In this document: positions 1-64,000 of the stretch, piece after piece
Numbering within the stretch: the stretch's first letter is position 1
Layout of the letters: every line of letters begins with the position of its first letter
Assembly: GCA_964518165.1 (NCBI GenBank)
Contig: CAZFFN010000126.1
Coordinates: forward strand, 11,275-75,274
Direction of reading: 5' to 3'
DNA length: 64,000 nt
DNA from: an uncultured Thermoplasmatales archaeon
GTDB taxonomy: Archaea > Thermoplasmatota > E2 > DHVEG-1
Notes under the pieces: model-generated
Told to the model about the DNA's origin: nothing
The model's input: the letters and a program-made list of their open reading frames with translations, nothing else
Databases searched by the model: none
Made by a program: the position numbers and the translations under genes

Positions 1-1
1 A

Positions 2-343
2 CTAGGTCACAATTTTATCCCGGCATCAATTCATGCAGGTGGACTAAGATACCATGGGGATTCACCATTACTTTGCAAACTAACAAAAGAAGGATACATG
101 GAAGCAGTTGCATACTATCAAAAAGAAATATTCAAAGCAGCTAAAATATTTGCACAAACCGAAGGATTTGTAGTAGCACCTGAAGCAGCACATGCAGTAA
201 GAGCCGCTATTGACTTTGCAAAGATTTGTAAAAAGAAAAAAGAAAGAAAAAATATAGTATTTGCAAACAGCGGACATGGACACTTTGATTTAGCAGCATA
301 TGATTCTTATAATAATGGAGAAATAATTGATTGTGAATATTAA
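2..343 (+). CDS. C-terminal fragment of a tryptophan synthase beta (TrpB)-like PLP enzyme; the gene starts upstream of the window
   Basis: The frame is open from nt 2. The translation ...GGLRYHGDSPLL...TEGFVVAPEAAHAVRAAIDFAK...IVFANSGHGHFDLAAY matches the TrpB C-terminus (TEGIIPALESSHA ... VVNLSGRGDKD pattern). Confidence 0.6.
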   Translation, partial: LGHNFIPASIHAGGLRYHGDSPLLCKLTKEGYMEAVAYYQKEIFKAAKIFAQTEGFVVAPEAAHAVRAAIDFAKICKKKKERKNIVFANSGHGHFDLAAYDSYNNGEIIDCEY

Positions 344-432
344 TTTTTTTAAGGGCAATATTTTTAAACCATAGCTCTTAATAATGAGTTTAGTATATCG
401 GTCTTGGATTTAATTAATACGAGGGAGTTAAA

Positions 433-1434
433 ATGACTAAAAAAGATTTATTTACAGAAAAACTTGGTACTGAAAAACTTAAAAAAGGCTTTGCACAAAT
501 GCAGAAAGGTGGCGTTGTAATGGACGTTACAAACAAGGAACAAGCTAAAATCGCTGAAGATGCAGGCGCAGTAGCAGTAATGGCTCTAGAAAGAGTTCCA
601 GCAGACATTAGAGCTGAAGGCGGTGTAGCAAGAATGGCAGATCCCTCAAAAATAGTTGAAATATTAGACTCAGTGAGCATCCCAGTTATGGCAAAAGCAC
701 GAATCGGACATTTTGTTGAAGCACAAGCTCTCCAATCCCTTGGCGTTGATATGATTGATGAATCAGAGGTGTTAACTCCCGCAGATCCTTATTATCATAT
801 AGATAAACACAAATTCAAAATACCTTTTGTATGTGGCTGTAGAAACCTAGGTGAAGCAGTTAGAAGAATCTATGAAGGAGCTGCAATGATTAGAACAAAA
901 GGCGAAGCAGGCACTGGCAATGTGATAGAAGCAGTAAGACACCAGCATATGGTAACAAGTATGATAGATAAATTACAAAACTTAGATAAAACAGAAATAG
1001 AAAAACTATCAGAAGAATATTGTAAAAGCTATATTGATGCAAAAGTTGAACTTACAGGTAGAAAAGTTGATGAAAATACAATTATTTTTTCAGATTATGA
1101 TTTTAATACTGTTAAAAAAGAAATTAATGAAATTCTAAAAGAAATAAAAAAAATTCAACGACTTCCTAGGGTAAATTTTGCAGCAGGAGGAATTGCAACA
1201 CCAGCTGATGCAGCGTTTATGATGCAACTAGGAAGTGATGGAGTATTTGTTGGATCAGGTATTTTTAAATCAAATAATCCTGAGAAGAGAGCAAAAGCAA
1301 TTGTTGAGGCTGTTGCTAATTATGATAAACCAAAAGTAATTGCTGAAGTTAGTAAGAACTTAGGTGAAGCAATGGTAGGAATAAATATAGACACAATTCC
1401 TAAAGAAGAAAGACTCCAGGAGAGAGGATGGTAA
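433..1434 (+). CDS. pdxS: Pyridoxal 5'-phosphate synthase lyase subunit PdxS (archaeal long form)
   Basis: 333 aa with [52 protein letters not shown] and an approximately 35-aa insertion as in the methanococcal-type PdxS. It overlaps pdxT by 7 nt. Confidence 0.9.
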
Positions 1435-2030
1435 AAAAGGTAACAATCGGAGTTATAGCAATACAAGGTGCAATCTCAGAACATATCAATTCAATAAAAA
1501 AAGCGATAAATGAAAAAAAGATAAATGGTAAAGTAATTTCAATTAGATATACTGATCAAATTGATGAATGTCAAGGTCTTGTGCTCCCTGGCGGGGAAAG
1601 TACCACTATTTCAAGGATTCTTTTTAAAAGAAATCTTCATAAAAAAATAAAAGACAAAATAGAAAAAAAAGAACTCTTTGTTATGGGTACATGTGCTGGA
1701 TGTGTAGTATTATCAAAAGAAATTGATGATACAACTAAAGAAGTTAAACTTTTAGAATTAATGAATATTAAGACACAGAGAAACTATTTTGGAAGACAGC
1801 GGGAATCATTTGAAAAAAATATTAAAATTAAGGGTTTCAATAAACCATTTAATGCTATTTTTATAAGAGCACCTATAATTGAAAAAGTATGGGGTGGCTG
1901 TGAAGTTTTATCAAAAATTGATGAAAAAATTGTAATGGCAAGGCAGGAAAACATGCTAGCACTATCTTTTCATCCAGAGCTTACATCTGATCTTAGGATT
2001 CATAAATATTTTTTAGAAAAGTTACTATAA
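1428..2030 (+). CDS. pdxT: PLP synthase glutaminase subunit PdxT
   Basis: 200 aa class I glutamine amidotransferase with [10 protein letters not shown] (catalytic Cys) and [10 protein letters not shown]. Translationally coupled to pdxS. Confidence 0.85.
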
Positions 2031-2088
2031 AAAACAAGATGTTTAAAAAATTTAAATATCAATTTTTAAAAAAAATTATAATGAAGGC

Positions 2089-2409
2089 TTATGCCTTCAT
2101 GATAGCTAGTAAAAATATTCCAAGTGCAACACCAGCACCAACAACAGCACCAATGATTGCTACAATACCTTGTAATATTGTATCTTTAAACATCAAAAAG
2201 CTCATGCTAGGAACGCCGAGTATACCTTCTAACCATCCAGCACCATACATAAATATTACAAAGACTAGTAAACCAATTACAACTAAAATTCCGCCAACTG
2301 CACGGCTACGACCTGAACCAAAATAAGCAGTAAATAACCCTGCAATTATACTGGCAATTGCAAATACTAGCGTCATCATACTCATAAACTGAGCAACATA
2401 ATCAACCAT
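2089..2409 (-). CDS. Small membrane protein with 3 predicted TM helices, hypothetical
   Basis: 106 aa hydrophobic and Gly-rich. GGAGGA sits 8 nt upstream of the ATG on the minus strand. The overlapping plus-strand ORF 2039..2326 is low-complexity and judged spurious. Confidence 0.55.
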   Translation of the reverse strand: MVDYVAQFMSMMTLVFAIASIIAGLFTAYFGSGRSRAVGGILVVIGLLVFVIFMYGAGWLEGILGVPSMSFLMFKDTILQGIVAIIGAVVGAGVALGIFLLAIMKA

Positions 2410-2425
2410 CTATTCTTTCCTCCTC

Positions 2426-2659
2426 TTAAAATTTTGTACCTGTAAGTGTTTTTGTATCAATTACTCCTTCAATTGATCTAATTTTATCGACGACAATCTT
2501 TCCAAGTTTCTCGAAATCGTCGGCTTTAATTTTAGCTACAAGATCATATTCTCCAAACAGAGGGTGTAGTTCGACAACTTGTGGAACTTTTGATAATCTG
2601 TTATATACATCATGTTCTTGTGCAGGAGCTGCACTTATTAATACAAAGCCTATAGCCAT
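2426..2659 (-). CDS. Stand-alone Lrp/AsnC-type RAM (C-terminal ligand-binding) domain protein
   Basis: 77 aa, ...HDVYNRLSKVPQVVELHPLFGEYDLVAKIKADDFEKLGKIVVDKIRSIEGVIDTKTL is the typical AsnC C-terminal fold. An AGGTGA RBS is upstream. Confidence 0.7.
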   Translation of the reverse strand: MAIGFVLISAAPAQEHDVYNRLSKVPQVVELHPLFGEYDLVAKIKADDFEKLGKIVVDKIRSIEGVIDTKTLTGTKF

Positions 2660-2782
2660 ATGATTCTCACCTATTTTTCCTTATATAGTTTTATAATATA
2701 AATCTTTTCAAAAAAATACTATATATTACTATAAATACAAAATAAAAAACCCTTTAAAGAGAATTATTATACCTAAAAACAT

Positions 2783-4507
2783 ATGAGTTATGCCATCCCG
2801 GTGATAAAAGAAAAGATTATTGGTTCATTAAAGTGTGCAATTAATGATAAAAATTTTGAGATTAAATTAGAAAAACCTACTAATGTAAAAATGGGGGATT
2901 TTTCATTTCCATGTTTTAAATTAGCTCCAAAATTCAAAAAATCTCCAAAAGAAATTGCTGAAGATATCACTTCAAAAATTAAAAAAGAAGATTTTTTAGA
3001 AAAAATTGAAACAAAAAATGGTTACATCAATTTTTTCTTAAATGAACAGAAGATCTCTTCTAAAATTATTAATGACATATATAAAACAAAGGAACGTTAT
3101 GGATATCTAAAAAACAAAAATAAAAAAGTAATAATTGAACATACTTCTGCAAATCCTAACGGGCCACTTCATATCGGACGAGCAAGAAATCCTATTATTG
3201 GTGATACTATTGTTAGAATTTTTAAATCAGCAGGATACAATGTTGAATCACAATTTTATTTGGATGATATGGGAAAACAAGTAGCAATTCTAGCATGGGG
3301 TGTAAATCATCTTAAAAAAGATGTGATTAAAACATCCGATAGAAAAAAACCAGATCATGCAACAGTTGGTTATTATCAAAAAGCAACAAAACTTTTAGAA
3401 GAAAACCTCGAAATTTCTGAAGAAATACAAAATTTAATAAAAAAAAGTGAAGAAGGAGATAAAAAAACTATAGAACTTTTACATAAAGCATATAAACCGG
3501 TACTGAAAGGAATGAAGGAAAGCCTTAAAAAATTAAATATTGAGATAGAAAGATACATACCAGAATCAAAATTCTTGGAAAATAACTCTGTTGATGAAGT
3601 TGTTACAAAACTAAAAAAATCAAAATATTCTGATATTGAAAATGGGGCATATTTTATAGATATGGCACCATTTGGAATAAAGGGTAGAAATACTAAATTT
3701 TTCTTTTTAAGAAGAGATGGTACTACTCTTTATGCAACCCGAGATATTGCCTACCATTTGTGGAAGGCAAAAAATGCTGATTTATTAATCAATATACTTG
3801 GTGAAGACCATAAATTAGAATCAAAACAAGTTGAAACTGCCTTAGAAATCGTTGGAGCAAAAAAAATCCCAAAAGTCATTTTTTATTCATTTGTTTCTTT
3901 ACCTGGAGGCAAAATGTCTACCAGGAAAAATAGAGTAGTATATCTTGATGATTTAATTGAGGAATGTATAACCAGAGCGTATCTTGAGGTTAAAAAAAGA
4001 AGGGGAGATGAACTTTCTGAAGAAAAAATGAAAGAAATTGCTGAAAAAATTGGTGTAGGTGCAATTCGATATAACATAATAAAAGTACAGCCTGAAAAAT
4101 CAATTGTTTTCAAATGGGAAGAAGCACTAAATTTTGAAGGAAATTCTGCTCCATTTATACAATATGCACATGCAAGGGCTGCAAGCATAATTAAAAAATA
4201 TGGTAAAAAAGTAAAACTTGATAATAAAATAGAAATATCACATGAATCTGAAATAAGTTTAATTAAAAAAATTGGTGAATTTCCAGATATTATAAATCAA
4301 GCAAGTAAAGAATTTAAACCTCATTTGATTTCATTTTATTTATTTGAACTTGCAGTGCAGTTCAATCAATTTTATAGAGATTGCCATGTTTTATCTGAGA
4401 AAGATAGAGGAATAAAAGAAACTAGATTAAAGATTGTAGTCGCAACAAAAATTGCTATAAAAAATGGTTTAAATATTCTTGGAATAGAAGCACTCGATGA
4501 GATGTAA
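2783..4507 (+). CDS. argS: Arginyl-tRNA synthetase
   Basis: 574 aa with HTSANPNGPLHIGRARN (HIGH motif) and class I ArgS anticodon-binding C-terminus (FNQFYRDCHVL). Confidence 0.9.
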   Translation: MSYAIPVIKEKIIGSLKCAINDKNFEIKLEKPTNVKMGDFSFPCFKLAPKFKKSPKEIAEDITSKIKKEDFLEKIETKNGYINFFLNEQKISSKIINDIYKTKERYGYLKNKNKKVIIEHTSANPNGPLHIGRARNPIIGDTIVRIFKSAGYNVESQFYLDDMGKQVAILAWGVNHLKKDVIKTSDRKKPDHATVGYYQKATKLLEENLEISEEIQNLIKKSEEGDKKTIELLHKAYKPVLKGMKESLKKLNIEIERYIPESKFLENNSVDEVVTKLKKSKYSDIENGAYFIDMAPFGIKGRNTKFFFLRRDGTTLYATRDIAYHLWKAKNADLLINILGEDHKLESKQVETALEIVGAKKIPKVIFYSFVSLPGGKMSTRKNRVVYLDDLIEECITRAYLEVKKRRGDELSEEKMKEIAEKIGVGAIRYNIIKVQPEKSIVFKWEEALNFEGNSAPFIQYAHARAASIIKKYGKKVKLDNKIEISHESEISLIKKIGEFPDIINQASKEFKPHLISFYLFELAVQFNQFYRDCHVLSEKDRGIKETRLKIVVATKIAIKNGLNILGIEALDEM

Positions 4508-5276
4508 AATGAACATCAAAGAGATAAATGTTAAAAATTCACTTAAAAAAATTACTAGAAAAGACGATCTTTTCAATGGGAACTATACAATAGATCCCTA
4601 CCAAAATTGTTATTTTTCATGTTCATATTGTGATTCATCTCTAGAAAAAACAATCTATGTTAAAAGAAACATAGCTGAACTTCTTAGAAAAAAAATAAAG
4701 ACCATTCCGAAATCTAATATTATAATTGGAAGTGTCCATGACCCTTATCAAAAAATTGAAGAAAAATTCAAGATTACAAGAAATATTTTAAAAATATTAA
4801 AAGAAAATAATCAGACGTGTAACATTTTAACAAAATCTGATTTAGTTTTAAGAGACCTTGATATTTTAAAAAAAATAAACAACTGTACAGTAACTATTTC
4901 AATTACAACATATGATGAAAACCTAAGAAAAATATTTGAAAAAAATGTAATCTCTGCAGATAAAAGAATAAATGTTTTAAAAAAACTTAGAAAAAATAAT
5001 ATTAAAACTGGCATTGCAATAATTCCAATAATCCCATATATAACTGAAGATCAAGCAAAAAAAATATTTGATAAATCAAATATCTATAAACCAGATTTTT
5101 ATCTATTTAGATATCTAGAACTAAAAGGAGATCAAAAAAGAATTTTTTTAAAAATAATTGAAAAAAACTTTCATAAAGAATATGAGTCTTTTAAAAAATT
5201 ATATAGCAAAACCATACTTCCCTGCAAAAAGTATATCCAAAAAACTGATTTAAAAATAAAAAAAGATTTAGAATAA
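4497..5276 (+). CDS. Radical SAM protein (COG1533 / SplB-like family)
   Basis: CYFSCSYC = CxxxCxxC about 40 aa from the N-terminus, approximately 255 aa. The start could be ATG 4497 (overlapping the argS stop) or ATG 4509. Confidence 0.6.
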   Translation: MRCKMNIKEINVKNSLKKITRKDDLFNGNYTIDPYQNCYFSCSYCDSSLEKTIYVKRNIAELLRKKIKTIPKSNIIIGSVHDPYQKIEEKFKITRNILKILKENNQTCNILTKSDLVLRDLDILKKINNCTVTISITTYDENLRKIFEKNVISADKRINVLKKLRKNNIKTGIAIIPIIPYITEDQAKKIFDKSNIYKPDFYLFRYLELKGDQKRIFLKIIEKNFHKEYESFKKLYSKTILPCKKYIQKTDLKIKKDLE

Positions 5277-5530
5277 ATCAAATAAAAAGAATGAAAAATT
5301 AACTGTTTATAAATTCATTAGCTCTTTTCCTTCCGTATCTTTTTTCTAAATATTTTAAATATCTATCCCTACTTTTAGGGTTTAACTTATATTTCATAAT
5401 TTCGCCCTCAATTAATTCTGTAAAATAATTTCTTGAATTTATTTTATATAAACTCTATGTGTAAAAATTTCAAAAAAGAAGTTATACGAATTTAAAAAAA
5501 GTATTTAAAAAATAAAAAAATTAAGTTAGA

Positions 5531-8500
5531 TTATTTTTTTCTTCTTGGAAAAATTAATACTAAAATAAGGATAATTATTACAATAAATATTGCAATTATA
5601 AACATATTTTTTTCCAAAAAACTTTGTTGTTTTACCTTGTTTGGATAACCAGTTGGTCCAAAAGGCATATGTCCATTGATATCAAATTCCTCATCGTATT
5701 CAACAGGTTTAGTATCTTCTTTTTCCCAATAATTGTTGTCACTATATTCAGTGCTTGGAACATATGGTCTAAGTTCTGGATCACCAAAATAGATGACACT
5801 TTCTTTATCATCCCACCACCATTGTGGGTTACCATCTTCTCCACCGCCGAGATAAAGTATTCCTACGTGTTGAATACCGCGGGCAAAAGCTTCACCAATA
5901 GTATAACCAAGTGCTAAATCACGAGGGATTGTTTCTCTCCAAACAGTTGCATACCAACTAGTAGCCCATGGGTCTTGGATTTGAAAAACTGAACCATGTC
6001 TAATTAACGATAATTGAAGCTGTGTGTACGCTGTTTGACAGATATTTGTAATAAATCCCATGCTGTAAAGATTATCAAGACCTTCGTCCAAAACAGATGC
6101 ATTTTTCATATCTGTAGTTTTTCTAGAAAATGAAAGTGAACCAGTTACACCATCATAAAGATTTTCAACTTCAAATGGAATATTTTCTTTATTGGGAAAT
6201 AATATTTTATTTATTTTTTCACGTATAGGTTTTCTTGCTAAAGCATAATCAAAACCAGTAGGCGGGAAGAATAATGAATTATGGTTTGTGAAAGGAATTA
6301 TTCCCTTGATATCCATAGTCATTGTATCAGGTTCTTCAGTTGAACCGAGATACCAGTCATATCCAAATTTTGGATTTAATTGCTTTGCTGGCCCTACCAA
6401 TAAATTGAAAAGATTTCCTGATTTTGTTTCCGGGTCCCAAAACTCAGTCTCGCCTCCTGCAGTATGATGCCCGTGGGCAGCATGAATCCACATTATGCAA
6501 CCATTATTGATGTTGTCCATAACTTTTTCAAACTGAGTGGAATAAACTGGATTATATCCACCTCTTTCTAAATAAAATGGGACCATCTCAGTTTCAGACA
6601 TATCTGGGAAATAAGCGCCTTTTTTACCAGTGTGTTTTTCAATTGATCCCATATCAATTGGTTCATTAGTTACAGATTCACCTGGAACTAGACCATCAGC
6701 ACATTCATATTTAGCACCATAGTATTTACTAGCTCTTTCATTAAATCTATATTTTTGAGTAACAAATGAACACATTACAGGGTTTTCTGCTTTGACCATT
6801 TGTTCTGGTGTATCAATAACAAGAGTACTTCCAATCGGATTTTTTAATAGACCTAAAATGCCTTGTCTTTTACTAGTACTCCCCGTAACATATGTTTTAT
6901 CTTCACTAAGTGCAGGGTTTTCAAAAATTAGAGCTGGATAAAACATATTACGTGAAATCCAGTAAGCTGAATCAACGGGACTTCCTGCAAATCTACCAGT
7001 GTTAGCAACTCCAATAAATACCCTGTCCCATGAAGCACCTATATCAAATTGATCAGCAACTGTTATAATATTTTCATCGCCTTCTTTATCAAAATTATGT
7101 TTATCCAAAAAATCATAAACCCTTCTACCGGTAAAGACCATTTCTCCACTGGAAGGAGTCCCACCATATCTATCATGAGAAAAATGCTCCCATAAAGTAT
7201 TATGATATGTAACAGCACAGGATAGTTCAGGATGCATATCTACAATCAAAACAGGTGTTCCGTGATGGGCTGCTACAAATGCAGCTGGGCCAATAAATAA
7301 TCCTGCTTCTGTTTCATCTGCCGGTGTTAACTCTTCTTTATACCAAAAGGTCCACGGATCAATTGTTGAAAATACAATATCGTTACTTCCAGATATTTTT
7401 CTAATGCTATCAAATATGTTTTCAATTTTTATGAAATTTTCTTTAATGTTTGCAATTTCTTCAAGGTTATTAAAAACATCTTTTGATATGTGATCACAGA
7501 AATTAACTAGATAAATATCTTTTACTCCTAGTTTAAATAATGCTTCTTTTGTTTTATCTGATAGTTTTTCTGAAGAAGTATATAGAAGAGGAGCATTTAG
7601 AGAACTAGCAAGAACTGCACCGTTAGTTGCAGAAGCAAGTGAGTCACCTTCAACTTTTGATATATTTTGCTCCCAAGAATATTCTATTTCAAAATCAAGA
7701 GGTGAATCAATATCATTTTTTGAAAAAACAGATACTGAATAATGCTCGTCATTTTTACATTCTCCTAAGGAATGTATTTTAACTTTCTGATGAGTCTCTT
7801 CTTCATTTTCTTCAAAAGCAGTATATATTGCTTCTCCACTAGGTCCAACTAGAGTAAAACCAAGATCTACATTTGGATTATCCCATTTTAATTTAATTTC
7901 AACATCCCTACAACCAAAAGGTGTTTGATCAGGAATCTTAATGTCTATACCTGGATACATTGTAACATCAACATGATAAGTTACACCAGGTTTAATCATA
8001 CCGCCAACTGTTCCTTGGAGTTGGAGTAAATTTCCTATTATATTTTTCCTAACATAATCAGCATCACCTTCAGTAGGCATATCAGTTACGCCAATACGCC
8101 ATTTACCAGGTTTATATATGTATGCATGGGCTGGTTCGTGACCTGCAGGTTGATAAACATTCCAAGCTGAAACAGCAGTAGTTTGAAGCCAACCTTGTTC
8201 GTCTTTACAATATATTTGCATGTCTGGATCGCCCGTAGGCATCATAATCCTGTCACCAATAAGAAGTCCATCCCACCAGCAATCTGCATATAAAAATTTA
8301 TACCCCTCAGGAATATCAAAGGTATGATAAATTGGGTTTAACGAGTTGGTTTGTTCTAAATTAAATGTCTCAATTTCATGTATTGAAGAAGCAGGAAGAG
8401 TTCTTTTTATGGTATTTTTAGTTTCAATATTCGGGGTTTCAAAATCTTTTTCAACTACAGATACAACTGCTTTATCTGAATAAGACCATTCATTTAAAGC

Positions 8501-8998
8501 AATTTTACTTGAGATACTATACGGGTCATCTCCATTTATGGATGTAGTTTTTTTAGCTTTCCAACTATTATCAATTTCTTTTTCATCTACATTTATAAGG
8601 GTCATCTGATCCATTTTTCCATTACAATAACTCATCCAGTCTTTCATAAAATAATCTAGACCCTGTCTAGAATTTAAAGTAACTTCTTTTTCTTTATTTG
8701 AAGTAAACTTATCTTGATAAAATAATAGTGGATTTGAATAAAGAGTATTGTCCTTTTTAAAAACAGATGTTGGAACTGATGCTAAGTACGCATAATCATC
8801 AAGATAGCTTTCTTTATCAAAATTGACAAAAGTTGCTTTTTTTAAGGGCTGTACATTTGTATAAGATGGACCTTTCATAAAACCAGGATCTTTTTGAATT
8901 TTTTCACTAGATACAAATGGACTAAAAACAGACGTCAAAAATAAACAAACAGTTAATAATATCATAACTTTTTTAATTTTTTCAAATTTTGCTTTCAT
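5531..8998 (-). CDS. Large secreted, C-terminally membrane-anchored surface protein (paralog A) with CWB2-like motifs and a conserved C-terminal domain of unknown function
   Basis: 1155 aa with an N-terminal signal peptide (MKAKFEKIKKVMILLTVCLFLTSVFSPFVSS) and a C-terminal TM plus basic tail (FIIAIFIVIIILILVLIFPRRKK). Motifs: DYAYLASVPTSVF...SNPLLF, GDSLASATNGAVLASSLNAPLLYT...LFKLGVKDIYLVN, GPAAFVAAHHGTPVLIVD, IMWIHAAHGHH, SMGF..C, DPWxTSWY, WWWD, HGHMPFG. A GGGGGT RBS is upstream. Confidence 0.8.
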   Translation of the reverse strand: MKAKFEKIKKVMILLTVCLFLTSVFSPFVSSEKIQKDPGFMKGPSYTNVQPLKKATFVNFDKESYLDDYAYLASVPTSVFKKDNTLYSNPLLFYQDKFTSNKEKEVTLNSRQGLDYFMKDWMSYCNGKMDQMTLINVDEKEIDNSWKAKKTTSINGDDPYSISSKIALNEWSYSDKAVVSVVEKDFETPNIETKNTIKRTLPASSIHEIETFNLEQTNSLNPIYHTFDIPEGYKFLYADCWWDGLLIGDRIMMPTGDPDMQIYCKDEQGWLQTTAVSAWNVYQPAGHEPAHAYIYKPGKWRIGVTDMPTEGDADYVRKNIIGNLLQLQGTVGGMIKPGVTYHVDVTMYPGIDIKIPDQTPFGCRDVEIKLKWDNPNVDLGFTLVGPSGEAIYTAFEENEEETHQKVKIHSLGECKNDEHYSVSVFSKNDIDSPLDFEIEYSWEQNISKVEGDSLASATNGAVLASSLNAPLLYTSSEKLSDKTKEALFKLGVKDIYLVNFCDHISKDVFNNLEEIANIKENFIKIENIFDSIRKISGSNDIVFSTIDPWTFWYKEELTPADETEAGLFIGPAAFVAAHHGTPVLIVDMHPELSCAVTYHNTLWEHFSHDRYGGTPSSGEMVFTGRRVYDFLDKHNFDKEGDENIITVADQFDIGASWDRVFIGVANTGRFAGSPVDSAYWISRNMFYPALIFENPALSEDKTYVTGSTSKRQGILGLLKNPIGSTLVIDTPEQMVKAENPVMCSFVTQKYRFNERASKYYGAKYECADGLVPGESVTNEPIDMGSIEKHTGKKGAYFPDMSETEMVPFYLERGGYNPVYSTQFEKVMDNINNGCIMWIHAAHGHHTAGGETEFWDPETKSGNLFNLLVGPAKQLNPKFGYDWYLGSTEEPDTMTMDIKGIIPFTNHNSLFFPPTGFDYALARKPIREKINKILFPNKENIPFEVENLYDGVTGSLSFSRKTTDMKNASVLDEGLDNLYSMGFITNICQTAYTQLQLSLIRHGSVFQIQDPWATSWYATVWRETIPRDLALGYTIGEAFARGIQHVGILYLGGGEDGNPQWWWDDKESVIYFGDPELRPYVPSTEYSDNNYWEKEDTKPVEYDEEFDINGHMPFGPTGYPNKVKQQSFLEKNMFIIAIFIVIIILILVLIFPRRKK

Positions 8999-9016
8999 TT
9001 TATAAAACCCCCAAAT

Positions 9017-9037
9017 AGATATAAATCCTTTATATCT
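9017..9037. promoter_or_regulatory. Perfect 9-bp palindrome AGATATAAA-tcc-TTTATATCT between the two giant paralog genes
   Basis: Located 19-39 nt upstream of the 5531..8998 gene's ATG and about 100 nt downstream of the 9115..12627 gene's stop. It includes a TATA-like TTTATATC. Confidence 0.4.
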
Positions 9038-9114
9038 ATAATTACTTTTATATATTAATATATTCCTAGTTTATAGTATTTTTGTAAAGATTAAAAAAAA
9101 ATAAAAAAATAAGA

Positions 9115-12100
9115 TTATTTTTTACGACCCATAGCAACTAATACTAACAACAAAATAAAAATAATTACTATAATCGCTATTAACCAAATAGGTATTATTG
9201 GTTGGGGTTCTCTTTGGTTTGGATAATCTTTTGCACCAAATGGCATATGGCCATGTACTGAAAAATCTTCTTCTAAAATAGGTGATTCAACATCATCTAT
9301 TGTCCAATGGTTTTTTGATTCAGGATCCCATCTGCTCTCAGGTGCCCAAACACGTAAATCAGGATCACCAAAGAAAACAACGTTTTCATTTAAATCCCAC
9401 CACCATTGATCGACTAAGTACTGCATTCCAACTTCTGCCATACCTTGTTCATATGCTTCACCAATAGTATGGCCAAGAGCTATTTGACGCGGAATGGAAT
9501 GTAACCATATACCACTATACCATGATGTACTCCATGGGTCAAGTATCTGATAGCTAGTTCCATGCCTAATCATAACTTGATGTAAATATGTATATGCAAT
9601 AAGGCAAGAAACAGCATTAAAGCCCATGCTGTGAAGATTATCGAGATCCTCATCAAAATTAAGGCCGTTATATCCTGTTATTACATTTTCTCCACCGGCT
9701 AGAGGATCAATTACAACACCGTCTCCATATGCCCTGTAAGACCTTCCTATTATTGGTAAAAGACTCAGACCATTTGATTCCTTGATATGTAGATCAACTG
9801 GGAATGCATCAACTAGAAGTGATGGTTTAACCTGTGGATTCATTACTGCAACATCTGGATCTTCTGTGCTTCCTTTATCAACTGATATTAGATCAAGGGG
9901 TGTGCTTGCATAACTTGCTAATTTTAGTAAAAATGAAAAAGATGGTAGACCTGCTTTACTAAGCATATGTGGAAGGTGATTTAGAAATTCTTTGAATGTA
10001 CCTCTAGAAATTAAGGGACGTTCGTATGCTCTCCACGGATTTTCTTCATATACATAAGGGCTTTCGGGATCCCAGAAACTCAGAGTTCCGTAGTTACCAT
10101 TTCCTCCATGACAGCTTTCCATCCACATTATAGTTCCTTTATTAAGATTCTCAATTGCTTTTTCATATTGGGTTGAAAAAACGTTACTATAGCCTGCTTG
10201 TTGCCCATAAAACGGAGTGGCATATGTTTCATGAAGATCTGGGACATATGCTGCTGTTTTTCCTTCTACAGCACCCTGATCTATTGGATGCTTTGAAACT
10301 GTTTCATAGGGAATAATACCATTAGCTGTTGTGTATTTTCCACCCCAGTGTTTTTCTGCAGCTATCTCATTGAATTTATATAAATAAACATTATAGGTGT
10401 GTAACAATGGATATTTGTAGTTTTCTTCCATTTGTTCTTTTGTAATTACTAGATCAGTACCAATCGGATTCACAAGTTTACCCAATATTGGAACAACCTT
10501 ACTTGAACTTCCATTAACTAAATCAACTCCAGAAGGATCTAATGCAGGGTTTTCAAATATTAAAGCCGGATAGAAAACACTTCTTGATATCCAGTAACTG
10601 ATATCAACAGGTGTACTTGAAAATCTTCCTGGTATGAGTCTTCCTGTAAATGTTCTATCCCATGTTGAACCGATATCAAATTGATCAGCTACAGTAATCA
10701 TTGTAGAAAGGCCCTCTTTTGATTTTGAAAGATCATAATCATATGATTCAAGGAATTTTAATACATTTCTACCAGTCAAAACCATACTTGCAACTGACGG
10801 CAGATGAGGTCTAAATGATGCGTTTGCAGTATTTCTCCAAAATTCATTATGCCAGACAACCGCTTGAGATAGTTCAGGATGGTTATCAACTATTAAAACA
10901 GGTGCTCCATGATGAGCTGCTATAAAAGCTGCTGGTCCAAAAAAGTAAGCACCAGGATATTCACCAACGGGAACTGGATATAATGAATAATAATATGTCC
11001 ATGGATCAATTGTTGAAAAAACCACATCATCACTATTTGTATTTGATTTTATTTTATTGTATAATTCTAGGTAATCCGTGTATTCAGTAATTTTTGCAAT
11101 ATTTTTAATTTCATTTTTTACATCATTTTCTAAATAATTACCAACATTTAAAAGATGTATTTTTTTAACACCCAGTTTGTATAAGGCATCTTTTGTATCT
11201 TCCGGGATTTCATTGTTTTTAATATACAATAGAGGGGCATTTATATTACTAGCAAGAACTGCCCCATTTGTTGCAGAAGCTAGATTATCGCCTTTTTCTC
11301 TTGAAATATCTTTTTTCCACGAGTATTCTATTGTAAAATCAATTTCTTGATCCACATCTTCTAAAGCAAAAACACCTATCTTGTATCTTTCATCATCCTT
11401 TGTTTCACCAAGTTTTTCCAAATGTATCGTTCTCTCAGTAATCCCTTTTTCAACACCTTCTATAATTTCCTCATTAGAGGGCGTGGATGCTGTTTCTGCT
11501 CCAGTTGGATCAAGTACAAAGAAACCAAGTGGAACATTTGAGTTATCCCAATTTAAAGTGATTTCAACATCTCTACAGCCATAAGGAGTTGGATCTAAAA
11601 TTTCTTGTTCTATACCTGGGAATAAAGTAACTTCTACAGGTCGTGTATCACCTTTTTTAATTCCCATTTTTTTCAAAAGAGAATTGTCTTCTTCTACATT
11701 TTGATACATGCTTTCCATTTTTCCTTCTGGTGCTTTCTGAGTAGGCATATAAGTAACTCCTACCTCCCAGGTTCCATGGTTATAAACGTAAGAACTAGCT
11801 GTTTCTCCAGCCCCATAAAAAATATTCCATTTTGAATCTGCATCAGCCATACCAAGCTGGCTATCATATAATTGCAGATCAAGATCTATTGCAACGTTAT
11901 CCCAGAACATATGAGCAATAACATATTTGTAAGGCTCATTTATTTCAAAGGCTTTATAGCTCCCACCAACTCCAATTTCAGGGGTAGGAACATCTAAATT
12001 TATTGTATCTATTTTGTATCCCGATGGAATACTTCCTTTTAATTCTCCACTAAATGACTCTTTAGGTTTATCATATCCGTCTTTAACAATAGCAAGAACT

Positions 12101-12627
12101 GCTTCATCAGAATATGACCATTCTTTTTTAGCCAACTCACTTGATAGTTTGTAAGGATTAGAATAATCATAAGTATTGATTTTTTTTGCATCATATTTTT
12201 CTTCTAGTTCATTTTCAGCCATGCCAATTAAATTAAGTTCATCTAATTTTTCATCGCAATATCCCATCCAGTCATCCATAAAATATTCTACACCTTCTGA
12301 GGCATCTTGAATTTTATATTTGAGTTCATCTCCAAATTCATCTTTATCTTGATAGAAAATTAATGGATGAGAATATAGTTTATCATTATGATTAAAAACA
12401 GCAGTTGGAACACTTGCTAAATAAGCCAAATCATCAACAAGTTTTTCTTTGTTAAACTTAACTAAGCTTGTCTTTTTTAGAGGAACTACTTCTTCATAAG
12501 AAGCACCTTGTGTAAAGCCTTTTATATTTTCTAAATTTCCTGCATTTGCCATTGGTACAAAAATACTTGTTAAAAATATACATACAACTAATATTGATAT
12601 TAAATTTTTATCTATTTTCGCTTTCAT
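9115..12627 (-). CDS. Large secreted, C-terminally membrane-anchored surface protein (paralog B of 5531..8998)
   Basis: 1170 aa with the same architecture and motif set (YLASVPTAVF, GDNLASATNGAVLASNINAPLLY, GPAAFIAAHHGAPVLIVD, IMWMESCHGGNG, SMGFNAVSC, DPWSTSWY, WWWD, HGHMPFG). Signal peptide at the N-terminus, TM plus GRKK at the C-terminus, and a GGGGGT RBS. Confidence 0.8.
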   Translation of the reverse strand: MKAKIDKNLISILVVCIFLTSIFVPMANAGNLENIKGFTQGASYEEVVPLKKTSLVKFNKEKLVDDLAYLASVPTAVFNHNDKLYSHPLIFYQDKDEFGDELKYKIQDASEGVEYFMDDWMGYCDEKLDELNLIGMAENELEEKYDAKKINTYDYSNPYKLSSELAKKEWSYSDEAVLAIVKDGYDKPKESFSGELKGSIPSGYKIDTINLDVPTPEIGVGGSYKAFEINEPYKYVIAHMFWDNVAIDLDLQLYDSQLGMADADSKWNIFYGAGETASSYVYNHGTWEVGVTYMPTQKAPEGKMESMYQNVEEDNSLLKKMGIKKGDTRPVEVTLFPGIEQEILDPTPYGCRDVEITLNWDNSNVPLGFFVLDPTGAETASTPSNEEIIEGVEKGITERTIHLEKLGETKDDERYKIGVFALEDVDQEIDFTIEYSWKKDISREKGDNLASATNGAVLASNINAPLLYIKNNEIPEDTKDALYKLGVKKIHLLNVGNYLENDVKNEIKNIAKITEYTDYLELYNKIKSNTNSDDVVFSTIDPWTYYYSLYPVPVGEYPGAYFFGPAAFIAAHHGAPVLIVDNHPELSQAVVWHNEFWRNTANASFRPHLPSVASMVLTGRNVLKFLESYDYDLSKSKEGLSTMITVADQFDIGSTWDRTFTGRLIPGRFSSTPVDISYWISRSVFYPALIFENPALDPSGVDLVNGSSSKVVPILGKLVNPIGTDLVITKEQMEENYKYPLLHTYNVYLYKFNEIAAEKHWGGKYTTANGIIPYETVSKHPIDQGAVEGKTAAYVPDLHETYATPFYGQQAGYSNVFSTQYEKAIENLNKGTIMWMESCHGGNGNYGTLSFWDPESPYVYEENPWRAYERPLISRGTFKEFLNHLPHMLSKAGLPSFSFLLKLASYASTPLDLISVDKGSTEDPDVAVMNPQVKPSLLVDAFPVDLHIKESNGLSLLPIIGRSYRAYGDGVVIDPLAGGENVITGYNGLNFDEDLDNLHSMGFNAVSCLIAYTYLHQVMIRHGTSYQILDPWSTSWYSGIWLHSIPRQIALGHTIGEAYEQGMAEVGMQYLVDQWWWDLNENVVFFGDPDLRVWAPESRWDPESKNHWTIDDVESPILEEDFSVHGHMPFGAKDYPNQREPQPIIPIWLIAIIVIIFILLLVLVAMGRKK

Positions 12628-12932
12628 AAATTTACCCCCTTTCTGTAATAAATAAATATTACGAACAGTATATATAATATTAAGTTATATAATTGTTTTG
12701 TTTTCTTTTTTGTTTTCTTTTTCCTTAAACCAATTTTTATTTTTATTTTATATATTACTAGTGATAATAAGGTTTATTTATAAATTATGTTACTATAACC
12801 ACAAAAAGTCCCATAAACCCGTTAGTTCGCTGTTATATAGTTATAATAGTAACAAAATTAATTTAGAATCTTGGAAATATGGTTAAAAAAAGTTAAATAA
12901 GTTGGGTTGCTTAACAGAAAAAAGATTACTAT

Positions 12933-13865
12933 ATGAATAATGAGTTTAGAAAAATACTAGAAAAACAACAATATGGTATTGTTGGCAATCATTCTGGTGT
13001 AAAGCTATGCCACTGGATGAGACAAAGTCTTTTATTTGATAGAGAATGTTACAAACAAACATTCTATGGAATTAACACCCATAGATGTCTTCAAATGACA
13101 CCAACTATTAACCAATGTACGCATAACTGCCTTTTTTGCTGGAGAAACCAAGGCTTTCCAGATGACGGATTTAAAAAAATCGATGACCCAGAATTTATAC
13201 TTAATGAAGCAATAAAACAACAAAGGCGTCTTATAACTGGTTTTAAAGGTGATGGCAGGTGCAATCAAAAAAAATGGGAAGAAGCAAATAACCCTAATAT
13301 GCTCGCATGTTCACTAACTGGTGAACCTACGATGTATCCTAAACTAGGAGAATTTTTTGAATTATGTCATAAAAAAGGAATCACTACGTTTCTTGTAACA
13401 AATGGAACTATTCCAAAAGCACTAGAAAACATGGATACTTTACCAAAACAGCTTTATGTATCAATTGTTGCACCAAACAAAGAAGTTTATAAGAAAGTAT
13501 GCTCGCCAAAGATTACTGACGGCTGGGAAAAAATAAACAAAACTTTAGAGATACTTCCTTCTTTAGATACTAGAACTGTTATTAGACACACCTTAGTAAA
13601 TGGATGGAACATGGATGAAAGATATATTGATCAATATGCCAAGCTTGACAAAAAAGCAGATCCAATGTTCATTGAGCCTAAAGGTTATGTTTTTGTTGGA
13701 TATTCAAGGGAAAGAATGAACCTAGCTAATATGCCTTCACATGAAATGATTAAAAATTTTAGTAAAAAACTAAGCGAAAAAACTGGTTACTATTTTTCAA
13801 TGGAAAAACCTGATTCTAGAGTAACTTTGCTTACAAAAAATAAAAAACCGGTAAGATTTGAGTAA
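12933..13865 (+). CDS. taw1: tRNA 4-demethylwyosine synthase Taw1 (TYW1 homolog), radical SAM
   Basis: 310 aa. The N-terminal auxiliary Cys region (GVKLCHW...THRCLQMTP) is followed by CTHNCLFCWR (CxxxCxxC), collinear with archaeal Taw1. Confidence 0.8.
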   Translation: MNNEFRKILEKQQYGIVGNHSGVKLCHWMRQSLLFDRECYKQTFYGINTHRCLQMTPTINQCTHNCLFCWRNQGFPDDGFKKIDDPEFILNEAIKQQRRLITGFKGDGRCNQKKWEEANNPNMLACSLTGEPTMYPKLGEFFELCHKKGITTFLVTNGTIPKALENMDTLPKQLYVSIVAPNKEVYKKVCSPKITDGWEKINKTLEILPSLDTRTVIRHTLVNGWNMDERYIDQYAKLDKKADPMFIEPKGYVFVGYSRERMNLANMPSHEMIKNFSKKLSEKTGYYFSMEKPDSRVTLLTKNKKPVRFE

Positions 13866-13901
13866 TAAACTTTTTATACATTAATTTACAAAATATTATT
13901 A

Positions 13902-15926
13902 ATGATTAAAAATAATATTATGTTGTTTAAATCTATAAAAGCTAATCTTATCTTCTTTGTAATAATTTTATTGGTCATTCAATCATTATCAAGCTTTGCA
14001 ATCGGCATAAATACAAAAAATATACAGACCAAAGAAGAAAAAAGAAGTTCGTCATTAAAAAATAGTTTTATAATTGAGTTTAAGGATGAATCTATCTTAT
14101 CTTTTAGAGGAAAAATCAAAAATTTTTTATCAAATAGTAATATATTACAAGGAAATTTTTTAAAAGATAAAGTTGAACAATATAAATCAAAACTTGATTC
14201 AATGCATTTAAAGGCAAAGTTAGATATTCTTAATATCCTTGGATCAAGTTATACAATTAAAGATCTATTTACCCATGATTTTAAACTTTTTTCAAACTCT
14301 TTGGTAATAAAAAATATTCCAAATAATGTGATTGATTCTATAAAATCCTTAGATTATGTTAAAAATGTAAGAGTTCCAAAAAAAATAAAGATGCAATCTG
14401 ATCCTCTATCTTGGGGGGTAAGTAAGATAAATGCAGATCAAGTTTGGAACTTACATGATAATAAAGGTAGAAAAATAAATGGAGAAGGAATAAGTATCGC
14501 AATAATTGATACGGGTATTGATTATGATCACAGTCTATTAGGTGGAGGATTTGGACCAGGTTATACAGTTGTCGATGGAGATGATTTTGTTGAATATAAT
14601 AGATACGATGAAGAAAATGAAGTTTGGTATGAAAAGCTTCCAGAAGATGATCATGATCCAGATGACGAACAGGGACATGGTACACATTGTGCTGGAATAG
14701 CCTTAGGTGTTGCACCAGGTGCTTCACTTTATGCTTATCGTGTTCTAAATAAAGACGGCTGGGGAGATGAAAATTGGCTTCAAGAAGCTATAACTCGAGC
14801 AACTGATCCAAATGGGGATTTTGATATTTCAGATCATGTTGATATACTATCATTAAGTTTTGGAACAGTTAGCGAAGGAAAACCAGATGACAATATGAGC
14901 AAATGGGTCAATCAAGCGGTTGATTGCGGAGTAACAGTAGTTGCTGCAGCTGGAAATAATGGTTCTAATTATCATACAATTAGTTCACCAGGTTGTGCAG
15001 AAAAAGCAATAACTGTTGGAAATTCTAATTCTTATGATAGGGTAGATCCTAGTAGTTCAAGAGGCCCAACTTTGAATGGAAAAACTAAACCAGATCTAGT
15101 AGCACCCGGTATGCATATAGAAAGCACATGGTTAAATAACGGGTTTAAAACATTGTCAGGAACAAGTATGTCTACTCCTCATGTTGCTGGAGCTACTGCA
15201 CTTCTTTTGCAGTTGCATCCTGACTTTTCTCCAAATGATGTTAAAGAAACTCTAAAACAAAATGCTGTTAAATTATTTGCCCCAAATGGATCGATTTATG
15301 ATGAGTTTACTCAAGGCGCTGGAAGAATTGATATACTTAAATCAGTTAATCTATCAGAAGCACCACCAATTGCTGAATTAGAAATTTCAGAATATGTAAA
15401 AAAAGGTATAATAAATATAAATGGTACTGCTATGAATGGAACTGGAAATTCAAGTGATTTTACTAATTTTAGTTTGTACTATAAATACGATGAAGATTGG
15501 ATAGAACTATGTACAAAAACTCAAGAGATTGATGATTCATTAATGTATGAATGGGACACAACACATTTTGAAAAAGGTCTTTACAAACTGAAATTATTTG
15601 TAAGAAGTAAAGATCAGGCTAGTGTAGATATTAAAGAGATAAATATTGATTATGATGGTTTAATTATTGAGTGTAATGAAAGTTTCTTTGAAGATGAGGA
15701 GATTAAAGTAGATATTTTTAATGTAAATATGGAACCAGTAGATTGTTTTGTATTTTTTATTCCAAAGTTTCATCTCCCTCAAATTAGATACGGAAGTACA
15801 GTTCAATTTAGGGGACCAACCTTATATAATCCATTAAAACAGAATATTACTGGTAAAATTTTTGCAATTAAATTACTAAAATTTGAAACAAAAGGTAAAG
15901 AGATAGAGATAAAAAATATTGTTTAA
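13902..15926 (+). CDS. Secreted subtilisin-like serine protease (S8) with N-terminal propeptide and C-terminal extension
   Basis: Signal peptide, then IAIIDTGIDYDH (Asp), HGTHCAGIA (His), GTSMSTPHVAGATALL (Ser) and a catalytic Asn region. Confidence 0.9.
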   Translation: MIKNNIMLFKSIKANLIFFVIILLVIQSLSSFAIGINTKNIQTKEEKRSSSLKNSFIIEFKDESILSFRGKIKNFLSNSNILQGNFLKDKVEQYKSKLDSMHLKAKLDILNILGSSYTIKDLFTHDFKLFSNSLVIKNIPNNVIDSIKSLDYVKNVRVPKKIKMQSDPLSWGVSKINADQVWNLHDNKGRKINGEGISIAIIDTGIDYDHSLLGGGFGPGYTVVDGDDFVEYNRYDEENEVWYEKLPEDDHDPDDEQGHGTHCAGIALGVAPGASLYAYRVLNKDGWGDENWLQEAITRATDPNGDFDISDHVDILSLSFGTVSEGKPDDNMSKWVNQAVDCGVTVVAAAGNNGSNYHTISSPGCAEKAITVGNSNSYDRVDPSSSRGPTLNGKTKPDLVAPGMHIESTWLNNGFKTLSGTSMSTPHVAGATALLLQLHPDFSPNDVKETLKQNAVKLFAPNGSIYDEFTQGAGRIDILKSVNLSEAPPIAELEISEYVKKGIININGTAMNGTGNSSDFTNFSLYYKYDEDWIELCTKTQEIDDSLMYEWDTTHFEKGLYKLKLFVRSKDQASVDIKEINIDYDGLIIECNESFFEDEEIKVDIFNVNMEPVDCFVFFIPKFHLPQIRYGSTVQFRGPTLYNPLKQNITGKIFAIKLLKFETKGKEIEIKNIV

Positions 15927-16696
15927 TCTGGAGTTAAATCCTCTCCGCCTTTAAACTGCATTTGAATTGAAGTATAAAGATCATCAATTCCCATATATTC
16001 AGGAAGTCCTGTTTTAAAAAGTCTTGTTTTTTCTTGAAACTCAGCAATTAAACTAAGAATCTTTTCACTCATCTCCCTATAAATAGAAGCTTGTTCATTG
16101 TATATTGCATTTTCTAGTTCAAAAGTAGAGTTACCCCATCTCATAATTTTTTCTAATTCTTTTTCCTCGAGGAGATCTATTTTACTTAAAATGTTCATAT
16201 GGGGTTTACCGAGTCTAAAATTTGTATTCAAAGAAAGTAGAATTTGGGAAACAAAACCAGAAGCAGTCTTTGCTAAAGATGGATCAAGAAGATAACCAAT
16301 TACTGATCTATCAGGTTGAAAAAATTCTATTATATATTTACCTGCTTCACGGAAAACAAAAAGTTCTAGCTGACCGGGTGTATCCATAAGTATATAATCT
16401 GTTTTAAAAGACTCAATACTTTTTTTGACATCTTCAGTATTAAGCGCAAGCATATCAGCACATGCAATTTGAGCACCATTTGGGCCAAGTGAATAGGTCT
16501 CCATTACTTCTTTTAAAGATATCCAATCTCTAATATCTACATCTGGATCATACGGTAAATTCTCAGCACCGGGATCTAAATTTACTGTTATTGCATCAAG
16601 TCCCTTTAAATTCATCCATTTTTTAAAATTATCAGTTAACGTTGATTTACCTGAACCTGCGGTTCCTATTAGATAAAGAAAAATTTCTTCTTTCAT
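15923..16696 (-). CDS. GPN-loop GTPase (Npa3/XAB1 family)
   Basis: LIGTAGSGKSTL P-loop and a GPNGAQ GPN motif, 257 aa. Confidence 0.8.
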   Translation of the reverse strand: MKEEIFLYLIGTAGSGKSTLTDNFKKWMNLKGLDAITVNLDPGAENLPYDPDVDIRDWISLKEVMETYSLGPNGAQIACADMLALNTEDVKKSIESFKTDYILMDTPGQLELFVFREAGKYIIEFFQPDRSVIGYLLDPSLAKTASGFVSQILLSLNTNFRLGKPHMNILSKIDLLEEKELEKIMRWGNSTFELENAIYNEQASIYREMSEKILSLIAEFQEKTRLFKTGLPEYMGIDDLYTSIQMQFKGGEDLTPD

Positions 16697-16700
16697 TTTT

Positions 16701-18041
16701 TTACATTCCGCGTAACTTATTCATATGTTCAATACGTTGATTGATTAAATCCTTTTTACCAATGTCATGTCGTATAAAAATATGATCGCTTTTAATATGT
16801 TTTAATGCTTTTTCACAGATTTCTTCAGCAGAACTTAGCTCATCAGAAATTCCAACAACCGCTAGAGACCTAGAAGTAGTAGTAGTAACATAATCATTCA
16901 TTTTGTTTACTGATGCATAAAATAAATGTGATCCAGCTTCATTTATTTTTTTCTCATCTACATATACTTTTTTTCCATCAATGCTTTTTACACCATAACC
17001 TTTCGGAACTACATATTTACATACTGTGGATTTCTTTTTCATTTTAATCTTTTTCTTATTTAAAGTTCCTTTAATCATTGCATCACAGATTTTTACATAG
17101 TCTGACTCGAGTAAAGGTAAAACATTCATTGCTTCAGGATCGCCAAAACGTGCATTAATTTCGATTATCTTTGGACCATTTGAAGTAAGCATGAATTGAC
17201 CATAAATTGCACCAATATATGAACAGCCTTCTTTATCTAATGCTTCGACTATTTTTTGAAGGATATGAGCTCCTTCTTCATAATCACTTTTTGAAAGAAA
17301 TGGTAATAAGCCATTTTCACAAGAATAAGCACCCATACCTCCAGTATTTGGTCCTTTATCGCCTGGAAGTAATCTTTTATGATCTTGAACTGCATGAAGA
17401 GGTAGAATTGTTTTTCCATCTGAAAAAGCTTGAAGTGTGAACTCTTCACCAACTGCTTTTTCTTCAACTAAAATCTTTGATTCTCCGCCTATCTCTTTTT
17501 CAAGAACTTTATTTACATAATCCATTGCTTCATCGATATCATTGAAATGATCACCAAATACTTTTACTCCTTTTCCACCTGTAAGGCCAATTGGTTTTAA
17601 AGCAACTTCACAGTCTAATTTTTCAATATATTTTTTTGCTTTTTCAGCGCTATTAAATGTTTCAAATTTAAGTTGACCTGGTATTTTGTATTTTTTAAGT
17701 AAATTTCTCATCCATTCTTTATCTGTTTCAATTCTTGCCGCTTCTTTAGTAGGTGAAACTGCATTTATGTTTTTTTCCTTTAGTTTATTTACAAGCCCCT
17801 TTTCAAGTGGTGCCTCAGGTCCAACTATTACTATATCAATTTTTTTTTCTAATGCATAGTTTACAACAGAATTTACATTTGTTTCTTTTTCAATTTTATA
17901 ATCTTTTGCTAGATTCTTTATTCCTGGATTAACATTTTTCATAAGTGAATAAAGTTCAGCATTTTTTGATCTACAAACAGCATCACAAATGGCGTGTTCT
18001 CTTGCTCCGCCCCCGACAACTAAGACTTTCAAATTAATCAT
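16701..18041 (-). CDS. purD: Phosphoribosylamine-glycine ligase
   Basis: KVLVVGGGAREHAI N-terminus and an ATP-grasp core, 446 aa. Confidence 0.9.
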   Translation of the reverse strand: MINLKVLVVGGGAREHAICDAVCRSKNAELYSLMKNVNPGIKNLAKDYKIEKETNVNSVVNYALEKKIDIVIVGPEAPLEKGLVNKLKEKNINAVSPTKEAARIETDKEWMRNLLKKYKIPGQLKFETFNSAEKAKKYIEKLDCEVALKPIGLTGGKGVKVFGDHFNDIDEAMDYVNKVLEKEIGGESKILVEEKAVGEEFTLQAFSDGKTILPLHAVQDHKRLLPGDKGPNTGGMGAYSCENGLLPFLSKSDYEEGAHILQKIVEALDKEGCSYIGAIYGQFMLTSNGPKIIEINARFGDPEAMNVLPLLESDYVKICDAMIKGTLNKKKIKMKKKSTVCKYVVPKGYGVKSIDGKKVYVDEKKINEAGSHLFYASVNKMNDYVTTTTSRSLAVVGISDELSSAEEICEKALKHIKSDHIFIRHDIGKKDLINQRIEHMNKLRGM

Positions 18042-18088
18042 ACCTCCGAAAGGATTTGTTTAAATAAATTTCATGTATTTAATTTACA

Positions 18089-18613
18089 CTATTTTTTCAA
18101 AAATTCAGAAACCGATAATAACGGTATAAAATTTACATCATGATCATGAAGTTTTTCTTCAGCACCACTCTCTCTGTCAACTACAACAACCACTTCATCA
18201 ACTAGGCCTTTGTTTTGTCTAATTGTATTAATTGTTTTAATAACTGATCCTCCGCTTGTTGTTACATCTTCAATTATCAATACTTTCTTGTTGTTTATAT
18301 CATCGCCCTCAATTTGTTTACTAGTTCCGTGTCCTTTCTTTTCTTTTCTGATTATTACATAGGGAATTTCTGTTTCTAGCGATAATGCAACAAGCAATGG
18401 TACCGCACCTAGTTCCATCCCAGCTAAATAATCATAGCCTTTTGCATATTCTGACATTATTTTAACGATTTTTTTTAATACATCTGGTTTAGTACTTGCT
18501 TTTTTAATATCAACATAGTAATCACTTACTGCACCAGAAGTTAGTACAAAACGTCCGAATTTTATTGCTCCACAGTCTTTTAAAAGTTCTATTAACTTGG
18601 TTTTATCAGCCAT
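18089..18613 (-). CDS. pyrE: Orotate phosphoribosyltransferase-like type I PRTase
   Basis: FGRFVLTSGAVSDYYVD and the PRPP-binding VLIIEDVTTSGGS, 174 aa. Confidence 0.7.
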   Translation of the reverse strand: MADKTKLIELLKDCGAIKFGRFVLTSGAVSDYYVDIKKASTKPDVLKKIVKIMSEYAKGYDYLAGMELGAVPLLVALSLETEIPYVIIRKEKKGHGTSKQIEGDDINNKKVLIIEDVTTSGGSVIKTINTIRQNKGLVDEVVVVVDRESGAEEKLHDHDVNFIPLLSVSEFLKK

Positions 18614-18682
18614 TGATTAACTGTAATGTAAGAATTGTTATATTACCTTTTCACTAAAATAAAAAAAAAGATTATGGATTTT

Positions 18683-19276
18683 TTATTTTACAGATTCATA
18701 TTTATGAGTGACATGTGAAAAAGATTCAGATCCTCCTTCACAGGAAACTGTCCAACCACAAAGTTCAACTTTTTCATCAATTACATCACCGGAATCATCA
18801 TAAGTATATACTGTTTTTAAATTAATTCTAGTTTTAATTTTTAGACTTCCTTTTAAAACAAGTTTTTCATCTTCAAAAATCAGTATATCTACCTGGTATG
18901 CATCATCAGATAACATTAATGGTATTTCAATTTCTTTTGTTGAATCTGCATTTATTTTTCCAACTAACACAGTATTTTTACAGTCAGCTACTTTATTACT
19001 TTCTTTTACAACATAGGCAACTATCTTTATTTTACCTGACTCTTTACTCCATATATTTGTAAGATAAGGCGTACAAGTTATATTTATTGTTGTGTTAGTT
19101 TCTTCAGTTTTCAATAAATATATTTCTTCAACAAATAGATGTTTTTCAGGTAATTGGGGTTCTGCTTCAACTGGTTTTTCAAATAGTATAGTAAATGCTC
19201 CAAATATTGCAATTAATGCTACTGCGATTGTTACTAGAAAGATACTAGCTTTTTTGAATTTTTTACTTACATTCAT
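18683..19276 (-). CDS. N-terminally membrane-anchored or secreted hypothetical protein
   Basis: A signal/anchor (IFLVTIAVALIAIFGAFTILF) is followed by a beta-rich extracellular region with 4 Cys. Confidence 0.5.
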   Translation of the reverse strand: MNVSKKFKKASIFLVTIAVALIAIFGAFTILFEKPVEAEPQLPEKHLFVEEIYLLKTEETNTTINITCTPYLTNIWSKESGKIKIVAYVVKESNKVADCKNTVLVGKINADSTKEIEIPLMLSDDAYQVDILIFEDEKLVLKGSLKIKTRINLKTVYTYDDSGDVIDEKVELCGWTVSCEGGSESFSHVTHKYESVK

Positions 19277-19393
19277 GTTTTCACCAAGTTATTGTTTGAC
19301 ATTGACAATATATAAACACTCAGAAATTGTTTGGTAAAAGCCAAACAAAAGCAAACAATATATAAATATACAATAACATAATTATTTAGTGAA

Positions 19394-20170
19394 ATGACAA
19401 AAGTAACCCTTGATATGAGCAGTTTCAAAGCACTTGCTTCAGATACAAGATTAAATATTTTAAAGTCCTTAGATGGAAAAAAGATGAATCTAAAGGACAT
19501 ATCTAAAGAAACTGAACTAAACAAGGCAACTCTCCATGAACATCTAAATAAACTATCTGAAGCCGGGCTTGTAAAAAGAATTGAAAGAAAAGGCCATAAA
19601 TGGGTTTATTACAAACTTACCTGGAAAGGAGAAGGGCTACTTCATCCAGAAAACACTAGAATTGTAGTGCTTTTTTCTTTAACTTTTGTTGCTCTTGCAG
19701 CAGGAATAGTTCAATTTATTAGATATCTGACTGTGAAAGTTTCTAATACAATTCCAAGGAATCTTAATGACGTTGGTTATGGAATTAGAGAAGGAACTGA
19801 TACTCTATTTAAAAGTGCAAATGTAACTGATTCAAATAACGCCATATATATAGCAACCGATAGTGTTAATGAATCATTACCTGGAACAGTGGATTTATTT
19901 CTTTCTAGGGGATTTGCTAATTCAAACCAATCAATACTACCTTTTATAAAAGATAAAATCCCTTATAATTGGAATTTAACTACAAATCATACTGTTAATA
20001 CAACCACACCAAAAATAGATACTGGAGCAAATTTAGCTGCAGAACAAACAACTAATTTTACAAGCGATCCATTGTTGCTATATATTGCAATAGGATGTTT
20101 CATTCTATTTGCATCTATCTTATGCATTTCAATTTGGAGATACAAAAAGAACAAAACTCCAAAACTCTAA
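19394..20170 (+). CDS. Membrane-embedded ArsR/SmtB-type winged-helix transcription regulator (HTH-TM-extracellular NxS/T-rich region-TM)
   Basis: The N-terminal FKALASDTRLNILKSLDGKKMNLKDISKETELNKATLHEHLNKLSEAGLV is an ArsR-family HTH. A TM helix follows, then an approximately 120-aa N/T/S-rich segment with many N-x-S/T sequons, a C-terminal TM and a KKNK tail. Confidence 0.65.
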   Translation: MTKVTLDMSSFKALASDTRLNILKSLDGKKMNLKDISKETELNKATLHEHLNKLSEAGLVKRIERKGHKWVYYKLTWKGEGLLHPENTRIVVLFSLTFVALAAGIVQFIRYLTVKVSNTIPRNLNDVGYGIREGTDTLFKSANVTDSNNAIYIATDSVNESLPGTVDLFLSRGFANSNQSILPFIKDKIPYNWNLTTNHTVNTTTPKIDTGANLAAEQTTNFTSDPLLLYIAIGCFILFASILCISIWRYKKNKTPKL

Positions 20171-20454
20171 TGCCTCCCGTAAATATTCTATATAATACTT
20201 ACTTTCTGATTAATTTGGTTTTAATACTTTTTCTAAATCTTCTTCTTCAATAAAATCAAATAATGTTTTTTGCATCCGCATCACCAACTACATGTATATA
20301 ATAAGTATTTAAAAATGTTTTTCCATAATTTTTAGGAAAATCAGTATTTTATAAAATTATCAAATATTTTTTATTTTTGATATTTTTATATTCCAAAATA
20401 TTAAAATATATATATTTTGATTACAAATTATAATGTGGAGTTGGGGGAATAAAC

Positions 20455-22146
20455 GTGAGACATAAATTTTTTGATGTAAAAAAAGGTGTTTTTTTTGTAG
20501 TGAGTATATTGTTTTTGATGAATATTTTTATGCCGGTTACAAATAGCATAAAATTAAATTCAAGTTCAAATAATAAAGATTTTTCAATAATTATTCACAA
20601 AATATTTCAAGATGATGAAATTGATCCCTTTCCCCATTTAGAAGGCGGAGATTGGAAACTATCTATATATGTAAATGATGAAAAAAGAACTTTAGAATGC
20701 TCAGGGAAAGAAGTAATACTTGATAAAATACTTGTTTGGGAAGATATCATTCAAGAGAATATGAAATTTTTAGAGATAAGATTTGAACTTTTAGATTTAG
20801 ATTCTGGTGTTTGGCCTGATGAACATGATATTGCAGATATTAGCGCATATGCTGATGAAAACTATTATGATGGCAAATATGATGATACAGAAGATTTTGA
20901 AAATAATAGACCTGCTGTTTTTAAAAGATATTACAATCTTGTAAGCGAGAAATGGGAGGAAGTAGACAATAATAATGATTACTTACAAGAGGTGCAAGAA
21001 TCATATTTAACATGGTTTCTTACTAGTGGTAATTTTGATGGGAGTACTACAACAGATGAAAACGATGTTTCAATTTGGTTTGATATATCAATTGGGAACT
21101 CTGCTCCATTTCCACCAGAAACACCATCGGGGCCTACCTCTGGATGGGTAGATCAGATTTATTTGTACACTACAAAAACCAATGATCCAGATAATGATAA
21201 AATAAAATATGGATGGGATTGGGATGGAGATGATGAAATTGATCAAATAACTGATTTTTTTGACCCTTGGGAATCTGCTGATGTTTATCATGGATGGTCC
21301 ACTGGTAAAATCAACTATGTTAAAGTCTGTGCAATAGATGAAAAAGGTGCGGTAAGTGAATGGTCCAATGAATTAAAGGTAGAAATTAATGGACCATATG
21401 GCAAAAGTGGATTTGAACTTGAAGAATGGTCATTAGGAGAAATATATTGTGTATATCTTGATCATTATGAAACAACTGAACTATTAGATATATTAAGAGG
21501 CGGTGGAAATATTGTTACTGCCGCTGCAGGGTTGATTTCGGCTATTGCAACTGCTGCCGGGGTTCCACTAGACATAAGCATTTCTATTGCAATAGTAACT
21601 GGAATTTTGAGGCTTGGAGTTGAAGTTATCAACCTTATGGATAGAGGTATGGGTATTTATGTAAAAACGTATATTGTAATGCTTGAAGGTGTTCCACTTT
21701 CATATTTTTCAGTAATGTGGTCTCAGTCTTTAGGGGATGATGCGTGGAGTATACCTGATGGGAATCAAGCTCCAAATACACCTAATAAACCCATTGGCGA
21801 AATAAAATGTAAAAAGGGTAAATCGTATACTTTTACTAGTGTTTCTGATGATCCAAATGATGATAAAATTGCTTATGTTTTCGAATGGGGCGATGGAACC
21901 TATAGTTGTGTTGATTATAATAATTCAGGTGAATCAGTTAGTCAAAAACATAATTGGTCTGAAATAGGAGAATATAATATTCGAGTGAAAGCAATTGATA
22001 TTTATGGTTATGAAAGCAAGTGGTCTGAACCATTAAACATTGAAATTAATAAAAAGAGTAAGATCAAATTCTTTTTGAAATTAGAAAATTTTTATGAGGT
22101 ATTTAAAAATGTTTTTGGAAAAGAAATTTGTAGAGAGGTGATATAA
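20455..22146 (+). CDS. Secreted protein with two PKD-like modules (GTG start)
   Basis: GTG start with GGGGG 7 nt upstream. Signal peptide, two approximately 90-aa modules (DPDNDKIKYGWDWDGD...; DPNDDKIAYVFEWGDG...HNWSEIGEYNIRVKAIDIYGYESKWSEP), and an internal Gly/Ala-rich hydrophobic stretch. Confidence 0.7.
   Translation: MRHKFFDVKKGVFFVVSILFLMNIFMPVTNSIKLNSSSNNKDFSIIIHKIFQDDEIDPFPHLEGGDWKLSIYVNDEKRTLECSGKEVILDKILVWEDIIQENMKFLEIRFELLDLDSGVWPDEHDIADISAYADENYYDGKYDDTEDFENNRPAVFKRYYNLVSEKWEEVDNNNDYLQEVQESYLTWFLTSGNFDGSTTTDENDVSIWFDISIGNSAPFPPETPSGPTSGWVDQIYLYTTKTNDPDNDKIKYGWDWDGDDEIDQITDFFDPWESADVYHGWSTGKINYVKVCAIDEKGAVSEWSNELKVEINGPYGKSGFELEEWSLGEIYCVYLDHYETTELLDILRGGGNIVTAAAGLISAIATAAGVPLDISISIAIVTGILRLGVEVINLMDRGMGIYVKTYIVMLEGVPLSYFSVMWSQSLGDDAWSIPDGNQAPNTPNKPIGEIKCKKGKSYTFTSVSDDPNDDKIAYVFEWGDGTYSCVDYNNSGESVSQKHNWSEIGEYNIRVKAIDIYGYESKWSEPLNIEINKKSKIKFFLKLENFYEVFKNVFGKEICREVI
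21112..21390 (+). repeat. PKD-like protein module copy 1 (in gene 20455..22146)
   Basis: Protein-level repeat DP-x-x-D-x-I-x-Y-x-[WF]-[DE]-W-[GND]-D... ...V-[KR]-[VA]-[KC]-A-x-D-x-x-G-x-x-S-x-W-S. Confidence 0.6.
21766..22047 (+). repeat. PKD-like protein module copy 2 (in gene 20455..22146)
   Basis: Same motif set: YVFEWGDGTY ... NIRVKAIDIYGYESKWSEPLNI. Confidence 0.6.
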
Positions 22147-22176
22147 ATTAAAAAAAATTTTTTAATCATATTTTTA

Positions 22177-23721
22177 ATGATTTTTTGTTTGGTTGGGAGT
22201 ATATATGCTGGTGCAATAAAAATAGATAAAGAAAATAATGAAATTCTAAATAAAACAATTAATGCTAATTCTTCCTGGACTTTAATGATTTATTTGGATG
22301 GTGATAATAATCTTGAAAGCAGTGCAATAGATGATTTTTTAGAAATGTCTGCTGTAGGATCTACTGAAAATGTTAATATTGTAGTCCAGTTTGATAGGGT
22401 TGATGGGTATGATTACTCGTTTGGGGATTGGACTAGTTGTAAAAGATTCCATATTTTAAAAGATATGGTTCCAACTCCAGAAAATGCTATAATGGATATC
22501 GGGGAAGCAAATATGGGTGACCCTCAAGAACTTATAGATTTTGCAACCTGGTCAATGAGTAATTTTCCAGCTGAAAAATATTGTTTAATTCTTTGGGATC
22601 ATGGATCAGGTTGGAAACTATCTAATAAAAATGGGAGAAAAGATATTTGTGAAGATATTACTAATTATGATGTTCTAAAATTATATGAGTTAAAAAATGC
22701 TCTATCAGAGATTACATCTGATTCTTCATTTAAGATTGACTTACTAGGCTTTGATGCTTGTTTGATGGGTGAAATTGAAGTTGCTTACGAATTAAAAAAT
22801 TTTTGTAATTTCTTTACTGCTTCAGAAAATACAGAGCCTGCAGACGGATGGAATTATGAAGATTCTTTAGCTGATTTAATTGATAATTATGAAAACACAG
22901 ATGGTGAAAAACTTGGCGAATATTTTGTAACACATTATGAAGGGTATCAGATTACATTATCAACAATAGATGTTTCAAATTTGAATGCGTTAACAGATGC
23001 TATCAGTAATCTTGCTTCAGCTTTATCTTCTTCAGAATATATAGATAAAGTTCTAAATGTTTTTAGTAATGTTGAAAAATATATGGAATCTTGTGATATA
23101 TATCATTTTGCTCAGTTGATATCTGAAAATATTTATGATTATGCAATTCAACAATATTCTGAGGAGGTAAAAAATGAAATCGAATACACGGTTACTTCTG
23201 AAAAACATGATAGTTATAATGAAAATTCACATGGGCTTTCGATATATTTACCTGATTGTACATATGATCACGAATATGATAGTTTGGATTTTTCAACTAA
23301 TGGTTTGTGGGATGATTTTTTAATCTATATTTTTGAAGGTGCTACTTCAAGTAATCCACCAACTATACCCATTATAAATGGCATAAGTGAAGGAGAAGCA
23401 GGTACGACACATCGTTATACTTTTCAGTCATCTGATCCAGAAGGAGATGATATATATTATGTAATTGACTGGAATGATGGATCTCAACATGAAATAATTG
23501 GTCCAAAAGCAACAGGTGTTGAGATAGAAGCATATCATGTTTGGTATGACCAAGGAGGATATGTTTTACGAGCTAAAGCAGTTGATTCAAATGGAGCTGC
23601 TAGTTCATGGAGTACCTTTAATATAATGATGCCCAGGATAAAAAATAGTTTCAGAGATAGTTTGAAATTACCTTTCTTAAGAAATATATTTGAGATTTTT
23701 AATATTGGAGAGGATTTTTAA
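22177..23721 (+). CDS. Clostripain-family (C11, clan CD) cysteine peptidase with a C-terminal PKD-like module
   Basis: WTLMIYLDGDNNLE N-terminal motif, LILWDHGSGW (His-Gly) and LLGFDACLMG (Asp-Ala-Cys). The C-terminal module is DPEGDDIYYVIDWNDGS...YVLRAKAVDSNGAASSWS. Confidence 0.8.
   Translation: MIFCLVGSIYAGAIKIDKENNEILNKTINANSSWTLMIYLDGDNNLESSAIDDFLEMSAVGSTENVNIVVQFDRVDGYDYSFGDWTSCKRFHILKDMVPTPENAIMDIGEANMGDPQELIDFATWSMSNFPAEKYCLILWDHGSGWKLSNKNGRKDICEDITNYDVLKLYELKNALSEITSDSSFKIDLLGFDACLMGEIEVAYELKNFCNFFTASENTEPADGWNYEDSLADLIDNYENTDGEKLGEYFVTHYEGYQITLSTIDVSNLNALTDAISNLASALSSSEYIDKVLNVFSNVEKYMESCDIYHFAQLISENIYDYAIQQYSEEVKNEIEYTVTSEKHDSYNENSHGLSIYLPDCTYDHEYDSLDFSTNGLWDDFLIYIFEGATSSNPPTIPIINGISEGEAGTTHRYTFQSSDPEGDDIYYVIDWNDGSQHEIIGPKATGVEIEAYHVWYDQGGYVLRAKAVDSNGAASSWSTFNIMMPRIKNSFRDSLKLPFLRNIFEIFNIGEDF
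23350..23634 (+). repeat. PKD-like protein module (in C11 peptidase gene)
   Basis: YYVIDWNDGSQ ... YVLRAKAVDSNGAASSWSTFNI. Confidence 0.6.
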
Positions 23722-23723
23722 AA

Positions 23724-25865
23724 ATGTTAAAAAATAAATTTATTAGTTTATCAATTATTTTTTTATTTATTTTTTCTAGTTTTGCGGGTGCCATTTGTAT
23801 TAGTAACAAAAGCAATATAAAAAAAGAAAATGAAAGATATACTTCTCTTTCTAAAGGAATTGGCGGTTGGCACTCTGAAGAAAGTCTTCAGGTTGATGGT
23901 AAAAATTTTGAAGATGTCGAAAAGATTGGTGGTAATGGAGGCGGTTGGGAAAGCCCTTATGAAACAAATTCTATTAGAATATGGGCAGAGGAAAATCGTG
24001 TTAGAGCAAAATATCTTTTTGATATTGATGAAGGGCCAGTTAAATATTTAAAATATGATATTTTGTATAAAGATGTAGGATGGTTTTCAGATGGCCCTGA
24101 TGCATTAGTTTATAACTGGGATGATACTTGGGGTTCCTATTCAAATATTGGTGGAGCTGGTGAAGATAATGATAATTATGAATGGGAAACTCATACCTTT
24201 ACAACTAATTCAGATAAATATGTAAATAGTAAAGGAGAAATACTTGTTGGAGCACAAGCATATGATGATTCTTCAGTTTTTCACCAAGATGATTTAGCTA
24301 TAAAGATAATGAAAATTTCCTATAAAGCTGCAGATGAAGAAATTTTTAATGTTGAATATCAACCATATGATTCAAATGATGATGGTGCAAAAGATAGCAT
24401 TAAAGCTAAAATTGATGCGGATGTTGGAAATGATGGAGATGGAACTTCAGTTAATGTTAAAGCTATTTGTTATCTAAAAGATCCCTCCGGTAACATTATT
24501 GATTCAAATCAAAAAACATGGTTAATAACCGATCATCAAGTTGAATATGGAATAATTAATACAAGTTCGCTTGGCGGAAATAATGGAATGTATAGTTTAG
24601 AAATCAAGTTAATTGATGAATATGGAAATTTAGAAGATGAAACTTCTAAATCTATTTATCTTGTCCCCGATCCAAAAAGAACTGTTGATTTTTATGTATC
24701 ACCTATTGAAGGTGGGTCGATACTTCTTGAGCAAAGTACATACTATGATAATGAGTCAACGCTTCTATCAAATAAAGAATATGATATTTCAGCTTTATCA
24801 GAAGAATATTACGCGTTTGACAAATGGGAATGTACTGGTGGCGTTTCAGTTGAACATTACAATTCTAAAGATACAAAAATGACTGTAAACAATAATGGGA
24901 GTATAAAAGCAGTTTTTACATTTGAATTTAATACATTATACTTTTTTGTTCAACCAGACTTTTCAGGATATATTAAAGTTGAAGATAATGATTTTACTAA
25001 TAATTCAGGATGCTATATTGATTCTGGAAAATATTCTCTAGAAGCTGTATCAACTGATGATTCATACTATTTTTCCGAGTGGTATGTTGAAGGAGATATC
25101 AGTGTTGAAGATGAATATATTTCTCAAACAGTATTAGATGTGTTTGGTGATGGAATACTCTTAGCAATTTTCAATGAAAATAATCCGCCTAATAAACCAG
25201 AACTTCCTGACGGGGCTCTTTCCGGGGCAATATATGAAAGTTATTCTTATTCAACTAAAACAACTGACTCTAATAAAGATCAAATATATTATTTATTTGA
25301 CTGGAATGATGGCACAGATAGTGGCTGGCTTGGACCTTATGAATCCGATGAAAAATGTACTGCAGCTCATAGTTGGGGAGGGTCTAGAACGTATCAAGTG
25401 AGAGTAAAGGCTAAGGATAGTCATGGTTCAGAAAGTGAATGGTCTGATCCTATTTCGGTTGGAATTTTCAGCCCTCCTTCTTCTCCAAAAATAAAGGGTC
25501 CAACACATGGAGAAATCAAAAAAGAATATGATTTTACGTTTAGTTCTACGGATCCAGATAGCGATGATGTATATTTCTATATAGAATGGGGGGATAATAA
25601 CATTGAAGATTGGGTGGGCCCCTACAATTCTGGCGAAGAGGTAACAATATCACATTCATTTAGAAGAAAAGGCACTTTTACAATAAAAGCACTTGCAAAA
25701 GATGAAAACGAGGTTGTAAGCCAATCATGGGGGATGCTAGTTATTGATTGTCCAAAAACAAAAAAATATAATTTTAATTTTCTGGATTTTTTAATAGAAA
25801 AATCTATATTCATAAGATTGGTTGAAAAAATACAATTCCTATCTTTGTTTGATTTTTTAAATTGA
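23724..25865 (+). CDS. Secreted protein with Ig-like/InlB-B-like repeats and two C-terminal PKD-like modules
   Basis: Signal peptide MLKNKFISLSIIFLFIFSSFAGA. Modules are DSNKDQIYYLFDWNDGT...YQVRVKAKDSHGSESEWSDP and DPDSDDVYFYIEWGDNN...FTIKALAKDENEVVSQSW. It starts 3 nt after the upstream gene. Confidence 0.7.
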   Translation: MLKNKFISLSIIFLFIFSSFAGAICISNKSNIKKENERYTSLSKGIGGWHSEESLQVDGKNFEDVEKIGGNGGGWESPYETNSIRIWAEENRVRAKYLFDIDEGPVKYLKYDILYKDVGWFSDGPDALVYNWDDTWGSYSNIGGAGEDNDNYEWETHTFTTNSDKYVNSKGEILVGAQAYDDSSVFHQDDLAIKIMKISYKAADEEIFNVEYQPYDSNDDGAKDSIKAKIDADVGNDGDGTSVNVKAICYLKDPSGNIIDSNQKTWLITDHQVEYGIINTSSLGGNNGMYSLEIKLIDEYGNLEDETSKSIYLVPDPKRTVDFYVSPIEGGSILLEQSTYYDNESTLLSNKEYDISALSEEYYAFDKWECTGGVSVEHYNSKDTKMTVNNNGSIKAVFTFEFNTLYFFVQPDFSGYIKVEDNDFTNNSGCYIDSGKYSLEAVSTDDSYYFSEWYVEGDISVEDEYISQTVLDVFGDGILLAIFNENNPPNKPELPDGALSGAIYESYSYSTKTTDSNKDQIYYLFDWNDGTDSGWLGPYESDEKCTAAHSWGGSRTYQVRVKAKDSHGSESEWSDPISVGIFSPPSSPKIKGPTHGEIKKEYDFTFSSTDPDSDDVYFYIEWGDNNIEDWVGPYNSGEEVTISHSFRRKGTFTIKALAKDENEVVSQSWGMLVIDCPKTKKYNFNFLDFLIEKSIFIRLVEKIQFLSLFDFLN
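25179..25465 (+). repeat. PKD-like protein module copy 1 (in gene 23724..25865)
   Basis: YYLFDWNDGT ... YQVRVKAKDSHGSESEWSDPISV. Confidence 0.6.
25469..25750 (+). repeat. PKD-like protein module copy 2 (in gene 23724..25865)
   Basis: YFYIEWGDNN ... FTIKALAKDENEVVSQSWGML. Confidence 0.55.
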
Positions 25866-25988
25866 ACAAAAACAACCTAATTTTTTTATTTTTTTACTAT
25901 TTTTTCATGTAAATCCTACAAAAACCTAATAATATACCAAAAAACTTTTATAACAAGAAAAAAATATTATAGATTCAAAGTAATTTAT

Positions 25989-26003
25989 ATTGTGAGATTA
26001 TGA
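25989..26003 (+). promoter_or_regulatory. ATTGTGAGA-TTATGA motif upstream of TFB copy 1 (shared with the TFB copy 2 start region)
   Basis: The same ATTGTGAGA ... GATTATGA spans the ATG of TFB copy 2 (30020..30040). Here it initiates a 14-codon uORF (26000..26044) encoding MINKNYFNNIQTVT, similar to the TFB2 N-terminus [11 protein letters not shown]. Confidence 0.45.
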
Positions 26004-26101
26004 TTAATAAAAATTATTTCAATAATATTCAGACAGTGACCTAGAAGATATAATTTGAAATAAAGTTTTTTTGGTTATAAAATATAATATGAGGGTTAAA
26101 G

Positions 26102-27037
26102 TTGAATAAAAAAGACAAACAGAAAATCGAATATAAAACAAAGTGTCCTGAATGCGGCAGTATAAACCTTGCAAAAAATTATAGTAGGGGTGAAATTGTT
26201 TGTGAAGATTGCGGTCTTGTGGTAACCGAAGACTTAGCAGATCATGGTCCAGAGTGGCGTGCTTTTGATAGTGAACAACATAAAAAGAAAGCAAGAGCAG
26301 GACCACCAATGAAATATACCATACATGATAAAGGATTAAGCACAGCTATAAGCTGGAAAAATAGAGATGCATATGGTAGATCAATCCCTACAAAAAACAG
26401 AGGGCAAATTTACAGACTTAGAAAATGGCAGAGAAGGACAAGAATAAGTAGCGCATCTGAAAGAAGTCTTGCTGAGGCTTTTTCTGTTCTAAGTAGAATT
26501 TCATCTAGAATGAATCTACCTAGAAGCATTAGAGAAAGAGCAGGAATGCTTTACAGGCAAGCAGCTAAAAAGAACTTAATTAGGGGTAGAAGTGTAGAAA
26601 TCGTAGTTGTAGCAACAATATATGCGGCCTGTAGGCTAGCAGGTATGCCAAGAACACTTGACGAGATTAGTAGTATAACCAGCATTTCTAGAAGAGATAT
26701 TGGTAGAACATATAGATTTGTAGTCAGAGAACTCAAGCTTAAAATGGCTGTTCCTTCACCACTTGATTATATTACTAGATTTATAGGGGATTTAAATCTC
26801 AGCCAGAAAGTAAAAAAGAAATCCGTAGATATTTTAAATCTAGCTATCGAAAAAGAATTAACTAGTGGTAGAGGCCCGGTTGGTGTTGCAGCTGCATCGA
26901 TATATATTGCTTCAGTTATATCTGGTGAAAGAAGAACTCAAAAAGAAATATCTGATGTAGCAAGAGTTACAGAAGTTACAATAAGAAACAGATACAAGGA
27001 ATTAGCTAGAAAACTGGACATACGAATGGAAATCTAA
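26102..27037 (+). CDS. tfb: Transcription initiation factor IIB (TFB), copy 1, TTG start
   Basis: 311 aa with a Zn ribbon (CPECGS...CEDCG), B-finger/linker and two cyclin folds. No in-frame ATG precedes the Zn ribbon. The TTG start makes its N-terminal length equal to TFB copy 2, and GAGGG lies 6 nt upstream. Confidence 0.85.
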
Positions 27038-27092
27038 ATTTTTTATTTTTTTGTATAATTTTATTAAACAATCTTTCTTTTTTATTATTAAC

Positions 27093-27872
27093 ATGAAAAA
27101 AATTGTTTATACTGATTTAGATGGGACAATTCTTAATCATGATAATTATTCATTTGAAGAATCTAAACCTGGTATTGATCTTTTAAAAAATATAAATGTT
27201 CCTTTGGTTTTTTGTACTAGTAAAACTAGATTTGAAATAGAATTATACCGCAAAAAACTAGATAATACACACCCTTTTATTTCTGAAAATGGTGGAGCAA
27301 TATTCATTAAAAAAGATTATTTTTCATTTGAATTCAAGTATGATAAAATCATTGATGAATATAAATCAATAATTCTAGGTGAGAAATATGATTATCTATT
27401 AAAAATATTGGATAAGTTAAAACAAGACTTTAGAATTAGATCTTTTATTGATATGAACCTTGAAGAAATTGCAAAATCATCTAATTTAAGTTTGAATGAA
27501 GCAGCACTTGCTAAAAAAAGAGAATTTGAAATTCCATTTAAATTAGTTGATAAAAAAGATGAAAAAAGGCTTTTAGAGAAAATTGAAAAATTAGGACTAA
27601 AATGTATGATAGGCGGAAGATATTATCACCTAGCAAAAAATAACAGCAAAGGTAAAGCTGTAAAAATTTTAAATGAACTATATAAGAAAAAATATGGGGA
27701 AATATATTCATATGGATTTGGAGATTCACATAATGATTTTACTATGCTTGATAATGTAGATGAGGGATATTTAGTAAAGAAAAAAGATAACACTTATTGT
27801 TCTAAAAAATATAATCTTGCTCCAGATATAGGGCCAATTGGATGGAATAAAGTCATACAAAATTTGTTTTAA
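27093..27872 (+). CDS. HAD-IIB family phosphatase (mannosyl-/glucosyl-3-phosphoglycerate phosphatase-like)
   Basis: MKKIVYTDLDGTIL (DxD motif I), FCTSKT (motif II) and a GDSHNDFTML-type motif IV. Start is placed at ATG 27093 rather than the track's 27051. Confidence 0.65.
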   Translation: MKKIVYTDLDGTILNHDNYSFEESKPGIDLLKNINVPLVFCTSKTRFEIELYRKKLDNTHPFISENGGAIFIKKDYFSFEFKYDKIIDEYKSIILGEKYDYLLKILDKLKQDFRIRSFIDMNLEEIAKSSNLSLNEAALAKKREFEIPFKLVDKKDEKRLLEKIEKLGLKCMIGGRYYHLAKNNSKGKAVKILNELYKKKYGEIYSYGFGDSHNDFTMLDNVDEGYLVKKKDNTYCSKKYNLAPDIGPIGWNKVIQNLF

Positions 27873-27948
27873 ACAAGATAATTTCTAATATAAAGGACAA
27901 ACTTTAAAAGAATGTCTAATTATTTAACTTTGTTTATTAGGGGAGATT

Positions 27949-29475
27949 ATGAGAAAAAACTTCAAATTAAAAATTTTTATTTATATCGTTTTTTCTATAC
28001 TTTTTCTGGGTTTAATCAATATTTCATCAGCTCAACCCTATGTTGGTGAGGATGATAGATATCTAAAAGAAGTGGAAATGAATACTGAAGAAACTTTTTA
28101 TTGGACAGTATATAAAAATTCATCCATTGATTATTCTGTAAATGTAGAGGTGAATGGATTAAGAGATTGGGCTACAAATATTGCTCCTTCTAATTTTGTA
28201 TTGTCTTCAGAAAACACCTATGAGGTTGTAACTCTTAATTTTAAAATACCTAAGTATCCCGATGTTGAAAATCTAAAAGGCAGTATAAGTTTTATATATC
28301 GACCTCTCAATAGTTCTGATAAAACTACTATTGAAAAAGATTTTAGTATAAATATCGTTGGAATTTATGACGGGAGAGAAAACACAATTTTCGGTGGTTT
28401 TACAAATCCACTACCCGCTCCTTTAAACAATTCTTATGGTGCTTTACTTATCAATATATTTATTTGGATAATAATTTCACTTGTTATTTACTTTATAATA
28501 AAATATATATTGCTTGGTCTTGCAAAAAAAACCAAAACAGAGTTTGATGATGCAGTTATTGAAATTGTTAGAAAACCGATTTTTCTGATTATATTTTTAT
28601 ATGGGCTTATTGTCTCAATAATTCGATTTGGAATAAATATTGGGTACCAGGCTTCGTTATTTCAAATATATTTTTTGATTGTTGTAATATTTGGAATTTA
28701 TATCTTTTATAGGGTATTTAATGAAGTTTTAGATGAGATAACAAAGAAAAAAGGTGGTAAAGATAGTACATTTGCTACAACCTTAAAGCCGGTATTAAAC
28801 AAAGTTGGAGTTGTCATAATTGTTATTGGAGGTCTAATATTTGGTTTAAGTGCTGTGGGAATCGAAGTTACAGCGCTTCTGGCTGGTGCAGGTGTGATGG
28901 GTCTTGTTCTTGCTTTTGCCGCCCAAGACACTCTTTCAAATTATTTCAGCGGAATTCACCTACTTCTAGATAGACCTTTTAAAATTGGAGACATAATTTT
29001 ACTTGATAGCGGGGAATATTGTAAAGTACTTAATATTGGTATGAGATCTACTAAATTATATAGTCTATTTGAACATGAATCGATTGTTTTACCTAACAAC
29101 ACAGTTGCAAATCAAAAAATTGTAAATATCGTTCAGCCGGACACAAAAATTAGAAAAAAAGTGGAGGTTAGCGTTGCATATGGTTCTGATCTTAAAAAAG
29201 TTTATAAGATTCTAGAAGAAGTAACAAAAAGCCATCCTGATGTTATAGTAAAAAAAGGATTTGATGTATTTGTTAGGTTCACTGAATTTGGGGACTCTGG
29301 ACTTAAGTTCATGGTTATCTTTTGGGTTGAAGATGTAATGAACCAATGGAGAGCTATGAGTGAAATAAGAACAGGGATTGATAAAAGGTTCAGAGAGGAA
29401 GGAGTCACTGTTCCGTTCCCTCAAAGAACTGTATGGATAAAAAAACCTAAAAAAGAAGATAACAAAGAAAAATAA
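27949..29475 (+). CDS. MscS-family mechanosensitive channel with N-terminal extracellular domain
   Basis: Signal peptide, TM helices, and the MscS pore/beta-domain signature LSNYFSGIHLLLDRPFKIGDII...VLPNNTVANQKIVN. Confidence 0.8.
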   Translation: MRKNFKLKIFIYIVFSILFLGLINISSAQPYVGEDDRYLKEVEMNTEETFYWTVYKNSSIDYSVNVEVNGLRDWATNIAPSNFVLSSENTYEVVTLNFKIPKYPDVENLKGSISFIYRPLNSSDKTTIEKDFSINIVGIYDGRENTIFGGFTNPLPAPLNNSYGALLINIFIWIIISLVIYFIIKYILLGLAKKTKTEFDDAVIEIVRKPIFLIIFLYGLIVSIIRFGINIGYQASLFQIYFLIVVIFGIYIFYRVFNEVLDEITKKKGGKDSTFATTLKPVLNKVGVVIIVIGGLIFGLSAVGIEVTALLAGAGVMGLVLAFAAQDTLSNYFSGIHLLLDRPFKIGDIILLDSGEYCKVLNIGMRSTKLYSLFEHESIVLPNNTVANQKIVNIVQPDTKIRKKVEVSVAYGSDLKKVYKILEEVTKSHPDVIVKKGFDVFVRFTEFGDSGLKFMVIFWVEDVMNQWRAMSEIRTGIDKRFREEGVTVPFPQRTVWIKKPKKEDNKEK

Positions 29476-29479
29476 TCTT

Positions 29480-29911
29480 TTATTTTTTTAATATTCTATT
29501 TGCTTTTTTGAGTAAAATTTTTGAATTTTTAAAAGTCAATCTATCAAGTGCTTTATTATATTTAAACCATTCATAATCTTGATGTTCATGAGATAAGTTT
29601 ACATTAAAAGTATCACTTTCTACTAAGAAAAAAACTACTTCTTTATAAATTGTATTATTATTTTTTTTGAAATAATAACTTATTTTTTCTTTATAATCAT
29701 CAATTAATTTTAGATTTTCTTTTTTTAGCCCTGTTTCTTCAAATGCTTCTCGAAACATTGTTTCTTTTTCTGATTCATCTTCTTCGATATGTCCCTTTAC
29801 AAATCCCCAGTGACCGATACTATACTTTAAAAGTAGAAATTTATCTTCTTTATAAATTACTGCTCCACTTGACTTTTCCATATTTTGTATCACTAATTTT
29901 TTGGTTAGCAA
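29480..29911 (-). CDS. Nudix hydrolase
   Basis: Nudix box GHWGFVKGHIEEDESEKETMFREAFEETGL. Confidence 0.85.
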   Translation of the reverse strand: MLTKKLVIQNMEKSSGAVIYKEDKFLLLKYSIGHWGFVKGHIEEDESEKETMFREAFEETGLKKENLKLIDDYKEKISYYFKKNNNTIYKEVVFFLVESDTFNVNLSHEHQDYEWFKYNKALDRLTFKNSKILLKKANRILKK

Positions 29912-30035
29912 TATTTATGTTATAAGGTTTTTTCTTTTTTAAAACGTTGATTATCGATATAAATGTACCAAAACTTTATATAGAAGTAGTTATACATATA
30001 TATTGATAAATAAATAGAAATTGTGAGAAGAGATT

Positions 30036-30971
30036 ATGAAAAATAAAGAAATAAATTCAATAGAGGAAATAATTGAATGCCCTGAATGTAAAAGCGAAAA
30101 ACTTACAAAAGATTACAACAGAGCAGAAATTGTCTGTAACAGATGTGGCCTTGTTATAGACGAAAACTTAATAGATTACGGTCCAGAGTGGCGTGCTTTT
30201 GATAGCGAACAAAAACAAAAAAGAGCAAGAACAGGAATGCCAATGACACCATTAATGCATGATAAAGGACTTACAACCACAATAGATTGGAAAAATAGAG
30301 ACTTTTATGGAAGATCAATACCAAACAGAAATAGATCTAGAGTATATAGGCTAAGAAAATGGCAGAGAAGGCTTAGAACAAGCCAATACCAAGAACGAAA
30401 CCTAATGGAAGCACTAAGAAACCTTGATAGAATGTCTTCTTCCCTTGCACTTCCAAGATCGGTAAGGGAAAACTCAGCAATGATTTATAGAAAAGCAATG
30501 GATAAAAACCTAATTAGAGGTAGAAGCATAGATGGAGTAGTTGCTGCAACGATATATGCAGCATGTAGACAATGTAATGTTCCAAGAACACTTGATGAAA
30601 TAAGCCAAAAAACAGGGATAAAAAGAAAAGAAATTGGTAGAAACTATAGACATATAAATAAATCATTAAAACTAAACCTCAGACCAACTAAACCAAAACA
30701 ATACTTAACACGATTCTGTAACGATCTTGACTTAAGTTCAAAAACTAGAGCAAAAGCCGACAATATCCTAAAAAAAGCTACAAATAAAGAACTTGTAAGT
30801 GGCAGAGGACCAATAGGACTTGCTGCTGCATCATTATACATGGCATCTGTTTTATCAGGTGAAAAAAGAACCCAGAAAGAAATCGCAGAAACATCAGGTG
30901 TTACAGAAGTTACAATTAGAAATAGATACAAAGAACTAGCTGATAGATTAAGCATTAAAATTGCAGTATAA
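30036..30971 (+). CDS. tfb: Transcription initiation factor IIB (TFB), copy 2
   Basis: 311 aa, collinear with copy 1 (CPECKS...CNRCG Zn ribbon, GPEWRAFD, cyclin repeats). Confidence 0.9.
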
Positions 30972-30993
30972 ACCTTTTTATTTCTACCTTAAC

Positions 30994-31395
30994 TTATTTA
31001 GTTTTTTTAAAATCAACAGATACTGAATTTATACAATACCGTTTACCAGTAGGTTTTGGACCATCATTAAAAACATGACCAAGATGACCATTACAAATTT
31101 TACATAAAACTTCAGTTCTAAGCATCCCCTGGCTAAAATCTTTTTTTAATTCGACTGAATTCTCATTAATAACATCATAAAAACTTGGCCAACCAGAACC
31201 AGAATTAAATTTTGTATCAGAAGAAAATAATTTGTTTTTACATCCTTTACATAGATAAATTCCTTTCTCTTCGTTGGTCAAATATTTACCAGTAAAAGGA
31301 GGTTCAGTACCTTTTTTTCTAAGTACTTTATATTCTTCTTTGGAAAGTTTCTTTTTCCATTCTCTTTCTGAACCAGGTAATTCCTTATTGCCCAT
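30994..31395 (-). CDS. msrB: Peptide methionine-(R)-sulfoxide reductase MsrB
   Basis: GWPSF, CxxC...CxxC zinc site, HLGHVFNDGP, RYCINS. Confidence 0.9.
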   Translation of the reverse strand: MGNKELPGSEREWKKKLSKEEYKVLRKKGTEPPFTGKYLTNEEKGIYLCKGCKNKLFSSDTKFNSGSGWPSFYDVINENSVELKKDFSQGMLRTEVLCKICNGHLGHVFNDGPKPTGKRYCINSVSVDFKKTK

Positions 31396-31523
31396 ATTTG
31401 ATCATATTGCAAAAAAATAGGGACTATATAAAATGATATTATGATAAGAAATTAATTTTTTTTTGTTAAATCATATATAAAAATTCCAATAGTTTCATAT
31501 AAAAAAGAAAGTATTTAGAAACA

Positions 31524-32159
31524 ATGGCTGTAAACGATGATAAAAAAGAAATTATTGCATCATATCTTACACAGACAGTAATAATAATTACTTTAATTCT
31601 AGCAATTTTAGTTAAACAATGGATATGGGTGATAGGTGCACTAGTTGGTATTATAATTACCTTTTTACCAAAAATCCTAAAAAAAGATACTCCTTTTGAT
31701 TTACCTTGGTCCATAGATGTTTTAATTGCTACTGTTTTTGGTTTAAATACTGCAGGAATCCTACTAAACGCATATGATTTAATACCTGGTTTTATAGTTA
31801 TAACTCAGGTTCTGTTTTCTGTATTAACTGCTTTTTTTTCGTTTGCAATAATATATATTTTACACATATACTGGGATGGTCTTATAATGAATAGATATGC
31901 TATGGCCTTTTTAGTAGCTGTAACTACAATGGCATCAGCAGTGGTTCTAGAATTTATAAAATGGTTTAAAATATTTGGCAGAAAACAAACAACTGTTGAA
32001 GGAGTTTTATTATCTCTTTTAGTTAGTACTATCTCGGGGATAATAACTGCATTGGTTGGAGTAAACTTGATAGTAAGTGGTAAATTCGATGAAATAACTG
32101 AAGATCTAGGTAAACAGATTGATTCAAAAATAATTAAGAGAAATAAAAAAGAAAAATAA
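31524..32159 (+). CDS. Integral membrane protein, hypothetical (5-6 TM)
   Basis: 211 aa hydrophobic. The overlapping minus-strand ORF 31466..31714 is judged spurious. Confidence 0.5.
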   Translation: MAVNDDKKEIIASYLTQTVIIITLILAILVKQWIWVIGALVGIIITFLPKILKKDTPFDLPWSIDVLIATVFGLNTAGILLNAYDLIPGFIVITQVLFSVLTAFFSFAIIYILHIYWDGLIMNRYAMAFLVAVTTMASAVVLEFIKWFKIFGRKQTTVEGVLLSLLVSTISGIITALVGVNLIVSGKFDEITEDLGKQIDSKIIKRNKKEK

Positions 32160-32177
32160 ATTTTTTAGAAATTATTT

Positions 32178-34223
32178 TCAAAACAATTTTTTATTTTTGT
32201 ATATTTCCCTAAGTGGTATATAAAACACTAATACTGCAATGAATAACCACAAAATCAATGAAGGTAGTGTTGGTGGGATATCAAACATTACAAAATCAAG
32301 CCCCATAATAATTAAGAAAGCTACAACAACACCAGTTAAAGCTTCACCTGCAATTAAACCTGCTGTAAATAATAAACCAGTTCTTACAATTTTTTCTTTA
32401 GGTTTTACTTCTGTTTGTTTTATCGCAAGCTCCCACTCACTTGATTCCTCATCATCGCCATTACCAAAGTATTTTTTAATTTTTTTATCTGTTAAATAAC
32501 GTATTATTCCTCCAGCAAATATTGGTGTTGCAAGAGTAAATGGAAGATATATACCAATAGCAACTGGCAGAACAGGTATATCTATAAGAATTAAAACAAG
32601 TGCAAGAACTACCCCTGCTAAAACAAACGGCCATACCATATCTCCACCAAGAACGCCTCTAACTACACCATTCATTAGAAAAGCCTGTGGCGCAGGTAGA
32701 TTGATACTGCCGATTTCATATGCTTTATCAAGGGCTTGTACAACAAATGCAAGTACAGGTGCTGCTGCAAGTATCCCTATGAGTTCAGCGATCTGCTGCT
32801 TATAAGGCGTTGCACCAATCATTTGACCTGCAGTCATAGATTGAAGGACGTCCCCTGAAATTGCTGCACAGCAAGCAATTACTGCGGCTATAAGTAAAGC
32901 TATCCCAAATGCGGCTGTACTTCCACCAAGCCCCAGTCCAAAAAGAATTAAAGATGTTAAAAGTAGCACAGAAACTGTAACACCAGAAGTCGGATTGTTT
33001 GATGAGCCTACAAGACCTGCCATGTATCCAGCTATAGCACTAGCAATAAAAGCAAACAATATTGCAAAAATTGCCATTATTCCAGATATAAAATAATTAT
33101 TTGATATCCATACATAAACTAGAAAAACCGGTATTGTAAGTGCACCTATAGTTAAAAATACATATTTAAAATTAAGATCTTTATCAGTTCGTTTTTTTGT
33201 ATCTTTATGCCCACTTTTTATTCCTATTACTGCCTCTTTTATTCCATCTGCTAAGTTATGACGTAATTTAAATATTGTATATAGTCCACCTACAACCATT
33301 GCACCTACACCAATGTATCTAATGTAGTTACCCCATATCTCAAAAAAACCCCAGATTACTTTTCCAACCTCAAGATTTCCGCCTCCAAGAGAAATAGCAT
33401 CAGTAATTTGAGCTTCAGTGATAGGTGTTGGAATACCAGTTGCTAGTGATACGAGAGGAGCAATAATAACCCAACCAATAAGACCACCGACAAATACAAA
33501 CGATGATATTTTTGGCCCAATTATCCAACCGACACCAAGAAGTGCAGGTGAAGTTGCAATTCCGCCATATAACATTCCCTCATTGTTTTGGAGTCCAATA
33601 TTATATTTTCCTATACTAATAATTCCTTGTATTCTTCCAGCTAATGCATGAAGTCCTACCTGGGCATATTTTAATGAAGCACCTAATAAAGCTCCAATCA
33701 ATAACCAGACTGGTTTAACGCCTGATTCTCGTTTTTTCTTTGCTTTTTTTCCTCCAACTGTAGTTGTTAAAACAGCTGCGACTGCAACACCTTCAGGAAA
33801 AGGTAAATCAGTTTTAATTATAAGAGCACGTCTAAGTGAAACCATCCATAACACACCAAGTATGCCACCAAGTGCTGCAATAATAGTAGTTTCAAGATAA
33901 TGAATTTCAGTCCATGCGCCAAGTAGTACCATTGCTGGAATTGTAAATATTACACCAGCAGCAAGTGCCGTTCCTGCTGCGGCCCCCATCATACCAATGT
34001 TTACTTCTAAAATTGTTCCTTTTAATGGTTTTAGTAAAGCAAAAGCTAAAACTGCTCCAGGTATTGCTGCAGAAACTGTCATTCCTGCATATAATCCAAA
34101 GTAAGCATTAGCTGACCCTAGGACAATTGCTAAGAATGCTCCGACTAGCATTGCTTTTAGTGTTAATTCTGGCATTTCTACTTTTGCAGGTATAAATGAT
34201 TTAAAGTTTTCTCTGTCAAACAT
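32178..34223 (-). CDS. OPT-family oligopeptide transporter
   Basis: 681 aa polytopic protein with an OPT-family-like N-terminus (PELTLKAMLVGAFLAIVLGSANAYFGLYAGMTVSAAIPGAV). Confidence 0.75.
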   Translation of the reverse strand: MFDRENFKSFIPAKVEMPELTLKAMLVGAFLAIVLGSANAYFGLYAGMTVSAAIPGAVLAFALLKPLKGTILEVNIGMMGAAAGTALAAGVIFTIPAMVLLGAWTEIHYLETTIIAALGGILGVLWMVSLRRALIIKTDLPFPEGVAVAAVLTTTVGGKKAKKKRESGVKPVWLLIGALLGASLKYAQVGLHALAGRIQGIISIGKYNIGLQNNEGMLYGGIATSPALLGVGWIIGPKISSFVFVGGLIGWVIIAPLVSLATGIPTPITEAQITDAISLGGGNLEVGKVIWGFFEIWGNYIRYIGVGAMVVGGLYTIFKLRHNLADGIKEAVIGIKSGHKDTKKRTDKDLNFKYVFLTIGALTIPVFLVYVWISNNYFISGIMAIFAILFAFIASAIAGYMAGLVGSSNNPTSGVTVSVLLLTSLILFGLGLGGSTAAFGIALLIAAVIACCAAISGDVLQSMTAGQMIGATPYKQQIAELIGILAAAPVLAFVVQALDKAYEIGSINLPAPQAFLMNGVVRGVLGGDMVWPFVLAGVVLALVLILIDIPVLPVAIGIYLPFTLATPIFAGGIIRYLTDKKIKKYFGNGDDEESSEWELAIKQTEVKPKEKIVRTGLLFTAGLIAGEALTGVVVAFLIIMGLDFVMFDIPPTLPSLILWLFIAVLVFYIPLREIYKNKKLF

Positions 34224-34382
34224 TTAATTCACTTTATAATATAAACTTCTAAATATTTAAAATTAATGAATTATTTAAAGAATCATATATAAATACATAA
34301 TTCGTGGGATCGCTGAGAATTATTGTAGGTCTTTCTGGGGTCTTTTACGATGATTACTGTTTTTACACTGCTTTTTGTAAAA

Positions 34383-34435
34383 AAGGGAAATTAAATCTTA
34401 TTAAAACTTTTTTCCCTTCTTAATATCTTTTTTTT
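34383..34435 (+). terminator. Hairpin (AAGGGAAA / TTTCCCTT, 20-nt loop) followed by a T8 tract inside a 390-nt intergenic region
   Basis: The inverted repeat and T-run are seen directly in the sequence. The flanking genes are divergent, so a terminator here implies a short unannotated transcript. Confidence 0.3.
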
Positions 34436-34614
34436 GAGTTTTTTTTATAAAAAATGATTTTAGCAAGGTCAGAATAATTGTTTTCATTTTACAAAAAAAT
34501 ATACTATTTATTTTAATTAACGAATTGAATAAAAAATAAGATCAAGATTATTGGCAACAAATAAAAAGTCTTAAAAACCCAAAAATTTTTTATTGATCTT
34601 CAAATACTATCTAT

Positions 34615-35220
34615 ATGATATATTGGTTACTACCCATTTTGGTAGGACTTAGCGTAATATTAGCATATAAAATATATAATTTCGTTAAATATGATGTCCA
34701 TCGTCCCATGCTTAATTTCGTTGCTGAAAAATACGAGTATCCTCTAAAAATAGTTGAAATCGGGGTATTCTTTGGTACCAACGCTTGCAGAATGTTTAAA
34801 AAACTTGATGTAAAAAAAATGTTCCTTATAGATCCCTATAAGAAATACCAAGATTATGAAAAAGAAAAAAATGTTTTACTAAAACTAGCTCTTCCTTCCT
34901 CATTTAAAACAGCATTGTTTGTGCTGAACGGATATGCTAATCGTGTTGTTCCTCTGCAGATGAAATCTGAAGATGCTGTTGATTTCATTCCTGATGATCT
35001 TGACATGGTTTATATAGATGGTAATCATGAGTATGAATATGTGAAAAAGGATATAAACATATATTATGAAAAGGTTAAATCCGGTGGAATCATTGGAGGG
35101 CACGATATCAAAGGAAATTCAAATGAGGATAATGTACATAGAGCAGTATTTGAATTCGCAGATAAAAAAAATTTATTTGTTCATGTTGAAGCACCCGACT
35201 GGTGGATAATAAAAATATAG
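34615..35220 (+). CDS. N-terminally membrane-anchored class I SAM-dependent methyltransferase (TylF/Methyltransf_24-like)
   Basis: TM at the N-terminus. VEIGVFFGTNA is glycine-rich motif I, and DMVYIDGNHEYEYV...GGIIGGHD is typical of the TylF/MycF-like fold. Confidence 0.5.
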   Translation: MIYWLLPILVGLSVILAYKIYNFVKYDVHRPMLNFVAEKYEYPLKIVEIGVFFGTNACRMFKKLDVKKMFLIDPYKKYQDYEKEKNVLLKLALPSSFKTALFVLNGYANRVVPLQMKSEDAVDFIPDDLDMVYIDGNHEYEYVKKDINIYYEKVKSGGIIGGHDIKGNSNEDNVHRAVFEFADKKNLFVHVEAPDWWIIKI

Positions 35221-35280
35221 GTAAAAGATTGTTTGCAAAAAAAGCATCAATCTCACAGTTTTTTTTCCTGTTGGAGAATA

Positions 35281-35353
35281 TGGGCCCGCCGAGATTTGAA
35301 CTCGAGTTACTACCACCCCAAGGTAGAAGGATGCCAAGCTACCCCACGGGCCC
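35281..35353 (-). tRNA. tRNA-Pro (anticodon GGG)
   Basis: Minus strand GGGCCCG-TG-GGGT-AGCTTGGCA-TCCT-T-CTACC-TTGGGGT-GGTAG-TAAC-TCGAG-TTCAAAT-CTCGG-CGGGCCC-A. It has a 7-bp acceptor stem, U8, A14, G18, G19, A21, a 5-bp anticodon stem, G37, a TTCAAAT T-loop and no encoded CCA. Confidence 0.85.
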
Positions 35354-35453
35354 GTGATAGTATAGTGAAATACGATTTTTGATACAAAAACTTATTTAAA
35401 ATTTGAGATTAAAAAAATTTAAAAAGAAATCTTACTTCACTAGGAATCTAATA

Positions 35454-35720
35454 ATGAATGGTTTTACTATAGAATTAATTGGAATACTAGCAGGAAGTCT
35501 AACATCAATGGGTTTTATTCCACAGCTAATAAAAGGGTATAAAACTAAAAAACTAGATGATGTCTCATATTATATGCCAACATTACTTGCATTTGGTATG
35601 TTCCTATGGTTAACATATGGTATCCTAATTAGATCCATAGCAGTAATTGCAGCTAATCTATTTAGTATAATATGTAATTTAACTCTAATATTAATGAAAA
35701 GATATTACTCAAAAAAGTAA
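35454..35720 (+). CDS. SemiSWEET / PQ-loop (MtN3-like) 3-TM transporter
   Basis: About 88 aa from ATG 35454, with GFIPQLIKGYKTKKLDDVS (PQ motif) and LWLTYGI. The track's upstream start at 35403 adds an unlikely basic extension. Confidence 0.6.
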   Translation: MNGFTIELIGILAGSLTSMGFIPQLIKGYKTKKLDDVSYYMPTLLAFGMFLWLTYGILIRSIAVIAANLFSIICNLTLILMKRYYSKK

Positions 35721-35721
35721 A

Positions 35722-36285
35722 TTATTGCTCAAGTGTTGCATGCCTGCTACGCATATCTTCTTCACATTCGCCTATGCTATTGAGTAGATCAGCAATAATT
35801 CCATCAAACAAAATCCATACACTTGCTTCAAACAAAGTTCCAAGTGGCGCATATTTTTCACGTTCAATTTCTTTACAATTTGCGGAAATAAAAAGAGTGA
35901 TATCCGCAAATTTAGCAATATCTGAATCTTTTTTACCAGTGATTGAAATTACTTTAGCACCCAAGTTATTTGCAATCTCAGCAGTCATAACAGCAGGAAT
36001 GGTCTCACCAGAACCAGAAACAATAACAACTAGATCCCCTTCTTTTACAGGAGCAGTTATTGTTTCACCTACGACAAAAGTTTGCTTTCCTAAATGAACA
36101 AGTCTAATTGCAAAGGCTTTAGCAACAAGACCTGATCTGCCTGCCCCATATACAAAGATTCTGTTTGAATTTAAAAAAAGTTTTTTACATCTATCAATAT
36201 CCTTTTGAGAAACAGCTAAAAGAATATCTTTTAATTTTTTTTGAATATAATTTACAGATTTTTTGAAAACAGGTTCACTACTCAT
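35722..36285 (-). CDS. SIS-domain 6-phospho-3-hexuloisomerase (PHI)-like
   Basis: IFVYGAGRSGLVAKAFAIRL, VVIVSGSGET, 187 aa. Confidence 0.7.
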   Translation of the reverse strand: MSSEPVFKKSVNYIQKKLKDILLAVSQKDIDRCKKLFLNSNRIFVYGAGRSGLVAKAFAIRLVHLGKQTFVVGETITAPVKEGDLVVIVSGSGETIPAVMTAEIANNLGAKVISITGKKDSDIAKFADITLFISANCKEIEREKYAPLGTLFEASVWILFDGIIADLLNSIGECEEDMRSRHATLEQ

Positions 36286-37154
36286 ATAATCTCCGAAAGA
36301 TCTCTGTAATCTGCTTCTTCTCTTTCAACTCTTTTCATTAGAGCTTTCTCAACTTGAAGCCGGATATATACTGCATCGTGCTCAACAAGAGGAGACTCAG
36401 AAATAAATGTTACATCTTTTTGCGTATCAAGAATATATTCAATCAAAGGATTAATTGGCATATCTCCCTTTTTGATAGGAATATGATAATATTCATTACC
36501 ATTTTCATATAAAACACCAGTTAAATGAATTAGATATTTATCAAGTTTTAAATCTTCAAGCTTTTCAAATACGAGTTCAAAATCCTCACGTTTTTTTAGA
36601 ATCCCATTATTCCTAGCGTGAATATGACCAAGACCTATAACAGGAAAAACACCTTTTACATTTTTACAAATTTCAATTATTTCATCAAGACTACCAAATA
36701 CTTTTTGTTTTCCCATAGTCTCAAGACCAAGTTTTGCTTTGATCTTGTTTTTCTTCATTGATGAATGGATTTTTTTAACACTTTTAGTAATTTTTTTCAT
36801 TGTTTTCTTAGGTGTATCATCACCATAAAAACCAGGATGAACAACAACTGTTTTTGCACCCATCTTATCAGCAAGTTCAGCTGAATATAAAATTTTATCA
36901 ATACTTAAATCAAGTTCATCACCAGTTCCAGCTAAATTAATATAATAAGGAGCATGAACATGTAATTCAATATCGTAATCTTCAGCAAACTCTCTCATAA
37001 AATTTGCTTCTTCATCTTCCATTACATAAAGTCCTCTAACAAATTGAACTTCCATAGCGTTTAAATCAAGTACTTCTTGAGTGTAAACTAATCCGTCTTT
37101 GTTTGTTCTGCCTTTACATGATAATGGAATTCCTGCTGGGCCAATTCTAATCAT
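36282..37154 (-). CDS. nfo: Endonuclease IV (AP endonuclease family 2, TIM barrel)
   Basis: HAPYYINLAG matches the family-2 signature H-x-x-Y-[LIVMF]-[IM]-N-[LIVMCA]-[AG]. VVHPGFYGDD, 290 aa. Confidence 0.7.
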   Translation of the reverse strand: MIRIGPAGIPLSCKGRTNKDGLVYTQEVLDLNAMEVQFVRGLYVMEDEEANFMREFAEDYDIELHVHAPYYINLAGTGDELDLSIDKILYSAELADKMGAKTVVVHPGFYGDDTPKKTMKKITKSVKKIHSSMKKNKIKAKLGLETMGKQKVFGSLDEIIEICKNVKGVFPVIGLGHIHARNNGILKKREDFELVFEKLEDLKLDKYLIHLTGVLYENGNEYYHIPIKKGDMPINPLIEYILDTQKDVTFISESPLVEHDAVYIRLQVEKALMKRVEREEADYRDLSEII

Positions 37155-37238
37155 AAATTATATCCTCTTCAAATTAATTAGATACTTCTATCTTATATAT
37201 TTTATTATTACAAAAAGTAGTACAAATTATATCTTTTA

Positions 37239-37493
37239 TTATGCTATCTCCTCAAGTACACTCATAATATTCCAAATAAGTGTTCTGCCATGAAGTGGTA
37301 TATTTGGATCATTAGCCATATCATCTAATCTTGAAGAAGCAGTAGCAACTCTTACATCCAAAGGATCTTTTTCATTTAATAGAGATGTTTTTACTTCTTC
37401 AGCACCTCGTCTTATATTTCTTGGAATCGAATTATCTTCATTTAGCATATCAAGTCCATCACATACTTGTTCAATTTTATTTTCCGTTGACAT
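37239..37493 (-). CDS. UPF0147-family small archaeal protein
   Basis: 84 aa with the SIPRNIRRGAEE motif typical of UPF0147. Confidence 0.6.
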   Translation of the reverse strand: MSTENKIEQVCDGLDMLNEDNSIPRNIRRGAEEVKTSLLNEKDPLDVRVATASSRLDDMANDPNIPLHGRTLIWNIMSVLEEIA

Positions 37494-37567
37494 AGCAAAT
37501 CACCCTAAATATATTTGATACTTCCAGCACTGTATAAAGGTTTTAAATAAAAATATTTGGGAAAAAA

Positions 37568-39844
37568 TCAGTCATTTAGATACTCTTTATTAAAAAGACT
37601 AACAATTTCTTCTGCAATTTGCTTACCTATGCCTTTTACTTCAGTTAATTCTTCAACTGACGCATTTGCAATGTCTTTAATATTTCCAAAATGATAAAGC
37701 AAACGTTTAGCAAGAATTGATGATACATAAGGAAGCCCCTCAACGAGAAATTGTTGTTGTTCTCTTAGTGACATTTGAGGTTTTTCTCCTCTGATAGACA
37801 CTGATTTTTTGTCTTTATTTTGTTCTCTATTAGCAATAACTCTTAATAGATCAGCAGTCTCTTTTTCATCATGAGTTGTAATTATTGGTATTCCATAATC
37901 AATAGAAATTGATGCAAGACTTCCAAAAATTGCATTTTGGTTGATATTTCTACGTGTCAAAACATTTTCGCCCTCTAGAACCAGTAATGGTCTAGAATAT
38001 GCACTTCTTAACCTTGAGATCTGTTTAAATAAATTTTTGTTAATTAAAGAACTCAAAAAATCATCCACATTTTTTCTTTCAACACCAATTCTTGAAGATA
38101 ATATGTAATCACCGACATCTAGTTGTTGCGCCTCAATATCAACTCCTTTTAATGTTAAATTCTTTGCCACATTTGACCGATATTCTCTTTGATCTACAAC
38201 AATTTTAGTTTTATTTTTTTGATTATTACCATATTCACTTAATTTTTTTTGTGATTTTTTATCTTTGATTTGTCTTTTATAAAAATCATCAGCGTTTTCA
38301 AATGTTCTATCAAGTTTATTTCTAATGGTTTCAAGTTCTCTACGCATACGTTTTTCTTTTCTTTTAGCGGACCAATAATAACCCTCATCAGGTGTCCCTT
38401 TAGCTATCAAAATAATTACTTCCCCTGACATTTTTCTAGCAGTTCGCCCTCTCCTTTGTATGAAACGTATTTCTGAAGGAATTGGTTCATAGAATACAAC
38501 TAGATCCGTACTAGGAATATCAAGGCCTTCTTCAGCAACAGATGTTGCTACAAGTACGTTATACTTATTTTTTCTGAAACCCTCGATAATTTCTGCCTGT
38601 TCTTTTTGAGTTAGTCCTTTATCATTTTGTTTGGGCGCCTGGCCGATAAACCGTTTAGGATTGATATTATCGATTTCCTCAAGATTTTTTGCAATATATG
38701 CTGAAGTATCTCTATAATGTGTAAACACAATTATTTTTGATTTTTTGTTATTTGAAATCTGTTTTTCAACTATTTTTCTAACCTCATTTATTTTAGGATG
38801 TTCAATGTCAAGTGTTTTTGCATGAGCTACAGCCTCAAGAATAGCATTATCTCTCAAAAGTGTTTTAGAAGATCTAGTGCTATTTTTTGTCTGAGATTCA
38901 CTTTTCATTCTATTAAAATAGTTTAAAAAAGCATTAATTCCCTGAGTTTGAATTAGGTCTAAAGAATAATATATCTTCATAGCCTCGCTTTGAATACTTG
39001 CTGCTTTGAATAGTATTTTAGGTGGATTATTTCTTGATTTTATTTCCTTTTGTATTTTTCTTTGTGCTTCTAATAATTTAGTTTTATTGATATTTGATAA
39101 AGAAGCCGATTCAATGATATTAATTTTTTTGAGTTTTTTTAATCTATCAGATAAAGATTTTCTTAAAAGTTGTATTGAATACGAAAAATCTCTAGGTAAA
39201 GAAACATCTCTCCATCTAATCTTTAAATCATGGACATATGGTTTGACATCTGGATCATTTTTTGTTTTAATTTCCACATTTTTAATATCTAGGTTTTTAC
39301 ATACTTCTAAAATTTTTTCTAAATTATTTCCTGGTGAAGCAGTCATCCCTAAAACTAATCTTTCTTCTCTTTGTTTTTGATACATCTCAGAAATAAAAAC
39401 ATATGCATAATCACCCACGGCATGGTGACATTCATCAAAAACGATAAGAGATACATTTTTTAGGTTTATTTTTTTAGATAATAAGTCATTTTGGATAACT
39501 TGGGGAGTTGAAACAATAATTCTACTTTTTTCCCATAACTTCTTTCTTTTTTCAGGCGATACTTCTCCTGTAAAAATTGATATTTCTTTATTTTCTATTT
39601 CAAGATTATTACATAAAAAATTCGAGTGTTGATTAACAAGTGGCTTAGTTGGTGATAAAAATAAGATTTTGTTTTCTGATTTTTTTAATTGTTTTGATAC
39701 TAAAATTAAAGCGATTATGGTCTTTCCAAGACCTGTTGGCAAAACAACTAACGTATTTTTGTCTTTTGCCGATTGAGCAATATTTATTTGATATTGTCTT
39801 TCTTCTATTGAATCTTTTTTAATAAAATTTTTTTCTATGTACAC
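37568..39844 (-). CDS. hef: Hef: DEAH helicase fused to an ERCC4/XPF nuclease and HhH2 domain
   Basis: RQYQINIA (motif I region), GLGKT, DECHHAVGDYAY, helicase C-terminal motifs, then ERKNVDDFLSSL (ERCC4 ERK motif) and a tandem HhH C-terminus. 758 aa. Confidence 0.9.
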   Translation of the reverse strand: MYIEKNFIKKDSIEERQYQINIAQSAKDKNTLVVLPTGLGKTIIALILVSKQLKKSENKILFLSPTKPLVNQHSNFLCNNLEIENKEISIFTGEVSPEKRKKLWEKSRIIVSTPQVIQNDLLSKKINLKNVSLIVFDECHHAVGDYAYVFISEMYQKQREERLVLGMTASPGNNLEKILEVCKNLDIKNVEIKTKNDPDVKPYVHDLKIRWRDVSLPRDFSYSIQLLRKSLSDRLKKLKKINIIESASLSNINKTKLLEAQRKIQKEIKSRNNPPKILFKAASIQSEAMKIYYSLDLIQTQGINAFLNYFNRMKSESQTKNSTRSSKTLLRDNAILEAVAHAKTLDIEHPKINEVRKIVEKQISNNKKSKIIVFTHYRDTSAYIAKNLEEIDNINPKRFIGQAPKQNDKGLTQKEQAEIIEGFRKNKYNVLVATSVAEEGLDIPSTDLVVFYEPIPSEIRFIQRRGRTARKMSGEVIILIAKGTPDEGYYWSAKRKEKRMRRELETIRNKLDRTFENADDFYKRQIKDKKSQKKLSEYGNNQKNKTKIVVDQREYRSNVAKNLTLKGVDIEAQQLDVGDYILSSRIGVERKNVDDFLSSLINKNLFKQISRLRSAYSRPLLVLEGENVLTRRNINQNAIFGSLASISIDYGIPIITTHDEKETADLLRVIANREQNKDKKSVSIRGEKPQMSLREQQQFLVEGLPYVSSILAKRLLYHFGNIKDIANASVEELTEVKGIGKQIAEEIVSLFNKEYLND

Positions 39845-39944
39845 ATTATCTGTAATTATAAGGGGTTTTTAGAAGTTTTGTAAAATTTAGTTTTTCAACA
39901 AAATTTATAACTATAGAAGAAGATATACGATATGGTTGGTATAA

Positions 39945-40142
39945 ATGGATATAATAGGTTTAGACATTCCTTTATATGTTTTATTTCTAATAGGAATAGT
40001 TGCTGTTTTTATTATTTGGAAATTAATAAAATTTGCATTTAAAATTTTGATAGTAATTGTTGTTTTTTTCCTTACGTTATTTGGTTTAGATTTTTTGGGC
40101 GTTTTTGATTTTGCCCAAAATCTACTATCAACTATTATCTAG
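39945..40142 (+). CDS. Small 2-TM membrane protein, hypothetical
   Basis: 65 aa, highly hydrophobic, and divergent from hef. Confidence 0.35.
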   Translation: MDIIGLDIPLYVLFLIGIVAVFIIWKLIKFAFKILIVIVVFFLTLFGLDFLGVFDFAQNLLSTII

Positions 40143-40303
40143 GTATCTCTATTGTTGAAAGATATAAAAAACATTTCTCTGTCAACAAGTTCTAGCTTTC
40201 CAAAATTGTGTGCATTTTGATATTTATCTTTTATTTCAAGCATAATTTGCCTCTCCCCAAATGGCCAAATATACGACCCTTATTTAAATTCTTTCATTTT
40301 TTT

Positions 40304-41158
40304 TTAACTAATAAAACTTCTGGAGTAAACACTATCTGAAGAAGGAATTGTAAATAAAATTGTTGTACCTGTACCTTCCCCATGACTATCAGCCCAGATT
40401 TTTCCGCCGTGTTTTTCTACTATTTTTTTACAAATAGCTAGGCCTAACCCCGTTGAATCAAGTTTATGTCTTGAATCATCAGTTTTGTAAAATTCATTAA
40501 ACATTCTATCGAGCTGATCTCTATTAAGACCAATGCCTGTATCTGTTACAGAAAACTGAATAAATTTGTCATTTTTTTTGGAAATTTCTTTTGAACTAAA
40601 TTCAATTTTACCGCCTTTTGGCATTGCATTTACTGAGTTTGAAATTAAATGATCAAAAAGTTCTACCAGCCTAGTTCTGTCAGTTTTTACAATTGTTTCT
40701 TTATTTAGATTATTTTGAATTTTAATATTATAACTTTTGAATACAACATCATATCTAGCAATAATGTTATTTACTATTTCATAAGCATTTTCTTTTTTAA
40801 GAAGTAAATCTGACGCAGATATGTCTGATAGTTCCCTAGCATTTTCTATTACTCTTTTAATATATTTTACATTTTTTAAACAAGTATCTGCAAGTTTTTT
40901 TGTGTTTTCATCTTTAATATCTTCTTTTATTATCGGGAGAAGAGATATTAAAGGAGTTAATGGAGTTGCTAAATCGTGACTTAAATTGTCAATAAATCTT
41001 GCTCTGTCTTGTACTAATTTTTTTATTTCTACTGTTTTATCAACTACATTTTCATGTAATTCTTTTTTAGTTTTTTCCAATTCATTTCTAAGCTCGTTGA
41101 TTATTTCGTCTTTTGATTTTGTCTCATTTAAAAAACTTAATGAAGAGCCATCACTCAT
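40304..41158 (-). CDS. Cytoplasmic sensor histidine kinase (HisKA + HATPase_c)
   Basis: H-box LSHDLATPLTPL, N-box, and G-boxes (DTGIGL, GTGLGLAICKKIVEKHGGKIW). No TM segments. Coiled-coil N-terminus. Confidence 0.85.
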   Translation of the reverse strand: MSDGSSLSFLNETKSKDEIINELRNELEKTKKELHENVVDKTVEIKKLVQDRARFIDNLSHDLATPLTPLISLLPIIKEDIKDENTKKLADTCLKNVKYIKRVIENARELSDISASDLLLKKENAYEIVNNIIARYDVVFKSYNIKIQNNLNKETIVKTDRTRLVELFDHLISNSVNAMPKGGKIEFSSKEISKKNDKFIQFSVTDTGIGLNRDQLDRMFNEFYKTDDSRHKLDSTGLGLAICKKIVEKHGGKIWADSHGEGTGTTILFTIPSSDSVYSRSFIS

Positions 41159-41304
41159 GTTTCCCTACTCTTTAATGGAAATGGATTTTTAATATTAAAA
41201 GTTTTATAGGATTATATTGGTTTTTCATAATAACTTTAAATAGGATAAAAGATATTTTTGTTTAGTTAAAAATATGCTGAGGGTCAAGTTGGGATAGATA
41301 ATAT

Positions 41305-41850
41305 ATGAATTCTAATGACGAAAAAGATTCTATTAAATCTCATAAACAAATCATTCATATGATTGATGAATTAAAGGAATTTGAAAACATCAAAATAGAT
41401 CATGAAATTAAAGAAAAGCCCATGACTAATGAAATATTAGAAATTGATAAAAACGAAATTAATGACAACTTAGTTATAGAAACTGAAGAAGAAAAAAAAG
41501 AATTCTTAAAAAATGTTAATCTTTTTCCCAAGATAAGGTGGAAAAACGAAGAAAATAAAGAAATCAATCCCTCTACTTTTAAAATTGGGTTTAATAAAAA
41601 TGGAGATCTTGTAAATCTAGATTTCAAGCAGAAAAAAATTCAGGAAGAGAAAAAAGTAAAATTAAATTTTAAAAACCTTTTTTCACTTTTTAAGATAAAA
41701 GATAAAAACAAAAATGAAGGGAAAGAGAAATCAAATGATTCAAAAATTTCTATGATCAAGGATAAAATTGGCAAGATTGGTAAATTAAAAAAACTAATTC
41801 CATCAAAAGGTAAAAAAGAGAAAAAAGCAGAAGAGGGTAGTGAGCAGTAA
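41305..41850 (+). CDS. Lys/Glu-rich low-complexity protein, hypothetical
   Basis: 181 aa, predicted disordered, with no recognisable domain. Confidence 0.4.
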   Translation: MNSNDEKDSIKSHKQIIHMIDELKEFENIKIDHEIKEKPMTNEILEIDKNEINDNLVIETEEEKKEFLKNVNLFPKIRWKNEENKEINPSTFKIGFNKNGDLVNLDFKQKKIQEEKKVKLNFKNLFSLFKIKDKNKNEGKEKSNDSKISMIKDKIGKIGKLKKLIPSKGKKEKKAEEGSEQ

Positions 41851-41863
41851 ATCGATTGCTACA

Positions 41864-42013
41864 CTATTTTGCTTTTTTGAAATATTCCGTTAAATCATAG
41901 ATAACCGCTTGTTCTGCTAAATGACGTATTCTGTTATTGACCATAAATACTTTCATTACTGACTTTAATTCGTTTAGCTGATTTCGGGTTGTTACTTCAG
42001 ATGCTATTTTCAT
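41864..42013 (-). CDS. Unannotated small ORF (49 aa) with RBS
   Basis: Minus-strand ATG at 42013 with GGTGGTGAGAT immediately upstream. The peptide MKIASEVTTRNQLNELKSVMKVFMVNNRIRHLAEQAVIYDLTEYFKKAK is below the ORF-track length cutoff. Confidence 0.4.
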   Translation of the reverse strand: MKIASEVTTRNQLNELKSVMKVFMVNNRIRHLAEQAVIYDLTEYFKKAK

Positions 42014-42154
42014 ATTTTATCTCACCACCTATCAAGTTATACTTTGTAATTTATGTTATATAAAGTTATTGTGTAAATATAACATAAATGGTTTTTTATC
42101 AAAAGGATAGAAAAAGCATTAAATAACTTAATTTTCATTCCCAAAGGATTACTA

Positions 42155-44977
42155 ATGGCATCAGAAGAATACAACTATATAGAAATCGAAAATAAATGGC
42201 AAAAAGAATGGTATAAAGAAAAAATATATGAATCAAAAAAAACCAACAATAAAAAATTCTTTATTCACTTTGCCTATCCGGGAGTATCAGGTTATTTACA
42301 TGTAGGCCATATGAGAGGTTTTACATATTGTGATATCATCGCCAGATACAAAAGAATGACCGGGCATGATGTTTTATTTCCCGCTGGTTTTCATGCTTCG
42401 GGAATTCCTTCAATTGGTTTTGCAAAAAAAATTGAGCGAAAAGACCCTCGGACAATAAACATTCTCAAAGAATATGGGCTTAACAAAGATGAAATTGAAA
42501 AATTAAAAAACCCAAATGAGGTAGTTAATTACTTTTCAAAAGTATATGTAAATGATTATTGGAAAAAATTCGGGTATCTCATTGATTATTCACGAATAAT
42601 GAGTACAATATCAAAAGGATATAAACAATTTATAAAATGGCAATTTAAAAAATTAAATGAAAATGATTTGTTAATAAAAAAACCACATTACGCACCTTTT
42701 TGTCCCAATTGCGGTCCAGTTGCAGTAGATAAATCTGAAACAGATATATCAAAAGGTGGAAATGCAGAGATACAAGAATTTACAGTTATTAAATTTAAGA
42801 TGGATGACGGAAAAATTCTCCCTGCAGCCACTCTAAGACCTGAAACAATCTATGGTGTTACAAACATGTGGATAAATCCAAAAATTACATATGAACTAGC
42901 AGAGGTAGAAGGAGAATTATGGATAGTATCAAAGGAAGCACTTGAAAAACTATCGCATCAAATAGATAAAATAAAACCACTCAATAAAAAAATTAAAGGT
43001 GAACGACTAATAGGAAAAACTTGCAAAGTACCAATAATAGAAAGAAAAGTTCCATTACTCCCGGGGCCTTTTGCAAATCCAAATGTTGCAACAGGAATAG
43101 TTATGTCAGTTCCCGCTCATGCACCATATGATTATATTGCATTAAAAGAACTACAAACAGATATAGAACCAATTACTATAATTGATGTAAAAGATTTTGG
43201 AACAAACCCTGCAAAAGAAATGACTGAAAGATTGAATATCAAAAACCAAAAAGAAGCTGAAAAACTTGAAACAGCCACAGAAGAAGTATACAAAAAAGAA
43301 TTTCATACAGGTAAGCTAAATAAAAAGTGTGGAAAATTTTCTGGAATAAAAATATCTGAAATAAAAGACCAAGTCAAAGATGAATTGATAAAAAATAATC
43401 AAGCGACAATTATGAGAGAATTTTCTGAAGAAGTTGTCTGCAGATGTGCAAAAAAAGTGATTATTAAAAAAATTCCGGATCAATGGTTTGTTAAATATAG
43501 TGATAAAAATCTTACAGAAAATACAAAAGAGCATGTTAAAAAAATGGAAATTTTTCCTGAGGAATATAAGAAAGAATTACCTGGAGTTTTAGATTGGTTT
43601 GATGACAGAGCTTGCATTAGAAAAGGGAGTTGGCTAGGAACAGAATTTCCTTTCAAAAAAGGATGGATCGTAGAACCAATCTCTGATTCTACTCTTTATC
43701 CTGCTTATTACGTTATATCTAAATATGTAAATCAACAAGAAATTAAAACAGAGGATATGACCGAAAAATTCTTTGATTATGTATTTTTAGGTAAAGGAGA
43801 ATCAAAATTACCTATTTGGAAACAAATCAGAGAAGATTTTGAATACTGGTATCCCGTTAACATCAACCTGGGTGGAAAAGAACATAAAACAGTCCATTTT
43901 CCTGTCTTTTTAATGAATCATGTAGCTGTTTTGCCTAGTTCTAAACGACCAAAAGGAATATTTGTTCATTGGTGGGTGACTCAAAAAGGAAAAGAAAAGA
44001 TTAGTAAGTCAAAAGGCGGAGCAGAACACATAGCAGAAGCAGCAACTAAATATGGCGTAGACGCCATGAGATTATATTATGCTCATGTAGGTTCAACATT
44101 CGTTGATATCGAATGGGATTCAGAAAAAGTAATAAAATACAAAAATAGGCTAGCTAACATCTACAAACAAATTGATAGAATTAAAAAAATAAAAGATAAA
44201 AAAGATGAAAACCTAGATTTATGGCTTAAAAGTAAAATAAACAACACAATTAAAAAAACAAAAGATGCTTTTAAAAAATATGATTTAAGAGTTGCAACTA
44301 ATGATATATTTTTTGACTGTAATAAAAATCTTCAGTGGTATCTTAAAAGAGGCGGAGGCAATAAAGACATATTAGGTGATTTTATTAAAAAATGGATTAA
44401 ACTAATGACCCCTATAACTCCTCATTTATCTGAAGAACTATGGTCTGAAAGTAAAGATTCATTTATTTCAAATGAAAAATATCCTAATTTTTCAAATGAA
44501 CAAGTGTACCCCGAGCAAGAAAACGGTGAGTACCTCCTTTCAGAGACGATCAAAGACATATCCGAGATATTAAAGGTTACAAGTATTAAACCTAAAAAAA
44601 TCTGTATATACACATCACAAAGTTGGAAACAAGATATTTACAAAAAAGCAATAAAAATGTCAGAGGAAAACAAACTTAATATAGGAATTTTAATGAAAGA
44701 GATTATGTCAGATCCAGATCTAAAAAAGAAAGGAAAAGAAATATCAAAATTTGTAAAAAAACTACCGCAAGAAATAATGAAACTAAATAAAACCGATAAA
44801 AAAAGATATCTTGTTGAAATTAGCGAAAAAAAATATCTTAAAGATTCGGAAAAATATATCCAGGATTTTTTTGAGTGTGATATTGAAATATATAATTCAG
44901 AAGAAAAAGAAATTTATGATCCTGAAAATAAATCAAGATTCGCTCAACCCTTAAGACCCGCTATTTATGTGGAGTAA
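42155..44977 (+). CDS. leuS: Leucyl-tRNA synthetase (archaeal type)
   Basis: HVGHMRGF (HIGH), KISKSKGG (KMSKS), CP1 editing domain, 940 aa. Confidence 0.95.
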   Translation: MASEEYNYIEIENKWQKEWYKEKIYESKKTNNKKFFIHFAYPGVSGYLHVGHMRGFTYCDIIARYKRMTGHDVLFPAGFHASGIPSIGFAKKIERKDPRTINILKEYGLNKDEIEKLKNPNEVVNYFSKVYVNDYWKKFGYLIDYSRIMSTISKGYKQFIKWQFKKLNENDLLIKKPHYAPFCPNCGPVAVDKSETDISKGGNAEIQEFTVIKFKMDDGKILPAATLRPETIYGVTNMWINPKITYELAEVEGELWIVSKEALEKLSHQIDKIKPLNKKIKGERLIGKTCKVPIIERKVPLLPGPFANPNVATGIVMSVPAHAPYDYIALKELQTDIEPITIIDVKDFGTNPAKEMTERLNIKNQKEAEKLETATEEVYKKEFHTGKLNKKCGKFSGIKISEIKDQVKDELIKNNQATIMREFSEEVVCRCAKKVIIKKIPDQWFVKYSDKNLTENTKEHVKKMEIFPEEYKKELPGVLDWFDDRACIRKGSWLGTEFPFKKGWIVEPISDSTLYPAYYVISKYVNQQEIKTEDMTEKFFDYVFLGKGESKLPIWKQIREDFEYWYPVNINLGGKEHKTVHFPVFLMNHVAVLPSSKRPKGIFVHWWVTQKGKEKISKSKGGAEHIAEAATKYGVDAMRLYYAHVGSTFVDIEWDSEKVIKYKNRLANIYKQIDRIKKIKDKKDENLDLWLKSKINNTIKKTKDAFKKYDLRVATNDIFFDCNKNLQWYLKRGGGNKDILGDFIKKWIKLMTPITPHLSEELWSESKDSFISNEKYPNFSNEQVYPEQENGEYLLSETIKDISEILKVTSIKPKKICIYTSQSWKQDIYKKAIKMSEENKLNIGILMKEIMSDPDLKKKGKEISKFVKKLPQEIMKLNKTDKKRYLVEISEKKYLKDSEKYIQDFFECDIEIYNSEEKEIYDPENKSRFAQPLRPAIYVE

Positions 44978-45671
44978 AAAAATGGATAGCAACCATTTAA
45001 AAGAATCTGAACAAACATGGGATAAGATTGCTGCTAGCTTTGATAAAACAAGGAAAAAACCATGGCAAATCTGTCTTGATTACATAAAAACTCAAGATAG
45101 ACACAATGTTTTTGCAGATCTAGGATGTGGAAATGGAAGGCATTTAATCCCTGCATCAAAACATTTCAAAAAAGCAATTGGAGTAGATATTTCAAGTAAT
45201 TTATTACATATCGTAGGAAAAAAAATAAAAAAATTAGATATCATTAATGTAAAATTAATTCATTCGACTCTAACAGATATACCATTAAAGGAAAATAGTG
45301 TTGGATCCATAATTTTTATTGCAGCTTTACACAACATAAAACATAGAAAAAACAGAGTTAAAGCCCTTATAGAAGTAAAAAGAATTATGGAAAAAAAAGG
45401 CTCAGCAATGATTTCTGTATGGTCAAGAGAACAGGAAAAGTTTAGAGATCTATTTAATGAAAATAAAACACAAAAAAATAAAGAGCTTGGAGACATAGAG
45501 ATATTCTGGAGGCAAGACAAATTAGATGTAGCACGTTTTTATCATTTATATTCTCAACAGGAATTCAAAGAAGATATACTCAAAGCGGGTTTAAAAATTA
45601 AAAAATTTCAACCTGTAAAAATTGTTTCAAAAAAGTATTATGACAACTATTTTGCAACTGTTACAAAGTAA
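44967..45671 (+). CDS. Class I SAM-dependent methyltransferase (Methyltransf_11-like)
   Basis: VFADLGCGNGRHL motif I. Overlaps the leuS 3' end by 11 nt. Confidence 0.7.
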   Translation: MWSKKMDSNHLKESEQTWDKIAASFDKTRKKPWQICLDYIKTQDRHNVFADLGCGNGRHLIPASKHFKKAIGVDISSNLLHIVGKKIKKLDIINVKLIHSTLTDIPLKENSVGSIIFIAALHNIKHRKNRVKALIEVKRIMEKKGSAMISVWSREQEKFRDLFNENKTQKNKELGDIEIFWRQDKLDVARFYHLYSQQEFKEDILKAGLKIKKFQPVKIVSKKYYDNYFATVTK

Positions 45672-45672
45672 A

Positions 45673-47049
45673 TTATTTTTTATTTGTAAATAAACTCACA
45701 CAGACTAAAACAATTACTGAAATAAAAATCGCCCATATAGCAGGTAAAAAACCAAAACTTGGTAACAAATTATATTGATATAGAAATACTGATAGTTCGC
45801 CTATAATAATACTTGAGATACAACCATATTTAGTTACTTTTTTCCAGTACAAAACAGCAAGTGTTGTAGGACATAAAACAGCAAGTCCCGAAAAAGTAGT
45901 TTTAACAAGAGAGCCCATTATTCCAACACTTGTATCATAACCTGTGACAATAAATAAAATCGCAAAAAAGGTTAGAATTATAACTATAATTTTACCAATA
46001 CTAATCTCTGAAATTTTTCTTTTTTTGAATGGTAAATCATGTGAAAGCATAGTAGATAATGAAAGTAACTGAGAATCAGCTGTCGACATTAAAGCAGCTA
46101 ACGCCCCAATCATAACAAAAGAGTAAACTGGTGAGGCATATAGTCTAACCATCTCTGGAAGAACATAATCAGTATTCTCCGGATGAACTCCTGCACCTTG
46201 GGCCCAAACACCGATAAGAACAGGCAATAAAAATAAAATAGATACAATTATCGGATAAAAAATCATAGCTTTTTTTAGAGATTTTTCATTTTTAGCAGTA
46301 TAAAACCTAGAAAAAATTTGTGGAAACATTGGATCAGCAAATATCCACAGAAACATATATGAAAACCAAATTTGAGGTATAAAATATGAAAAACCTCCCG
46401 GACGCTCAAATAATTCAGGACTTGATTCAAATGCTAAATTATTAGCATTTTCAAAACCACCTAGGCTAATTGCTATAAAAATAACAGCAATACTGAGGGC
46501 GATTATCATAATTAAACCTTGAATCACATCAGTCCAACCAGACCCTCTCATACCTCCAAGTAACACATAAAGCATTATGATTAGAATAGTAATAATGGCG
46601 CCTATCTGCCAAAATACCCCAGTCATATTCTCAATTAAAAAACCTGCCCCTATTGCTTGAGTAGCAAGATAAGGTATTGTAAAAATAACCATAACAAACA
46701 TAAACAAAAGACGTAAACTTTTGCTTTTGAATTTTTTACCTATTAACTCAGGGGGAGTAATATAACCATTTTTCTTTCCTTCCTGCCATACTTTCCTGCC
46801 TATTACAAAAAACATAACTGCCATAATGGCAGTTCCAAATCCCATTATGCCGTATTGACCAAAACCAAATTTATAAGCAGCACCAGAAAAACCAAGGAAA
46901 GTAAAAGCTGAAAAATTTGTAGCAATCAATGTAAAGAAAAAAATAATTGATCCAAAAGATCTATTTGCAAGAAAATAATCTTCAGGTGTTTTTTTCGTAA
47001 TTTTATGAGCAAAAATACCTAGAGATAACAAAGAAATAAAATAGATCAT
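45673..47049 (-). CDS. Sodium:solute symporter (SSS family)
   Basis: 458 aa with 12-13 TM and an N-terminal HKITKKTPEDYFLANRSFGSI typical of PutP/PanF-like SSS. Confidence 0.8.
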   Translation of the reverse strand: MIYFISLLSLGIFAHKITKKTPEDYFLANRSFGSIIFFFTLIATNFSAFTFLGFSGAAYKFGFGQYGIMGFGTAIMAVMFFVIGRKVWQEGKKNGYITPPELIGKKFKSKSLRLLFMFVMVIFTIPYLATQAIGAGFLIENMTGVFWQIGAIITILIIMLYVLLGGMRGSGWTDVIQGLIMIIALSIAVIFIAISLGGFENANNLAFESSPELFERPGGFSYFIPQIWFSYMFLWIFADPMFPQIFSRFYTAKNEKSLKKAMIFYPIIVSILFLLPVLIGVWAQGAGVHPENTDYVLPEMVRLYASPVYSFVMIGALAALMSTADSQLLSLSTMLSHDLPFKKRKISEISIGKIIVIILTFFAILFIVTGYDTSVGIMGSLVKTTFSGLAVLCPTTLAVLYWKKVTKYGCISSIIIGELSVFLYQYNLLPSFGFLPAIWAIFISVIVLVCVSLFTNKK

Positions 47050-47069
47050 TACTAAAACTAAAAAAATTA

Positions 47070-47285
47070 TCAGTCATCCCTCCATATGTTTTTTGCTAAA
47101 ATATAAAAGAATAGGGTTAAAGAAACAGTTATTAAAATTAAATAATAGACCCATATAGGAAGACCTAACATTTTAGGATTTGATTGATTCCAACCCCAAA
47201 AATCTAGCGAAAGAACAAATAGTATTATAAAAATTAAAAAAGAAATAAGTCTTTTCTTATCTTTCAACCAGGAAATTTGTTTCAT
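47070..47285 (-). CDS. Small 2-TM membrane protein, putative SSS accessory subunit
   Basis: 71 aa, immediately upstream and co-directional with the SSS gene, as is common for DUF3311-like small partners. Confidence 0.45.
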   Translation of the reverse strand: MKQISWLKDKKRLISFLIFIILFVLSLDFWGWNQSNPKMLGLPIWVYYLILITVSLTLFFYILAKNIWRDD

Positions 47286-47403
47286 ACTTTACACCAATAT
47301 CTGCTATTTCCTGGTTTCTCTGGCTGGAAATAGATAAAACATTGCCAGATATTTCAGTAGCAAAAAATGGCATTTAGTAATTAAATTTTACTAAAAAATT
47401 TAT

Positions 47404-47784
47404 TTAAGAAAGAGTCATCTTTCTTACATTGCTAATCAATTCTCTTATATTAAATGGTTTAGCAATATAATCATGGATCTGATTTTGTAACCCTTTTATT
47501 TTTTCATGATCTCTTGTCCCTTTAGCGGTTAGTATAGAGATGATTACATTCTTTGATAATCCCTTGTTTTTTATTTCTTCAATTGTATCCCATCCATCCA
47601 TAAAAGGCATCATTATATCCATTAAAATAGGTCCTTTAAAACCTCTTTCAATTTCTTTAATACAATCCATACCACTATCAACAGCGTATACTTCAAAACC
47701 TTCTTTTTCAAAAATTCTTCTAATTGTTATGAGAATATCAGGATCATCATCAACAACCATTATTCTTTTTTTCATATCCTCCAA
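47404..47784 (-). CDS. Single-domain response regulator (CheY-like receiver)
   Basis: VVDDDPD, ILMDIMMPFMDG (phospho-Asp), T, and KPF. Confidence 0.9.
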   Translation of the reverse strand: MEDMKKRIMVVDDDPDILITIRRIFEKEGFEVYAVDSGMDCIKEIERGFKGPILMDIMMPFMDGWDTIEEIKNKGLSKNVIISILTAKGTRDHEKIKGLQNQIHDYIAKPFNIRELISNVRKMTLS

Positions 47785-47861
47785 TCCACCGTTATGATAT
47801 ACTTTATCGTGATTTATATATATAGTTATCGTGCTAAAATGACAAAATGTTAAAAATATAT

Positions 47862-48611
47862 TTATTCTATTGTTTCAAGCAAAATATCGCTAAGTTTCCC
47901 TATTTCTTCAGGTGTTAGATTTTCCACTCTTTTCCTTTTAAAAGGAATATTATTAATATTATTAACATTATAATTATCTTTGATAATCTTTCTAATCATC
48001 TTTCTTCTATGGTTAAAAAGTGTTCTTGACAGATTTAAGAAAAATTTTTCATTTTTAACATGGAATGGAGGTTTTTTTAATCGAATTAATTTAACAATGC
48101 ATGCATCCACTTTGGGTTGTGGATTAAATGAATTTTTTGAAATTTTCTCTAGTATTTCACAATATGCCTTATAATATAAATGAACTGTTAAATGTGAATA
48201 ATCTTTTGTTCCAGGTAGCCCAACCATTCTTTTTGCAAAATCTTCTTGATAGATTAAAATAGCTTTATCAAAATTATTTTCTAAAAATTTAAAAGTAATA
48301 GGGGATGAAATTTGAAAAGGAAGATTTGATACAATTTTATTGAAACTAATCCGTTCAAAATCAACTTTTACTGCATCATCGTTGATAAGTTCAACATTAT
48401 TAGGTAAAATTTTTTCCAAGTATTCAAATAGCTTTTTATCATATTCAATAGCTATTACTTTTTTTGCTTTTTTAGCAAGTATTTTAGTTAAAATTCCTTT
48501 ACCCGGCCCAACTTCTAAAACAATATCTTTATCTTTTATATCCGCATAATCAACTTCTCTTAAAACAACATTTTTATCGATTAAAAAATTTTGACCAAGT
48601 TTAGTTTTCAT
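47862..48611 (-). CDS. ksgA: 16S rRNA dimethyladenosine transferase KsgA/Dim1
   Basis: LGQNFLID, VLEVGPGKGILT. Confidence 0.9.
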   Translation of the reverse strand: MKTKLGQNFLIDKNVVLREVDYADIKDKDIVLEVGPGKGILTKILAKKAKKVIAIEYDKKLFEYLEKILPNNVELINDDAVKVDFERISFNKIVSNLPFQISSPITFKFLENNFDKAILIYQEDFAKRMVGLPGTKDYSHLTVHLYYKAYCEILEKISKNSFNPQPKVDACIVKLIRLKKPPFHVKNEKFFLNLSRTLFNHRRKMIRKIIKDNYNVNNINNIPFKRKRVENLTPEEIGKLSDILLETIE

Positions 48612-48614
48612 AAA

Positions 48615-49184
48615 CTAATAATGGCCCCTTGATACTGGAGGTCTAGTAAATAATCTATATTTCTGTTTAGGATCCGTAAGTTCAAGCTCGATTCTTTTTG
48701 CAATTAGCTTATTAGGAGCACGTAAAAAATCAATACGATCACACATTTCTTTGAAACTTTTAAAAGGTTTTTTTCTTCTTTCATCGAGTATATCATGCAT
48801 CATTTTTTTACCAAGGCCCGGTAATAATTCTAAAACATGATATCTAGTTGAAATCGCAGGTGCTTCATTATAAAACTTTATGAATCTTTCTTCATGATCC
48901 TTTACAAGATCGAGTAAAACAAATGGCAGTTCACCATGTGCTGTTGATGTCATATCTTTATATGTTACTCTACCTTTTATTTTAGCGATTTTTTCTCTTT
49001 TTTTAGAATTCTTTCCAACATAGATTCTTTCGCCAACATTAAAATTTGTACCTTTTTTTGGGACAAGTTCTAAAAGAGTAAATTGGTTTTCACCAACACC
49101 ATAAACAGTGGGAAATCTCTTATGTGGAGGAAGATCTCCTCTACCCTTTGGCAAATAATCTAATACATATACATAGTCCTCCAC
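48615..49184 (-). CDS. DUF655 family protein (OB-fold/HhH, conserved partner of ksgA in archaea)
   Basis: MEDYVYVLDYLPKGR N-terminus and conserved gene order with ksgA and rpoF. Confidence 0.7.
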   Translation of the reverse strand: MEDYVYVLDYLPKGRGDLPPHKRFPTVYGVGENQFTLLELVPKKGTNFNVGERIYVGKNSKKREKIAKIKGRVTYKDMTSTAHGELPFVLLDLVKDHEERFIKFYNEAPAISTRYHVLELLPGLGKKMMHDILDERRKKPFKSFKEMCDRIDFLRAPNKLIAKRIELELTDPKQKYRLFTRPPVSRGHY

Positions 49185-49202
49185 TTTTATTTCCTCCCTG
49201 AT

Positions 49203-49544
49203 CTATTTTGTATAATATTTAGCTACAACATCAATTATTTGTTTAATTTCTTTATCGCCAAAATTAGTTCTTTCTTTGGCAAATAATGTTCTAACATCAT
49301 CTTTAGTTATAGGCAATATATCTGCGATTTTATATGCATGATTTTCTTTTAAAAAATCAAGCTTTTTTAATTCGCCAATAAGTTTTTTTGTATCTGTAGC
49401 ACTTATTTTAGCAAATTTTTGAGCATGTTCTAATGCAATTTTTTGTTCATAGAGAAGTTCTTCTCTTTCTTTTCTTATTTTATTTAATTTATTTTTTACT
49501 TCTGAAAGTGAAACTGGTTTTTCTTTTGAATCATTTCCAGGCAA
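49203..49544 (-). CDS. rpoF: DNA-directed RNA polymerase subunit Rpo4 (RpoF)
   Basis: 113 aa helical protein at the conserved rpl21e-rpoF-DUF655-ksgA position. Confidence 0.65.
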   Translation of the reverse strand: MPGNDSKEKPVSLSEVKNKLNKIRKEREELLYEQKIALEHAQKFAKISATDTKKLIGELKKLDFLKENHAYKIADILPITKDDVRTLFAKERTNFGDKEIKQIIDVVAKYYTK

Positions 49545-49545
49545 T

Positions 49546-49839
49546 TTATTTCACTCTCCTAAGATGTTCACTTCTAATTACCAAGCTTTTATGTTTTTTG
49601 CCATCTTTTAAACCAACGATGTAAGAATTTCCCTGTTTTCCCTCAATTTTACCTGTTTTTCCATGAAATCTGATATGAGGCATACCTTTGTGGATACCTG
49701 AATCTATCACAATATTCACATAGTCTCCTTCTTCAAATTTTTGAAGGGCTCTTGTAATTGACTTTATTCCACCATCTCGTGGTCTTTTTCTGAGTATATT
49801 TCTACTTTTACTTCTTATTCCTTTTGATCTTTTTACCAA
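49546..49839 (-). CDS. rpl21e: 50S ribosomal protein L21e
   Basis: 97 aa, MVKRSKGIRSKSRNILRKRPRDGG... Confidence 0.9.
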   Translation of the reverse strand: MVKRSKGIRSKSRNILRKRPRDGGIKSITRALQKFEEGDYVNIVIDSGIHKGMPHIRFHGKTGKIEGKQGNSYIVGLKDGKKHKSLVIRSEHLRRVK

Positions 49840-49842
49840 ACT

Positions 49843-51069
49843 TTATTCCCCCTTGACTTTTATTACATCAAGTTGTTTGACCTTGCAGGGATTGTTGAGT
49901 AGACTACTAATGCTTGGTTGTGTCCGATTATCATCACCGGTAACCAGTTCTTTTACATAGGTTCCTGATTGTGTTTCGATTTTTAGTGTTATTATAGTTT
50001 CATCTACTGACTCAATTTTGCAGTTATATATCGTTTTATTTCTAATCAAATCTGCTCGTCTATGAGCGACCCTAGAAGGGGTTTTCTGTTTTATAGTTTT
50101 GCCCTGTAATGATAAAACAACCTTTTTAAGTTTTTCGATATTTATTGGATTATTGCATTCAAAAATAATTCTATAACACTTTTTATACTTACTTTGTTTA
50201 ATTTTAGCAACTTCCTTTCTATTAGAAGATCTAAGATTTGTGACCCTTATTTTATCTTTATATTCTTGATTTATCCTATTTTCAATTTCATTTAGATTTA
50301 TATTTCTGATTTTAGGATTTTTAAGTTCTAAAACAAAAGGACGGCCATCTCCAAGCATTTTGACATCAATATCTTCTCTACCTGCTCCATGAAATGATTC
50401 ATCTTCTGATTCTGTTTCTTCCAAAAAAAACCTAGCAACTAGTTCTTCAACACTTGTATCATACAATGTACCAGAGTAGTTACATTTTCTACAACCTTTT
50501 CCTCTGCAAATCCTACAATACCATTTAGTTTGAGGTATATCTCTACTATATTTATTGTATCTACCATAAATAAAAAGAGATTTTATCTGTAGAGATACTA
50601 TATCAAATTGGGTATCTATAATAGCCATTATAGTAGGTTTTTGAAAAGAGACTTCTTTTTCCAATTTTTCTTCTAAGGTTAAACCAATTTTTCTATTTAT
50701 CTCAGATTTTATTGATTCAGAATATTCAGAATTTATTTGCCCATATATATCTTCTTCTTTTTCAAGTATATCTTCATCTACCTTTGCACCTATTAAAAAA
50801 GTTTCAAAATCATATTTTTTAAGTTCTTCATACAAAAGAGTTCTAAACTTTTCTATTTCAGAAATTAGTCCTTCACAAAGAAAACAGTTCTTTATTTTGG
50901 TTTTATCTATCTTTAATTCTTGTCTTATTTTTTCTCCTTTAACATGGTTTGGAATGTTAGGATCTTTCTTTCTAATCATTCTTCCAATGCACTGATCGCA
51001 GAGATCATATGTTTCTAATATCTTTTTTAGATTTGATATTATTTTATTATCTAATTCAAATTTATTCAT
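49843..51069 (-). CDS. pus10: tRNA pseudouridine synthase Pus10
   Basis: THUMP-like N-terminus with CDQCIGR and a CRICRGKGCRKC zinc site, 408 aa, next to rpl21e as in many archaea. Confidence 0.75.
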   Translation of the reverse strand: MNKFELDNKIISNLKKILETYDLCDQCIGRMIRKKDPNIPNHVKGEKIRQELKIDKTKIKNCFLCEGLISEIEKFRTLLYEELKKYDFETFLIGAKVDEDILEKEEDIYGQINSEYSESIKSEINRKIGLTLEEKLEKEVSFQKPTIMAIIDTQFDIVSLQIKSLFIYGRYNKYSRDIPQTKWYCRICRGKGCRKCNYSGTLYDTSVEELVARFFLEETESEDESFHGAGREDIDVKMLGDGRPFVLELKNPKIRNINLNEIENRINQEYKDKIRVTNLRSSNRKEVAKIKQSKYKKCYRIIFECNNPINIEKLKKVVLSLQGKTIKQKTPSRVAHRRADLIRNKTIYNCKIESVDETIITLKIETQSGTYVKELVTGDDNRTQPSISSLLNNPCKVKQLDVIKVKGE

Positions 51070-51399
51070 TAAAATTCCTTTGAGCGAAAGTTTGTTCCAT
51101 TATTAATATTAACTATTCTCACTTTCTTATTTTTAGGTTATAATATAAGAATACAAACATTAAAAATAAAAAGGTAGGTAAAAACCAAAAAAAATAATTT
51201 ACTCCAATTGTATATGCTAGTGTTAAAAAGAAAACTACGCCTGTAAATAGTAATAGTAAATCACCATATTTCAAATTAAATCCCTACTTAAAGCAAAATG
51301 AGTAATGCATATAAACTATTTTCTAAAAATTTTTTATAACATTAAATTTTTAATGGATAATACTATACGAGTTTAAAATCTGTTTGGAGGAAAATATTT

Positions 51400-52698
51400 A
51401 TGGTTGAAGTTAAACCTTTCAAAGGTATTACTTATAACAAAGAAAAAATTGAAGATTTAAATGATGTAATGTCACCACCTTATGACATTATTTCTGAAGA
51501 AATGCAAAACAAACTTTATGATAAACATGATAAGAACTTTGTCAGATTAATCTTAAATAAAAAACAATCTGAAGATGCTGATGAAAACAATCGGTATACT
51601 AGAGCTAAAAAATTATATAATGATTGGCTTAAAGAAAAAATACTCTTAGAGTCAGATAAAGAAGCAATATTTCCATATAAAATAACATATGAAGTTGATG
51701 GAAATGAAAAAACAATGAATGGTTTTTTTGTTCTTTTAAAACTTGATCAGGATTATGAAAAAGTAAAAGCACATGAAAGGACTCTTTCTAAACCTAAAGC
51801 AGATAGGTTGAATTTGATGAGATCATGCCATTCGAATCTTGAACCAATTCAATTGTTATATATTGATGAAAAAGATACAATCAGAGAGAAAATTGATCAG
51901 TCGATTAATTCACCTTTGATTGATGTTAAGGGTTATGATGGTTTTAAACACCAATTATGGAAAACTGAAGACAAAGATTTAATTGAAAAAGTTAAAAATA
52001 AATTAAAAGATGAAATTTTATTTATTGCTGATGGCCACCATAGGTATCAAACTGCAATTAATTTTTCTGAAGAAATGAAGAAAAAAACTGGAGATATTGA
52101 TGATAATGCTCCTTTTAACTATAGAATGGTAATTCTTGCAAATATGTTTGATGAAGGATTATCTATTCTTCCAACTCACAGACTGATTAAGATGGATGAT
52201 ATCGATATTGATAAACTTATTAAAAAACTAGAAAAATATTTTTCAATTGAAAAAATGGATATTGATAAATCAAAGAATGTAAGCAAGCATATAATGAATA
52301 AAATTAAGACAGACCATAAACATAAGTTTGCAGTTTATTTAAGAGATTGTTACTATATCCTAACTCTAAAAGATGAAAAAAGCATGGATGAGTTTGCAAA
52401 AGATAGATCAGAAACATGGAGAACCCTCGATGTTTCTATACTTCATAAAATCGTTTTAGAACATGGATTAAGTATAAATCAGGATAATTTAGAAGACCAT
52501 GTTAAATATACTAGAGACGACGATGAAGCAATTAAATTTGTTAATAATAATAAATTTGATATGTCTATTCTAATGAACGCGACAAAAATAGAGGAATTGA
52601 AAGCTATTGCTGATGCAGGGGAACATATGCCTCAAAAGTCTACATATTTTCTTCCCAAGATGCTTTCAGGCCTTGTAATGTATAAGATGGACATATAG
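51400..52698 (+). CDS. DUF1015 family protein
   Basis: N-terminal VKPFKGITYN, 432 aa. Confidence 0.6.
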   Translation: MVEVKPFKGITYNKEKIEDLNDVMSPPYDIISEEMQNKLYDKHDKNFVRLILNKKQSEDADENNRYTRAKKLYNDWLKEKILLESDKEAIFPYKITYEVDGNEKTMNGFFVLLKLDQDYEKVKAHERTLSKPKADRLNLMRSCHSNLEPIQLLYIDEKDTIREKIDQSINSPLIDVKGYDGFKHQLWKTEDKDLIEKVKNKLKDEILFIADGHHRYQTAINFSEEMKKKTGDIDDNAPFNYRMVILANMFDEGLSILPTHRLIKMDDIDIDKLIKKLEKYFSIEKMDIDKSKNVSKHIMNKIKTDHKHKFAVYLRDCYYILTLKDEKSMDEFAKDRSETWRTLDVSILHKIVLEHGLSINQDNLEDHVKYTRDDDEAIKFVNNNKFDMSILMNATKIEELKAIADAGEHMPQKSTYFLPKMLSGLVMYKMDI

Positions 52699-52946
52699 AT
52701 TATCTTCATTTTCATTTTTTCTTAATTTAGCTTTTATTTTTTTATAATTAGATTAATATAAATTTGTAAATTTTACAAATTGGTGTTTTTATTAGAAACA
52801 TATATATACTATGCAAGACAAATATTATCATGATATAGTTATACTATGTCAATTGAATATCTCTTTTAGAAGAGGCGAAGACAAAAATGAAGGAAATAAC
52901 AATATCAAAAAATTTTTTTTCAAACAAAATGGTGGTGCTTAAGTAA

Positions 52947-53057
52947 ATGAATCCAATGGTTATGGTTCTAATTGGGTTTGTTGGTGGTTTAATGACCATG
53001 ACCATCGTAAATATGTATAAATGGGCGATAAAATATTTTTATAAAGAACTGGACTAA
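52947..53057 (+). CDS. Unannotated 36-aa single-TM peptide
   Basis: ATG at 52947 with GGTGGTG 9 nt upstream, MNPMVMVLIGFVGGLMTMTIVNMYKWAIKYFYKELD. Confidence 0.35.
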   Translation: MNPMVMVLIGFVGGLMTMTIVNMYKWAIKYFYKELD

Positions 53058-53114
53058 TTAATCAAAAATCTTTAAAAACAAATAAATAATAAAAAAAAGA
53101 AAAAGATAGATATT

Positions 53115-53591
53115 TTATTTTGGTATTTTAGGAATTACTTTTTCAATTTCTTCAGATTTACCTGCATCCCATATGGCTCTAATTGCTAGTAAACCTGCTG
53201 CTGGAGCTGCAAAAACTGCTATATAACCGGTTAAACTAGTAAACAAGGATACAAAAGCTTCGTTTTGTGCAAAGCCCCAGGTATTAATAAATTGTGTTGT
53301 TGTTCCAATCATTACCAAAATCAAAGCACCTAATAAAAATGTTGGAACTTTTTCTTTTGTTATCGAGCCTATTGCAAAGAACGATAGAACTCCAACTATG
53401 AAGCCTAAAACTCCAAGTATCATTGCGATATATGCGTTTGAATCACTGTATATACCTGCACCTACAATTATTCCTGCGATTAGTGCAATAAGTACACCAA
53501 TGAGGAATAACCAACTTCCTATTTTTTTAAACATATTTTGCATGTTTTCCATCCTCTCTCCTATATTTTTGTATAACTTATAAAATATCAT
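53115..53591 (-). CDS. Integral membrane protein, hypothetical (4 TM)
   Basis: 158 aa hydrophobic. Confidence 0.5.
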   Translation of the reverse strand: MIFYKLYKNIGERMENMQNMFKKIGSWLFLIGVLIALIAGIIVGAGIYSDSNAYIAMILGVLGFIVGVLSFFAIGSITKEKVPTFLLGALILVMIGTTTQFINTWGFAQNEAFVSLFTSLTGYIAVFAAPAAGLLAIRAIWDAGKSEEIEKVIPKIPK

Positions 53592-53884
53592 ACTTATATA
53601 AGGATTTAGTGTAAACGAATAAATAGGTGCTTATTCAGGTGAACAAAAACTATTCGTTAAATGTCGATAATATACACATGAGTAACTTTTACACTTTGAC
53701 ATTTTAATAAGATATGTTTATATATTATAAACAAAAAAATCATTTATGGATCAAACCGTGGAGGGGAACTGAGATTCTTTTGATTTACCTCTTCTTGCAT
53801 CTCAAAAAAACCCCTCCTCTTTACCCCCTATTTTTAGGAAAAAATTTAAGATACAATATTTTATTCATTATATTAAGATATAAA

Positions 53885-54202
53885 ATGAAAAGTATAATGG
53901 TCGTAGATGATGAAAAAAATATTTTAGATGAGATAAAAAATATTTTGGAAAATAATGAATTTGAAGTTGTTACTGCAGAAAACAGTAAAAAAGCATTTGA
54001 ATTGATGGGATCAAAAAAAATTGATGATTTTGGTTTGATTCTAATAGACTCTTCGTTACCAGATACAAAAACCCCTGCACTATTTTCAATGAAACCAGGA
54101 GCCAACAAAGGCGTTGATACTACAAAAGAAGAAGATTTTTTACAAAAACCATTTACAAAACAACAATTAATAGACTTTGTAAAAAAGAAATTTGATGATT
54201 AA
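53885..54202 (+). CDS. Single-domain response regulator (receiver) with atypical alpha4-beta5 region
   Basis: IMVVDDEKNIL, LILIDSSLPD and LQKPF. The track's ORF start at 53714 adds AT-rich non-coding-like sequence, so the start is placed at ATG 53885. Confidence 0.6.
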   Translation: MKSIMVVDDEKNILDEIKNILENNEFEVVTAENSKKAFELMGSKKIDDFGLILIDSSLPDTKTPALFSMKPGANKGVDTTKEEDFLQKPFTKQQLIDFVKKKFDD

Positions 54203-54786
54203 ATACAATCTAAAATTTTTTGAAAATCATCTTTCATTAAAGCCATCTTATTCTTATTATATGTAACAACTGCAGGGTGAAAAACAGGGAAAATAATTAT
54301 TTTGCCAGAAACCGTTTCAATTTCGAATTTTTTACCATGAACCTTTGAAATTTTTTCTTTTGATAAATTAAATTTTTCAAAGATATATTGAGTTGCAAAA
54401 TTTCCAAGAGGAACAATAACTTTTGGATTAATAATATCAATTTGCCTATCTAAATATGGAGTACAAGTTTCAATCTCACCTGAATAAGGGTTCCTATTTT
54501 TAGGCGGTCTACATTTCAAAATATTACCTATGAAAATATCGTTTCTACTCAAATTTATAGATCCCAACAACTCCTCTAAAATTTTTCCGGCTCTTCCAAC
54601 GAAAGGCTTTCCTTGAATATCCTCATTTCTACCAGGTGCCTCACCAATGAAAAAAATATCTGAATTTTCATTTCCATCACCGGGCACAGTATTTGTTCTT
54701 GTTTTATGTAAATCACATTTTCTACAATTGCTAATTACGTTATTTAACTCTGTTAAATTCATTCTTTTAAAGAATATAAACATCAA
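54199..54786 (-). CDS. udg: Uracil-DNA glycosylase, family 4
   Basis: CRKCDLHKTRTNTVPGDG, IFFIGEAPGRNED, FVGRAGKIL. Confidence 0.85.
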   Translation of the reverse strand: MMFIFFKRMNLTELNNVISNCRKCDLHKTRTNTVPGDGNENSDIFFIGEAPGRNEDIQGKPFVGRAGKILEELLGSINLSRNDIFIGNILKCRPPKNRNPYSGEIETCTPYLDRQIDIINPKVIVPLGNFATQYIFEKFNLSKEKISKVHGKKFEIETVSGKIIIFPVFHPAVVTYNKNKMALMKDDFQKILDCI

Positions 54787-54824
54787 GTTATTTATTCTTT
54801 GGAAATATTCAGAAATGATTAAAA

Positions 54825-55244
54825 ATGAATAGTAAAGAAAAAAATAACATAATATTGATAAGACTTTTTAAAAACGAAGATGTAAATAATATGATTAAAA
54901 AAGCATGTAAAATTCATAATGCCAAAACTGGAATCATCTTATCAGGTATAGGTCAATTAAAAAATGTTACTTTAGGCTATTTTAAGAAAAAAGATGATTA
55001 TTCTCCACAGACTTTTAAAAAACCCCTAGAATTACTGAATTTAAATGGAAATATAATCAAAAGCAATGATGAATACATTCTTCATCTGCATGCAATACTT
55101 GGTGATGAAGATAAAACTACCATTGGAGGACATTTTATTGAAGGTATTGTTAGTGTTACAGGAGAAATAGCTATATTAAAAACAGATATACATGCTCTAA
55201 GAACAAAAGATGAAGAAACAGGTCTTAAAAGCTTAAGTATTTAG
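54825..55244 (+). CDS. PPC (DUF296) domain protein
   Basis: 139 aa with a DUF296-like pattern (IILIRL..., GIILSGIGQLKNVTLGYF, ILHLHAILGDEDKTTIGGH). Confidence 0.5.
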   Translation: MNSKEKNNIILIRLFKNEDVNNMIKKACKIHNAKTGIILSGIGQLKNVTLGYFKKKDDYSPQTFKKPLELLNLNGNIIKSNDEYILHLHAILGDEDKTTIGGHFIEGIVSVTGEIAILKTDIHALRTKDEETGLKSLSI

Positions 55245-55306
55245 TAAAAGTTTTTTAGCAAAAAAAATATTACTTTTACAGCTTAACCTATGTGAGGACA
55301 TAACAT

Positions 55307-55549
55307 ATGAAATTTAATCAACTCAGTGAAAGGATTAAAACTCTAAAAGATGCAAGAAAAATATTAAATTCCGAATATGAAAACACAGATTTTCACAAAA
55401 AAAAAGTTGCCAATCCGCGGTCCAGTATTCCACCATCTCCAGAAGATGAAGAAGCGATACGATTGCTTACTACAATTCAAAAAATTGACCACTATATTAA
55501 AAAATATCAAGATGAACAATTGACTATTCTTAAAAAAACTGAAGAATAA
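55307..55549 (+). CDS. Small hypothetical protein
   Basis: 80 aa, charged and helical. Confidence 0.35.
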   Translation: MKFNQLSERIKTLKDARKILNSEYENTDFHKKKVANPRSSIPPSPEDEEAIRLLTTIQKIDHYIKKYQDEQLTILKKTEE

Positions 55550-55556
55550 AAAAATT

Positions 55557-57065
55557 TTAAATTAAATTTCTCCTTATTCCAAAAAATGATTTTATTAGTA
55601 CAATTATTGGAATTATTTCAAGTCTTCCTATCCACATATTAAAAATGAGCATACTTTTTGAAATTGGCGACATTGATATATTTGTCACTCCAGATGAAAG
55701 ACCTACATTACCTTGTGCTGAGCATACTTCAAAAATTGTATTACTTAAAGAACTATGCTCAATCATTGAAACAATAATGATACCTGCCGATAGAAGAATA
55801 ACCCACATAAATGAAATTATCGCTGCTTCATTGATCAAATCCATTGCATCATCTTTAGATAAAGATTTATCACCAAGTTTATGAACAAACACGCGGCGAG
55901 GAGTGGAAATAGAACGCTTTATTCTCCAGCCAACACCTTTATAGAGAAGTATTCCTCGAAATATCTTAATACCACCAGCAGTAGAACCAGCGGCACCCCC
56001 CAGAATCATTGCAAACGAAAGTATCAGCATTGCAGGTTCTTTCCACTGTGAAAAATCTGGAATAGAAGCAAAACCGGTACAGGAAATTGCTGAAATAAAC
56101 TGGAAACCTGAGATTTTTAATGATGCAAGCCAATTACCATTATAGATATGTAGATTCATGAAAGTTAAACCAATAACTCCTAAAATTATCAATAAAATCA
56201 TTGCCTTAAACTGAGCATCAGATAAAAATTTCTTAATTCTTCCTTTCAATAAATTATAATGAGCAGCAAAAGCAATAGCTCCAAGAACCATTAAAACAAT
56301 AATAGCTAATTGACTAATCACCCCAAAACTAGAAATGCTATCATCGGTAACAGAGAAACCACCTGTCGCAAGACCGGTCATACCATGATTAATAGATTCC
56401 CATATATTCATACCATCTGAAGTAATTGCACCAATTATTATTAATGAAATAATTCCTATAACAGAATAAAGAAGAAAAATCCACCATATGGTTCTAACAG
56501 TTGAAACAATAGAAGGATGTGTTTTTTGATCTCTTGCCTCACCTTTATAAAGAACAAATGAACCAGTACCCGGACGTGCTAGAATACTAAGAGTAAGAAC
56601 TATAACACCGACTCCACCAACCCACTGTATAAGTGAACGCCAAAACTGTAGCGAATATGGAAGTAAATCTTCTCTAGCAACCATCGTTAGACCAGTTCCT
56701 GTCCAACCTGACATCGACTCAAAAAAGGCTGAAAGAGGTGCCATCGTAGCTAATGACGATTTATTATATGGAATTAAAATAAAAGGTATACTACTAATTG
56801 CTGAAATTAATAACCATCCAAGGGCTGCTGTTACCATAGCACTTTTAAAATCAGCTGGTTCGGCGTGTCTTAAAAAATAATAAAGAGGAAAACCAATTAA
56901 AAAGAAAAGAGCGGAAGTAATTAAAAATGGAGCAATGGCATCAAAACTACTAGATTGCCCAAATTCACCAAAGTACAGAGGTATAACTAGGGCAACAAGT
57001 GAAACAAAACCAATGATTATTGAGATGCCGCCAAGATCTCTTAAAACAGTTTTTAAATCACTCAT
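55557..57065 (-). CDS. trkH: TrkH/KtrB-family potassium uptake membrane protein
   Basis: 502 aa with repeated MPM motifs and selectivity-filter-like Gly (GWTGTGL, ATGGFS, CTGFAS, GSTAGGIK). Confidence 0.8.
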   Translation of the reverse strand: MSDLKTVLRDLGGISIIIGFVSLVALVIPLYFGEFGQSSSFDAIAPFLITSALFFLIGFPLYYFLRHAEPADFKSAMVTAALGWLLISAISSIPFILIPYNKSSLATMAPLSAFFESMSGWTGTGLTMVAREDLLPYSLQFWRSLIQWVGGVGVIVLTLSILARPGTGSFVLYKGEARDQKTHPSIVSTVRTIWWIFLLYSVIGIISLIIIGAITSDGMNIWESINHGMTGLATGGFSVTDDSISSFGVISQLAIIVLMVLGAIAFAAHYNLLKGRIKKFLSDAQFKAMILLIILGVIGLTFMNLHIYNGNWLASLKISGFQFISAISCTGFASIPDFSQWKEPAMLILSFAMILGGAAGSTAGGIKIFRGILLYKGVGWRIKRSISTPRRVFVHKLGDKSLSKDDAMDLINEAAIISFMWVILLSAGIIIVSMIEHSSLSNTIFEVCSAQGNVGLSSGVTNISMSPISKSMLIFNMWIGRLEIIPIIVLIKSFFGIRRNLI

Positions 57066-57123
57066 ATCTATTATTTCTCCTTACCACTCTTTTGTTTTAT
57101 AGCAAAAAATAAAAATCAAGTAC

Positions 57124-58038
57124 TTAATTATTCCTAATTTCACTAATTTTTTCTTTAATTTCTTTTTTTATCTGATCAGAAACAACATTATTTGTAAACG
57201 CATCAGCTCTTACAGCAACAGATATTTTATTTGCAATAGTTCTAGCTATTTTCCCTCTTTTTGATCTAGGAGCTCTATTTATCTCACTAAGTTGGAAAAT
57301 AATTCCATGTTTTGGTGGTTTTCCTCCTTGTTTTTTGAATCTAAATAATGCTTTTTCAGCACCTAAAACTTGTATTGTTGAAGAAGGTAGTAAAGCTAGT
57401 TTTTTAAGAGATCCTGCATAGGAAATTAATCGTGCTCCTATTAGAGGACCTACAATTTCTGATAGATTAGGAGCAATTTTTTCCATATCATTTCCAATTT
57501 TATTCTGAAGTTTTTTGATGTCTTTTTCTAACTCAGATATAGAATCAATCAAAGGGCTCATCCTGTCTTTTGATGTTTTAATTTCTGACCATGTATTATA
57601 TCTTTCATTTAATAGATTTTGAATATGAATAAAATCATCAACTGTATCTATCATCTGAATTACTTGTAAATCAATTGTTTCTAGATTATTTTTCACTTCA
57701 TTTTTTGTAAGATTAAGAATACCTTTTTGGAGTAAACCTTCAGGGTAATTAAAATCTGATGGATTTATCTCTACTTTTTTAAAAAAAGGATTTTTGTTAT
57801 CAACTATACCTAAATCACTTAGCCTAGATTCATTTACTATGATTTTATCTTTATCCTGTGATTCAATTATCTTTCTTTCTTCAGCTAAAACCTTGTTCTC
57901 TCTAATATTTTTTAGTTTTTTTAAGATTTCTTCCTCATTTTTATTAAAAAGGATTTTTTTCTTTATTCCTTTATCATCTAAAAGAAAACTTCCAAACCAT
58001 TTTGTTATCAAATACATGTTATATTTTAATATCTTCAA
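57124..58038 (-). CDS. nop5: C/D box snoRNP protein Nop5 (Nop56/58 homolog), short form
   Basis: NOP domain GARLISYAGSLKKLALLPSSTIQVLGAEKALFRF...KHGIIFQ, 304 aa. Confidence 0.8.
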   Translation of the reverse strand: MKILKYNMYLITKWFGSFLLDDKGIKKKILFNKNEEEILKKLKNIRENKVLAEERKIIESQDKDKIIVNESRLSDLGIVDNKNPFFKKVEINPSDFNYPEGLLQKGILNLTKNEVKNNLETIDLQVIQMIDTVDDFIHIQNLLNERYNTWSEIKTSKDRMSPLIDSISELEKDIKKLQNKIGNDMEKIAPNLSEIVGPLIGARLISYAGSLKKLALLPSSTIQVLGAEKALFRFKKQGGKPPKHGIIFQLSEINRAPRSKRGKIARTIANKISVAVRADAFTNNVVSDQIKKEIKEKISEIRNN

Positions 58039-58066
58039 AGCAGTTTAAAATACTTTATGTTTAAAT

Positions 58067-59176
58067 TTATATTAATTCATATGATAGGTTGATAACTTTT
58101 GATGTAATATATCCATCATATCCATCTATAAGTGAGAAATCATGATGTCCAACTAAATCACCATTGTCATCTATCATGGGATCACAGGGATCATTATTCC
58201 TAATGTGCTTAATAGTCCAATTGTATGTTTCAATTAAGCTAAGATTGCCATCCTTGTTAGCATCCACAAAATTACCATTTTCATCTTGATAATCAAAACC
58301 TTTTTTTCCTAATCCGTCATAAAGAGGCCCAAGGAAGTTACCTATCGGAATTCCTTCTTCACCAGCAGTAAAAATTATAGAAGTATTACTACTAAGAGAG
58401 TTAATAAAACCACCGCTATGGCAAGGTTGTAGAAAATAAATGGTCCTTGTACTTAAAATTGAAGTGGTCATTTCTGCAAGTTCTTTTTCACTCAGTGAAT
58501 ATTTACTATCAGTTGAATTTGAATATGTTTTTTTATTTCTAAAAAAGATTGGAAAAATATTTCTCATAACTTTTTTAGAACTATCTTCAGTTAGAATATC
58601 TGGATTCCAAAGTGGAAAACAGGTATCATATGCATTTATTCCACTGCACAAATCAATATATTTATTTAATATTGGTATTTTTATTGTGCTTTTGTCTTTC
58701 CCATGCCCGATTAATTCAACTAAGAGAAGCTCATTATGATTATCATTATCATTTATTTTATTTCTTAATATGTTAAAAACTTTCGTAATATTATCTTTAG
58801 TAGAATTCATATAATTTTTTGAATGAAATGAGTTAGGATCAAAATTTGAACCAGGAGTAAAACCATCACGATTTATCTCTGTCAATAAAATAAAAATATT
58901 TTCTCTTTTAAAATTATAAATATCAACTAAAATATTAAAAAAATTTTGAGCATCTCCTGTATACCATTGATAATATTTTTCTATTGGATTTCCAGAAATT
59001 TTTTCCTGATTTTTTGCACCATATTTTCCAACAATAATTACAGCATACTTTTCATCGTAGATTATTTTATTCAAAGAATTTTCTTGAGAAGCATCGATTA
59101 AAATATTTAAACTTTCAACATTAAGAGAGGAAAATAAGAATAAAAAAATTAGTATAAGACAAATTATTTTCTTCAT
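58067..59176 (-). CDS. Secreted legumain/GPI8-like (C13, clan CD) cysteine peptidase homolog
   Basis: Signal peptide. YAVIIVGKYGAKN...YYQWYTGDAQNFFNIL (legumain-like N-terminal strand), LLLVELIGHG (His-Gly) and YFLQPCHSGGF (Cys motif). Confidence 0.55.
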   Translation of the reverse strand: MKKIICLILIFLFLFSSLNVESLNILIDASQENSLNKIIYDEKYAVIIVGKYGAKNQEKISGNPIEKYYQWYTGDAQNFFNILVDIYNFKRENIFILLTEINRDGFTPGSNFDPNSFHSKNYMNSTKDNITKVFNILRNKINDNDNHNELLLVELIGHGKDKSTIKIPILNKYIDLCSGINAYDTCFPLWNPDILTEDSSKKVMRNIFPIFFRNKKTYSNSTDSKYSLSEKELAEMTTSILSTRTIYFLQPCHSGGFINSLSSNTSIIFTAGEEGIPIGNFLGPLYDGLGKKGFDYQDENGNFVDANKDGNLSLIETYNWTIKHIRNNDPCDPMIDDNGDLVGHHDFSLIDGYDGYITSKVINLSYELI

Positions 59177-59347
59177 ACAATCATCATTTTAGCATATTTA
59201 TAATAATCAAAGTATAAATATTTTTCTCCGAAAAATAATTTAAATACTAGAGTATTATTTCATCAAAGACGTGATAATCTGAAAGAAATTACTCAGAAAA
59301 TTTCAACTTTACATTTAAAAAACCCTACAATTCTTGCTTCAGGTATA

Positions 59348-60187
59348 ATGGATGAAGATGCTGGCTCTATGAAAAAAATTATCAAGAATGGAGCCGGAGC
59401 AGTTACTACAAAATCTATAGGATTAAAACCAAAAAAAGGATATTCTAATCCAAGTTGCCTAGAGCTTGAACATGGAATTTTAAATGCCATGGGTCTTCCA
59501 AATCCAGGTATTGATAGCTATAAAGAGGAAATTAAAGAACTTAAAAAAATAAAACAACCTGTTATCGGAAGTATTTATGGTAAAGATTCCAAAGAATTTT
59601 TAATTCTTGCAAAAAAAATGGAAGAACTCGGAGTTGATGCTGTAGAGCTAAATATGAGTTGCCCTCATGCTAAAGGTTATGGCCTAGAAATTGGATCTGA
59701 TCCAAAATTGGTATCAACTATTGTCTTAAATACAAAACACTCAATTAATATCCCTGTTTTTGTAAAATTATCGCCAAACCTAACCGATATTGTGAAAATA
59801 GCAAAAGCTGCTGAAAAAGCAAAAGCAGATGCGATAGTTGCAATTAACACAGTTAAAGCAATGAAAATAGATATTGAAACAAAACAACCAGTTTTATCAA
59901 ACAAGATAGGAGGATACTCAGGGCCTGCAATTAAACCAATTGGTATTAGATGCGTTTATGATATTTATGAACATACTAACATCCCAATAATTGGATGCGG
60001 AGGAATAACAAGTGGAGAAGATGCAATTGAATTTATGATGGCAGGCGCATCAGCTGTTCAAATAGGATCAGCAGTATATTATCGAGAACTTGATGTATTC
60101 AAAAAAGTTACTTCTGAAATAAAAAAATGGATGAAAAAAAACAATTATGAAAATCTCAACGAAATTATAGGAGCGGCTCATCAATGA
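59348..60187 (+). CDS. pyrD: Dihydroorotate dehydrogenase catalytic subunit (class 1B); the coding region likely begins upstream at a non-ATG codon
   Basis: GAGAVTTKSI, NMSCPHAKG, IPVFVKLSPN, GGYSGPAIKP. The in-frame upstream stretch 59279..59347 encodes LKEITQKISTLHLKNPTILASGI (conserved PyrD beta1) but contains no ATG, GTG or TTG. Confidence 0.8.
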   Translation: MDEDAGSMKKIIKNGAGAVTTKSIGLKPKKGYSNPSCLELEHGILNAMGLPNPGIDSYKEEIKELKKIKQPVIGSIYGKDSKEFLILAKKMEELGVDAVELNMSCPHAKGYGLEIGSDPKLVSTIVLNTKHSINIPVFVKLSPNLTDIVKIAKAAEKAKADAIVAINTVKAMKIDIETKQPVLSNKIGGYSGPAIKPIGIRCVYDIYEHTNIPIIGCGGITSGEDAIEFMMAGASAVQIGSAVYYRELDVFKKVTSEIKKWMKKNNYENLNEIIGAAHQ

Positions 60188-60963
60188 ATTATCCAGAAGT
60201 AACAAAAATTTTAGAAACAAAAAAAGAAAATGAAACAATAAAAACAATAAAATTTGAACATAAAGAAAAAATAATCCCTGGTCAATTTTATATGATTTGG
60301 ATACCCGGAGTTGATGAAATCCCAATGAGTGTTTCCCATATCGAAGATAAAGTTAAAGGTATTACATTTCGTAAAGTTGGAGAAGCAACAGAAAAGTTAT
60401 TTAAACTCAAGAAAGGAGATAAAATAGGTATAAGAGGCCCCTATGGAAATGGTTTTAAAATAAATGGGAAAAAAATACTATTTGTAGCAGGTGGAACAGG
60501 TACTGCAATGATTGCTCCAGCCGTAGAATATGCATTAAACAAAAAGATAAAAAGCACAGTAATTATTGGCACTAAATGCAAAGAAGAATTATTTTTTGAA
60601 AAAAGATTAAAAGATCTAAATATAGATTATTTTATCTGTACCGATGATGGTTCATGTGGAAAAAAAGGATTTACAACTGATATCTTAGAAGAAATAATTT
60701 CTAAAGATAATTTTTCTTCAATTCTAACATGTGGTCCAGAGATTATGATGAAAAAAATTGTTGATATGTACAAAGATATCCCAATCCAGGCAAGCCTTGA
60801 AAGATATATGAAATGTGGATTTGGAATATGTGGACAGTGTACTATTGGTGAAGGTATTAGAGTATGTAAAGAAGGCCCTGTTTTTGATGGAAAAACTTTA
60901 AGAAAAATTAAAGACTTTGGTAAATACAAAAAAGATGCTTCAGGAAAAAGGATTTCTATATAG
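60184..60963 (+). CDS. pyrK: Dihydroorotate dehydrogenase electron-transfer subunit
   Basis: FAD/NAD-binding fold (GQFYMIW, FVAGGTGTA) and a C-terminal Cys cluster (CGFGICGQC...C). It overlaps pyrD in an ATGA arrangement. Confidence 0.85.
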   Translation: MNYPEVTKILETKKENETIKTIKFEHKEKIIPGQFYMIWIPGVDEIPMSVSHIEDKVKGITFRKVGEATEKLFKLKKGDKIGIRGPYGNGFKINGKKILFVAGGTGTAMIAPAVEYALNKKIKSTVIIGTKCKEELFFEKRLKDLNIDYFICTDDGSCGKKGFTTDILEEIISKDNFSSILTCGPEIMMKKIVDMYKDIPIQASLERYMKCGFGICGQCTIGEGIRVCKEGPVFDGKTLRKIKDFGKYKKDASGKRISI

Positions 60964-60986
60964 CAATTATTGGGAGGAAGAAATTT

Positions 60987-61406
60987 TTGAGTGTATATCA
61001 TGATGAAATTAAAGTTAAAACCGAAGGCGAAGTCGATATTATAGACATTACAGAAAACATTCAGAAAATTGTGGAAAAGTCAGATATCAAAAATGGGATA
61101 ATATGTGTATTTAACCCAGGCTCAACTGGCTCACTTACAACAATTGAATACGAGCCAGGGCTTAAGAAAGATTTTCCAATAGCACTTGAAAAAATTGCAC
61201 CTAAAAAAGATTATTATAATCATCATGAAACTTGGCATGATGATAATGGGCACTCGCATGTAAGAGCTAGTCTTATAGGACCTAGCGTAACACTACCTTT
61301 AATAAAAGGAAAAGTAGTACATGGGACCTGGCAGCAGATTGTATTTGTGGAACTAGATACAAGTAATAGAACTAGAAATATAATTGTCCAAATAGTTGGA
61401 GAATAA
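60987..61406 (+). CDS. YjbQ/UPF0047 family protein
   Basis: YNHHETWHDDNGHSHVRASLIGPS...HGTWQQIVFVELD. Confidence 0.75.
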   Translation: MSVYHDEIKVKTEGEVDIIDITENIQKIVEKSDIKNGIICVFNPGSTGSLTTIEYEPGLKKDFPIALEKIAPKKDYYNHHETWHDDNGHSHVRASLIGPSVTLPLIKGKVVHGTWQQIVFVELDTSNRTRNIIVQIVGE

Positions 61407-61408
61407 AA

Positions 61409-61918
61409 TTACCATTGGTTATAGTGAACTCTATCTTCTTTATATCTTTCAACCTTTTTTTGTTCTTTATCGGTAAAACCTAAGGAAATAATTGAGAAAG
61501 GGATTACACTGTCTGGCAATTTTAAAATATTTTTTAATTCGTTAACTCTATTTTCTTGTGGATATATTCCAACCCAGCATGATCCAAGCCCTATAGCTCT
61601 TGCACAAATAAGCATGTTTTGCGTTGCTGCACTGCAATCAATAGGCCAATACCCTTTAAATTTTTCAAGTTTTTTATCAGCACATATGAGTATTGCTTTT
61701 TTTGCTTTTGTAATAAACTTCGCTCTTTTGTGAAAACCAGGAATTTTGTTTAATATATCTTGATCATCAATTACAATAAAATGCCATGGCTGCTGATTTG
61801 CAGCTGATGGTGCAGAACATCCTGCTTCTATTAGAGTCTTTATAGCCTCATCATCAATTTCTTTATCAGTATATTCTCTAATGCTTCTTCTTGTAAAAAT
61901 TGCTTCTAATGCGTCCAT
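61409..61918 (-). CDS. Nitroreductase-family protein
   Basis: IFTRRSIREY, APSAANQQPWHFIVI. Confidence 0.8.
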   Translation of the reverse strand: MDALEAIFTRRSIREYTDKEIDDEAIKTLIEAGCSAPSAANQQPWHFIVIDDQDILNKIPGFHKRAKFITKAKKAILICADKKLEKFKGYWPIDCSAATQNMLICARAIGLGSCWVGIYPQENRVNELKNILKLPDSVIPFSIISLGFTDKEQKKVERYKEDRVHYNQW

Positions 61919-61974
61919 GTTATTATTAAAATAAAAGCTGTATATTAAAATTTTGATTAAGTTTATTTTGAATA

Positions 61975-62802
61975 TTATTCTACAAAATCAAAAAGTATTC
62001 TACTTGGATTATTTCCACCAAATTTTAGTTTAGTATTTGTTAAAAAAGAGGAAGTCTCAAAGACTATTTTTATCTTCATCAATCTATGTTCTTCTGATAT
62101 TTCACCATTAATTTTTAACCATATATCTCTTCTCATACCCGTAATTTTATTCTCAATGATACCTTCAGAAAATTTATTGTTTTCATCATCAAATAAGATT
62201 ATTTTAACACTCTTAATTGATGATAAATATGGTTTTTCAATGCTTAATCTAGCTTCCCAAGAACATTTCTCTAAGTATACTTCATCATTAATGTAAAAAG
62301 ATATCTCTTTTTTGTTATCGAGAGATAAAAGATTTTCAGAAATTTTTTCATAGCTATATTCAGGTTTATCTTTTTGTATACTATTTTTATCCAAATATAA
62401 AACAAATTCCTTTGGAAATAATTTTATCCTATGTTTAGATGCTCGAATAGAGTTATCCTTATATTCTGTCATTAGTGTTACTGTGTATACTAGAGGGTAT
62501 TCAATTCCCATTTCACTTGAAAAATCATATTCATATGAAACTTTTTCACCATTTAATCTTCCCCCATCTTGAAAATCCCAAGTATATGATCTTATCTTAT
62601 TTTCATTATTTATCTTTTCAACATCAAAAGTAATACTTTCATTAAAATAAGCCCTACTTGGTGCTATAATATTTACAAAAGGGTCTTTTTCATAGTTCTT
62701 TATAGAACTTATCTCTTTATTTTTATCAACGCAACCTGAAAAGATACTTGTAATAATAACTAATATCAATAAAATTATTTTAATTTTAATATTCTTCTCC
62801 AT
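61975..62802 (-). CDS. Secreted putative lipoprotein with a PKD domain
   Basis: Signal plus SGC lipobox-like site, YTWDFQDGG...YEYDF...YPLVYTVTL (canonical PKD WDFGDG pattern). Confidence 0.55.
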   Translation of the reverse strand: MEKNIKIKIILLILVIITSIFSGCVDKNKEISSIKNYEKDPFVNIIAPSRAYFNESITFDVEKINNENKIRSYTWDFQDGGRLNGEKVSYEYDFSSEMGIEYPLVYTVTLMTEYKDNSIRASKHRIKLFPKEFVLYLDKNSIQKDKPEYSYEKISENLLSLDNKKEISFYINDEVYLEKCSWEARLSIEKPYLSSIKSVKIILFDDENNKFSEGIIENKITGMRRDIWLKINGEISEEHRLMKIKIVFETSSFLTNTKLKFGGNNPSRILFDFVE

Positions 62803-62928
62803 AAATTTTCAGCACTATATAATTTACGACGATATTTATAAATTTTTACAGAAACATTTATAACATAATTAAATAAACTATTATTATAAGTAGTTAAATA
62901 TAAATCATATATTTCCCGGGCTGAATAA

Positions 62929-64000
62929 ATGTTTAGAAAAAAAACAATAGTATATCTATTAATTATAATTCAATTTATATCAGCTTTATCTATACCAATA
63001 ATTAATGCTGACAATAATATTCCCACATGGAATAAAGAATGGTCGTACAGAGAAGAAATAAATATTCCAATAAAAACAAATGAAAAATCTGCAAAATTTC
63101 AACCAATAGATATCTTATTTGAATTTAAAAACCCGTGTTGGGCTAAAAATGAAGAAGAACACTCCATCCGTATTGGTTGTTGGGATGGAAATAAATGGCA
63201 TGAGTTAGAGTCTCAGATATATGACTTAGAAAAAACAGATGGATCTTTACATATTAAAAAATGTGGAATTGTTTTTTTAATTCCAGAGTTTGCAAATGGC
63301 AAAGAAAGATATTTTGTTTATTATGATGAAAATAAAAAAGGATCCCTTAATTATAAAGACCACATTCAAATAGAAGATTCATACTATTATTTTGAACCAA
63401 TTACAGGGGTAAAAGCAGAGGGAGATTATTACAAAATAACTGAAGACGGATACTGTGTATTTGGAGTTGGACAAAAAGGAAAAGTAATTCATAGAAGACT
63501 CTCTCAAACAGTTGTAAAATTAAAACCTAAAACAAAAAATTTTGATATTCTTAATTCAGATAACATTGCATCTTTTTGTTTTTCATATCATAGAGGACCA
63601 GAATTTGAGGATGAGATATCTTCTGATGAAGAACTTATAGCAAAACAGATTCTCACAGATGGAAACCTAATGGTAGAGTTTAAAATAATAAGTCAATCTA
63701 AAGAAAAGAATCTCCGTACGTCAAATATTTATAAATACTATTATTGTCCAACTGAGGATAAACGATTAAATGTCCATGTTAAACACGAAGTTTTTGAAGA
63801 TGATATCGTAAAAGGAGTAGTAAATGTTGATGGCAGATATGGAGCAATAATATCCTACCAATCAAAAAGTGAAAAAATTAAACAAATGCGATTTGGAGAA
63901 ATCCTGCCATATATACATGTTTACAGAGAAGATGGGAAAATCCATGAATATCTAATGAATCAAAATCCCGAGGGAAAAAAACGAGAATGGATAATTCCAT
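62929..64000 (+). CDS. Secreted hypothetical protein, 3' partial (runs off the window; absent from the ORF track)
   Basis: ATG 62929, signal/anchor IVYLLIIIQFISALSIPIINA. The frame was translated without stops through nt 64000 (over 357 aa), with several Cys. Confidence 0.6.
   Translation, partial: MFRKKTIVYLLIIIQFISALSIPIINADNNIPTWNKEWSYREEINIPIKTNEKSAKFQPIDILFEFKNPCWAKNEEEHSIRIGCWDGNKWHELESQIYDLEKTDGSLHIKKCGIVFLIPEFANGKERYFVYYDENKKGSLNYKDHIQIEDSYYYFEPITGVKAEGDYYKITEDGYCVFGVGQKGKVIHRRLSQTVVKLKPKTKNFDILNSDNIASFCFSYHRGPEFEDEISSDEELIAKQILTDGNLMVEFKIISQSKEKNLRTSNIYKYYYCPTEDKRLNVHVKHEVFEDDIVKGVVNVDGRYGAIISYQSKSEKIKQMRFGEILPYIHVYREDGKIHEYLMNQNPEGKKREWIIP

Follow-up and report, generated by a model that had tools for sequence, protein, structure and literature searches.

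The three consecutive genes p1, p2 and p3 of an uncultured Thermoplasmata archaeon probably form an operon-like kit for surface-associated extracellular protein degradation, in which a Sec-exported C11 peptidase (p2) is accompanied by two non-catalytic exported proteins. This reading is favoured by the intact catalytic H/C/D residues of the peptidase, the tight gene spacing and the pairing of p1 with C11 genes in several genomic contexts. In addition, p1 occurs among secreted peptidases at another locus (L029), its N-terminal domain is fused to S8 peptidases, and the PKD domain and tail of the cluster are found on peptidases. Against it, the p1-C11 linkage is not universal (L034, L108 and L109), and no function could be recognised for the domains of p1. 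A kit of this kind is already described for sediment Thermoplasmata and the protease is in itself unremarkable; the most novel lead of the locus is the C-terminal tail carried by all three proteins.

Gene organisation and predicted transcription unit

The ORFs of p1 (20455-22146), p2 (22177-23721) and p3 (23724-25865) all lie on the + strand, as do all features described below, of the window (the whole stretch of 64,000 nucleotides that was analysed). They encode 563 aa (GTG start), 514 aa (from ATG) and 713 aa, respectively. The spacing is 30 nt between p1 and p2 (0 if p2 starts at the ATT at 22147) and 2 nt between p2 and p3, in agreement with an earlier note on this DNA that had described three co-directional neighbouring genes separated by 30 and 2 nt. 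The cluster looks like a single transcription unit. The T-runs T7-A-T7-ACTA-T6 at 25881..25905, 15 nt 3' of the p3 stop codon, may serve as an archaeal termination site of the cluster, in a genome that is AT-rich. No RNA elements were found in the cluster region by Rfam and tRNA scans.

The gene directly upstream, in the same direction (19394..20170), encodes a wHTH protein of the ArsR type (Pfam HTH_5) for which two membrane segments are predicted. This gene is syntenic at L002, L003, L005, L027, L031, L032 and L109 and absent from L007, L036, L037, L047, L107 and L108. It is kept in the close clade only and could encode a regulator. Elsewhere in the window, genes for an S8 peptidase (13902-15926) and an OPT peptide transporter (32178-34223) were found.

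When p2 is read from the ATG at 22177, its signal peptide is reduced to the stub MIFCLVGSIYAGA. An in-frame ATT at 22147, immediately after the p1 stop codon, yields (M)KKNFLIIFLMIFCLVGSIYAGA and is preceded by the SD-like sequence GAGGTGAT 4 nt upstream; orthologues carry an SD-like motif at the matching place before an ATG. The ATT is most likely the start codon, giving a protein of 524 aa (22147..23721). Alternatively, the start codon could be damaged and expression weak. Once p2 starts at 22147, N-terminal signal peptides are predicted for all three proteins, which upholds the earlier proposal that all of them are exported. Because p1 and p2 share a frame with one TAA between them, a read-through fusion was also considered. 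It was rejected because every orthologue pair consists of separate genes, each with its own SD-like motif and ATG.

p2 is a clostripain-family peptidase

The assignment of the middle gene to the C11/clan CD cysteine peptidases was borne out. The catalytic domain (aa 30-385 from the ATG at 22177; 22264..23331) matched Pfam PF03415 (Peptidase_C11) with 177.5 bits (E=7e-52), far above the curated cutoff of 25.8, and the match covered profile positions 2-356 of 359. The C11 motifs quoted earlier, SWTLMIYLDGDNNLES, WDHGSGW and GFDACLMG, were all found. In an alignment with clostripain (PDB 9CIP), H142-G143 and A194-C195 of p2 correspond to the catalytic dyad H176 and C231, and both H142 and C195 are invariant among 24 orthologues. 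The S1 Asp that dictates Arg/Lys specificity in family C11 precedes the catalytic Cys by two residues; in p2 this is D193, which aligns with clostripain D229 and is nearly invariant in the orthologues.

K147 and R155-K156 of p2 align with the clostripain linker cleavage sites R181 and R190, respectively, and the RK pair is conserved in the 24-sequence alignment. Basic residues at these positions suggest that p2 would activate itself by cleavage at K147 and R155-K156, and Arg/Lys specificity is expected. With the NCBIfam clostripain equivalog TIGR02806, the alignment was confined to the N-terminal half and reached 78 bits; because this is far under the cutoff of 550, p2 is not an orthologue of clostripain proper. 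The catalytic domain is followed by one PKD copy (aa 391-487; 23347..23637; PDB 4XED sequence match E=8e-24) and by the junction and tail MPRIKNSFRDSLKLPFLRNIFEIFNIGEDF (23629..23718), delimited by orthologue and tail alignments.

Domain composition of p1 and p3

p1 (20455..22146) is a non-catalytic protein that is predicted to be exported, with about 45 orthologues and an AF2 model of pLDDT 81. Its order is an N-terminal signal/anchor helix, an orphan beta-sandwich, a PKD domain, an orphan helical domain, a second PKD domain and a tail. The beta-sandwich (p1N, aa 40-214; 20572..21096) contains the invariant acidic motifs DIADIS and DGSTxxDEND and is putatively Ca-binding. No sequence match to p1N was found in Pfam, NCBIfam or PDB, and a search of its alignment profile against PDB sequences gave chance-level matches only (E>0.3). 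The same domain is located C-terminal to S8 catalytic domains at L063 and L086, that is, fused to subtilases, and is N-terminal in PKD proteins of Bathyarchaeota and Methanomassiliicoccales.

The first, internal PKD copy (aa 215-316; 21097..21402) and the second, terminal-type copy (aa 439-532; 21769..22050) were both recognised by profile and 4XED matches. Between them lies the 122-aa domain p1M (aa 317-438; 21403..21768), in which AF2 predicts three helices, hydrophobic or amphipathic in character, besides two beta-hairpins. When 1.84 billion proteins were searched exhaustively, p1M had eight cluster representatives, all p1-like except for one weak bacterial match and one probable low-complexity match. 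We rejected a membrane hairpin for p1M because AF2 packs the helices with the two beta-hairpins (pLDDT 83-93), R, E and D are conserved in the second helix, and in member P0214 the helices are acidic. The protein ends in the tail NKKSKIKFFLKLENFYEVFKNVFGKEICREVI (22051..22143), identified from alignments and modelled as a low-confidence helix (539-562).

p3 (23724..25865), an all-beta protein of the binding type that is predicted to be exported, has 13 orthologues and an AF2 model of pLDDT 82. Its N-terminal beta-jelly-roll (p3N, aa 40-204; 23841..24335) resembles carbohydrate-binding modules at fold level only, and its alignment profile also gave chance-level matches against PDB sequences (E>0.3). 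The middle region (24336..25178) comprises an Ig-like domain (aa 205-318) followed by two InlB B-repeat-like domains (aa 319-485), based on AF2 strands and a Pfam Flg_new_2 match of 26.2 bits (cutoff 23.6). Two PKD copies (aa 485-582 and 579-676; 25176..25751; profile and 4XED matches) and the junction and tail CPKTKKYNFNFLDFLIEKSIFIRLVEKIQFLSLFDFLN (25752..25862; orthologue and tail alignments) complete the protein. The N-terminal domains of the flanking proteins had been described as unassignable, and Pfam and NCBIfam indeed left p1N, p1M and p3N unassigned.

The shared module is a lineage-typical PKD domain

The module of about 95 aa is present in five copies in the cluster, two each in p1 and p3 and one in p2. 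An HMM built from these copies found no further match in the six-frame translation of the window. The PKD domain of 4XED, used as an independent query, recovered exactly the same five copies (E=2e-29 to 7e-5; next match E=1.3). The module has the PKD beta-sandwich fold and is a true PKD domain, closest to that of 4XED, a Thermoplasmatales M14 peptidase. Among the Pfam PKD models (PF00801 and PF18911), only the last p3 copy passed (PF00801, 27.9 against 23.5), and the p1 and p2 copies reached 15-24 bits, under the cutoffs. Identity is only 26-37% between the copies and 31-49% between the copies and 4XED; the copies are therefore no nearer to each other than to the PKD domain of another protein from another organism.

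The strict motif that had been proposed for the module stands only as a profile-level likeness, since each half of it fits two of the five copies. Contrary to the earlier description, none of the three proteins ends in the module: p1 copy 1 is internal, and in every protein a tail extends beyond the last PKD domain. PKD domains are borne by many unrelated secreted proteins of Thermoplasmata-type archaea (NosD-like beta-helix, PQQ, C25, Y_Y_Y and M14), and the PKD domain together with the tail is also found on S8, C1, C25, M14 and NosD-like beta-helix proteins of related archaea. The module is therefore not a private tag that links the three proteins, and a generic PKD domain of this kind is one of the findings that the earlier note itself had named as contrary to its reading.

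A basic junction and an amphipathic tail follow the last PKD domain

p1, p2 and p3 each continue past the last PKD domain with an M-P-[KR]-x-[KR] junction and a 27-38-aa amphipathic tail rich in F, L and I. K or R occupies both marked junction positions in most of 81 aligned sequences. The tail (muH 0.3-0.57) has charged residues throughout and contains neither a transmembrane helix nor a terminal basic cluster. The NCBIfam sorting-domain models gave no match at E<=1 for the three proteins or eight relatives, and Pfam gave none for the tail. Archaeosortase/PGF-CTERM signals consist of a signature motif followed by a transmembrane helix and a basic cluster at the extreme C-terminus and are recognised by NCBIfam models; the tail is not of this type. 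Literature searches yielded nothing specific for the module, for the tail or for PDB 4XED, and the tail is apparently previously undescribed. The PKD domain, the junction and the tail of about 27 aa are a standard cassette of the secretome of this lineage and most likely keep or sort proteins at the cell surface.

Conservation of gene order

A long form of p1, which bears the tail, usually adjoins a C11 gene, whereas a short form without the second PKD domain and tail never does (L009 and L038-L046). The order p1-long to C11 was found at L001-L006, L008, L027, L028, L030-L032 and L107, and the reverse order at L007, L036, L037 and L047; these loci span at least three unrelated flanking contexts. 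The p1-C11 pair is thus a conserved cluster, with three exceptions: L109 has matching synteny and a C11 gene but lacks p1, the gene upstream of C11 at L108 encodes another PKD protein, and no peptidase lies within 6 kb of p1 at L034. At L029, p1 has no adjacent C11 gene (none in the 12.4 kb of contig covered), with C25 and C1 peptidases upstream and an S8 peptidase downstream.

p3 is not conserved in this way. It belongs to the cluster at L001, L002 and L005/L006 only and is missing or replaced at L003, L008, L032, L107, L108 and L109. Conservation thus extends well beyond close relatives for the p1-C11 pair, whereas the full triad is restricted to the closest clade (L002, L005/L006), where the flanks are syntenic too. 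The flanks of the closest loci are widely syntenic, so inheritance rather than selection could account for much of the conserved order among them.

Possible functions of the cluster

We propose that p2 would act as an exported Arg/Lys-specific endopeptidase of the clostripain family and that p1 would be its conserved partner, either physical or functional. p3 may be a clade-specific binding protein with its CBM-like jelly roll, Ig-like domain and InlB-type repeats, and the tail would tether the proteins to the cell surface. The resulting role may be cell-associated proteolysis for peptide scavenging, with the OPT transporter and the S8 peptidase encoded nearby.

The three genes might instead be unrelated secretome genes brought together by descent, with nothing in common except the lineage's generic cassette for export and display. 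The fact that the PKD copies resemble each other no more than they resemble 4XED, the lineage-wide occurrence of module and tail, the restriction of the full triad to loci that also keep the flanking synteny, and the C11 gene without p1 at L109 are consistent with such uncoupled neighbours. However, the p1-C11 adjacency survives inversion of the order and relocation (L007, L036, L037, L047 and L107), p1 again adjoins peptidases outside C11 loci at L029, and neighbouring genes of the cluster are only 0-30 nt apart. We consider this explanation unlikely. Quite improbable as well is a dedicated processing module, in which the C11 peptidase cuts the M-P-[KR]-x-[KR] junction of p1, p3 and itself, removing the tail and releasing or activating p1 and p3. 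The basic junction, the specificity predicted from D193 and the usual presence of C11 beside p1-long and never beside p1-short would fit this, but many proteins from other loci (S8, C1, C25 and NosD-like) have the same junction and tail, including at L029 without C11, and p3 is dispensable in most relatives. The earlier idea of a protease with two dedicated substrates, p1 and p3, has only a circumstantial basis in the fit of the junction to the predicted Arg/Lys specificity and is possible but not supported.

Several clan CD peptidases, namely PorU, legumain and GPI8, can act as transpeptidases. A sorting machinery is conceivable, in which the C11 peptidase, with p1, cleaves the tail as a C-terminal sorting signal and attaches the cargo of the whole secretome to the surface, like PorU in type IX secretion or a sortase/archaeosortase. 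The cargo layout of N-terminal signal peptide and C-terminal tail, the basic junction and the tail on the C11 enzyme itself agree with this. Nevertheless, the C11+PKD+tail type was represented by only about 30 orthologue clusters, compared with a wider spread of the tail over other proteins; the tail differs from known sortase-type signals in the features given above; and C11 genes at L037 and L047 occur as duplicates or as fusions with large extensions, an arrangement more usual for digestive enzymes. Such a machinery is extremely unlikely. That the junction and tail are a new C-terminal signal for sorting or anchoring the Thermoplasmata secretome, recognised and cleaved by C11 together with p1 as an archaeal counterpart of PorU/PorV or sortase, is likewise very unlikely. 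The degradation kit is our preferred reading.

Relation to known systems and significance

Clostripain (Hathewaya/Clostridium histolyticum, 9CIP), PmC11 (3UWS/4YEC) and the relatives 6N9J and 6MZO belong to the same PF03415 family as p2 and share its His-Gly and Asp-Ala-Cys motifs. Unlike these bacterial enzymes, p2 comes from an archaeon, has a PKD domain and tail at its C-terminus and is accompanied by the conserved partner gene p1. Extracellular C11, C25 and other peptidases have been predicted from single-cell genomes and MAGs of sediment Thermoplasmata (MBG-D/Thermoprofundales), and C11 genes with predicted export were reported in such MAGs (PMC6461988). The class of organism, the C11 family, the predicted export and the role in degrading detrital protein are the same as here, and the PKD structure of one sediment Thermoplasmata peptidase is that of 4XED, 31-49% identical to the copies in the cluster. 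However, the accounts consulted are lists of peptidase families, and the p1 partner, the p1-C11 pair and the tail are not described there.

Compared with the PKD domains of secreted hydrolases (ColH, 4U7K) and archaeal S-layers (1L0Q), those of the cluster are a lineage-specific subtype, mostly sub-threshold in Pfam, and are fused to the conserved M-P-[KR]-x-[KR] junction. PGF-CTERM/archaeosortase, LPXTG/sortase and T9SS CTD/PorU systems share a logic with the tail, that is, an N-terminal signal peptide and a short C-terminal element on unrelated proteins of one lineage. Membership of the tail in these systems is not supported, as it lacks the transmembrane helix, the terminal basic cluster and the folded CTD.

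Sediment Thermoplasmata are believed to play a major part in degrading buried protein, and clostripain-type activity can be measured in deep sediments (PMC8485070). The locus offers three handles on how peptidases may be organised and retained at the surface: the p1 partner of C11, the beta-sandwich common to p1 and archaeal subtilases, and the secretome tail. Should the tail prove to be a signal for sorting or anchoring, it would aid prediction of the surface proteome of this uncultured group.

Gene layout and start of the C11 peptidase gene

The cluster at 20455-25865, which lies in AT-rich DNA (G+C of the window ~30%), consists of p1 (20455-22146, forward strand, GTG start, 563 aa), p2 (22177-23721 from its first ATG, forward strand, 514 aa) and p3 (23724-25865, forward strand, 713 aa). 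The ORF coordinates bore out the earlier note's three co-directional genes with gaps of 30 and 2 nt (p2 counted from the ATG at 22177).

The assignment of the middle gene as a C11 peptidase was clear: p2 scored 177.5 bits against Pfam PF03415 (cutoff 25.8). In an alignment with clostripain (9CIP), H176 and D229-A-C231 corresponded to p2 H142-G143 and D193-A194-C195, respectively, and p2 K147 and R155-K156 aligned with the two Arg residues bordering the excised linker of clostripain. All of these p2 positions were conserved in 24 full-length orthologues. C11 enzymes are specific for Arg/Lys and self-activate through internal cleavage, and by analogy p2 is predicted to be an Arg/Lys-specific endopeptidase that activates itself in the same way. 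A score of only 78 bits against the NCBIfam clostripain equivalog (cutoff 550) sets p2 apart from clostripain proper, to which it is not orthologous.

Translation of p2 from the first ATG yields only MIFCLVGSIYAGA, whereas its orthologues open with MKxK… and a complete signal peptide. An in-frame ATT at 22147, immediately 3' of the TAA stop of p1, would add (M)KKNFLIIFL and restores the full signal peptide (window 22144-22179). An SD-like GAGGTGAT is located 4 nt 5' of this ATT, at the same place as the SD-like motif preceding ATGAAA or ATGAGA in the orthologues. Based on the orthologue N-termini, the restored signal peptide and the position of GAGGTGAT, we conclude that p2 probably begins at 22147 and would encode 524 aa. 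This ATT would then be a rare start codon, a mutated ATG or a base-call error.

A shared PKD subtype followed by a C-terminal tail

Five copies of the PKD module were located, at aa 215-316 and 439-532 of p1, aa 391-487 of p2, and aa 485-582 and 579-676 of p3; a profile built from these five found no further copy in the window. By fold these are true PKD domains, belonging to a subtype that is typical of the lineage and for the most part does not reach the Pfam thresholds. The copies were 26-37% identical to each other and 31-49% identical to 4XED, a PKD domain from a Thermoplasmatales M14 peptidase; therefore, the module is not a private, recently shared tag linking these three proteins. A canonical PKD_4 domain (E=1e-8) of a different subtype, missed by the profile, was found in a small lipoprotein-like protein (…SIFSGC…; 61975-62802, reverse strand).

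The earlier note had each protein ending in one or two module copies. The copies were found, but none of the proteins ends in PKD: each continues via a junction, with the consensus [VI]-[TS]-M-P-[KR]-x-[KR], into a tail (22051-22143 in p1, 23629-23718 in p2 and 25752-25862 in p3). The junction reads …MPRIK… in p1, …NKKSK… in p2 and …CPKTK… in p3. Among 81 sequences, the tail had a median length of 27 aa and a composition of 44% F/L/I with interspersed charges, often with an FP…FP motif. Its helical hydrophobic moment of 0.3-0.57 is that of an amphipathic segment, and AF2 modeled it as a low-confidence helix. The tail matched no Pfam or NCBIfam model, and a literature search found no published description of it.

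In related archaea, the junction and tail also terminate NosD-like beta-helix, PQQ, Y_Y_Y and C25 proteins, a C1 papain-lectin protein, and S8 subtilases without a preceding PKD domain. M14 proteins are likewise among the tail bearers of Thermoplasmata-type archaea, and the 4XED construct itself ends in …VTMPK. Tail-bearing proteins outside the window were present at loci L029, L032, L053, L055, L057, L072 and L100, and the tail occurred at the C-terminus of 37 of the 682 ORFs in the fetched loci that reach 200 aa, compared with 1 of 682 mid-protein control windows. In four proteins of relatives (P0026, P0031, P0176 and P0206), a long Q/S/N/P-rich low-complexity tail (…MPMDLPGSQQSNP…) follows the 'MP' junction instead of the amphipathic one and may be an alternative C-terminal ending. 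In another relative's protein, P0177, junction and tail occur once internally (…SVSMPKNKKAPVIKHYQCFPLFNRLL…), ahead of more domains and a second, terminal tail; judged from this arrangement, it looks like two fused tail-bearing genes.

Architecture of p1 and p3

The AF2 model of p1 (pLDDT 81) comprised a signal/anchor helix, a beta-sandwich (p1N, aa 40-214), PKD, a compact domain of two hairpins and three helices (p1M, aa 317-438), the second PKD and the tail. p1N, with invariant DIADIS and DGSTxxDEND motifs, may bind Ca. It also occurs C-terminal to S8 catalytic domains (L063 and L086) and N-terminally in PKD proteins of Bathyarchaeota and Methanomassiliicoccales. p1M is all but absent outside the p1 family; among 1.84 billion proteins, 8 representatives were found. 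The closest named relatives of p1 came from MAGs labelled Thermoplasmata or Thermoplasmatales archaeon. p3 (AF2 pLDDT 82) was modeled as a chain of beta domains, including an Ig-like, two InlB B-repeat-like and two PKD domains, followed by the tail.

Conservation of the gene order

One HMM per domain was run on 109 fetched loci. At L001-L006, L008, L027, L028, L030-L032 and L107, full-length p1 was immediately followed by an orthologous C11 gene; at L007, L036, L037 and L047, it came immediately after a longer C11 gene or a pair of them. Wide flanking synteny (S8, GTPase, purD, PRT, DUF7490 and HTH) was in part common to the p1-first loci, but was not shared by L008, L107 or the C11-first loci. 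p3 orthologues were found only at L001, L002 and L005/L006, the third gene being missing or different elsewhere; at L007 it encodes a C14 caspase-domain protein, one segment of which weakly resembles the N-terminal jelly roll of p3. Of the proposed three-gene order, the p1-C11 pair is conserved in both orders and several contexts, and p3 only in the closest relatives.

Exceptions were L034 (p1 without any peptidase nearby), L108 (C11 preceded by a different PKD protein) and L109 (C11 without p1 in the synteny of close relatives). At L029, no C11 gene was present in the 12.4 kb of contig covered, and p1 is flanked by C25 and C1 peptidases on one side and S8 on the other. A short p1 form, a class of paralogues or orthologues (~425-460 aa; L009 and L038-L046, e.g., L009:6797-8137), stops right after p1M, lacks the second PKD and tail, and adjoins C11 at none of these loci. 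Two peptidase islands were observed in related MAGs, with genes listed in their order, one with a PKD protein, long C11, p1, the C14 protein, an unknown protein and S8 (L007:3728-15000), and one with C25, C1-lectin, p1 and S8 (L029:240-8737).

Genomic setting

An exported S8 subtilase (13902-15926, forward strand) and an OPT-family oligopeptide transporter (32178-34223, reverse strand) are encoded within 7 kb of the cluster, consistent with peptide scavenging. Two TFB (TFIIB-type) paralogues (26102-27037 and 30036-30971), 3 kb apart, follow just downstream, and purD is also encoded in the window; these genes mark the DNA as archaeal. A divergent pair sits immediately 5' of the cluster and is conserved there in close relatives. 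One gene (18683-19276, reverse strand) encodes an N-terminally anchored DUF7490 protein, the other (19394-20170, forward strand) a wHTH protein of the ArsR type, for which two membrane segments are predicted and which could be a membrane-tethered regulator. Two adjacent ~1160-aa paralogues (5531-8998 and 9115-12627, reverse strand) without a Pfam match have a signal peptide, a C-terminal TM anchor and basic ends (…RRKK and …GRKK), and are candidate envelope or S-layer proteins.

Possible role of the cluster

The cluster reported in the earlier note is real, with the corrections described here, and its interpretation was partly supported. Given that an Arg/Lys-specific enzyme could be expected to cut at the basic junction, p1 and p3 might be two dedicated substrates of the protease, but the wide distribution of the junction weakens this proposal. 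A reading in which the tail acts as a novel sorting signal, processed by C11 together with p1, is very improbable.

The best-supported reading is that the cluster is a co-transcribed, exported set for cell-associated extracellular proteolysis. In this set, p2 would be the C11 endopeptidase, p1 its conserved accessory partner and p3 a clade-specific binding protein, all three bearing the PKD-plus-tail C-terminus standard in the lineage. Extracellular proteolysis also fits the nearby OPT transporter and S8 peptidase, and is in line with genomic and enzymatic studies of sediment Thermoplasmata (PMC6461988; PMC8485070). Two leads merit following: the tail at the C-terminus, and p1 as the partner of the peptidase.

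Follow-up and report, generated by a model that had tools for sequence, protein, structure and literature searches.

The stretch of DNA analysed here, called the window below and 64 kb long, carries two genes of the TFIIB family, TFB1 and TFB2. They are direct repeats separated by 2998 nt, in line with the spacing of ~3 kb given in an earlier note on this DNA. That note had drawn attention to a 9-mer, ATTGTGAGA, found at the TFB2 start and upstream of TFB1, and had offered two accounts of it: a relic of the duplication breakpoint, with the old 5′ end kept and a new TTG start created downstream, or a conserved cis-element. The two start regions comprise the following features.

25937..25953, + strand: TFB1 promoter, with BRE CCAAAAAAC (25937–25945) and TATA box TTTTATAA (25946–25953)
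25977..26101, + strand: TFB1 5′ leader, inferred, about 125 nt, from a predicted transcription start site (TSS) at A25977 ± 2
25989..26003, + strand: 15-mer ATTGTGAGATTATGA, consisting of the 9-mer and TTATGA, with a Shine–Dalgarno-like GTGA core 4 nt before the ATG of an upstream open reading frame (uORF)
26000..26044, + strand: uORF of 14 codons, MINKNYFNNIQTVT and a stop, in frame with TFB1 and separated from it by several stop codons
26091..26096, + strand: TFB1 Shine–Dalgarno sequence GAGGGT, 5 nt before the TTG start
26102..27037, + strand: TFB1 coding sequence, 311 aa, TTG start
29966..29982, + strand: TFB2 promoter, with BRE TACCAAAAC and TATA box TTTATATA (29975–29982)
30002..30023, + strand: TFB2 leader segment of variable length, ~20 nt of inserted sequence by comparison with L086, L088 and L171, with ATTG direct repeats at its borders
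30023..30032, + strand: GTGAGAAGAG, a purine-rich element directly upstream of the TFB2 ATG, read as a ribosome-binding or 5′ UTR element
30036..30971, + strand: TFB2 coding sequence, 311 aa, ATG start

Both proteins have the makeup of the TFIIB family: an N-terminal zinc ribbon, two C-terminal cyclin-like repeats and a B-reader/linker. PF08271 and PF00382 are recorded for each. The CxxC...CxxC zinc ribbon reads CPECGS..CEDCG in TFB1 and CPECKS..CNRCG in TFB2, and GPEWRAFD, in the B-reader/linker region, is kept in all orthologs. The two proteins are about 60–61% identical over a full-length alignment of 297 aa without gaps. They are ancient paralogs, each as near to other Thermoplasmatota TFBs (63–69%) as to its neighbour (60%). 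For comparison we used 8 TFB2 and 9 TFB1 orthologous loci, obtained by exact-protein look-ups; genome and metagenome scans yielded mostly TFBs of 55–67% identity with unrelated upstream regions. The more distant TFB1 orthologs stand in a different context, adjoining aIF-1A, so the present tandem arrangement is not the site of the duplication.

Aligning the promoter regions of relatives, a check proposed in the earlier note, gave a divided answer: the BRE and TATA box are conserved at both genes, but the 9-mer upstream of TFB1 is not. All orthologs of either gene have an 8-nt TATA box with an adjoining upstream BRE, and the sequence farther upstream is not alignable. At TFB1 the string ACCAAAA-N2-3-TTTTTATAA is kept in every ortholog (L178, L083, L084, L173, L174 and L086), and at TFB2 CTTTATATAGAAGTAnTTATACATATAT is kept in every ortholog with upstream sequence. 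A strict scan for AAAA-N0-2-CTTT-W4 found few intergenic matches besides the two TFB promoters. Looser forms of the BRE/TATA string are visible by eye upstream of several genes.

We predicted start sites at 25977 for TFB1 and about 30006 for TFB2 by extrapolating a rule from M. jannaschii, where the start of transcription follows the TATA box by about 23 ± 2 nt and mapped BRE/TATA core promoters are followed by Shine–Dalgarno-led 5′ UTRs (PMC2699501). The likeness to those promoters extends to several details. Both TATA boxes, TTTTATAA (TFB1) and TTTATATA (TFB2), fit TWTATATA and stand behind an A-rich BRE, the predicted start is a purine that follows a pyrimidine and lies 23 ± 2 nt beyond the box, and a G-rich ribosome-binding site lies a few nucleotides before the start codon. 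Unlike the mapped M. jannaschii promoters, those described here have predicted start sites, and a leader of ~125 nt is long.

The TTG start of TFB1 is ancestral. Together with GAGGGT it was found in every TFB1 ortholog, down to 72–75% identity and including those with leaders of ~25 nt; the arrangement is (A/T)GAGGGT-N5-TTG at eight of the nine orthologous loci, with the variant TGGGGTT in L174. No TFB1 ortholog has an in-frame ATG upstream of the zinc ribbon, and a TTG at −14/−15 from the ribbon is common among related TFB genes. The genome uses Shine–Dalgarno sites: the 20 nt ahead of the gene starts in the window show about a 7-fold excess of GAGG and GGAG, and one of about 3-fold for AGAG, GAGA and GTGA. 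We infer that GAGGGT acts as such a site at TFB1.

The leader itself has a different history. A long TFB1 leader (110–125 nt) occurs only in the window, L178, L083 and L084, and is probably derived, because it is confined to these four closest genomes. It measures ~25 nt in L086 and L173, and in the outgroups L176 and L001 there is a gap of 32–60 nt after aIF-1A. The long-leader sequences are barely alignable between orthologs. Single-sequence folding of the leaders of three TFB1 orthologs gave no significant RNA structure against shuffles (z = −1.6, −0.2 and −0.2). Rfam models produced no match at gathering score over the whole window and none at E ≤ 1 on 25860–26130, and the window contains no rRNA. 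An origin of the leader by duplication of the start region or promoter of TFB1 itself was rejected. The candidate repeats, one direct (26042–26058 and 26076–26092) and one an inverted copy of the promoter (25936–25956 and 26055–26075), score at background and overlap each other, and were treated as AT-rich noise.

At TFB2, GTGAGAAGAG is present in all 8 orthologs with at most two substitutions, always 0–3 nt before the ATG, and its distance to the TATA box varies by 0–22 nt of unrelated sequence. The leader insertion measures 0 nt in L086, L088, L171 and L172, about 6–8 nt in L168 and 19–22 nt in the window, L014 and L169. As a result of this variation the element overlaps the predicted TSS in L086, L088 and L171, and lies at +15 or beyond in the window, L014 and L169. 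Because its distance to the ATG is fixed and that to the promoter variable, GTGAGAAGAG fits a ribosome-binding region better than an operator; it would be a weak, A-substituted version of the GGAGG-type sites dominant in this genome. The view of the 9-mer as a conserved element thus holds only in part: its GTGAGAAGAG core is kept at TFB2, but it tracks the ATG and not the promoter, and the 'ATT' part of the 9-mer is not conserved even among TFB2 orthologs.

Searched on either strand, ATTGTGAGA has exactly two copies in the 64 kb, at 25989 and 30020, both on the sense strand. The expected count is 0.95 and 25 of 100 shuffles reach at least two copies, so the count by itself is not significant. 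What is odd is the position, with both copies upstream of TFB genes. Exactly 54 nt separate each copy from the BRE's TACC, and in the predicted transcripts the copies fall at +13 and +15. The TFB1 copy corresponds to the TFB2 20-mer ATTGTGAGAAGAGATTATGA without 5 nt between two GAGA repeats (all 15 bases agree), and the two share the exact 10-mer GAGATTATGA. The GTGA core can form only four pairs with the canonical archaeal 16S rRNA tail.

Conservation at TFB1 is poor. The counterparts of the 15-mer are TTTGTGATATTATGT in L178, ACTGTAAGATTTATGG in L083 and TCATGAGAATATAA in L084; no TFB1 ortholog has the exact 9-mer, of which 7 of 9 bases match in L178 and L083 and about 6 of 9 in L084, and nothing resembling it is present at the TFB1 loci of the short-leader clade. 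Among the loci compared, the exact 9-mer occurs only in the window's own genome and at TFB2 of L086. Majority rule, applied to the window, L178, L083 and L084, would place the 15-mer in the ancestor of the long-leader clade, although the alignments of L083 and L084 are ambiguous. This suggests, with little weight, that the 15-mer has persisted here while synonymous sites neared saturation.

We think it somewhat better than an even chance, at a probability of about 0.55, that the motif upstream of TFB1 is a look-alike of little conservation, within an mRNA leader that has lengthened recently, and that the TFB2 motif is that gene's own ribosome-binding stretch. TFB1 would be transcribed from its conserved BRE/TATA promoter, about 150 nt upstream, and translated from the ancestral TTG behind the conserved GAGGGT. 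The 56 nt flagged in the earlier note would occupy roughly +13 to +68, close to the 5′ end of a lineage-restricted mRNA leader. In TFB2, GTGAGAAGAG would be the purine-rich, Shine–Dalgarno-like part of the translation-initiation region. The look-alike in the TFB1 leader would date from the last shared ancestor of the long-leader genomes; it would since have drifted in all sister lineages, and only this genome would, by chance, have it intact. It was apparently not kept by selection, its Shine–Dalgarno-like element and ATG opening a short uORF without a conserved peptide, and it would lack a function. The conservation patterns, the statistics and the phylogeny in this explanation are observed.

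A different origin with the same present function is possible, though we give it distinctly less credence: homology instead of coincidence. A piece of TFB2 that took in the Shine–Dalgarno-like element, the ATG and about the first twelve codons may have been copied into the expanding TFB1 leader of the long-leader ancestor and have decayed since. The route would be template switching or short-patch gene conversion, the two promoters being similar to each other and directly repeated at a distance of 4 kb. We scored the likeness by composition-aware local alignment, which replaced uniform-scoring blastn, whose matches upstream of TFB1 are dominated by A/T runs; in plain blastn of this upstream region against the window, TFB2 is one of many matches at E = 0.72. 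Among 3176 window tiles the TFB2 5′ end is the top match of the TFB1 leader (24.06, against a mean of 12.4 and a standard deviation of 2.2), and a comparison with 105 translation-start regions, drawn from the window and from related genomes, puts TFB2 regions in the first two places (24.7 and 22.8), ahead of a third at 19.2. The leader scores 24.1 against the TFB2 start region and 12.5 against that of TFB1 itself, and dinucleotide shuffles gave p = 0.0044, 0.001 and 0.007 under different gap costs and choices of the sequence to be shuffled. These results moderately favour a specific resemblance to the TFB2 start region, beyond composition.

Other observations are also consistent with a copying event. 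The likeness is colinear (Shine–Dalgarno-like element, ATG, AATAAA, TTCAATA), the 5-nt difference amounts to a clean deletion between the GAGA repeats, and the best match of the L083 leader to its own TFB2 falls on the homologous spot, if with a background score. Independent evidence points to sequence exchange between TFB1 and TFB2 in this lineage. A 26-nt identical run (26246–26271 and 30180–30205) contains the rare codons GAG and CGT, for which the closest TFB2 orthologs have GAA and AGA, and the TFB2 sites derived toward the TFB1 state cluster at nt 115–215 (11:3 inside against 20:43 outside; Fisher p = 0.002, for an interval picked after viewing the data); the candidate conversion tract spans 26214–26314 in TFB1 and 30148–30248 in TFB2. 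Direct repeats 4 kb apart with an identical stretch and clustered conversion-like sites resemble ectopic gene conversion of tandem paralogs, and a leader patch similar to the 5′ end of the other paralog resembles such conversion or a partial duplication.

What tells against copying is that, for all the shuffle p values of 0.001–0.007, the score of 24.06 only equals that of the best unrelated match in the window, the runner-up at 23.93. The sister leaders carry no significant TFB2 signal: compared with the TFB2 loci of their own genomes, those of L083 and L084 take places 167 of 642 and 177 of 406, which is background. Unlike ectopic conversion tracts, the leader patch is short, 82% identical over 33 nt beyond the 15-mer, and has no recognisable duplication junction or flanking repeat to mark an insertion; other look-alikes of similar size in the same AT-rich leader are at background. 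Where the sister leaders depart from the window's sequence, the TFB2-like base is at nearly every site the one in the window, as is expected if the most similar of several drifting copies gets noticed. We rate coincidence in AT-rich sequence as slightly more likely to be the origin of the likeness than a short ectopic copy of the TFB2 5′ end.

The uORF described earlier is present, 26000..26044 translating to MINKNYFNNIQTVT, and its peptide does share a likeness with the TFB2 N terminus (MINK.. against MKNK..), but a weak one, made of the commonest codons of a 30% GC genome. Conceivably the uORF is regulatory: led by GTGA and translated, it would lower or condition TTG-initiated translation of TFB1 in the window and its nearest relative, whether by the way ribosomes load onto or leave the leader or by a change in mRNA stability. 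In L178 a uORF of 13 codons, MFNLNQFNHLVFT and a stop, lies in the same frame. Among the TFB1 orthologs compared, the ATG and frame are kept only there, and a GTGA core 4 nt ahead of that start codon is common to the window and L178 alone; the lengths, 14 and 13 codons, are similar. The two peptides, however, agree at only 5 of 13 residues, with whole codons swapped (AAA to CTT, TAT to CAA). L083 has an unrelated 22-codon ORF instead, the ATG of L084 is lost and reads ATA, and the region is missing from the short-leader orthologs.

Nucleotide identities between the window and L178 amount to 90% for the BRE/TATA and 89% for the Shine–Dalgarno sequence with TTG, 80% for the 15-mer, 71% for uORF codons 2–9 and 12% from codon 10 to the stop, and 51% for the 3′ part of the leader, against 63% at third codon positions and 50% at 4-fold sites. 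The 5′ half of the uORF, at 71–80%, exceeds the 50–63% of silent sites. Taken together, the 15-mer and codons 2–9 are 74% identical, above the 50% at 4-fold sites (p = 0.002), and weak constraint on them may exist; for the flagged segment as a whole, the excess over the 63% baseline is not significant (p = 0.09).

A regulatory uORF would also suit the fact that long leaders arose in the same clade for both TFB genes. Still, start, frame and peptide are not jointly conserved among the relatives compared. The uORF stops 57 nt before the TTG, hence it neither overlaps nor is coupled to the main start, and we found no nearby stop or alternative RNA fold. A length of 13–14 codons is about that expected by chance, with stop frequency estimated at about 0.08 per codon at 30% GC, and in M. 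jannaschii 5′ UTRs uORFs occur at about the chance rate, no commoner than in random sequence (PMC2699501). In having a Shine–Dalgarno-like sequence and an ATG that open a short ORF in the leader of a regulatory gene, the arrangement resembles bacterial-type leader peptides and uORFs (e.g. PMC13285730). Unlike these, it has no conserved peptide, no regulatory codon run, no coupling to the main start and no conservation beyond the nearest relative, and unlike bacterial attenuators the leader shows no terminator/anti-terminator fold (z about 0 to −1.6). We consider a regulatory uORF unlikely.

The cis-element account fares less well. A regulator, or TFB, TBP or RNA polymerase, would bind ATTGTGAGA, as DNA or as RNA, at about +13 to +15 of both genes and so allow auto- or cross-regulation. 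The sole two copies in 64 kb stand on the sense strand at the same 54-nt distance from the BRE, the core is conserved in TFB2 orthologs, and altered regulation of duplicated TFBs in Halobacterium salinarum is reported to change phenotype (PMC3261711). But the exact form is missing from all TFB1 orthologs, so that a conserved element is not supported at that gene, and the short-leader clade has nothing like it. The 0–22 nt of variation relative to the TATA box in TFB2 orthologs and the unconserved 'ATT' likewise speak against a bound site, as does the lack of dyad symmetry in the 9-mer and of copies at other promoters in the window. Taken together, this makes a shared operator improbable.

More improbable again is that the TFB1 leader carries a translated, Shine–Dalgarno-led mimic of the TFB2 initiation region, ectopically copied and coupling the translation of both paralogs, in which ribosomes or an RNA-binding regulator may recognise GUGAGA..AUG. 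If true, this would be post-transcriptional cross-talk between TFB paralogs; we know of no such device described.

That the uORF was the original start of a duplicated TFB gene, with the TTG created later downstream, is contradicted by the ortholog comparison and scarcely credible: its 14 codons match in number the tail that precedes the zinc ribbon at the N terminus, its frame is that of TFB1 and its end, ACAGTGACCTAGAAG, is loosely like the CPEC-coding ACAAAGTGTCCTGAATG, but TTG and GAGGGT are already present in short-leader orthologs and outgroups, the long leader is limited to one subclade, distant TFB1 orthologs sit beside aIF-1A and not in tandem, and the paralogs split long before. Synonymous sites are saturated even between 97%-identical orthologs, and with a paralog identity of 60% no neutral relic could last that long. 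Whether it began as a coincidence or as an ectopic copy, the motif in the TFB1 leader would on the favoured reading neither descend from the TFB1/TFB2 duplication nor be a conserved site of regulation.

TFB paralog families are known from other archaea, including Halobacterium (PMC3261711) and Sulfolobus, with TFB3 (PMC6101594) and TFB2 (bioRxiv 10.64898/2026.09.06.749720). As in other multi-TFB archaea, the window has two full-length TFBs with their own promoters and differently built 5′ regions, and unlike the truncated Sulfolobus TFB3 both keep the zinc ribbon and the two cyclin repeats. Unlike multi-TFB systems with diverged regulation, the motif shared here is not conserved at TFB1.

If the look-alike reading is right, the comparison is mainly of corrective value: a motif common to paralogous promoters in an AT-rich genome should not, without orthologs, be taken for a regulatory site or a duplication scar. 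Here the orthologs part the constrained elements (BRE/TATA, Shine–Dalgarno sequence with start codon, and GTGAGAAGAG of TFB2) from a drifting leader. Were the uORF translated and regulatory, and only then, it would be relevant to the balance that archaea strike between alternative general transcription factors. The architecture that emerges for this uncultured Thermoplasmatota-like group is one in which TFB1 starts at a weak TTG of ancient conservation, behind a leader that is long in one subclade, and TFB2 has an ATG start, a near-consensus promoter and an ancestrally very short leader. A weak TTG behind a long leader in TFB1 and an ATG behind a short one in TFB2 are compatible with different expression levels, and the asymmetry is of the kind that would be expected if the two factors are expressed at different levels.

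Two full-length genes for transcription factor B (TFB), TFB1 and TFB2, lie 2998 nt apart in the window, whose GC content is 30%. Both encode the zinc ribbon and TFIIB repeats (PF08271, PF00382), and their products align gaplessly with 61% identity across 297 residues.

Promoters and genes of the two TFB paralogs
25937-25953, + strand, BRE/TATA promoter of TFB1, CCAAAAAAC plus TTTTATAA
26102..27037, + strand, TFB1, TTG start
29966-29982, + strand, BRE/TATA promoter of TFB2, TACCAAAAC plus TTTATATA
30036..30971, + strand, TFB2, ATG start

The 9-mer ATTGTGAGA occurs twice in the 64-kb window, at 25989 and 30020 (0.95 copies expected; at least two reached in 25 of 100 shuffles). The TFB1 copy, ATTGTGAGATTATGA, is the TFB2 string ATTGTGAGAAGAGATTATGA minus 5 nt between two GAGA repeats, and an ATG at 26000 opens an upstream ORF (uORF) encoding MINKNYFNNIQTVT and a stop. 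In M. jannaschii transcription was mapped to start 23 ± 2 nt from the TATA box (PMC2699501); extrapolating this distance would place the TSS near A25977 for TFB1 and G/A30006 for TFB2, giving predicted leaders of about 125 and 30 nt with the 9-mer at about +13 and +15. On recheck of the window, everything the earlier note had stated about the sequence, from the 9-mer at both genes to the uORF, was correct. The observation is real; its interpretation is to be replaced. The account with the best support is ordinary: a look-alike without conservation in the TFB1 leader.

The top matches among species-representative genomes were Thermoplasmata/Thermoplasmatales MAGs, the top one just 72% identical; closer orthologous loci were obtained through exact-protein look-ups.

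Orthologs in relatives' loci, with identity to the window gene
TFB1: L178, 97%
TFB1: L082/L083, 90%
TFB1: L084/L085, 87%
TFB1: L173, 84%
TFB1: L174/L175, 84%
TFB1: L086/L087, 82%
TFB1: L176/L177, 75%
TFB2: L014, 92%
TFB2: L168, 86%
TFB2: L086, about 84%
TFB2: L172, L169, L088 and L171, 80-83%

A neighbour-joining tree with L176 and L001 as outgroups split the TFB1 orthologs into clade A, (window, L083), L084, and clade B, L174, (L086, L173); L178, fetched after the tree was built, was assigned to clade A from its 97% TFB1 identity to the window. Other Thermoplasmatota TFBs are 63-69% identical to each of TFB1 and TFB2, which are only about 60% identical to one another, so the two are ancient paralogs. 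The order TFB1-MscS-NUDIX-TFB2 is also present in L086. In the outgroups TFB1 directly follows aIF-1A, so a tandem duplication did not take place in the current neighbourhood.

That neighbourhood has been rearranged repeatedly. Distant TFB1 orthologs adjoin the 3' side of aIF-1A (L001 5152-5472, L176 5615-5968) on the same strand across a 32-60 nt gap, and the aIF-1A of L084 (6989-7306) is a convergent neighbour downstream of TFB1. In L171, where the HTH regulator gene and MscS flank the place of TFB1, the gene is missing except for a remnant of its last 36 codons (3708-3815; 61% identity to the TFB1 C-terminus); the TFB2 of this contig (6001-6937) matches in two frames near the 3' end, a frameshift or assembly error. 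A conserved block, TTCATCCAGAAAATCAAATAATGTTTTCTGCATCCACATCACC, corresponding to a small minus-strand ORF of 24-43 aa (MMRVQKTLFDFLDEEDLKEIQKIN in L086), has the HTH regulator gene on one side and TFB1 on the other in relatives (L086 5743-5817, minus strand; L084 about 5700-5760; L173 1-50; L171 about 3620-3665; L178 about 1740-1790). In the window (20248-20274) it follows the HTH gene (19394-20170), and three inserted genes (20455-25865) precede TFB1.

Upstream of TFB2, all orthologs keep the promoter block CTTTATATAGAAGTAnTTATACATATAT, followed by an insertion of 0 nt (L086, L088, L171, L172), about 6-8 nt (L168) or 19-22 nt (window, L014, L169); the window's, at 30002-30023 between the promoter block and GTGAGAAGAG, is flanked by ATTG direct repeats. 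Next come (T)GTGAGAAGAG, 0-3 nt and the ATG. TFB2 orthologs are unalignable 5' of the BRE, and 4-fold sites are just 50% identical even between the window's TFB1 and that of L178 (97% identical), so GTGAGAAGAG is under selection. Its spacing is constant to the ATG and variable to the promoter; the short forms have it across the predicted TSS, which leaves them about 10-14 nt of leader. Shine-Dalgarno (SD) sites are clearly in use in this genome: GGAG and GAGG are enriched 7-fold before starts, and AGAG, GAGA and GTGA about 3-fold. Given the fixed ATG distance and this SD usage, we read GTGAGAAGAG as a putative ribosome-binding or 5'UTR element of TFB2. The 'AT' at the front of the 9-mer varies even among TFB2 orthologs.

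Upstream of TFB1, all orthologs share ACCAAAA-N2-3-TTTTTATAA with about 20 nt downstream and, down to 72% identity, (A/T)GAGGGT-N5-TTG (TTG at 26102-26104 in the window, 5527 in L001, 6001 in L176, 2014 in L178). In none of the TFB1 orthologs is the zinc ribbon preceded by an in-frame ATG. The TTG start is old rather than new. TTG at -14/-15 is frequent among the related TFB genes fetched; 173 TFB genes were detected in the fetched loci, of which 50 lack an ATG upstream of the zinc ribbon, many of these 50 with TTG at -14/-15, and use of a weak start codon seems to be a long-standing, conserved trait of these genes. Only in clade A (window, L178, L083, L084) does the TTG lie about 150 nt from the TATA box; in L174 the distance is about 85 nt, and in L086 and L173 about 57 nt. 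Of these leaders the long one is probably derived. Genomes with the ~20-nt TFB2 insertion also have the long TFB1 leader, so both leaders were lengthened in one clade. The ancestral TTG and SD, the derived leader and the paralogs' age contradict the proposal that the segment is a duplication-breakpoint relic, its old start kept and a new TTG created.

The 9-mer position in clade A leaders
Window: ATTGTGAGA; uORF of 14 codons
L178: TTTGTGATA; uORF of 13 codons in the same frame, 5/13 residues identical
L083: ACTGTAAGA; unrelated 22-codon ORF
L084: about TCATGAGA; uORF ATG lost

Identity between window and L178 along the TFB1 upstream region
BRE/TATA: 90%
TATA-to-TSS spacer (predicted TSS): 91%
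+1 to +12: 42%
15-mer: 80%
uORF codons 2-9: 71%
uORF codons 10 to stop: 12%
3' leader: 51%
SD plus TTG: 89%

Two baselines apply: 63%, the identity at silent third positions and also 5' of the BRE, and 50%, that at 4-fold sites. The flagged segment (25989-26044) did not significantly exceed the former (p = 0.09) but exceeded the latter (p = 0.002); any constraint is weak at best. Folds of the TFB1 leader gave no RNA structure signal, and no Rfam family matches it; none reached its gathering score anywhere in the 64-kb window, which thus shows no known RNA, whether tRNA, rRNA or other. The leader also holds an inverted 21-nt copy (81%) of the TFB1 BRE/TATA (25936-25956 vs 26055-26075), on the minus strand ACCAAAAAAACTTTATTT, promoter-like and pointing back through the uORF; unconserved in L083 and L178 and scoring at background, it is probably AT-rich noise.

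Could the likeness have begun with the copying of a short piece of the TFB2 5' end? We compared leaders by composition-aware local alignment with 3176 window tiles and 105 real translation-start regions. The best tile for the TFB1 leader was the TFB2 5' end (24.06; mean 12.4, sd 2.2), against 23.93 for an unrelated window locus. TFB2 of the window (24.7) and of L086 (22.8) were the top two of the 105 start regions (next 19.2), so generic start-region features fail to explain the likeness; TFB1's own start region scored at background (12.5), and dinucleotide shuffles gave p = 0.0044, 0.001 and 0.007. The L083 and L084 leaders showed no TFB2 likeness, ranking 512 and 2422 of 3176 tiles, and 167/642 and 177/406 against their own TFB2 loci. 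At positions where the window and sister leaders disagree, it is nearly always the window that has the TFB2-like base, as expected when the sequence that gets noticed is the closest match among several that are drifting; a decaying copy is also compatible.

Within the genes, the paralogs share a 26-nt identical run (26246-26271 = 30180-30205) encoding GPEWRAFD with rare codons GAG and CGT, where the nearest TFB2 orthologs have GAA and AGA. Sites at which the window's TFB2 has left the state of its orthologs for that of TFB1 concentrate at alignment nt 115-215 (11:3 inside vs 20:43 outside; with the interval chosen post hoc, Fisher p = 0.002), a wider conversion-like interval at 26214-26314 in TFB1 and 30148-30248 in TFB2. 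This suggests short-patch gene conversion between them in this lineage, which makes it a priori more likely that the patch in the leader has an ectopic origin, without proving it. Such a copy, differing from the ordinary account in origin only, is a tentative minority reading.

A functional, lineage-specific uORF, for which the frame kept in L178 may speak and the near-baseline identity does not, is unlikely. A 9-mer acting as shared operator of both TFB genes is very improbable: the proposed conserved cis-element for auto- or cross-regulation is not conserved at TFB1, and at TFB2 it tracks the ATG, not the promoter. These ratings overlap and do not sum to 1, the copy concerning origin and the others function.

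On the ordinary account, to which we return, TFB2 would have a conserved ribosome-binding stretch, and a non-conserved look-alike early in the lineage-specific TFB1 leader would form a short SD-led uORF without detectable constraint. We put the probability that the flagged segment has no present function at roughly 55%. Whether functionless, copied, a uORF or an operator, it would not represent a new kind of system.
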